A stretch of DNA of 22,119 nt, taken from the NCBI GenBank assembly GCA_038279365.1, contig JAYODI010000092.1, forward strand, positions 1 through 22,119, read 5' to 3'. Shown piece after piece: positions 1 to 22,119 of the stretch (within the stretch, counting starts at the first letter, position 1; the number at the start of each line of letters is the position of its first letter). The notes under the pieces were generated by a model that did no database searches, was not told the DNA's origin, and saw nothing but the letters and a program-made list of their open reading frames with translations. The stretch comes from Candidatus Latescibacterota bacterium (lineage in GTDB: Bacteria; Latescibacterota; UBA2968). A program made the position numbers and the translations under genes.

Positions 1-10
1 GAATCAAAAC

Positions 11-95
11 CTATTCGTCTATTCGTCTATTACTCGCTACGCTCGTTGTAGCCTGCGGCTGTGCGTCCATTCGCCTATTCGTCCATTCGTCTATT
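11..95 (-). repeat. Composite repeat: octamer array (CTATTCGT-like on +) interrupted by a 32-nt core; inverted copy of the element at the right end
   Basis: Octamers at 11-18, 19-26, 67-74, 75-82 and 83-90. The core ACTCGCTACGCTCGTTGTAGCCTGCGGCTGTG at 32-63 is the exact reverse complement of 22019-22050 and 22075-22106. Confidence 0.95.
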
Positions 96-109
96 GAAAG
101 GAATTTTAA

Positions 110-970
110 ATGGCTGTGTTGAGCAAAGAAGATTTCGCATTTTGGGAAAAAAATGGGTATGTGGTGATTCCCAATGCGGTGCCTCAGGAGAATTTGGATG
201 CGATGGTGGATGTGATCTGGGAATTTTTGGATATGGATCGCAACAACCCAGAAGATTGGTATAAGTATTCGCCTTATACACGTGACAACAAACGGTCGAT
301 GATTTCTGCTGCAGGAATGGTGGAAATTTATCAACACCAAGCGTTGTGGAACAATCGACAATATCCTAAAATTCACCAAGCGTTTGCTGATATTTGGGGG
401 CGTGAAGATTTGTGGGTATCACTTGATCGGGCCAATATGAAACCTCCTGCACGTGAAGACAAACCCGAGTGGAACAATAAGGGGATGATTCACTGGGATG
501 TGGATACGTCTCAAGATCCAATTCCTTTTGGCGTGCAAGGTGTGTTGTATTTAACGGATACGGCAGAAGATCAAGGTGGGTTTCAATGTGTGCCAGGGTT
601 TCACAATTTGTTTCCAGAGTGGGTGAAGACACAACCTGCTGATCGTAATCCGCGTCATCCTGATTTGGCAGGTTTGGAAGTGAAATCGATTCCGGGCAAA
701 GCGGGTGACCTGTTGATTTGGCATCGGTTGTTGGCACATGGCAATGGACATAATCGTTCAGACAAACCGCGCTTGGCACAGTACATAACGATGTCACCGG
801 CCAATTTTAGCAACGAAGAAGCCCGAATGGATCGTGTGTCTTCTTGGCAAGAGTGCCGACCCATGCCACGCTGGCCAGGTGATCCACGCGAGTGGGAAAA
901 GAAAACACAAAAGCCTGCGGTGTTGACCGATTTGGGTAAGAAGTTGTTGGGTGTGGAACCCTGGAATTAA
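110..970 (+). CDS. Phytanoyl-CoA dioxygenase (PhyH) family Fe(II)/2-oxoglutarate dioxygenase
   Basis: N-terminal F-x-x-x-GYVVIPNAV, HxD (HWD), distal His and Arg in GDLLIWHRLLAHGNGHNRSDKPR; RBS GAAAGGA at 96-102. Confidence 0.88.
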   Translation: MAVLSKEDFAFWEKNGYVVIPNAVPQENLDAMVDVIWEFLDMDRNNPEDWYKYSPYTRDNKRSMISAAGMVEIYQHQALWNNRQYPKIHQAFADIWGREDLWVSLDRANMKPPAREDKPEWNNKGMIHWDVDTSQDPIPFGVQGVLYLTDTAEDQGGFQCVPGFHNLFPEWVKTQPADRNPRHPDLAGLEVKSIPGKAGDLLIWHRLLAHGNGHNRSDKPRLAQYITMSPANFSNEEARMDRVSSWQECRPMPRWPGDPREWEKKTQKPAVLTDLGKKLLGVEPWN

Positions 971-976
971 ACGGGG

Positions 977-1276
977 CTATTCTGCGTTATTTGATGGATT
1001 AAAAACGCGTTGCCGATGTTCTTCATACAGTTCGGGCGGAATGTTTTTGATAGCGAGGATGATGAGGAGAGGGACGATAACGAGGTCGTCTACTTGCCCG
1101 AGAATTGGAATGAAATCGGGAATGAGGTCGAATGGGAGCAAGGTATAACCAATGGCTGCCCACAACAACCACCTTGCGTATTTGGGTGTGCGTGGGTCGT
1201 GATAGAGGCCTTGAAAGACCTTGAAGTTTTGCTTGAAATATTGACGTGTTTGAATGAGTTGTTGTTTGATCATCAT
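977..1276 (-). CDS. YkvA/DUF1232 family small membrane protein
   Basis: DPRTP...Y.L.PFDLIPDFIPILGQVDDL is the DUF1232 signature. Start placed at ATG 1276 (or 1273) rather than GTG 1294, which lies inside a hairpin. Confidence 0.88.
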   Translation of the reverse strand: MMIKQQLIQTRQYFKQNFKVFQGLYHDPRTPKYARWLLWAAIGYTLLPFDLIPDFIPILGQVDDLVIVPLLIILAIKNIPPELYEEHRQRVFNPSNNAE

Positions 1277-1286
1277 TGTGTGATTT

Positions 1287-1318
1287 AACGCCACCCACTT
1301 GGGTGGCGTTTTTGTTTT
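1287..1318 (+). terminator. Rho-independent terminator-like hairpin
   Basis: AACGCCACCC-ACTT-GGGTGGCGTT perfect 10-bp stem followed by TTTGTTTT on the + strand. Confidence 0.7.
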
Positions 1319-1616
1319 ATAAATATATGTTTATGTAGACGAATTATTTTAATTTATTTCATTTACAATATTTTATGTCATGTTTGGGGCGGTGGATAAA
1401 ATTTGAAATGATATCCGTGTTGCCTCTATGTTGGTGTTTGTCATTTAGATCAGATCCCATTTTTTGGCTTTCCAATTATCAAAATCTAAGAGCTCAAACG
1501 CTTCAGACATTCAAGTGCATCCCTCATTTTTGTGGATTCTTCTGTGTAAAGAATCGTGCCCTATCCCTATTAGAATATGGATGCGCCCATTTCCTTAGGT
1601 TACAATGATAGAATTG

Positions 1617-2897
1617 TCATTCCAATCTTGCTCTAAAACCGGGTAGGCACGCGGCAATGGTTAAAACGGCCACGATTGCAACACTGGTTTGAAGGCCCAG
1701 GGCAAGGGGGGCACCGAACATTTCTGCGAGTTTACCTATTTGAAGTTGTCCTAACGGACCCGTGCCAATGGCGAGCACCAACGTACCCATTGCGCGGTCT
1801 CTCATGTCATCGCTGGCAGCCAGTAGGATGATGGAACTTTGCATCACGCCAAATGCAGATTGGCCAGTGCCTGCAAGAATGAGAAGAACGATGGAGAGGG
1901 GAAATGCAAAAGGAATTGTGGAACCTGCAACCGCAATTGAAAGGGGTAAGGTTGAGCCAAAAGCAAAGAGCAACAAACACAAAGACTGTAAGGCTGAGCC
2001 GATTGTAAATATCCATCCACGACTAAAACGGTGTCGCAATTTGTTGACCGCATAAAGCCCAAAAAATGCCCCCACGCCGTTACAGGCGCCTAATAAGCCT
2101 AATTCAAATGGGCCTTGTTGTAAAATGTCGCGGGTAAAGACGGGCAACAAGGCCTGATACGGAAAGGTGAAAAAATTCATCGCAACGGTGACGAGTAACG
2201 AGCCTAAAATGGCCTGGTTATGTATGACATAACGCAATCCGTCTGTCATACGTTTGAATGGCGATATTTGATTTTTGAGGGGAATATGTGGAGGGGATTT
2301 AACCAAAAAAACGGTAACAAATGAACAAAAGGAAATGCCAAGGAGTGTGAGATAACAGCCTTTGGGACCCAGAATGGCATATAATGAACCACTGGCAAAT
2401 GGGCCAAGAACACGCGAAATATTTTGCGTAAAACTCTCTAACATCATGGCATCAACGGTGCGGTCTTTGCCGATCAGGTCGGGAATAAGTGCCCTACGTG
2501 CCGTCCAACTAAAAGACCAGGTGATGCCAAGGAAAATCGCAGCGATTAGAAAGTGCGTGTAGGTAATGCGTTCGAGCAAGATCAGTATGCAAACAAGGGT
2601 GAGCACAGACAGACTGATCCCTTGAGAGAGCAAAATGACACGAATGCGGCCCAGGCGATCTGCGAGTGGGCCTGCAACAAAACCAGTGAACAAAAGTGGG
2701 GCAGAACGACAAAAGCCAACAAACGCCACATCGAAGGCCGAGTTGGTGAGTTCGAGCACAAGCCAACCGACCACAATCATTTCCATCCACATGGCCTGCC
2801 ACCAAAGGGTGTTGCTGATGAGCAGGTTGCGAAAGTCGGCGTTGGCCAGTGGTGCTAATGTCCCCCTAAAATAACGTGAGGTGGTCATTTCATTCAT
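1617..2897 (-). CDS. MFS transporter (H+ antiporter / MFS_3-like)
   Basis: About 12 hydrophobic segments, motif A GPLADRLGRIRV, C-terminal D.MRDRAMG; ATGA overlap with the upstream gene. Confidence 0.92.
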   Translation of the reverse strand: MNEMTTSRYFRGTLAPLANADFRNLLISNTLWWQAMWMEMIVVGWLVLELTNSAFDVAFVGFCRSAPLLFTGFVAGPLADRLGRIRVILLSQGISLSVLTLVCILILLERITYTHFLIAAIFLGITWSFSWTARRALIPDLIGKDRTVDAMMLESFTQNISRVLGPFASGSLYAILGPKGCYLTLLGISFCSFVTVFLVKSPPHIPLKNQISPFKRMTDGLRYVIHNQAILGSLLVTVAMNFFTFPYQALLPVFTRDILQQGPFELGLLGACNGVGAFFGLYAVNKLRHRFSRGWIFTIGSALQSLCLLLFAFGSTLPLSIAVAGSTIPFAFPLSIVLLILAGTGQSAFGVMQSSIILLAASDDMRDRAMGTLVLAIGTGPLGQLQIGKLAEMFGAPLALGLQTSVAIVAVLTIAACLPGFRARLE

Positions 2898-4561
2898 ACG
2901 GTGGCGTTAAATGTCAATTCGAGGTGGTTGTTCCAATCAACAGCAAAAACTGGGCGCCGTGTATTGGGCGCACTTTTGTTGCCATCGCTATAAGGATTGA
3001 AGGGGGCCACATACCAAATGAGGCGACCGGCTTGGTTTGCGGAGATCGCCCAGTTTTTTGTGGCCACGGTGGTGGCTTGTTCAATGGTGGCTTCTTCGTC
3101 GCCAAATGTAACGGCGGTATTGCCATCAATTGTAAAGGGCGTGCCAATGGGTGCTTCCAGTACGAGTTGGGTGGTGAGTGTGTCGGGTGAATCGGTGGAA
3201 AAGATCAGGCGCGGTTTGTCGCCAAAGATCCAGGTGGCTGTAACGGTGAAGGTTTCATAGTGCACGGTGGCAATGGCTTTGTCACTTTGAATATCTAATT
3301 CCCCTGTGTGAATGGGGTAGGCATCGTCGCCTTTTCTTACCGTGGACCAACCGGGGTTGTGTTTGGATTTGGTGCCAGAAATAATCGTCCCTGCGCTGGT
3401 GTGTGAGAGAAAGAGCAAGGTTTGACGGTCGAGGGCATAGTCGCTGTTGGGCGACATTTCTCGGTTGAGGGCTTTCATGGCCGAAAGGCCCATTGTCCAG
3501 TTGTTTGCTTGCACCACACCCAAGGGCATGGTGATGCGATATTGTCTGTCTTGAAAGGGTTCGGGTAGGGTACTTGCACCGGTTTCCATATGGTCAATTT
3601 CCATATGCAGGCGTGAGAGATATTCAAGACTCATATTTTCAAACTGAACCTGATCCAAATGCAGGCGTAACAAGCCGCGTCCTTGGGGTGAAAGCGCATG
3701 AATGGCAATGCCATAACAACCCAACCCGTGTGGGTTGGCACGTTCATCGGCAAAGGGCAAGGCATGCAGGTGAGCATCCATGAAGTTGCGAAAGAAGGTG
3801 CCACATTTTTCAAAACGTGCGCGATCTACAGCGTTTCGCCAGTGCTGTATGATATACGCACAGCCTGCGGTGAGTGGGGTATACACCAAACTGGGGCCCC
3901 CTTCACGGGCATCGTTGGTGTGTTCTTCAAAATAACCGTCGGGGTGGCCATAAGCAATGAGGCGGTCGTTAAAGGCCGCGGCAGTATTTTGCCAATCTGT
4001 TCGGTTGAGTGCCACGCCCGATTTGTAAATGCCTTCGGCGGCAATGGCCACGTGGTTGATGCCGGTGCCAAAGCCCCTGTTGTCGAGTGCTGGTGAGCGT
4101 TCTTGTAGGTGGTTAAAGTGGCCCAACATATCGTCACCCGATTGGGCCAGCAATGTGGCCCACGCTTGGGTTTCTGATTCGGGCAGGATGTTTTTGAGAC
4201 GTTCGTAGGCAATGACTAGGTGGAGTTGGGATCGGCGCAAAGAGTTGGAAAACCCTTCTTTTTGACGGCCTTCGCCAATGTAGTATTTGACGTTGTCAAA
4301 CAAGCGGCGAACAATGGCAAGCGCGTCTTTGTTGCCATTGGCGGCAAGCAGGCCTAAGACCGAGGCGCTGCAGGGTTGATAGTCGTAGTAATTGACGATC
4401 ATTTCAGCTTTTTTGAGTGCGGGATTGTTTTGGGTGTAAGCGGTGCCTTCGGGGGTAAAGTAGGCCGATGCTTTGGCGAGAATAACCGATTCGATTTTGC
4501 TCTGAATGGTTTTGAGAAACTCGGGGGTAAGGCCTTCTTGTGTTTTGGACAGATCGTACAT
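2894..4561 (-). CDS. Hypothetical protein, possibly heparinase II/III / oligo-lyase-like (alpha-toroid plus beta-sandwich)
   Basis: 555-aa ORF from ATG 4561 with RBS AGAGG. Helical N-half with INH...W...PDGYFEE...SLVY pattern and beta-rich C-half. The ORF is solid but the function is tentative. Confidence 0.6.
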   Translation of the reverse strand: MYDLSKTQEGLTPEFLKTIQSKIESVILAKASAYFTPEGTAYTQNNPALKKAEMIVNYYDYQPCSASVLGLLAANGNKDALAIVRRLFDNVKYYIGEGRQKEGFSNSLRRSQLHLVIAYERLKNILPESETQAWATLLAQSGDDMLGHFNHLQERSPALDNRGFGTGINHVAIAAEGIYKSGVALNRTDWQNTAAAFNDRLIAYGHPDGYFEEHTNDAREGGPSLVYTPLTAGCAYIIQHWRNAVDRARFEKCGTFFRNFMDAHLHALPFADERANPHGLGCYGIAIHALSPQGRGLLRLHLDQVQFENMSLEYLSRLHMEIDHMETGASTLPEPFQDRQYRITMPLGVVQANNWTMGLSAMKALNREMSPNSDYALDRQTLLFLSHTSAGTIISGTKSKHNPGWSTVRKGDDAYPIHTGELDIQSDKAIATVHYETFTVTATWIFGDKPRLIFSTDSPDTLTTQLVLEAPIGTPFTIDGNTAVTFGDEEATIEQATTVATKNWAISANQAGRLIWYVAPFNPYSDGNKSAPNTRRPVFAVDWNNHLELTFNATV

Positions 4562-4639
4562 AACAAACCTCTTGCGTATGTGAGTGTGAACGGTGAACAC
4601 GCAAGGTAGGGTTTTTGTTTGAGGAGTGCAAGTGGTTTG

Positions 4640-5320
4640 CTATTTGCGGAAGAGGTGTAATAAACTGGTGAGATGTGCAAACAAAACGATGGGTACCACA
4701 ACAGCAGGAAGCCAGATGAAAGGGAAGTAAAAAACCGCCACATTGGGGTTATCAATGGCCAATTGTTGGAATGGAAATGGTGCTGAAAGCACGGCGCGGA
4801 TCACAATATTGAGCAGCAAACCCAAACCAATGAGGTTCCAGTAAATGAGGAGGCGCTTGTTGATGCTTCCTCGAAATGCAATGAGTGCCATCAGTGGGCC
4901 CGTCATGCCAGCAATGATATCAAAGTTGTCGCCTTCATAGGTCATCAGACGAGGAATTTGGCCTTCTTGATAAAGCCCAAAAAGGATGATTTCGACGGGA
5001 ATGCGAATGATGTGGATAAAGGTAAGCAAGCGCAAGGGTAGGGCACACAAAACGCGTTGGTGGCGAATGAGAAGGTAAAGCGTTAGCAAGTTGGGTGGGC
5101 CAATGGCCAAGAGAAAACGTGGTGGCCAAGCATCAAAATCGCGATAAAATCCTTGCCAACCCAAAATGCCTTGTAGAATGGTCCAAAGAATAATGATGGG
5201 ATAGATGGATTTGTGAACCGGGCGAGAGCTGATTTTGAGGGCCACACACAGAAACCCAATGGTGAGAAAGGTTGTGAAGGCAAACATGAGAGAGAGGTGA
5301 AGCGGTAGACCATTGATCAT
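4640..5320 (-). CDS. Conserved hypothetical multi-pass membrane protein
   Basis: About 7 TM segments; motifs HIIRIPVE, NFDIIAG and FPFIWLP...VP; ATGA overlap with the upstream gene. Confidence 0.8.
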   Translation of the reverse strand: MINGLPLHLSLMFAFTTFLTIGFLCVALKISSRPVHKSIYPIIILWTILQGILGWQGFYRDFDAWPPRFLLAIGPPNLLTLYLLIRHQRVLCALPLRLLTFIHIIRIPVEIILFGLYQEGQIPRLMTYEGDNFDIIAGMTGPLMALIAFRGSINKRLLIYWNLIGLGLLLNIVIRAVLSAPFPFQQLAIDNPNVAVFYFPFIWLPAVVVPIVLFAHLTSLLHLFRK

Positions 5321-6237
5321 GAAATATCCTGTGTTGTTGTCAGTTCTTTGAGGCGCTTATATGTGGGTGGGTCATCTTTGGCACCGCTAAATACAAACGG
5401 ATAATTTTGGTTAATACGACTGCGCATCAACCCCCAAGAGCAATGATGGGCCACACACAGGCTGGCGACTTCTGCACCGCGGGCGTTGATTTTGGTGTCT
5501 TCGTTACAGACAATGGGTTTGTTAAAGTGTTTGAGTGCGTTGATCCGTTCGGGAACGTCTGTTATGTCGGTGTTGTTGAAGTGGATGATCAAAAAGTCGG
5601 CTGCTTCTGCAATGTGCTCATCCAAACGCCCACTGCCCATCCCACTGGTTGTAACGAGCAGTTGGGGGGCGGTTTGTTTGGCCAGTTTGATGAGTTCTAC
5701 TTGGCCTTGAGGGTCGCGAATGATGTCGTGTGCAAACCCACGGTGTGCATGTTCGTTGGCCACTTCAATCATCACATGGGTCCATTTTTGGTCGCTGAGC
5801 CATTGGGCGGTGTTGATTACACCTTGGCGAATGGCATCGGCATTTTTAAGTATTTGATCTTGGCGTTGGTAATAACAGCCTAAGATAATGGCGATACCGT
5901 GTTTGGCACAGGCGTGAATTACGCGTGCCACGCGGTTGAGGTACGTGGGGCGCAAAGACCCATCGGGTTCAAATGCCGAATTGTGTGCGCCTTCATAACC
6001 TGGCATGCCGCCTTGCAAACACAAAGTGAATGCGCGAATGCCGTGTTTGTGATACTTGGGAATTTGGGTGATAAAGGTGTCTGTGTTGGTTTCGGGATCA
6101 AAGTCTGTGCGGTTGCGATCTTCAAAGGTGGCATTGACCATGCGCACATTCATCAATAACCCTTGGGCAGGGGCGTTGGGGTAGGTGATCTGATGGTTGA
6201 GGTACCAGTCTGTATTTTGAATGGCGATGGCGGTCAT
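5317..6237 (-). CDS. Glycoside hydrolase clan A (GH5-like) TIM-barrel protein
   Basis: EVANE (putative acid/base), IIHFN and KPIVCNED (putative nucleophile); no signal peptide. Confidence 0.65.
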   Translation of the reverse strand: MTAIAIQNTDWYLNHQITYPNAPAQGLLMNVRMVNATFEDRNRTDFDPETNTDTFITQIPKYHKHGIRAFTLCLQGGMPGYEGAHNSAFEPDGSLRPTYLNRVARVIHACAKHGIAIILGCYYQRQDQILKNADAIRQGVINTAQWLSDQKWTHVMIEVANEHAHRGFAHDIIRDPQGQVELIKLAKQTAPQLLVTTSGMGSGRLDEHIAEAADFLIIHFNNTDITDVPERINALKHFNKPIVCNEDTKINARGAEVASLCVAHHCSWGLMRSRINQNYPFVFSGAKDDPPTYKRLKELTTTQDIS

Positions 6238-6365
6238 TTCGCGTGTCTGCTTATGAGGATGATTGGTGGTTTTGAATGTGATAAAGCAAAGTGCCTGACG
6301 GCAAAACGGCAGGGCGTCAATGCGCTCCTCTTTATGATGATGTCATCCCATCCTTGTTGGGTGCA

Positions 6366-6977
6366 CTATAAAGTAAACAGGAAAATCACAAAAGAGAAAA
6401 ATCCCCCTCCTAAAGCAAGCATGCCCCAACGTCGGGTTCCTTTGAGGAGCCACCACATATAGATGCCTGATATCCCCCACAGAATGAAACCTAAAGACAC
6501 CAAATCTATTATGACACACCAGAATGTGTCGAGAATGGTGCCTTGTCGAAATCCACCGCGTGCATGTAAGCCTGTGAAAAATTGATCCCAACGAAAGCGT
6601 TTGTCTTGGACGGTGATGAGTTGTTTTTCTAAGTCATAGACCAAGCGTGTGTTGTTCCAAAAATCATAGGCACTGATCATGATCTGGCGTTTATTTGGGC
6701 GATAGGCACCATATGCACTGGTGATTTCTATATCAAAGTCGTCAAGTACTTGTTTTGCAAAAGGACGCAGTACATCTGCAGACCATTGGTCTGGCGCAGG
6801 CCGGTCATAAGCTTGTTCAAGGCGCGTGGTCCATTGTGGAACGCCATCGTCGTAGAGGTCACCAAAAAAACGATTGTGGGCAAAGGGAATGGCGCTTATG
6901 CCATACATGACAGACCACGGGAGTAAAATGAGTGCAAGATAAAGATGCAGACGTCTGTTTAGGTGGTTAAAGGTCAT
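6366..6977 (-). CDS. PepSY-associated TM helix domain protein (paralog 2)
   Basis: RRLHLYLAL, a soluble middle domain, LH motif (GLHARG) and SGIYMWW...R.WG; start moved to ATG 6977. Confidence 0.8.
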   Translation of the reverse strand: MTFNHLNRRLHLYLALILLPWSVMYGISAIPFAHNRFFGDLYDDGVPQWTTRLEQAYDRPAPDQWSADVLRPFAKQVLDDFDIEITSAYGAYRPNKRQIMISAYDFWNNTRLVYDLEKQLITVQDKRFRWDQFFTGLHARGGFRQGTILDTFWCVIIDLVSLGFILWGISGIYMWWLLKGTRRWGMLALGGGFFSFVIFLFTL

Positions 6978-6990
6978 GGTATGAATTTGC

Positions 6991-7590
6991 TTAGATGGTG
7001 AATAGGAAAAATGTAAAAATAACAACACCTGATCCAATACAAATGCCACCCCATTTGCGGGTGACTTTGAGTTCCCACCACATCCAAAGGCCCGATGCTG
7101 CCCAAAGCACGGTGCTGAGAATGAACAAATCGACCGTTATGGCCCACAAATCATCGCTCAAAAATTTGGTGTCATACCCTTTGCGGCGGTGCATTTGTTC
7201 CAGAAATCCGTTGGTGCGAAATTCTTGTTTTTCGATGCGAATGGTGCGTTTTTGAGAATCGTATTGAATACGCTGCGGGCGGATGGCGTTTCTGCGAGTA
7301 ATGGTGATTTTGTTGTCGAGACTGCCACCTACATTGTGGGCACCTTGCATATCCAAATCGCTCAAGATTTGATCGACAACGACCCAACGTTTGGTATCGG
7401 AAGGGAAATCTACTTCGTAGGGGATCTCGCGTTCCAATGTCCAAGAAACGGGTTGGTGATCATACCAGTTTTCAAAAATGGTATGGTGATTCATCACAAT
7501 GGTGCTTAAGGCATACATCAACACCCAAGGAACAAGGAAGAGTGCGAGATACATATGGATGCGTCGGATGACTATAGAGAACATAATCAT
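6991..7590 (-). CDS. PepSY-associated TM helix domain protein (paralog 1)
   Basis: RRIHMYLAL, MNH, QMHRRKG and SGLWMWW...RKWG. Confidence 0.8.
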   Translation of the reverse strand: MIMFSIVIRRIHMYLALFLVPWVLMYALSTIVMNHHTIFENWYDHQPVSWTLEREIPYEVDFPSDTKRWVVVDQILSDLDMQGAHNVGGSLDNKITITRRNAIRPQRIQYDSQKRTIRIEKQEFRTNGFLEQMHRRKGYDTKFLSDDLWAITVDLFILSTVLWAASGLWMWWELKVTRKWGGICIGSGVVIFTFFLFTI

Positions 7591-7595
7591 TCATC

Positions 7596-8699
7596 CTAAG
7601 TGTTTTGTAAACGCCGAACACGGGCGGGTGTGTGATCGGTATGAATTTCACTGGAGAGAATTTTAAGACTGCGGTCTGGAATGGGAAGATTGATGCGTTT
7701 GCCACCTTGGCGGTGTGATTCTCTTAATGCAATGGCAATTTCGAGAGCTTTGAGCGCATCTTCACCTGAGCAGCGTGGGGCATGGTTGTTGTTGATGGCA
7801 CTGATAAGATCGTTAACTGCCGTGATGCCCATGCCTTCGGGGCGTGCGGGTTGTGGAAAGGGTGAGCGCGCCGTTAATCCGCGTCCTCTTGGGCCACCTG
7901 TGATGTTTTGGAGCAGCTCAAATTCTAAGGCATTGGGCGATGTGCGTACCCGTTTTTGGGTGCCAATAATGTCAAATTCCCACGATGCCACACCTGTGGG
8001 CATGCCCCGCATATAAGCCCGAACACCATTGTCAAAGGCCAAGTATCCATTGCCCATCAGGTCGTTGTCTGTGGCGGCTTTTTCATCCGATTCCATTTCG
8101 CCAAAAACCCAAGATACATTGCCGCCTGCCAGATAACGAATGGTGTCTATGGCATGGCTGCCGTTGTGCGAAATGCCGCATTGGGTATAGGCGGTGATTT
8201 GGAGAATATCGCCCAATTCGCCATTTTCGATCATGCGACGGGTTTCTGCAAAGTTGGGGTTGTATCGACGGGCACAGTTAACCGCCAAAGCCACCCCTTT
8301 TTCTTTGCATGCTTGTATAACTTGGTCGGCTTCTTCAAGGCTCAATGTGAGGGGTTTTTCAGACCAAATACCTTTTACACCTGCATTTATCGCGTCGAGC
8401 AAGATTTGTGCACGAATGCGTGCTGTGGTGGTGATGCTGATGATGTCAATTTTTTCTTTTGCGAGCAGTTCGCGATGGTTGGTATAGAGGTGGTTGGAGG
8501 CAATCCCCCAGCGTTCGCCAAATAGGGTGCGTTGCTCATCGTGTGGATCTGCACCGGCTACGAGATCTATTTGGGGATGGGCGTGGTAGGTGGGTGCGTG
8601 GCAATAGGGCAAATAGATGGCACCGCCCTGTTCAATTTCGTCATCAAAGGTACTGCCCATTCGCCCCAAACCAATCACTGCGGCACGATAACGTGTCAT
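7596..8699 (-). CDS. Gfo/Idh/MocA family oxidoreductase
   Basis: Rossmann VIGLGRMG, EKP motif (SEKPL), NCARRY and HNGSHAIDTIRYL. Confidence 0.92.
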   Translation of the reverse strand: MTRYRAAVIGLGRMGSTFDDEIEQGGAIYLPYCHAPTYHAHPQIDLVAGADPHDEQRTLFGERWGIASNHLYTNHRELLAKEKIDIISITTTARIRAQILLDAINAGVKGIWSEKPLTLSLEEADQVIQACKEKGVALAVNCARRYNPNFAETRRMIENGELGDILQITAYTQCGISHNGSHAIDTIRYLAGGNVSWVFGEMESDEKAATDNDLMGNGYLAFDNGVRAYMRGMPTGVASWEFDIIGTQKRVRTSPNALEFELLQNITGGPRGRGLTARSPFPQPARPEGMGITAVNDLISAINNNHAPRCSGEDALKALEIAIALRESHRQGGKRINLPIPDRSLKILSSEIHTDHTPARVRRLQNT

Positions 8700-8753
8700 A
8701 CAAAACTCCGATGTTTTAAGATCACCCTTGTGGTTTTGATCTGTGATCTGTAC

Positions 8754-10034
8754 CTATTTTGATGATTTTGCGATGGCCCGATGCCCAATGTCACGTCGGT
8801 AATAATGATCTTTAAAGCTGATTTTAGATACCGCCTCATACGCTTTGTCAATAGATGCTTTGATGTCGTTGCCCACGGCATTAATGGCCAAGACGCGGCC
8901 GCCATCTGTGACGAGTTGACCGTCTTTGATATTGGTGCCAGCGTGAAAGACGGTGACGTCGTTTAGTGCTTCTGCATCTTCAATGCCTGAAATCGGAAAA
9001 CCGACTTTATGGGCAACAGGGTAACCGCCAGAGGCCATAACAACGGTGGTTGCCGCACGGGTATCGAGTTCGATGTCAAGATCTGCAACGGTGCCATTGC
9101 ACACGGCAGTGACAACGTCCATCAGGTCGGTTTTCATGAGTGACAAAACGGCTTGCGTTTCGGGGTCACCCATCCGACAATTAAATTCGATAACTTGTGG
9201 GCCATCTTTGGTGACGATAATGCCTCCATAGAGAATGCCTTTGTAAGGGCGTCCTTCTTTGGCAAGGGCATCTACGGTGCGTTTCATCACGCGTTCGACA
9301 ATGTCGTCAAAAAGTTCGGGTGTGATGATCGGGGCAGGGGCATAAGCACCCATGCCACCCGTGTTTAAGCCCGTGTCTCCTTCACCAATTGTTTTGTGAT
9401 CTTGGGCGGGCACGATGCACACAATGTCTTTGCCATCGGTAAAACCAAATATGGATGCTTCTTCGCCTTCGAGCAAGCCCATTGCGACCAGTTTGTCGCC
9501 TGAGGTGCCAAATTTGTGATCTACGAGCACTTCGTCAACTGTTTTGTAAGAAGCTTCAAGATCTTTACAATAAATGGCACCTTTGCCTGCGGCGAGGCCA
9601 CTGACCTTGAGATAGAGAGGGTGTTGCCATTCTTTGAGTTGTCTTTTGGCGGTTTCGGCGTCGGTGTATGTTTCAAAAGGTGCGGTTGGCACCTTATATT
9701 TATGCATGAGTTCGAGTGCAAAGTCTTTATCGGCTTCTATTTGTGCAGCTTTTTGTGTGGGGCCAAAAACGGTGAGACCACGTGCTTCAAAGCAGTCTAC
9801 AATACCCGCATCTAAAGGGCCTTCTGGGCCAATGATGGTGATGTCGATATTTTCTTTTTGAGCAAAGTCGGCAAGCCCTTCTATGTCGCTGTCAGTAATA
9901 TTGACACATTCGGCGTGTTGGGCCATGCCGGGGTTGCCTGGTGCGGCATAGAGTTTGGAAATTTTACTGCTTTGGGCCAGTTTCCAGACAAAGGCGTGTT
10001 CACGACCTCCTTTGCCAACAACGAGAACTTTCAT
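8754..10034 (-). CDS. purD: Phosphoribosylamine--glycine ligase
   Basis: MKVLVVG.GGREHA, APGNPG, GLAAGKG, QDHK...[37 protein letters not shown] and YRRDIG. Confidence 0.98.
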
Positions 10035-10103
10035 GTGGAATCTCCCGAGTCCGTGCGATAAAATTGATGGGTGATGTGAGGGTGTAAATTTTTTTAGCGT
10101 AGA

Positions 10104-11150
10104 TCATTGTTCCCAAATGCGCACACCAAAACGACTGAGGTAGATGGGAATGTTTTTGAATAAGGGATTGTCTGACTCAATTTCTTTGATGAGGGCACGT
10201 TTTTCAGAGGCATTTTCACCACATAACAATGTGAGCGACCCACCATCTCCGCCAGCACCGTTGACCTTCCAGCCGATGGCGTGATGTGATTTGGCAATGT
10301 CGATAATGCGTTGTGCATCTTGGCTGATGAGGTATGGGTTGAGGTTGCCTTGTGCGTTTGTGTTGCGCACCATGGTGTCACCCAATGCGTGAAAGTCGTT
10401 GGCAAAGAGGGCATCGCGCGATTGTTCGGCAGTGATGCGCAATGCTTCCAGTTTGGGGTTTTCTGGGCCTGCATCTTCGAGTTCGTGAATGACGCGTTCG
10501 TGTACGTTGGAGGAACTGTGTGATTTGCCTAAGTAGATTAGAACAAGACGGCGCTCGAGTTCCCACCAGGTGGTGTTGGGAATGTGAATTTGGGAGATGG
10601 AGGCGCGAGGGTAGTCAAACATGTCAATGTAATTGATGCCCCCATAAGCAGAGCAAAGTTGATCTTGAATGCCACATTGTTGTTTGAGCATGTCGGTTTC
10701 AACCGATTGGGCAACGTAGGCAATTTCGTGAGGGGTTAGACGCCCGGGAGTGAGTTGGTCAAGGGCGCCAATTAGGGCAACGGTGACCGCTGCAGATGTT
10801 CCTGTGGAGCCTCCTGCGGGGGCCTCGGAAAAGATGGTGACTTGCACTGCGAAATTTTCGGGCACTCCCATGCGCTCAATGGCGGCTTCAAGCAGTGGGT
10901 GACGGTCCCAATTAAGGTTTTCGGGGTGGACGACATATCGCTCGCCATAATTTTCGGCATGAAGCACAATTCTGTCATGGCGATCTATTCGGTTGAAAAC
11001 CTCAATTTGAACTTCGGCATATGGATAGACACCAATGTTAAAGATTTTGCCGTGTTTGGCAAACCACGTGTCTGTCCAGCCCCCGTTGTCACAAATGCGA
11101 ATGGGGGCAACGCTATTGATGATGCGGATGGGATTGGGTGTGTCTGACAT
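10104..11150 (-). CDS. GHMP-family sugar kinase, HddA (D-glycero-alpha-D-manno-heptose-7-phosphate kinase)-like
   Basis: AP.RI...GGWTD, PAGGSTGTSA, GIQDQ...AYGGIN and GWKVNGAGGDGG. Confidence 0.82.
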   Translation of the reverse strand: MSDTPNPIRIINSVAPIRICDNGGWTDTWFAKHGKIFNIGVYPYAEVQIEVFNRIDRHDRIVLHAENYGERYVVHPENLNWDRHPLLEAAIERMGVPENFAVQVTIFSEAPAGGSTGTSAAVTVALIGALDQLTPGRLTPHEIAYVAQSVETDMLKQQCGIQDQLCSAYGGINYIDMFDYPRASISQIHIPNTTWWELERRLVLIYLGKSHSSSNVHERVIHELEDAGPENPKLEALRITAEQSRDALFANDFHALGDTMVRNTNAQGNLNPYLISQDAQRIIDIAKSHHAIGWKVNGAGGDGGSLTLLCGENASEKRALIKEIESDNPLFKNIPIYLSRFGVRIWEQ

Positions 11151-11177
11151 ATTTTAACTTTTGACAGATGATTGCAT

Positions 11178-11915
11178 TTAATCTGCGTATGTGTCTTCGG
11201 GCGTTTGTGTGATCAGTGTGCCCACATCTTCACCTTCTACAATGCGCTGAATAAATCCTTTGGGTTCAAAGTCAAATACATGAATGGGCAAGTGGTGATC
11301 GCGTGCCAATAAGACGGCGGTTTGGTCTAAGGCCCCTAAATTTTCACGCACAACCGTGTTGTAGTTGATGGTGTGATAGCGTTTGGCACTGCTGTTTTTG
11401 TTGGGGTCGTCGGTGTAGAGGCCATTGGTTTTGTTTTTGGCAAAGAGAATGGCATCGGCTTGTACTTCGAGTGCCCGTTGCACACCTGGGTAATCGGTGG
11501 TCACATAGGGGTTGCCAATGCCACCAGCAAAAATGACGATGTAACCTTTGTCCATGTGACGACGCGCAACAAGGCGGATAAAGGGTTCAGCCACAGCATT
11601 GATGGGAATGGCGGTCATGACGCGCACTTCGGCATCGCTTTTGGCGTTGAGCACGCCGCGCAACATCAGGGCGTTGATAATGGTGCCAAGCATGCCAATG
11701 TTGTCAGCTTCGGCACGGTCTATGCCCCATTGGGCCCCCAAACTGCCGCGCAAGATGTTGCCACCACCAATTACAATGCCAATTTCAACCCCACGTCCAT
11801 GTAGATCGAGAATTTCATCTGCAATGTGCTCCAATGATTCTGGATCAAAACCTGATTCACGCGGGCCAGAAATGGCACCGCCACTGAGTTTGAGCAGTAC
11901 GCGTTTGTATCTCAT
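11178..11915 (-). CDS. pyrH: Uridylate (UMP) kinase
   Basis: YKRVLLKLSG, IVIGGGNILRG, AD.IGMLGT.IN, GIGNPYVTTD and GLYT.DP; RBS GGGAG. Confidence 0.93.
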   Translation of the reverse strand: MRYKRVLLKLSGGAISGPRESGFDPESLEHIADEILDLHGRGVEIGIVIGGGNILRGSLGAQWGIDRAEADNIGMLGTIINALMLRGVLNAKSDAEVRVMTAIPINAVAEPFIRLVARRHMDKGYIVIFAGGIGNPYVTTDYPGVQRALEVQADAILFAKNKTNGLYTDDPNKNSSAKRYHTINYNTVVRENLGALDQTAVLLARDHHLPIHVFDFEPKGFIQRIVEGEDVGTLITQTPEDTYAD

Positions 11916-11963
11916 TTTTTTAATTCTCCCTAATGGTATCGTCTGGTGTTATTGGCAGGGCTA

Positions 11964-11991
11964 AATATAGGTTGTGTTCCAATGGTGTCAA
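11964..11991 (-). promoter_or_regulatory. Sigma70-type promoter upstream of pyrH
   Basis: On the minus strand: TTGACA (11991-11986), 16-nt spacer, TATATT (11969-11964). Confidence 0.7.
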
Positions 11992-12094
11992 TGAATTTCC
12001 CAGCGTGTGGAGATGCCTCATCTTTTAATTGACTTTTACGCACAATTTCACAACTTCTATGGAACGCTTTAGACGTTTACCTGAAAGGAAGAGG

Positions 12095-14086
12095 ATGAGT
12101 GCTTTATCTGATAACATAGACAAGGAAGCAAGACAAGATGTTTTGCCAATGGCACAAGGCATCACAATAAGAGCCATTGTGTTGGGAACGTTTATCTCTA
12201 TTATTGTCAATCTGTTGCCCGCCTATTCGGCTTATATTGTGCATTCTTCACGCATGGTTTTTGGGCATTTGCCAATGGCCACAATGGTGGTTTTTACGTT
12301 GGTGGCTTGGCCCATTAATTTGTTGTTTAAAGTGCTCAACCCCAAGTGGGTTTTGAACCGGGGTGAAATGGTTGTGGTTTTTTGTATGGGCTGGATCAGT
12401 GCGGCCATTCCGGCTGCCAATTTTATGGGGTTGTTGATTGGTGCCATCGCGGCCCCTTTTTATTATGCCACAGCAGAAAATCGGTGGAGTGAATATTTGC
12501 TTGAATATTTGCCTCGGTGGGCGATCCCCACCAATGATCGTGGGCAGATGACATGGTTTTTTGAGGGCAAACCACCGGGTACACCCATTCCTTGGGATGT
12601 TTGGTTTGGGCCTTTGCTTTGGTGGGGGTCTTTTTTGGTGGCGCTGGCCTTGGTGAGTGTGGCCATCGTGGCCATTTTGCGCAAGCAGTGGGTAGAGCGC
12701 GAACGTTTGCCCTTTCCACTGGCCGAAGGTCCTTTGGCGATGACGGAAGAAGGCCGTGGTTCTGGCGATTATGTCTTGTTTCACAATCGGTTGTTTTGGA
12801 TCGGTGTGGCCATTCCCTTTTTTATTATTTGTTGGAATATTGCGGGTTATTTTTGGCACTTATTGCCGTCCATCGATTTGTTTACCCAATTTCATACAGT
12901 TTCTTTGGGGCGTGGGTTTCCGTCTATTCAAATGAAGTTAAACTTTTTTATTTTGGGTTTTGCGTTTTTTACAAATCTCGATATTCTGTTTAGCTTGTGG
13001 TTTTTTTATTTGATAGGTGTGATCCAAACGGGAGTGTTTGATCGTTTTGGATATACCATTGGTGCGTCTGATATTTGGGGTTCCAATGGTGGGGCTGCGA
13101 TGGGGTGGCAAGCTGAAGGGGCATTTATAGCCTTTACACTTACGGGGTTGTGGATGGGGCGCGAGCATTTGAAGCAGGTGTGGCGCAAAGGACTTTATAA
13201 CGACCCAGACATTGATGACAGCAATGAGCTGATGTCTTATCGCAATGCGCTTATTGCAGGTGCTGTAGGTATTTTGTTTATGTTTTTTTGGTTGTGGCGC
13301 TCGGGCATGTCGCCTGTGGTGGCTGGGGTGTTTTTGATGGCGTTGTTGCTCATGACCATTGGTGTAAGCCGCATTGTGGCAGAATCGGGGCTGATGTATG
13401 CGCGTATGCCCATTACACCGCAAAGTTTTACGTTTTATACCATTGGCATCAGCAATATGGAATCGCCCAGTGCCGCGGCTTTGGGCTTGTCTTATAGCAC
13501 ATTTGGGTTGGGCAATACATTTGGAGCCACCACGTTGGCACATATTGCGCGTTTGGGTGCTGAGTTGCATTTAAAGACGCGTTCTTTGTTTGCTGTTACC
13601 ATTTTTGCATTGGTGTTGTCGCTGGTGGTGTCTGCCGTGTTTACGTTGTATTTGGGCTATGCGCACGGGGCTTATAATTTTAATGTTTATACCTTTAACA
13701 GTGGCAACAGAGTGGTTTTTGACAATGTGGTCCAGAAGTTACAAACGCCATTCGATACCAGTTTTGACCGTCTTATGTTTTTGGGTATTGGTGCCAGCGT
13801 AGCCAGTTTGTGTAGCTTTTTGCGGTATCGCTTTTTGTGGTGGCCTTTGAGCCCTATTGGTCTGACGGTCTTTACTACGGGTGTGATACAACGCCAAGTG
13901 TCTATGATTTTTTTGGCTTGGCTGATCAAGTTTGTGCTGCTTAAAATTGGGGGAATTACGTTATATCGGCGCGCACACCCCTTGTTTTGGGGGTTGTTGT
14001 TGGGCTATGTGGTGGGCATTGGTTTGATTTTTGTTGTGGATACATTTTTCTTTATGGGACAAGGTCATTTGGTGCATCAATGGTAA
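12095..14086 (+). CDS. Large polytopic membrane protein, DUF6785/DUF6784 (OPT-like putative transporter)
   Basis: About 663 aa with many TM helices. GITIRAIVLG, RKQWVERERLPFPLA, RIVAESG, RYRFLWWPL.PIG and K.GG..LYRRA.P.FWGL are recognised from memory of this family. RBS AAGGAAGAGG before ATG 12095. Confidence 0.72.
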   Translation: MSALSDNIDKEARQDVLPMAQGITIRAIVLGTFISIIVNLLPAYSAYIVHSSRMVFGHLPMATMVVFTLVAWPINLLFKVLNPKWVLNRGEMVVVFCMGWISAAIPAANFMGLLIGAIAAPFYYATAENRWSEYLLEYLPRWAIPTNDRGQMTWFFEGKPPGTPIPWDVWFGPLLWWGSFLVALALVSVAIVAILRKQWVERERLPFPLAEGPLAMTEEGRGSGDYVLFHNRLFWIGVAIPFFIICWNIAGYFWHLLPSIDLFTQFHTVSLGRGFPSIQMKLNFFILGFAFFTNLDILFSLWFFYLIGVIQTGVFDRFGYTIGASDIWGSNGGAAMGWQAEGAFIAFTLTGLWMGREHLKQVWRKGLYNDPDIDDSNELMSYRNALIAGAVGILFMFFWLWRSGMSPVVAGVFLMALLLMTIGVSRIVAESGLMYARMPITPQSFTFYTIGISNMESPSAAALGLSYSTFGLGNTFGATTLAHIARLGAELHLKTRSLFAVTIFALVLSLVVSAVFTLYLGYAHGAYNFNVYTFNSGNRVVFDNVVQKLQTPFDTSFDRLMFLGIGASVASLCSFLRYRFLWWPLSPIGLTVFTTGVIQRQVSMIFLAWLIKFVLLKIGGITLYRRAHPLFWGLLLGYVVGIGLIFVVDTFFFMGQGHLVHQW

Positions 14087-14090
14087 GAAC

Positions 14091-14139
14091 GGCAAAAGGC
14101 AAATGCGAAATGGTAAATGCTGATTGAGAGATGTGAGTT
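14091..14139 (+). repeat. Degenerate heptamer tandem array
   Basis: GGCAAAA GGCAAAT GCGAAAT GGTAAAT GCTGATT GAGAGAT GTGAGTT, starting 4 nt after the stop codon. Confidence 0.55.
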
Positions 14140-14192
14140 GTTTGTGTTAAGACTTTATGATATCTGGTGCTTATTTGGATGGGAGAATGAAT

Positions 14193-14999
14193 ATGGCTGT
14201 TAAAAAGGTTTTAATTACGGGTGTTTACGGGCTTATTGCGGGTGCATTATTTGATCATTTAAATGGTCAGCCCGATCAATATGAAGTGTATGGTTTGGCA
14301 CGGCGCAAGGTGTCTTCAGATCGCGTGGCCAAAGGGCAAGTGGTGGATGTACCGCAAGAGCGGTTTTTCTTAGCCGACATGTCCGATTTGGGTGTGGTGC
14401 AAGATGCGGTGCGCGGTATGGATGTGGTGGTGCATATGGCGGCCAATCCCGCGCCAGATGCCCCTTGGGAAGCGATTTTGAATAGCAATATGATTGGGGG
14501 TTACAACGCATTTGAAGCATGTCGCTTAGAAGGTGTGCCACGAATTGTGTATGCCAGCTCTATTATGGCCACGTGGGGGTATCAACACGATGAGCCTTAT
14601 AAGTCGATTAAAGAAGGACGCTTTGATGATGTGCCCAAAGATTTTCATATTGTCAAACATACCGACCCCGTGCGCCCAACGGAGCCTTATTCGGCCAGCA
14701 AAGTGTGGGGGGAAGCGTTGGCAAGGACTTATGCCGACGTACATGGTTTGTCGTGTTTGTGCATGCGCATTGGGTGGGTGAATGCACAAGATTCACCGGG
14801 TACATTGGCCAGTGGGGCATTTTGGTGTAGCCAGCGCGATATTGTGCAATTGGCAGAAAAATGTGTGAATGCGCCTGCCGATTTGAAGTTTGATATTTTT
14901 TATGGCTTGTCTGAATGTGAATATCGCTGGGCAGATATTTCCCATGCCAATGAGGTGCTGGGGTATGCGCCACAAGATCGGGCGGAGGATCGCATTTGA
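14193..14999 (+). CDS. NAD(P)-dependent epimerase/dehydratase family, uronate dehydrogenase-like (copy 1)
   Basis: TGVYGLIAG, VVVHMAA, YASS, YSASK and RIG; GGAG 7 nt before ATG 14193. Confidence 0.88.
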   Translation: MAVKKVLITGVYGLIAGALFDHLNGQPDQYEVYGLARRKVSSDRVAKGQVVDVPQERFFLADMSDLGVVQDAVRGMDVVVHMAANPAPDAPWEAILNSNMIGGYNAFEACRLEGVPRIVYASSIMATWGYQHDEPYKSIKEGRFDDVPKDFHIVKHTDPVRPTEPYSASKVWGEALARTYADVHGLSCLCMRIGWVNAQDSPGTLASGAFWCSQRDIVQLAEKCVNAPADLKFDIFYGLSECEYRWADISHANEVLGYAPQDRAEDRI

Positions 15000-15799
15000 C
15001 ACAAAAGGTGTTGGTGACGGGTGTCAATGGTTTGATCGGCGGAGAAGTGTTTGCATATTTGGCCGATTTGGGTGATGCATTTGACGTATATGGTTTAGAC
15101 CGTTCTGTTTTGCCATCTGCACGTGTTTCGAAAGGCCGAACAGCAGGTGTGCCACAAACGCGGTTTTTTGAAGTGGATCTGACCCATTTTGACCGCGTGA
15201 CGTCTGCTTGTAAAGGCATGGATGTGGTGGTGCATTTGGCGGCCAATCCCGACCCAGATGCAGATTGGGATGATTTGCTCAAGAGCAATATTATGGGCAC
15301 GTATCACGTTTTTGAGGCATGTCGTTTGGCGGGTGTGAAGCGTGTGGTTTATGCCAGTTCGGGGCAAGCGATTTTGGGATATCGCCTTGATGAGCCTTAT
15401 AAGTCGTTGGTTGAAGGGCGATTGGACGATGTACCCCAATCATTTGCCAAAGTGGATCACACCATGCCTACACGTCCGCTAAACGCATATGGATCTACCA
15501 AAGTATGGGGCGAGGCGTTGGCGCGCACCTATGCTGATGCACATGGCCTGTCTTGTTTGTGTATTCGTTTTGGATGGGTGATTGCAAATGATGCGTTGCC
15601 TTACCCACATGGGCGTGATGTGTGGTGCAGTTGTCGCGATGCGGTGCAAATGGTTACGCGATGTGTGATGGCCCCAAGTGATTTGAAGTTTGATATTTTT
15701 CACGCATTTTCACAAAGCGATTATTTGTGGAAAGACATTGATCATGCCCGCGATGTTTTGGGATATATCCCCCAAGACAATGTTGCAAATTTTGTGTAG
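14996..15799 (+). CDS. NAD(P)-dependent epimerase/dehydratase family, uronate dehydrogenase-like (copy 2)
   Basis: TGVNGLIGG, VVVHLAA, YASS and YGSTK; TTG start overlapping the upstream TGA, with GGAGG RBS. Confidence 0.88.
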   Translation: MTQKVLVTGVNGLIGGEVFAYLADLGDAFDVYGLDRSVLPSARVSKGRTAGVPQTRFFEVDLTHFDRVTSACKGMDVVVHLAANPDPDADWDDLLKSNIMGTYHVFEACRLAGVKRVVYASSGQAILGYRLDEPYKSLVEGRLDDVPQSFAKVDHTMPTRPLNAYGSTKVWGEALARTYADAHGLSCLCIRFGWVIANDALPYPHGRDVWCSCRDAVQMVTRCVMAPSDLKFDIFHAFSQSDYLWKDIDHARDVLGYIPQDNVANFV

Positions 15800-15925
15800 G
15801 GGCGAGGTCCTCTCGCCCTGTGTTGGATTTTGTTGAACGCGATCTCCGCACCCAATATGTGTTTTGGTCGCGATCCCCATGTTCGACGTTGCAAATTTTT
15901 CGTAGGGGCGCGGTCTCCGCGCCTG
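15782..15925 (+). repeat. Two GTAG-family REP-like palindromes in direct orientation, 106 nt apart
   Basis: GTAG-GGGCGAG-GTCCT-CTCGCCC (15796-15818) and GTAG-G-GGCGCGG-TCT-CCGCGCC (15902-15923), each preceded by GTTGCAAATTTT. Confidence 0.75.
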
Positions 15926-15953
15926 ATATCTGCCCATTTGAAGGAGCCAAAAT

Positions 15954-16736
15954 ATGAAGGTGATGATCACAGGTGTATATGGTTTAATTGCTGGTGCGTT
16001 ATACAAACATTTGGCCCAGTTGCCACAATATGATGTCTATGGATTGGCACGGCGTCGGCAAGATTCTGAGCGTGTGGCCGATGGAGAGGGTGTGGATGTG
16101 CCCGAAGAGAAATTTACATTGTCAGATATGTCTGATGTGAATGTGTTAATAGAAGCTTTTAAAGGCATGGATGTGGTGGTGCACTTGGCGGCCGATCCCA
16201 GTGGTGGTGGTGGGTGGGAAAGCGTGCTGAAGAGCAATATTGTGGGGGCTTACAATGTGTTTGAAGCGTGTCGGTTGGCGGGCGTGCCACGCATAGTGAA
16301 TGCCAGTTCTATTCAAGCCTCTTCGGGATATCGCACCATTGAGCCTTATAAATCATTTGCTGATGGCACGTATAAGGGTGAACGCCCTATTGTGGATCAT
16401 ACGATGCCCACACGCCCGATGAATATTTATGCTTCGAGTAAAGTGTGGGGTGAAGCTTTGGGGCGCACCTATGCCGATGTGCATGGCATGTCGGTGTTGT
16501 GTGTGCGCATTGGTTGGGTGGTTAAAGAAGACAAACCACGTCCCAATGGCGCCGATATTTGGTGTAGCAAACGCGATATTGTGGCCATTCACGAATGTTG
16601 TATCAATGCACCCAAAGATGTGCGTTATGGCATTTTTTATGGGATGTCAGACAATCAATATCGGTGGGTTGATCTTGACCATGCCCGTAATGTATTGGGC
16701 TTTGTGCCTCAAGATCGTGCAGAAGATCGCACGTAA
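15954..16736 (+). CDS. NAD(P)-dependent epimerase/dehydratase family, uronate dehydrogenase-like (copy 3)
   Basis: TGVYGLIAG, VVVHLAA, NASS, YASSK and RIG; RBS AAGGAG. Confidence 0.88.
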   Translation: MKVMITGVYGLIAGALYKHLAQLPQYDVYGLARRRQDSERVADGEGVDVPEEKFTLSDMSDVNVLIEAFKGMDVVVHLAADPSGGGGWESVLKSNIVGAYNVFEACRLAGVPRIVNASSIQASSGYRTIEPYKSFADGTYKGERPIVDHTMPTRPMNIYASSKVWGEALGRTYADVHGMSVLCVRIGWVVKEDKPRPNGADIWCSKRDIVAIHECCINAPKDVRYGIFYGMSDNQYRWVDLDHARNVLGFVPQDRAEDRT

Positions 16737-16795
16737 GTGTTCAAGATGCCTGTTGTGTGGGCTTGTTTGTCTGGCTGAGTTTCTTATATTTGAAG

Positions 16796-16831
16796 AAGCG
16801 TCCTTTTGGGCTCGCCCATTGGGCGCTTTTT
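16796..16831 (+). terminator. Probable intrinsic terminator after the SDR cluster
   Basis: AAGCGTCC...GGGCGCTT outer stem with an inner TGGGC/GCCCA stem, ending in a T-run (16827-16831). Confidence 0.5.
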
Positions 16832-16931
16832 GCATTTGGGAGATGGGTTTGGCACCACCCTTTGCGTTGCTTTGTTCGGTGAAGATGTCTTCTTTTTGGT
16901 TATGACTGGGTGTTAAAAGATTGGCGAAAAT

Positions 16932-18251
16932 ATGAGAGATTTACAACATACGGTAAAAGAAATTTTGACGTTTATCCAAGATCGGTTGTATTTCAATCGG
17001 GCCGATTTGGAAGTCAAGGGCGAAGCGCATAATGCGGCTTTGTTGTTGAGTACTTTAACGGGGTTGGTGGGGGGCAAAGCCCTCATTGTGGGTGAGCCAG
17101 GTTTGGGCAAAACCACAACGGCAGAATACGTGGGTGCATTGTTGTATCGTTTGCCTTTGGGCATGATTTGGGAGGCGGAGGTGAGTGGGCACCCCGAGCA
17201 AACAGAAGAGAAGATTGTGGGGCGGCCCAATTTGGGAGCTTTAAATCGAGGCGAAGAAGATGTGGTGTGGTCGGCGTTTGCGCGTTTGCCCGTGAAGGTG
17301 GTGGATGAAATCAATCGTTTGCCAGAGACCAAGCAGAGTTTGATTTTAAATGGTGTTGATCGGGGCAACTGGAGTTATTTAAACCAGATGCAGATCAATG
17401 ATGAATTTTGTTTGTTTGCAACTGCCAATTATCAAGACCGGGGTACAAATACCATTGTGGTGCCTCTCTTAGATCGGTTTGATGTGATGGTTGAATCAAA
17501 GCACCCGGGGCCCAATTTGTCATGGTTGATTGGCACCGAAGCCTCTCCGGGTAATTTGTTGCGCGATCAGTCTTGTGAAAAGGCCATTCAAACACATTTT
17601 TTACAAGCTGACAATTGGGATGTGATTGAGGCCGAGTGTGCCACATATGGGCAAGGTGTGACCGAACGATTGGGGGTGCCCACACTGGGGCGCGAAGATC
17701 GGTTAACCATTCGGAAAGAGATGGATGCCTTGCCCTTTGATGTGGATGCCAGTGCATTTATGAGAACCTTTTTGGCAGAGTTGTCTTTTTGTTGCAAATA
17801 TGGCCAAAAGCGCACGCACGAAATTTGTGGAGATGGATGTCATTACACGGGCTATTTGTGTTATGAGGTGGCCACCTGTGTGTCGAATCGGTTGCCTATT
17901 TCTGTGAGGCGATATGCCCAAGCGTTGGCTTGGTTGTTGGGTGATTCTGTGGTGGATATGGCACACGTGCGAACCATTTTGCCCTATGTGTGTGCCCATC
18001 GCATACAATGGCGCGACGAAGAAACATCCAATGAGCGACGAGCAGATGCCTTGCCGATTTTTAGAGCACGTGAAGCCGTGCGGCGTGTATTGCGGCGGTA
18101 TACTGAGCAAGGGGATCGCATTCAGTCGGCTTTGGTGGCGGCCAATCGTATTATGAAGGGCGAAAATGTACAACCCGTTGAAGGGGAACACCCCATCTAT
18201 ATCGAAATTATGCGCGATTTGGGCAAAGAGCCAAATCACCCCGTGTTCTAA
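16932..18251 (+). CDS. MoxR-like AAA+ ATPase
   Basis: Walker A GEPGLGKT, Walker B VVDEINR, sensor I FATAN, Arg finger LLDRF, sensor-II-like SNR, and V..ILPYV.AHRI. Confidence 0.9.
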   Translation: MRDLQHTVKEILTFIQDRLYFNRADLEVKGEAHNAALLLSTLTGLVGGKALIVGEPGLGKTTTAEYVGALLYRLPLGMIWEAEVSGHPEQTEEKIVGRPNLGALNRGEEDVVWSAFARLPVKVVDEINRLPETKQSLILNGVDRGNWSYLNQMQINDEFCLFATANYQDRGTNTIVVPLLDRFDVMVESKHPGPNLSWLIGTEASPGNLLRDQSCEKAIQTHFLQADNWDVIEAECATYGQGVTERLGVPTLGREDRLTIRKEMDALPFDVDASAFMRTFLAELSFCCKYGQKRTHEICGDGCHYTGYLCYEVATCVSNRLPISVRRYAQALAWLLGDSVVDMAHVRTILPYVCAHRIQWRDEETSNERRADALPIFRAREAVRRVLRRYTEQGDRIQSALVAANRIMKGENVQPVEGEHPIYIEIMRDLGKEPNHPVF

Positions 18252-18252
18252 G

Positions 18253-18261
18253 TGGTATGAT
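18253..18261 (+). promoter_or_regulatory. Possible extended -10 internal promoter
   Basis: TG-G-TATGAT directly after the ATPase stop codon. Confidence 0.3.
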
Positions 18262-18366
18262 AATATCTATTCATGATGTGGTTTGAGAGACCGATTGTTG
18301 ACTGCTGATTTTATGAACATTTGAGTCCGTGCGTTTAAATGGCGGTATCTGTTTTGAGGTGGTTTT

Positions 18367-19143
18367 TTGAAAAATCCATTTACAGAATTTGATGCGATCT
18401 CAGAATCTGCGCCCCCAGTGCCCCACGCAGTTGAACAAACAGTGATGCGTGGTATGTTGAGTACATCACAAAATCCTTTTATAACATTTGAACCTAAGGA
18501 AGATGTGTCTGTTTTGCCTATGGACGATATTTTGGCTTCTCACGCAACGGCCATGACGCAGCTGACAGATGCATATAAATTGCTCATTGAACGCTGTGTG
18601 GGCGATAGTGTTTGGCGTGAAGATCGCGAATCTATTGAACGCACGTATGCTGTGGCTTTACAGATTGCAAATGAAACGATGTGGCAGCCTGAAGATGTTT
18701 CTACATTTGGTGAATATGCCTTGCAAAAAGATGATCCCGATTTTTTTCTGATTGGGCCTTTGGGTTTGTTTTTGTCGGCTTTTTGCAATGCCTCCGATTT
18801 GACAGATATGACACTCAATTTGGGTGGGCAAGATTTGCGTGTGCCATTGGTCGGATACCGTTTGCGCGACGGGTTGGTGTTGACGGTTGTGGGCAACTTG
18901 GGTGATTTGGCGGGCATTTCTCTCGAAGGGGGACACTTGAAGGTAACTGGCTCAGTGGGGCGATATTTGGGGGCGGGTATGATGGCCGGAAAAATAGAGG
19001 TGTCGGGTGACGTGGGGCGTTTTGTGGGAGAGCAAATGACGGGCGGCGAGATTCAAGTGATGGGGCGATTGGGTGGTTTGGGCAAACCGCAAGGCGGTTT
19101 GGTGCGTCATCGCAAGCAAGTGGTTTTTGGCCGTGAAGGATAG
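18367..19143 (+). CDS. Hypothetical protein with C-terminal GXGXG (FwdC / glutamate synthase C-terminal-like) beta-helix repeats
   Basis: 19-residue repeats LTVVGNLGDLAGISLEGGH / LKVTGSVGRYLGAGMMAGK / IEVSGDVGRFVGEQMTGGE / IQVMG; TTG start with GAGGTGG RBS. Confidence 0.8.
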   Translation: MKNPFTEFDAISESAPPVPHAVEQTVMRGMLSTSQNPFITFEPKEDVSVLPMDDILASHATAMTQLTDAYKLLIERCVGDSVWREDRESIERTYAVALQIANETMWQPEDVSTFGEYALQKDDPDFFLIGPLGLFLSAFCNASDLTDMTLNLGGQDLRVPLVGYRLRDGLVLTVVGNLGDLAGISLEGGHLKVTGSVGRYLGAGMMAGKIEVSGDVGRFVGEQMTGGEIQVMGRLGGLGKPQGGLVRHRKQVVFGREG

Positions 19144-19194
19144 AGGTCATGTATCCGAGCCAATCGTAATTCTGGCAATTTTAGGATGTGATTT

Positions 19195-20724
19195 ATGAAC
19201 CTGCAGGCTGTGATCAGCAAAGTTTGGCCCGAGGTGCGCAAGCGCCATTTGTTTCCCGAATTGCCCACACCAAAAATTGCAGAATCGGGAGATGAGGCGG
19301 TTTCCATTCAGATGAAGGGCAAAACCATTTTGCTGGACCAAGAAGTTTTGGAAGCATTGGCCAAAGTTATGCCTGTAGAAGATGCCGCATCGGCCATGCT
19401 GGATCATGGGGTGTCTCACCATACGGTATGTCCTTGGGATTTTGAAACACATCTGAAATTGTACGCACAGTTGAAGCCTGTTTTGATGGATGGTGAGGTG
19501 GTTAAGCAGGTGGTTAATTATTTTATGGATGTGGTGGCCGACACCCATGCGGTGCGTGAGCGCGATTCAAAAATGGCAGATGTGTACAAACAGTTGCCTT
19601 CTGATCCTGTGTCGGACGTGGTAAGGGCTTTGTATCAGCGGCTCTGGGGTAAAGATCTGGGTGTGAAAGATGTTGTCGAATCAGATCGTTTGGCACGTAT
19701 TCCTTATTTGGACGCCGCACATTGGGGTGAGAGCATTCGTTCTTTTGCACAGGTAATGGGACCGCTGATTGCCAAAATGGGCGATGGCGAAGGCGGGCAG
19801 GGATCTGGTGGCATGATGGGGGATCATGGACTGGAACAGTATTCGGCGGGTGAAATAGAAGATGCTTTGGAGGCATTTTCTGAACAAGGTTTTTATGCCT
19901 TTCGGGCAATGGTGGATGATTTTAAAGATGAGTTGGAAAAAAAGGGTATGATGCCCCATATGGGACGAGGCAAGGGAACGCCTTCAGATGCAGATATGTT
20001 GTACTATATGAAGCGCGCGGCTGCGGTGCGGTTGCCTGTGCATACAATGCCTTTGGAAAAGGTGGGTGGTGAACAGCCTTTTTCTCACATCCCTTGGGAA
20101 ATTGGTAAGCCCGTTCAAGAAATTGATGTGTGGACAAGTTTTGGAAAAGTCTTGCCGGGTGTGTCTCAAATGTGGAAGTGGAAAGCTGGGGAGACTCACG
20201 GTGATGATGATGGGATTCCCGATTGTTTGATTGTGATCGATTCTTCGGGAAGTATGACCGACCCAAACAAAGAGCTGTCTCACGCAGTGCTGGGGGCGGG
20301 ATGCGCTGCCGATGCTTATTTGCGCAAAGGCCGTCGGGTTGCGGTTTATAATTTTAGCGATGCGCAATCAGGTGGCAAAGAAATATTGGATTTTTGTAGA
20401 GATCGAGACAAGGTTTTTTGGGTACTGTGCCGATATTTTGGGGGGGGGACGTCTTTGGATGTGCCTGATTTGGCCTCTTTGCTTAAAGAAAAAGTGGATG
20501 TGTTTTTGATTACGGATATGCAAATTACCAATTTGGATGCGCTGACGCAGTTTTTGGCACAGTCTCATAATCGGGTGACAGCGGTGCATATTGGTCGCAA
20601 TGAAGAAGTGGAACTGTTTCGTGCACATGTACAAAATTTGGAACATATTTGTGTTTATGCCGTTGAAAAAACCGAAGATATTCCAGATATTGTCATCGGC
20701 GAGGTTCGGGCCCGGTTTCGATAA
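19195..20724 (+). CDS. VWA-domain protein with N-terminal zincin-like (degenerate HExxH) domain
   Basis: MIDAS DSSGS (residues 349-353), GGGT and LITD; N-terminal DHGVSHH..CPWD...NYFMD; Gly-rich linker GEGGQGSGG. Confidence 0.85.
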   Translation: MNLQAVISKVWPEVRKRHLFPELPTPKIAESGDEAVSIQMKGKTILLDQEVLEALAKVMPVEDAASAMLDHGVSHHTVCPWDFETHLKLYAQLKPVLMDGEVVKQVVNYFMDVVADTHAVRERDSKMADVYKQLPSDPVSDVVRALYQRLWGKDLGVKDVVESDRLARIPYLDAAHWGESIRSFAQVMGPLIAKMGDGEGGQGSGGMMGDHGLEQYSAGEIEDALEAFSEQGFYAFRAMVDDFKDELEKKGMMPHMGRGKGTPSDADMLYYMKRAAAVRLPVHTMPLEKVGGEQPFSHIPWEIGKPVQEIDVWTSFGKVLPGVSQMWKWKAGETHGDDDGIPDCLIVIDSSGSMTDPNKELSHAVLGAGCAADAYLRKGRRVAVYNFSDAQSGGKEILDFCRDRDKVFWVLCRYFGGGTSLDVPDLASLLKEKVDVFLITDMQITNLDALTQFLAQSHNRVTAVHIGRNEEVELFRAHVQNLEHICVYAVEKTEDIPDIVIGEVRARFR

Positions 20725-20727
20725 GGC

Positions 20728-20813
20728 GGTCACAAGTCACAGGTCTTATCGTTCTAAGTTGCAGGTAAGAATCGAGGATTTTTGTTTTTGACCTATGCCC
20801 TGCGACCTGAAAC
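20728..20813. repeat. Inward-facing degenerate heptamer arrays
   Basis: GGTCACA AGTCACA GGTCTTA...AGTTGCA GG on +, and TGACCTA TGCCCTG CGACCTG AAAC in the reverse-complement sense at 20789-20813. Confidence 0.5.
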
Positions 20814-20932
20814 ACCTTTAGACTGTCTTTGATAGGCATTTATTTGTATATTACGCCCGTTCTCGTCCGCTGGGAACCCGTTGGGAAAGCCCTTTCGGGC
20901 GGACAATGATCATAATATGATGAGGAGCGAGT

Positions 20933-21631
20933 ATGAAGCGTTGGTTGATTGTTTGTGTTGCAGCAGGGGTGTTTGGTTGCCAGGGTGAAAAAGCCCCTCA
21001 GCCTGTTGATGTTGATTTAGAAAATAAGCAACATAAAGAAAGTTATGCTTTGGGTCTGAATCTTTCAGAACAGCTGAAACAACAAGCTTTTGATGTGGAT
21101 ATAGATGTTTTTATTCAAGGTTTTAAAGATGGGTATACCAATGATGCAACATTGATGACGGGTGATGATGCCGTTAAAATTTTGATTGAAAAACAAGAAG
21201 CAGACCGTGCAACTGCGCAGGCCGAACAAAACAAACAATCTGAAGAAAATAAAAAAGCAGGTGAAGCCTTTTTGGCCGAAAATAAGACCAAGGAAGGTGT
21301 AATATCTACAGAAAGTGGTTTGCAGTACAAAGTGATTACAACAGGAAATGGGCCCAAACCCAAAAAAACAGATACCATTACGTTTCACTACAAAGGTACT
21401 TTAATTGATGGTACAGTCTTTGACAGTTCTTATGATCGGGGAGAACCGCTTACTTTACCATTGGCACAGTTGATTCCTGGATGGGTTGAAGCTGTTCAGT
21501 TAATGCCTGTTGGTTCTAAGTGGGAACTTTATATTCCATCCTATTTGGGATATGGTGCACGTCCTGCAGGTCAAATAGGCCCCAATTCTACTTTGATTTT
21601 TGAATTGGAATTGGTTGATATTCAAAAGTAG
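20933..21631 (+). CDS. FKBP-type peptidyl-prolyl cis-trans isomerase, FkpA/Mip-like lipoprotein
   Basis: Lipobox VFGC, FKBP_N (SYALG...FIQG), SGLQYKV, HYKGTLIDGTVFDSSYDRG, IPGW.EA, YIPS.LGYG and PNSTLIFELEL; RBS GAGGAG. Confidence 0.95.
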   Translation: MKRWLIVCVAAGVFGCQGEKAPQPVDVDLENKQHKESYALGLNLSEQLKQQAFDVDIDVFIQGFKDGYTNDATLMTGDDAVKILIEKQEADRATAQAEQNKQSEENKKAGEAFLAENKTKEGVISTESGLQYKVITTGNGPKPKKTDTITFHYKGTLIDGTVFDSSYDRGEPLTLPLAQLIPGWVEAVQLMPVGSKWELYIPSYLGYGARPAGQIGPNSTLIFELELVDIQK

Positions 21632-21654
21632 AAAATTTGATGACGCAATTATTC

Positions 21655-21686
21655 AACCCCTGTCTTCGTATGAAGATAGGGGTTTA
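21655..21686 (+). terminator. Stem-loop / weak terminator between the PPIase gene and yhbY
   Basis: AACCCCTGTCTTC-GTAT-GAAGATAGGGGTT 13-bp stem (one G-U pair) with only a short T tail. Confidence 0.55.
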
Positions 21687-21702
21687 TCTATGAGGAGGGG
21701 AT

Positions 21703-21999
21703 ATGAAGAAGCTTAAGGGTGCAGATCGAAAATATCTGCGCAGTTTGGCTCATGAATTAAAACCGTTGGTGCAAGTGGGGAAAAGTGGTGTGACAGATGG
21801 ACTGCTTGCCTCTGTGAATGAAGTGTTGGATCAACACGAGTTGATTAAGGTACGATTTTTGGAAAAAGAAGAGAAAAAATCTTTGGCCGAAGAAGTGGCT
21901 TTGCGTGCGCCTTGTGAACAAGTGGGCATGATTGGCCATATTGCCATTTATTATCGCGAGCAAGAAGATCCAGAAAAGCGTAAGATTCAATTGCCATAG
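21703..21999 (+). CDS. yhbY: CRM-domain RNA-binding protein YhbY
   Basis: RKYLRSLAHELKPLVQVGKSG, HELIKV and IGHIAIYYR; RBS GAGGAGG. Confidence 0.95.
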   Translation: MKKLKGADRKYLRSLAHELKPLVQVGKSGVTDGLLASVNEVLDQHELIKVRFLEKEEKKSLAEEVALRAPCEQVGMIGHIAIYYREQEDPEKRKIQLP

Positions 22000-22119
22000 A
22001 CGAATAGACGAATAGACGCACAGCCGCAGGCTACAACGAGCGTAGCGAGTAATAGACGAAAAGGCGAATAGACGCACAGCCGCAGGCTACAACGAGCGTA
22101 GCGAGTAATAGACGAAAAG
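21996..22119 (+). repeat. Composite repeat: ACGAATAG-type octamers with two identical 32-nt cores (56-nt period), truncated by the window end
   Basis: Cores CACAGCCGCAGGCTACAACGAGCGTAGCGAGT at 22019-22050 and 22075-22106; the yhbY TAG stop is part of the first octamer. Confidence 0.95.

Follow-up and report, generated by a model that had tools for sequence, protein, structure and literature searches.

A conserved trio of AAA+ ATPase, tagged GXGXG beta-helix and VWA genes in Latescibacterota and other bacteria: a candidate protein-remodelling machine

The window (the whole stretch of DNA analysed here, 22,119 nucleotides from a Latescibacterota genome) carries three adjacent genes encoding an AAA+ ATPase, a GXGXG beta-helix protein and a VWA/MIDAS protein (Table 1), a trio that is without a published description. 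The three co-oriented reading frames reported in a preliminary description of this DNA are exact in their coordinates and are separated by 115 and 51 nt. That description also had the genes set off by a hairpin upstream and a repeat array downstream. The hairpin exists, 77 nt past the stop of the preceding gene, but the region shows no excess of terminator-like sites over shuffled sequences (8 versus 5.2 +/- 2.7); the array amounts to only 1.9 copies of an 11-nt unit (20867-20887, score 35). The window neighbours of the trio are the housekeeping genes purD, FKBP and YhbY, and the gene content confirms that fwd, fmd and glt genes are absent from the window. The three motifs quoted earlier are all present, namely GHPEQTEEK in the ATPase, H..H...CP.D in the VWA protein and GLFLSA..N in the GXGXG protein.

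Table 1. Coordinates and residue ranges of the genes, motifs, modelled domains and flanking hairpin of the trio.
Feature	Positions	Strand	Residues	Remarks
Terminator-like hairpin	16813-16825	+		5 GC pairs and a T run; follows the third SDR gene and precedes the ATPase gene
ATPase gene	16932-18251	+	439 aa	
Walker A, GEPGLGKTT	17091..17117	+	54-62	invariant in 13 homologues; kept in archaeal relative
Lid Cys/His cluster	17790..17879	+	C287, C299, C303, H304, C316	invariant in 13 bacterial homologues
GXGXG beta-helix gene	18367-19143	+	258 aa	TTG start
Disordered N-terminus with tag			1-50	model
Tag copy 1, NPFTEF	18373..18390	+	3-8	in an N-terminal extension confined to part of the family
Tag copy 2 (ancestral), NPFITF	18472..18489	+	36-41	F38 and F41 invariant across the family
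Helical domain			52-142	model
GXGXG right-handed beta-helix			147-254	model
VWA gene	19195-20724	+	509 aa	
Helical N-domain			about 1-280	model
H71-G-x-x-H75...C79-P-W-D82, N-domain	19405..19440	+	71-82	invariant in 12 homologues
Conserved segment			281-339	low model confidence
VWA domain			340-509	model
MIDAS DxSxS	20239..20253	+	D349, S351, S353	complete site with T419 and D441

The product of the first gene is, judging by its sequence, a divergent AAA+ ATPase of the AAA_5/AAA_lid_2 type (30.1 bits against a cut-off of 22 and 29.6 bits against 22.7, respectively). Its description as intact holds, given that Walker A and Walker B (VVDE, D125-E126) are both complete, invariant in an alignment of 13 homologues and preserved in the archaeal relative; many other positions of that alignment are invariant as well. 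JGI annotates relatives of this protein as "MoxR-like"; however, the model of MoxR proper, AAA_3, scores 19.8 bits, below its cut-off of 27 bits, and a search of solved structures with the family profile yields no match at E of 0.01 or lower, including none to MoxR proteins. The single sequence finds only BchI/ChlI in the PDB, at a non-significant E of 0.9. The Cys/His cluster in the lid is a possible metal site. The archaeal ATPase of the array type described below keeps just H304 of this cluster, which is therefore specific to this lineage.

The assignment of the middle gene to the GXGXG class stands, even though the Pfam model GXGXG (PF01493) scores 20.5 bits, below the cut-off of 32.5: the family profile matches solved FwdC chains with E-values from 6e-25 to 1e-15, and the structural model (pLDDT 82.2) contains the beta-helix. 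Foldseek ranks FwdC and FhcC first, with a probability of 0.99-1.0 and E of about 0.2. Outside the folded domains, the sole conserved feature of the protein is an N-terminal tag, NPFxEF, which in its loose form, N-P-F-x-x-F, is present in 73 of 75 GXG reading frames and occurs twice in the protein from the window. The first copy lies in an extension that just part of the family has; matches from relatives in genera g2, g3, g6 and g8 begin at residue 35-36. The second copy is the ancestral one, and its residues F38 and F41 do not vary among 20 sequences that are 27-74% identical to the window's protein. The tag usually includes an acidic residue; copy 2 of the window has none within the motif.

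The third protein (model pLDDT 76.5) is a MIDAS-containing VWA protein, as previously described. Its best VIA match is the VWA domain of NorD (9qh8_G; Z 13.3, rmsd 3.5, 183 residues aligned), Foldseek retrieves VWA domains at E of about 1e-4, and all five MIDAS residues are invariant among 12 homologues, the site being kept also in archaeal relatives. The N-domain had been called zincin-like, which is at most weakly confirmed. The HGxxH motif aligns with HEIGH in all three archaeal VWA proteins of the array type, so that it is read as a zincin-type HExxH minus its Glu, and Atlas features of residues 1-280 give a sub-threshold lead to DUF2201_N clusters (0.89); on the other side, the Glu is lost and the N-domain goes without a Pfam match in all 12 members. 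Proteins with the DUF2201_N and DUF2201 domains resemble the window's protein in that a zincin-like N-domain, in their case a putative metallopeptidase, is followed by a VWA-like domain and the gene lies beside an AAA+ gene, and they differ from it in having the Glu of HExxH where it has Gly. A genuine Latescibacterota example of this layout (L162) aligns in hhalign with the VWA part alone, at a non-significant E of 0.04 (probability 1.3%), and PF13203 matches neither the window's VWA protein nor anything else in the genome. In this lineage, the peptidase-like domain probably serves for binding and no longer works as a protease.

The linkage of the three genes was counted around the 80 best ATPase relatives in species genomes of Latescibacterota, Thermodesulfobacteriota and Entotheonellaceae. 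The order ATPase-GXGXG-VWA is kept in 72 of the 80 loci, which bears out the expectation of a conserved triplet, and three further loci hold the ATPase and GXGXG genes with the VWA side lost at a contig end; five have the ATPase only, two of these being cut by contig ends. In just three complete genomes is the ATPase encoded elsewhere, and there the GXGXG and VWA genes are still together. Among nine loci fetched within the family, seven have the trio and two have the arrangement GXG-VWA-FKBP. In at least three bacterial phyla, the three genes are passed on together. A search for a fourth partner found, besides the trio itself, no reading-frame family shared between the Latescibacterota loci and those of the other phyla, apart from chance overlaps in a few loci.

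This count bears directly on whether the middle gene might simply belong to metabolism, as a GXGXG subunit of the usual kind (FwdC/FhcC or domain 3 of glutamate synthase) that happens to lie between an unrelated ATPase/VWA pair. Some relatives in JGI are indeed named "glutamate synthase domain-containing protein 3" or "formylmethanofuran dehydrogenase subunit C", FwdC models match weakly, and the C-terminal 100 residues are homologous to FwdC, FhcC and the C-terminal domain of glutamate synthase. However, the FwdC model TIGR03122 falls short of its cut-off of 130.65 bits, with a score of 41.9 bits and a match confined to residues 154-233, in agreement with the earlier expectation that the gene is distinct from bona fide FwdC; the protein stands alone, and both its helical domain and its N-terminus, disordered and tagged, are foreign to FwdC; and the gene is linked to AAA+ and VWA genes, lying between them in 75 of the 80 loci, outside any fwd, fhc or glt operon. 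The linkage count largely refutes the metabolic reading, which we consider barely credible.

In archaeal relatives, one ATPase gene and one VWA gene are accompanied by up to 14 tandem beta-helix genes, e.g., ATPase, 3 GXG, VWA and 7 GXG in one locus (L113) and 14 GXG genes in each of two others (L101 and L136). The encoded GXG proteins retain F-x-x-F/Y at the tag position. Within such arrays, the conservation of the first 45 residues relative to the rest is 66/54%, 42/37%, 30/30%, 51/45%, 42/37% and 47/39%; these residues are only slightly more conserved, so that the tag amounts to a short motif, with no long conserved leader. The cross-domain transfer suggested earlier, including a recent one from archaea, is not supported: the window's ATPase is 58% identical to bacterial relatives versus 31% to archaeal ones and nests in a well-supported Latescibacterota clade, archaeal VWA proteins are 25-27% identical to that of the window, and the archaeal proteins lack the forms GHPEQTEEK and H..H...CP.D.

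The multiplication of the third component recalls the ternary MoxR-vWA conflict systems, for which the main text of PMC7159879 (Kaur, Burroughs, Iyer and Aravind, eLife 2020) describes an operon of three parts, in which a third conserved component joins a MoxR-like ATPase and a vWA protein. Under this reading, one of two alternatives in the preliminary description, the trio would be a defence system and the beta-helix protein its variable sensor or effector. The third component does evolve fastest (its median identity to Thermodesulfobacteriota copies is 35.7%, compared with 45.8% in the VWA protein and 57.9% in the ATPase), the archaeal paralogues resemble those of diversifying systems, and the module is patchy in Latescibacterota (35 of 168 genomes). 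Yet it is slowly evolving, is single-copy in each genome and keeps its place and neighbours across the family, the ATPase is well conserved between phyla, and the flanking genes, which differ between phyla, are housekeeping ones, with dxs, TlyA, YicC, gmk and an HD protein in Thermodesulfobacteriota. Moreover, PADLOC gives no match to the trio below E 0.03, Pfam shows no effector or EAD domains, tblastn finds no match to the trio in 72,556 plasmids or 50,697 phages, and the third components named in the main text of PMC7159879 are VMAP, iSTAND or FtsH, with GXGXG unmentioned there. For this lineage, the conflict-system reading is thus not supported and quite improbable, and the trio looks like a housekeeping protein-handling machine. 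The module is nonetheless dispensable, being lacking from many genomes of the phylum, including all 15 of genus g7, which are 92-100% complete, so that a core housekeeping role is weakened.

On the whole, it seems probable, with modest confidence, that the trio is a self-contained, chromosomal, vertically inherited AAA+/VWA remodelling machine, with the beta-helix protein as its dedicated client or substrate-presenting adaptor. The closest parallel is with NorQ/NorD (and likewise CbbQ/CbbO, CoxD/CoxE and RavA/ViaA), where an AAA+ gene also lies beside that of a VWA/MIDAS partner; NorD-type partners share with the window's VWA protein the succession of helical N-terminal part, linker and C-terminal VWA domain, the last with its MIDAS site complete, whereas the zincin-derived N-domain is particular to the latter. 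The trio further differs in the extra, always-linked tagged beta-helix gene in between and in the lack of a client enzyme gene nearby. According to the abstract of PMC13036017, an extension of the VWA protein enters the NorQ pore in the NorQ-NorD complex; by analogy, the mechanism here probably also involves a ring that grips an extension of the VWA protein. The VWA protein would then be to the ATPase ring what NorD is to NorQ, its adaptor, with the strongly conserved yet unstructured segment preceding the VWA domain as the likely piece gripped by the ring. It would hold the beta-helix protein, probably via the disordered N-terminal tag, which may dock either on the MIDAS site, a candidate because an acidic residue is usual in the tag, or on the Glu-less zincin-derived N-domain. 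ATP hydrolysis would then remodel, load or release the beta-helix protein, which, given this proposed cycle, may be a dedicated client or else an adaptor that presents substrate for an unlinked cellular target. The conserved N-terminal tag and the archaeal gene arrays agree with the earlier suggestion that the protein is a dedicated client, a scaffold or a variable third component. As for the interaction itself, the predicted complex of the VWA and GXG proteins scores 0.57 (runs 0.63, 0.57 and 0.55) against 0.00 for the best control, with a partner pLDDT of at least 76, which weakly supports the predicted association; however, contact agreement between the runs is at least 0% and no contacts were obtained. 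The mark for such predictions is reached by 116 of 157 solved complexes and 2 of 215 mismatches, with scores of 0.60 or lower given by 18 of the 157 and by both mismatches; these counts are rough, custom alignments having been used.

The likeness to NorQ/NorD, CoxD/CoxE and CbbQ/CbbO also accommodates a chaperone that inserts metal into, or matures a cofactor of, an unlinked metalloenzyme; the beta-helix protein would then be an additional docking subunit, imitating on a TIM-barrel enzyme the C-terminal beta-helix of FwdC or GltS. This reading is unlikely on balance, if a serious contender. NorD provides the closest solved VWA domain, the invariant Cys3-His cluster of the lid and the H-x3-H-x3-C motif of the VWA protein are putative metal ligands, and FwdC and FhcC are structural subunits of metalloenzyme complexes. 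Conversely, none of the 80 loci includes a linked candidate client gene, the Cys cluster is missing in the archaeal relative and therefore lies outside the common mechanism, and archaeal arrays of 10-14 beta-helix paralogues fit poorly with a single metalloenzyme client. Class I chelatases (BchI/BchD/BchH and CobS/CobT/CobN) similarly combine an AAA+ protein with AAA_lid_2, a VWA/MIDAS partner and a third protein; in contrast, the trio is without the large porphyrin-binding subunit, its VWA protein is without an AAA-like N-terminal half, and TIGR02030 (BchI) scores 16.7 bits on its ATPase against a cut-off of 466.95.

Transcription of the ATPase and VWA genes is possible: contigs at least 99% identical to these genes come from RNA libraries (four libraries from four studies; two runs for the ATPase gene and two for the VWA gene), in which DNA can occur, and they leave the GXG gene uncovered. 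In a SAR324 MAG, a single protein (P0350) has the C-terminus of the ATPase fused directly to the tag and the GXG protein.

The ORF listing agrees with the preliminary description in placing three consecutive, co-oriented genes, separated by intergenic gaps of 115 and 51 nt, that encode an AAA+ ATPase, a protein with a GXGXG beta-helix (hereafter GXG protein) and a protein with a VWA/MIDAS domain (hereafter VWA protein). The boundaries proposed for this trio are less distinct: the upstream hairpin does exist but the region contains 8 terminator-like sites, compared to 5.2 +/- 2.7 in shuffled sequences, and the downstream "repeat array" amounts to 1.9 copies of an 11-nt unit. No Rfam family or tRNA is detected in the window. 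Downstream, the trio is followed by the genes for an FKBP isomerase and YhbY; the other genes of the window include purD, a GHMP kinase, an amino-acid-kinase-family gene, a DUF6785/DUF6784 protein and three tandem SDR/epimerase paralogues. The names carried by close homologs assign the window to Candidatus Latescibacterota.

Positions of the trio and of other features of the window
Feature	Position	Strand	Details
Four successive ORFs	2894-7049	-	568, 226, 306 and 227 aa
GHMP kinase, amino-acid-kinase-family gene and DUF6785/DUF6784 protein	10104-14086		DUF6785/DUF6784 protein of 685 aa
Three SDR/epimerase paralogues	14157-16736	+	280, 267 and 260 aa
Hairpin	16813-16825		upstream of the trio
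ATPase ORF	16932-18251	+	439 aa, ORF listing
GXG ORF	18367-19143	+	258 aa, TTG start, GAGGTG six bases upstream
VWA ORF	19195-20724	+	509 aa, ORF listing

Analysis of gene neighborhoods bears out the proposed linkage of the three genes. A scan with the ATPase alignment, with one genome per species, identifies 342 relatives, and gene order was established for the best 80 of these using hmmsearch with our own profiles and six-frame ORFs. The order ATPase, GXG, VWA on a single strand is found in 72 of the 80 loci (in two of these, the VWA gene is split); three loci contain the ATPase and GXG genes, with the contig ending after the latter, and five contain the ATPase gene alone, namely, two contig ends and three complete genomes. 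In these complete genomes (G006, G014 and G022, all from genus g5; loci L022-L024), a distance of 84 kb to 3 Mb separates the GXG-VWA pair from the ATPase gene; the latter lies beside ABC-transporter genes, and its product is 77-78% identical to that of the window. Among the nine loci fetched from the family of the window's genome, seven show the order ATPase-GXG-VWA, mostly followed by FKBP, and the remaining two (G006 and G014) keep GXG-VWA-FKBP, with the ATPase gene missing there. The middle gene, as anticipated, evolves fast: across the 50 loci outside Latescibacterota, the median identity to the window's proteins is 35.7% for GXG (n = 49), compared to 57.9% for the ATPase (n = 50) and 45.8% for VWA (n = 43). 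None of the 30 most widespread ORF families in the 80 loci is common to the Latescibacterota and the other loci as a neighbor beyond the trio itself; two small ORF families overlap between the two groups, in few loci. In Thermodesulfobacteriota, the recurrent neighbors are dxs, a TlyA-like methyltransferase, DUF4416, YicC, guanylate kinase, an HD protein and another methyltransferase.

Homologs detected at E <= 0.001 number at least 922 for the ATPase and at least 672 for the VWA protein, and their named sources include Thermodesulfobacteriota, Syntrophaceae, Tectomicrobia and Gemmatimonadota-labelled MAGs. A strong match to the GXG protein (E <= 1e-60) is found in 24 of 41 related genomes, and the low-scoring (20-bit) matches seen in genus g7 correspond to other GXGXG proteins. 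Within Latescibacterota, the ATPase is present in 35 of 168 genomes, and the counts by group include 27 of 30 genomes in f1, 4 of 22 in f2, all three in f6 and none of the 76 in f4; genus g7, which belongs to f2, lacks it in all 15 genomes (completeness 92-100%). In a quick maximum-likelihood tree of 82 ATPase rows (SH-aLRT support only, midpoint root, the careful search being unfinished), the window's ATPase falls within a 28-row clade (support 99) that consists of Latescibacterota-labelled sequences, two Gemmatimonadetes-labelled MAGs and one unlabelled MAG. The Thermodesulfobacteriota ATPases form a separate 50-row group (support 94), two Latescibacterota ATPases (L049 and L050) fall outside both groups, and an archaeal ATPase forms a very long branch.

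The ATPase matches the Pfam models AAA_5 (30.1 bits, cut-off 22) and AAA_lid_2 (29.6 bits, cut-off 22.7), and its Walker A motif (GEPGLGKTT) and Walker B residues (D125-E126) are intact and invariant in 13 homologs, as are many other positions. The match to the model of MoxR proper, AAA_3 (PF07726), reaches 19.8 bits, below the cut-off of 27, and a profile search against the PDB yields no matches at E <= 0.01 and hence no solved MoxR protein such as NorQ, CbbQ or RavA. A search started with the single sequence retrieves from the PDB BchI/ChlI alone, with an E value of 0.9. The trio differs from the class I chelatases (BchIDH, CobNST), in that the ATPase scores 16.7 bits with TIGR02030, against a cut-off of 466.95, and a gene for the large BchH/CobN subunit is absent from all 80 loci. 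The lid of the ATPase contains a cluster of residues, C287, C299, C303, H304 and C316, that are invariant in 13 homologs; in the ATPase of an archaeal relative, this cluster is absent, save for H304.

The predicted model of the GXG protein (pLDDT 82.2) consists of a disordered N-terminus (residues 1-50), a helical domain (52-142) and a beta-helix (147-254). The family profile matches the FwdC chains with an E value of 6e-25, in the beta-helix part only; the single sequence scores 20.5 bits with the GXGXG model PF01493, below the cut-off of 32.5. A Foldseek search of the model against the PDB yields no matches at E <= 0.001, and FwdC and FhcC rank first by probability only (E about 0.2). The GXG protein is very unlikely to be FwdC/FhcC itself, given the scores of 41.9 bits with TIGR03122 (cut-off 130.65) and 30.4 bits with NF042910 (cut-off 340), and no fwd genes are found in the window or in the flanks of the relatives' loci. 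For the other two proteins of the trio, NCBIfam models yield no useful matches. The invariant non-glycine positions of the GXG protein include F38 and F41, within the motif N-P-F-x-x-F. In most homologs this motif, or tag, is located at the very N-terminus, and the window's protein and its nearest relatives carry an additional N-terminal extension with a second copy (residues 3-8). A loosely written version of the tag occurs in 73 of 75 GXG ORFs.

The predicted model of the VWA protein (pLDDT 76.5) includes a helical N-terminal domain, a low-confidence segment (residues 281-339) and a VWA domain. A Foldseek search identifies 29 PDB matches at E <= 0.001, to VWA domains, and the best VIA match of the VWA domain is the NorD VWA domain from the NorQ-NorD complex (9qh8_G; Z 13.3, rmsd 3.5, 183 aligned residues). 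The MIDAS motif (D349, S351, S353, T419 and D441) is complete and invariant in 12 homologs and three archaeal relatives. At the sequence level, the protein scores 18 bits with Pfam VWA_2, below the cut-off of 27, although all 12 family members match this model at E <= 1 (the best at 6.1e-6), and the sequence profile retrieves nothing meaningful from the PDB. The segment 281-339 is dense in invariant residues despite the low confidence of the model. In NorD, according to PMC13036017, an extension of the VWA domain enters the NorQ pore and, by analogy, the segment 281-339 is likely to serve as a grip for the ATPase.

The N-terminal domain of the VWA protein, which the preliminary description considered to be zincin-like, contains the invariant motif D70-H-G-x-x-H75-x3-C-P-W-D82. 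In the window's protein this motif reads H71-G-V-S-H75, with the glycine invariant in 12 homologs, so that the catalytic glutamate of HExxH is missing; no Pfam family is detected in this domain in any of the 12 members. Given that all three archaeal array-type VWA proteins (encoded beside the tandem GXG genes described below) show H-E-I-G-H at the aligned place, the N-terminal domain appears to descend from an HExxH domain, with the glutamate lost in the window's lineage, as judged from the motif and a 25-27% alignment rather than from a fold. Peptidase models do not match the array-type VWA proteins, and the matches in a wide VIA search are taken up by the VWA domain. A candidate relative is DUF2201_N (PF13203): in the protein atlas, residues 1-280 are closest to DUF2201_N clusters (0.89, rated as a lead only). 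This model matches neither the VWA protein nor any other protein of the window's genome, and an hhalign comparison with the single true DUF2201 protein that it identifies among 121 genomes of the phylum covers the VWA part only, with a non-significant E value of 0.04. That protein, encoded in the locus L162 (G109:C42) and the sole bona fide DUF2201_N protein in the 121 Latescibacterota genomes, combines an HExxH motif with a VWA-like C-terminus and is encoded directly downstream of another AAA+ gene, as part of a separate two-gene system.

Physical association of the trio components was addressed by structure prediction for the VWA and GXG proteins. The predicted complex scores 0.57 (0.63, 0.57 and 0.55 in individual runs), compared to 0.00 for the best of three controls; the partner pLDDT is at least 76, and the runs agree in at least 0% of contacts, with no contacts given. 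Of 157 solved complexes, 116 attain the mark used for this score, as do 2 of 215 mismatches, and scores that reach the mark without exceeding 0.60 are found for just 18 of the 157 solved complexes and for both mismatches, these counts being only a rough guide because our own alignments were used as the input. The proposed interaction of the GXG protein with the VWA protein gains weak support from modelling. In P0350, a protein from a SAR324 MAG known from one record on a 3-kb contig, the C-terminus of the ATPase is followed directly by the tag and the rest of the GXG protein; this could be a natural fusion or else a sequencing error or a lost stop codon.

The DNA of the window is represented in runs of nine studies (the source run possibly among them), which sampled estuary, marine, marsh, lagoon and outdoor metagenomes. 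Contigs from RNA libraries, at least 99% identical to the window and 204-343 nt long, map to the ATPase gene (two) and the VWA gene (two) and come from four libraries of four studies; a further 151-nt RNA contig, from one of the same four runs, covers the start of the FKBP gene, outside the trio. Considering that RNA libraries can contain DNA, these contigs are a weak hint of transcription of the trio. Among these libraries, no contig covers the GXG gene or spans two genes of the trio, so that the RNA contigs lend no support to co-transcription.

The GXG family extends far beyond the trio. Its profile detects 4424 library representatives at E <= 0.001, including 121 at E <= 1e-30, and many of these are 280-540 aa long, with extra beta-helix turns or two tandem modules. 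The five long matches that were inspected for further fusions are tandem duplications, with no ATPase or VWA domain joined to them. A search of metagenomes with the alignment of the longer forms produced 61 loci, in 48 of which two or more family ORFs are located side by side on one strand; because the ORFs are defined from stop to stop, a few might be pieces of a single gene. The largest arrays, L101 and L136, contain 14 GXG genes each. An ATPase or a VWA gene is present in six of the 61 loci, many of the contigs being short: the order is ATPase, three GXG, VWA and seven GXG genes in L113, and ATPase, five GXG and VWA genes in L102; in L131, L141 and L146, a VWA gene adjoins the array, and L153 is an ordinary short trio. 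The loci L105 and L109 are parts of a single 23-kb contig. The flanks of five array contigs encode archaeal hallmarks (MCM, TFIIB, FttA, class I LysRS and XPD/RFC-like proteins), and the clusters of nearest relatives in the protein atlas belong to Altarchaeota, Microcaldota and Nanobdellota. On the archaeal array contigs that are long enough (among L101, L105/L109, L113, L131, L136 and others), the array is accompanied by a single divergent AAA+ gene and a single VWA gene, and the VWA proteins of the arrays keep an intact HExxH motif. A group II intron reverse transcriptase/maturase is encoded at the end of one archaeal array (L113:11850-13235, minus strand).

Within an array, the paralogs have a common N-terminal motif, which varies from contig to contig, e.g., ...F-G-K-Y-K-x-E-E... 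or M-K-L-T-x-I-x-x-E-E-Y. The first 45 residues of the array paralogs are slightly more conserved than the remainder and, because this difference within arrays is small, the claim that the tag is much more conserved than the body of the protein was dropped.

Taken together, these observations are compatible with the trio being a self-contained AAA+/VWA machine, in which the GXG protein would be the recognized partner, because it is the sole other co-inherited gene, because its conserved terminal motif sits on a disordered arm, and because the GXG genes are the ones that multiply, the ATPase and VWA genes being kept as single copies. The GXG protein might itself be the final client or might act as an adaptor that serves an unlinked target. 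We further consider it conceivable, although rather improbable, that bacteria and archaea have in common an ancient protein-handling system directed by tags, of which the trio is the bacterial form with a single cargo. Under this scenario, beta-helix proteins would bear a short N-terminal F-x-x-F/Y tag that is captured by the zincin-derived/VWA subunit, after which the dedicated AAA+ ring would work on the protein. In archaea, where the capture subunit keeps the HExxH motif, cleavage of the tag is possible, and the cargo genes would have expanded to form arrays that reach 14 or more paralogs, perhaps as a maturation or assembly line for beta-helical blocks, possibly of filament or surface structures, or as a diversified recognition set. 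In the window's lineage, the protease would be dead, the cargo would be single, here with a doubled tag, and the machine would serve a conserved house function. Should this tag-capture model be true, it would represent a new class of AAA+ substrate recognition and would assign a role to the thousands of unannotated 'GXGXG' proteins represented by the 4424 matches; the difference between the presumably dead bacterial protease and the intact archaeal HExxH provides a direct experimental handle.

MoxR-type AAA+/VWA pairs are two-part chaperones, each dedicated to one enzyme, such as Rubisco, NO reductase or CO dehydrogenase. Whereas these pairs serve a single enzyme, the trio includes a third obligatory subunit, the tagged beta-helix protein, and no enzyme gene is located nearby. 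Its ATPase is 58% identical across phyla, and it has a much-expanded archaeal counterpart. A literature search that covers few subscription journals found no paper describing the combination of these parts; one on jumbo phages appears to be unrelated.

The preliminary description also raised the possibility of a conflict system, and three-component systems of this kind are known. In the MoxR-vWA ternary conflict systems, as presented in the main text of PMC7159879, the third component is VMAP, iSTAND or FtsH, as opposed to the GXGXG protein here, and effector or EAD domains are fused to the components, whereas Pfam detects no effector domain in the trio; this main text contains no occurrences of GXGXG, beta-helix or FwdC. 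Compared with the classes given there, the trio is none of the published ones. A PADLOC search with the trio gives nothing below E = 0.03, and a tblastn search with the ATPase against plasmid and phage collections, which are biased to cultured hosts, yields no matches. The genomic context is steady across the family and consists of housekeeping genes. A role in defence is unlikely in the window's lineage because the trio is single-copy, slowly evolving, flanked by housekeeping genes and free of PADLOC, plasmid or phage signals. A diversifying role is still conceivable outside this lineage, given the archaeal arrays.

Several other features of the window deserve mention. The four successive ORFs on the minus strand, none of which has a Pfam match at E <= 1e-5, are flanked by genes for an MFS transporter and a PepSY_TM-like protein. 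The SDR/epimerase paralogues are located directly upstream of the trio, and the same place in relatives is occupied by one copy (L016 and L017) or two (L019 and L020). The GHMP kinase and amino-acid-kinase-family genes adjoin purD and are followed by the DUF6785/DUF6784 gene; the amino-acid kinase/purD pair remains close to the trio in the relatives.
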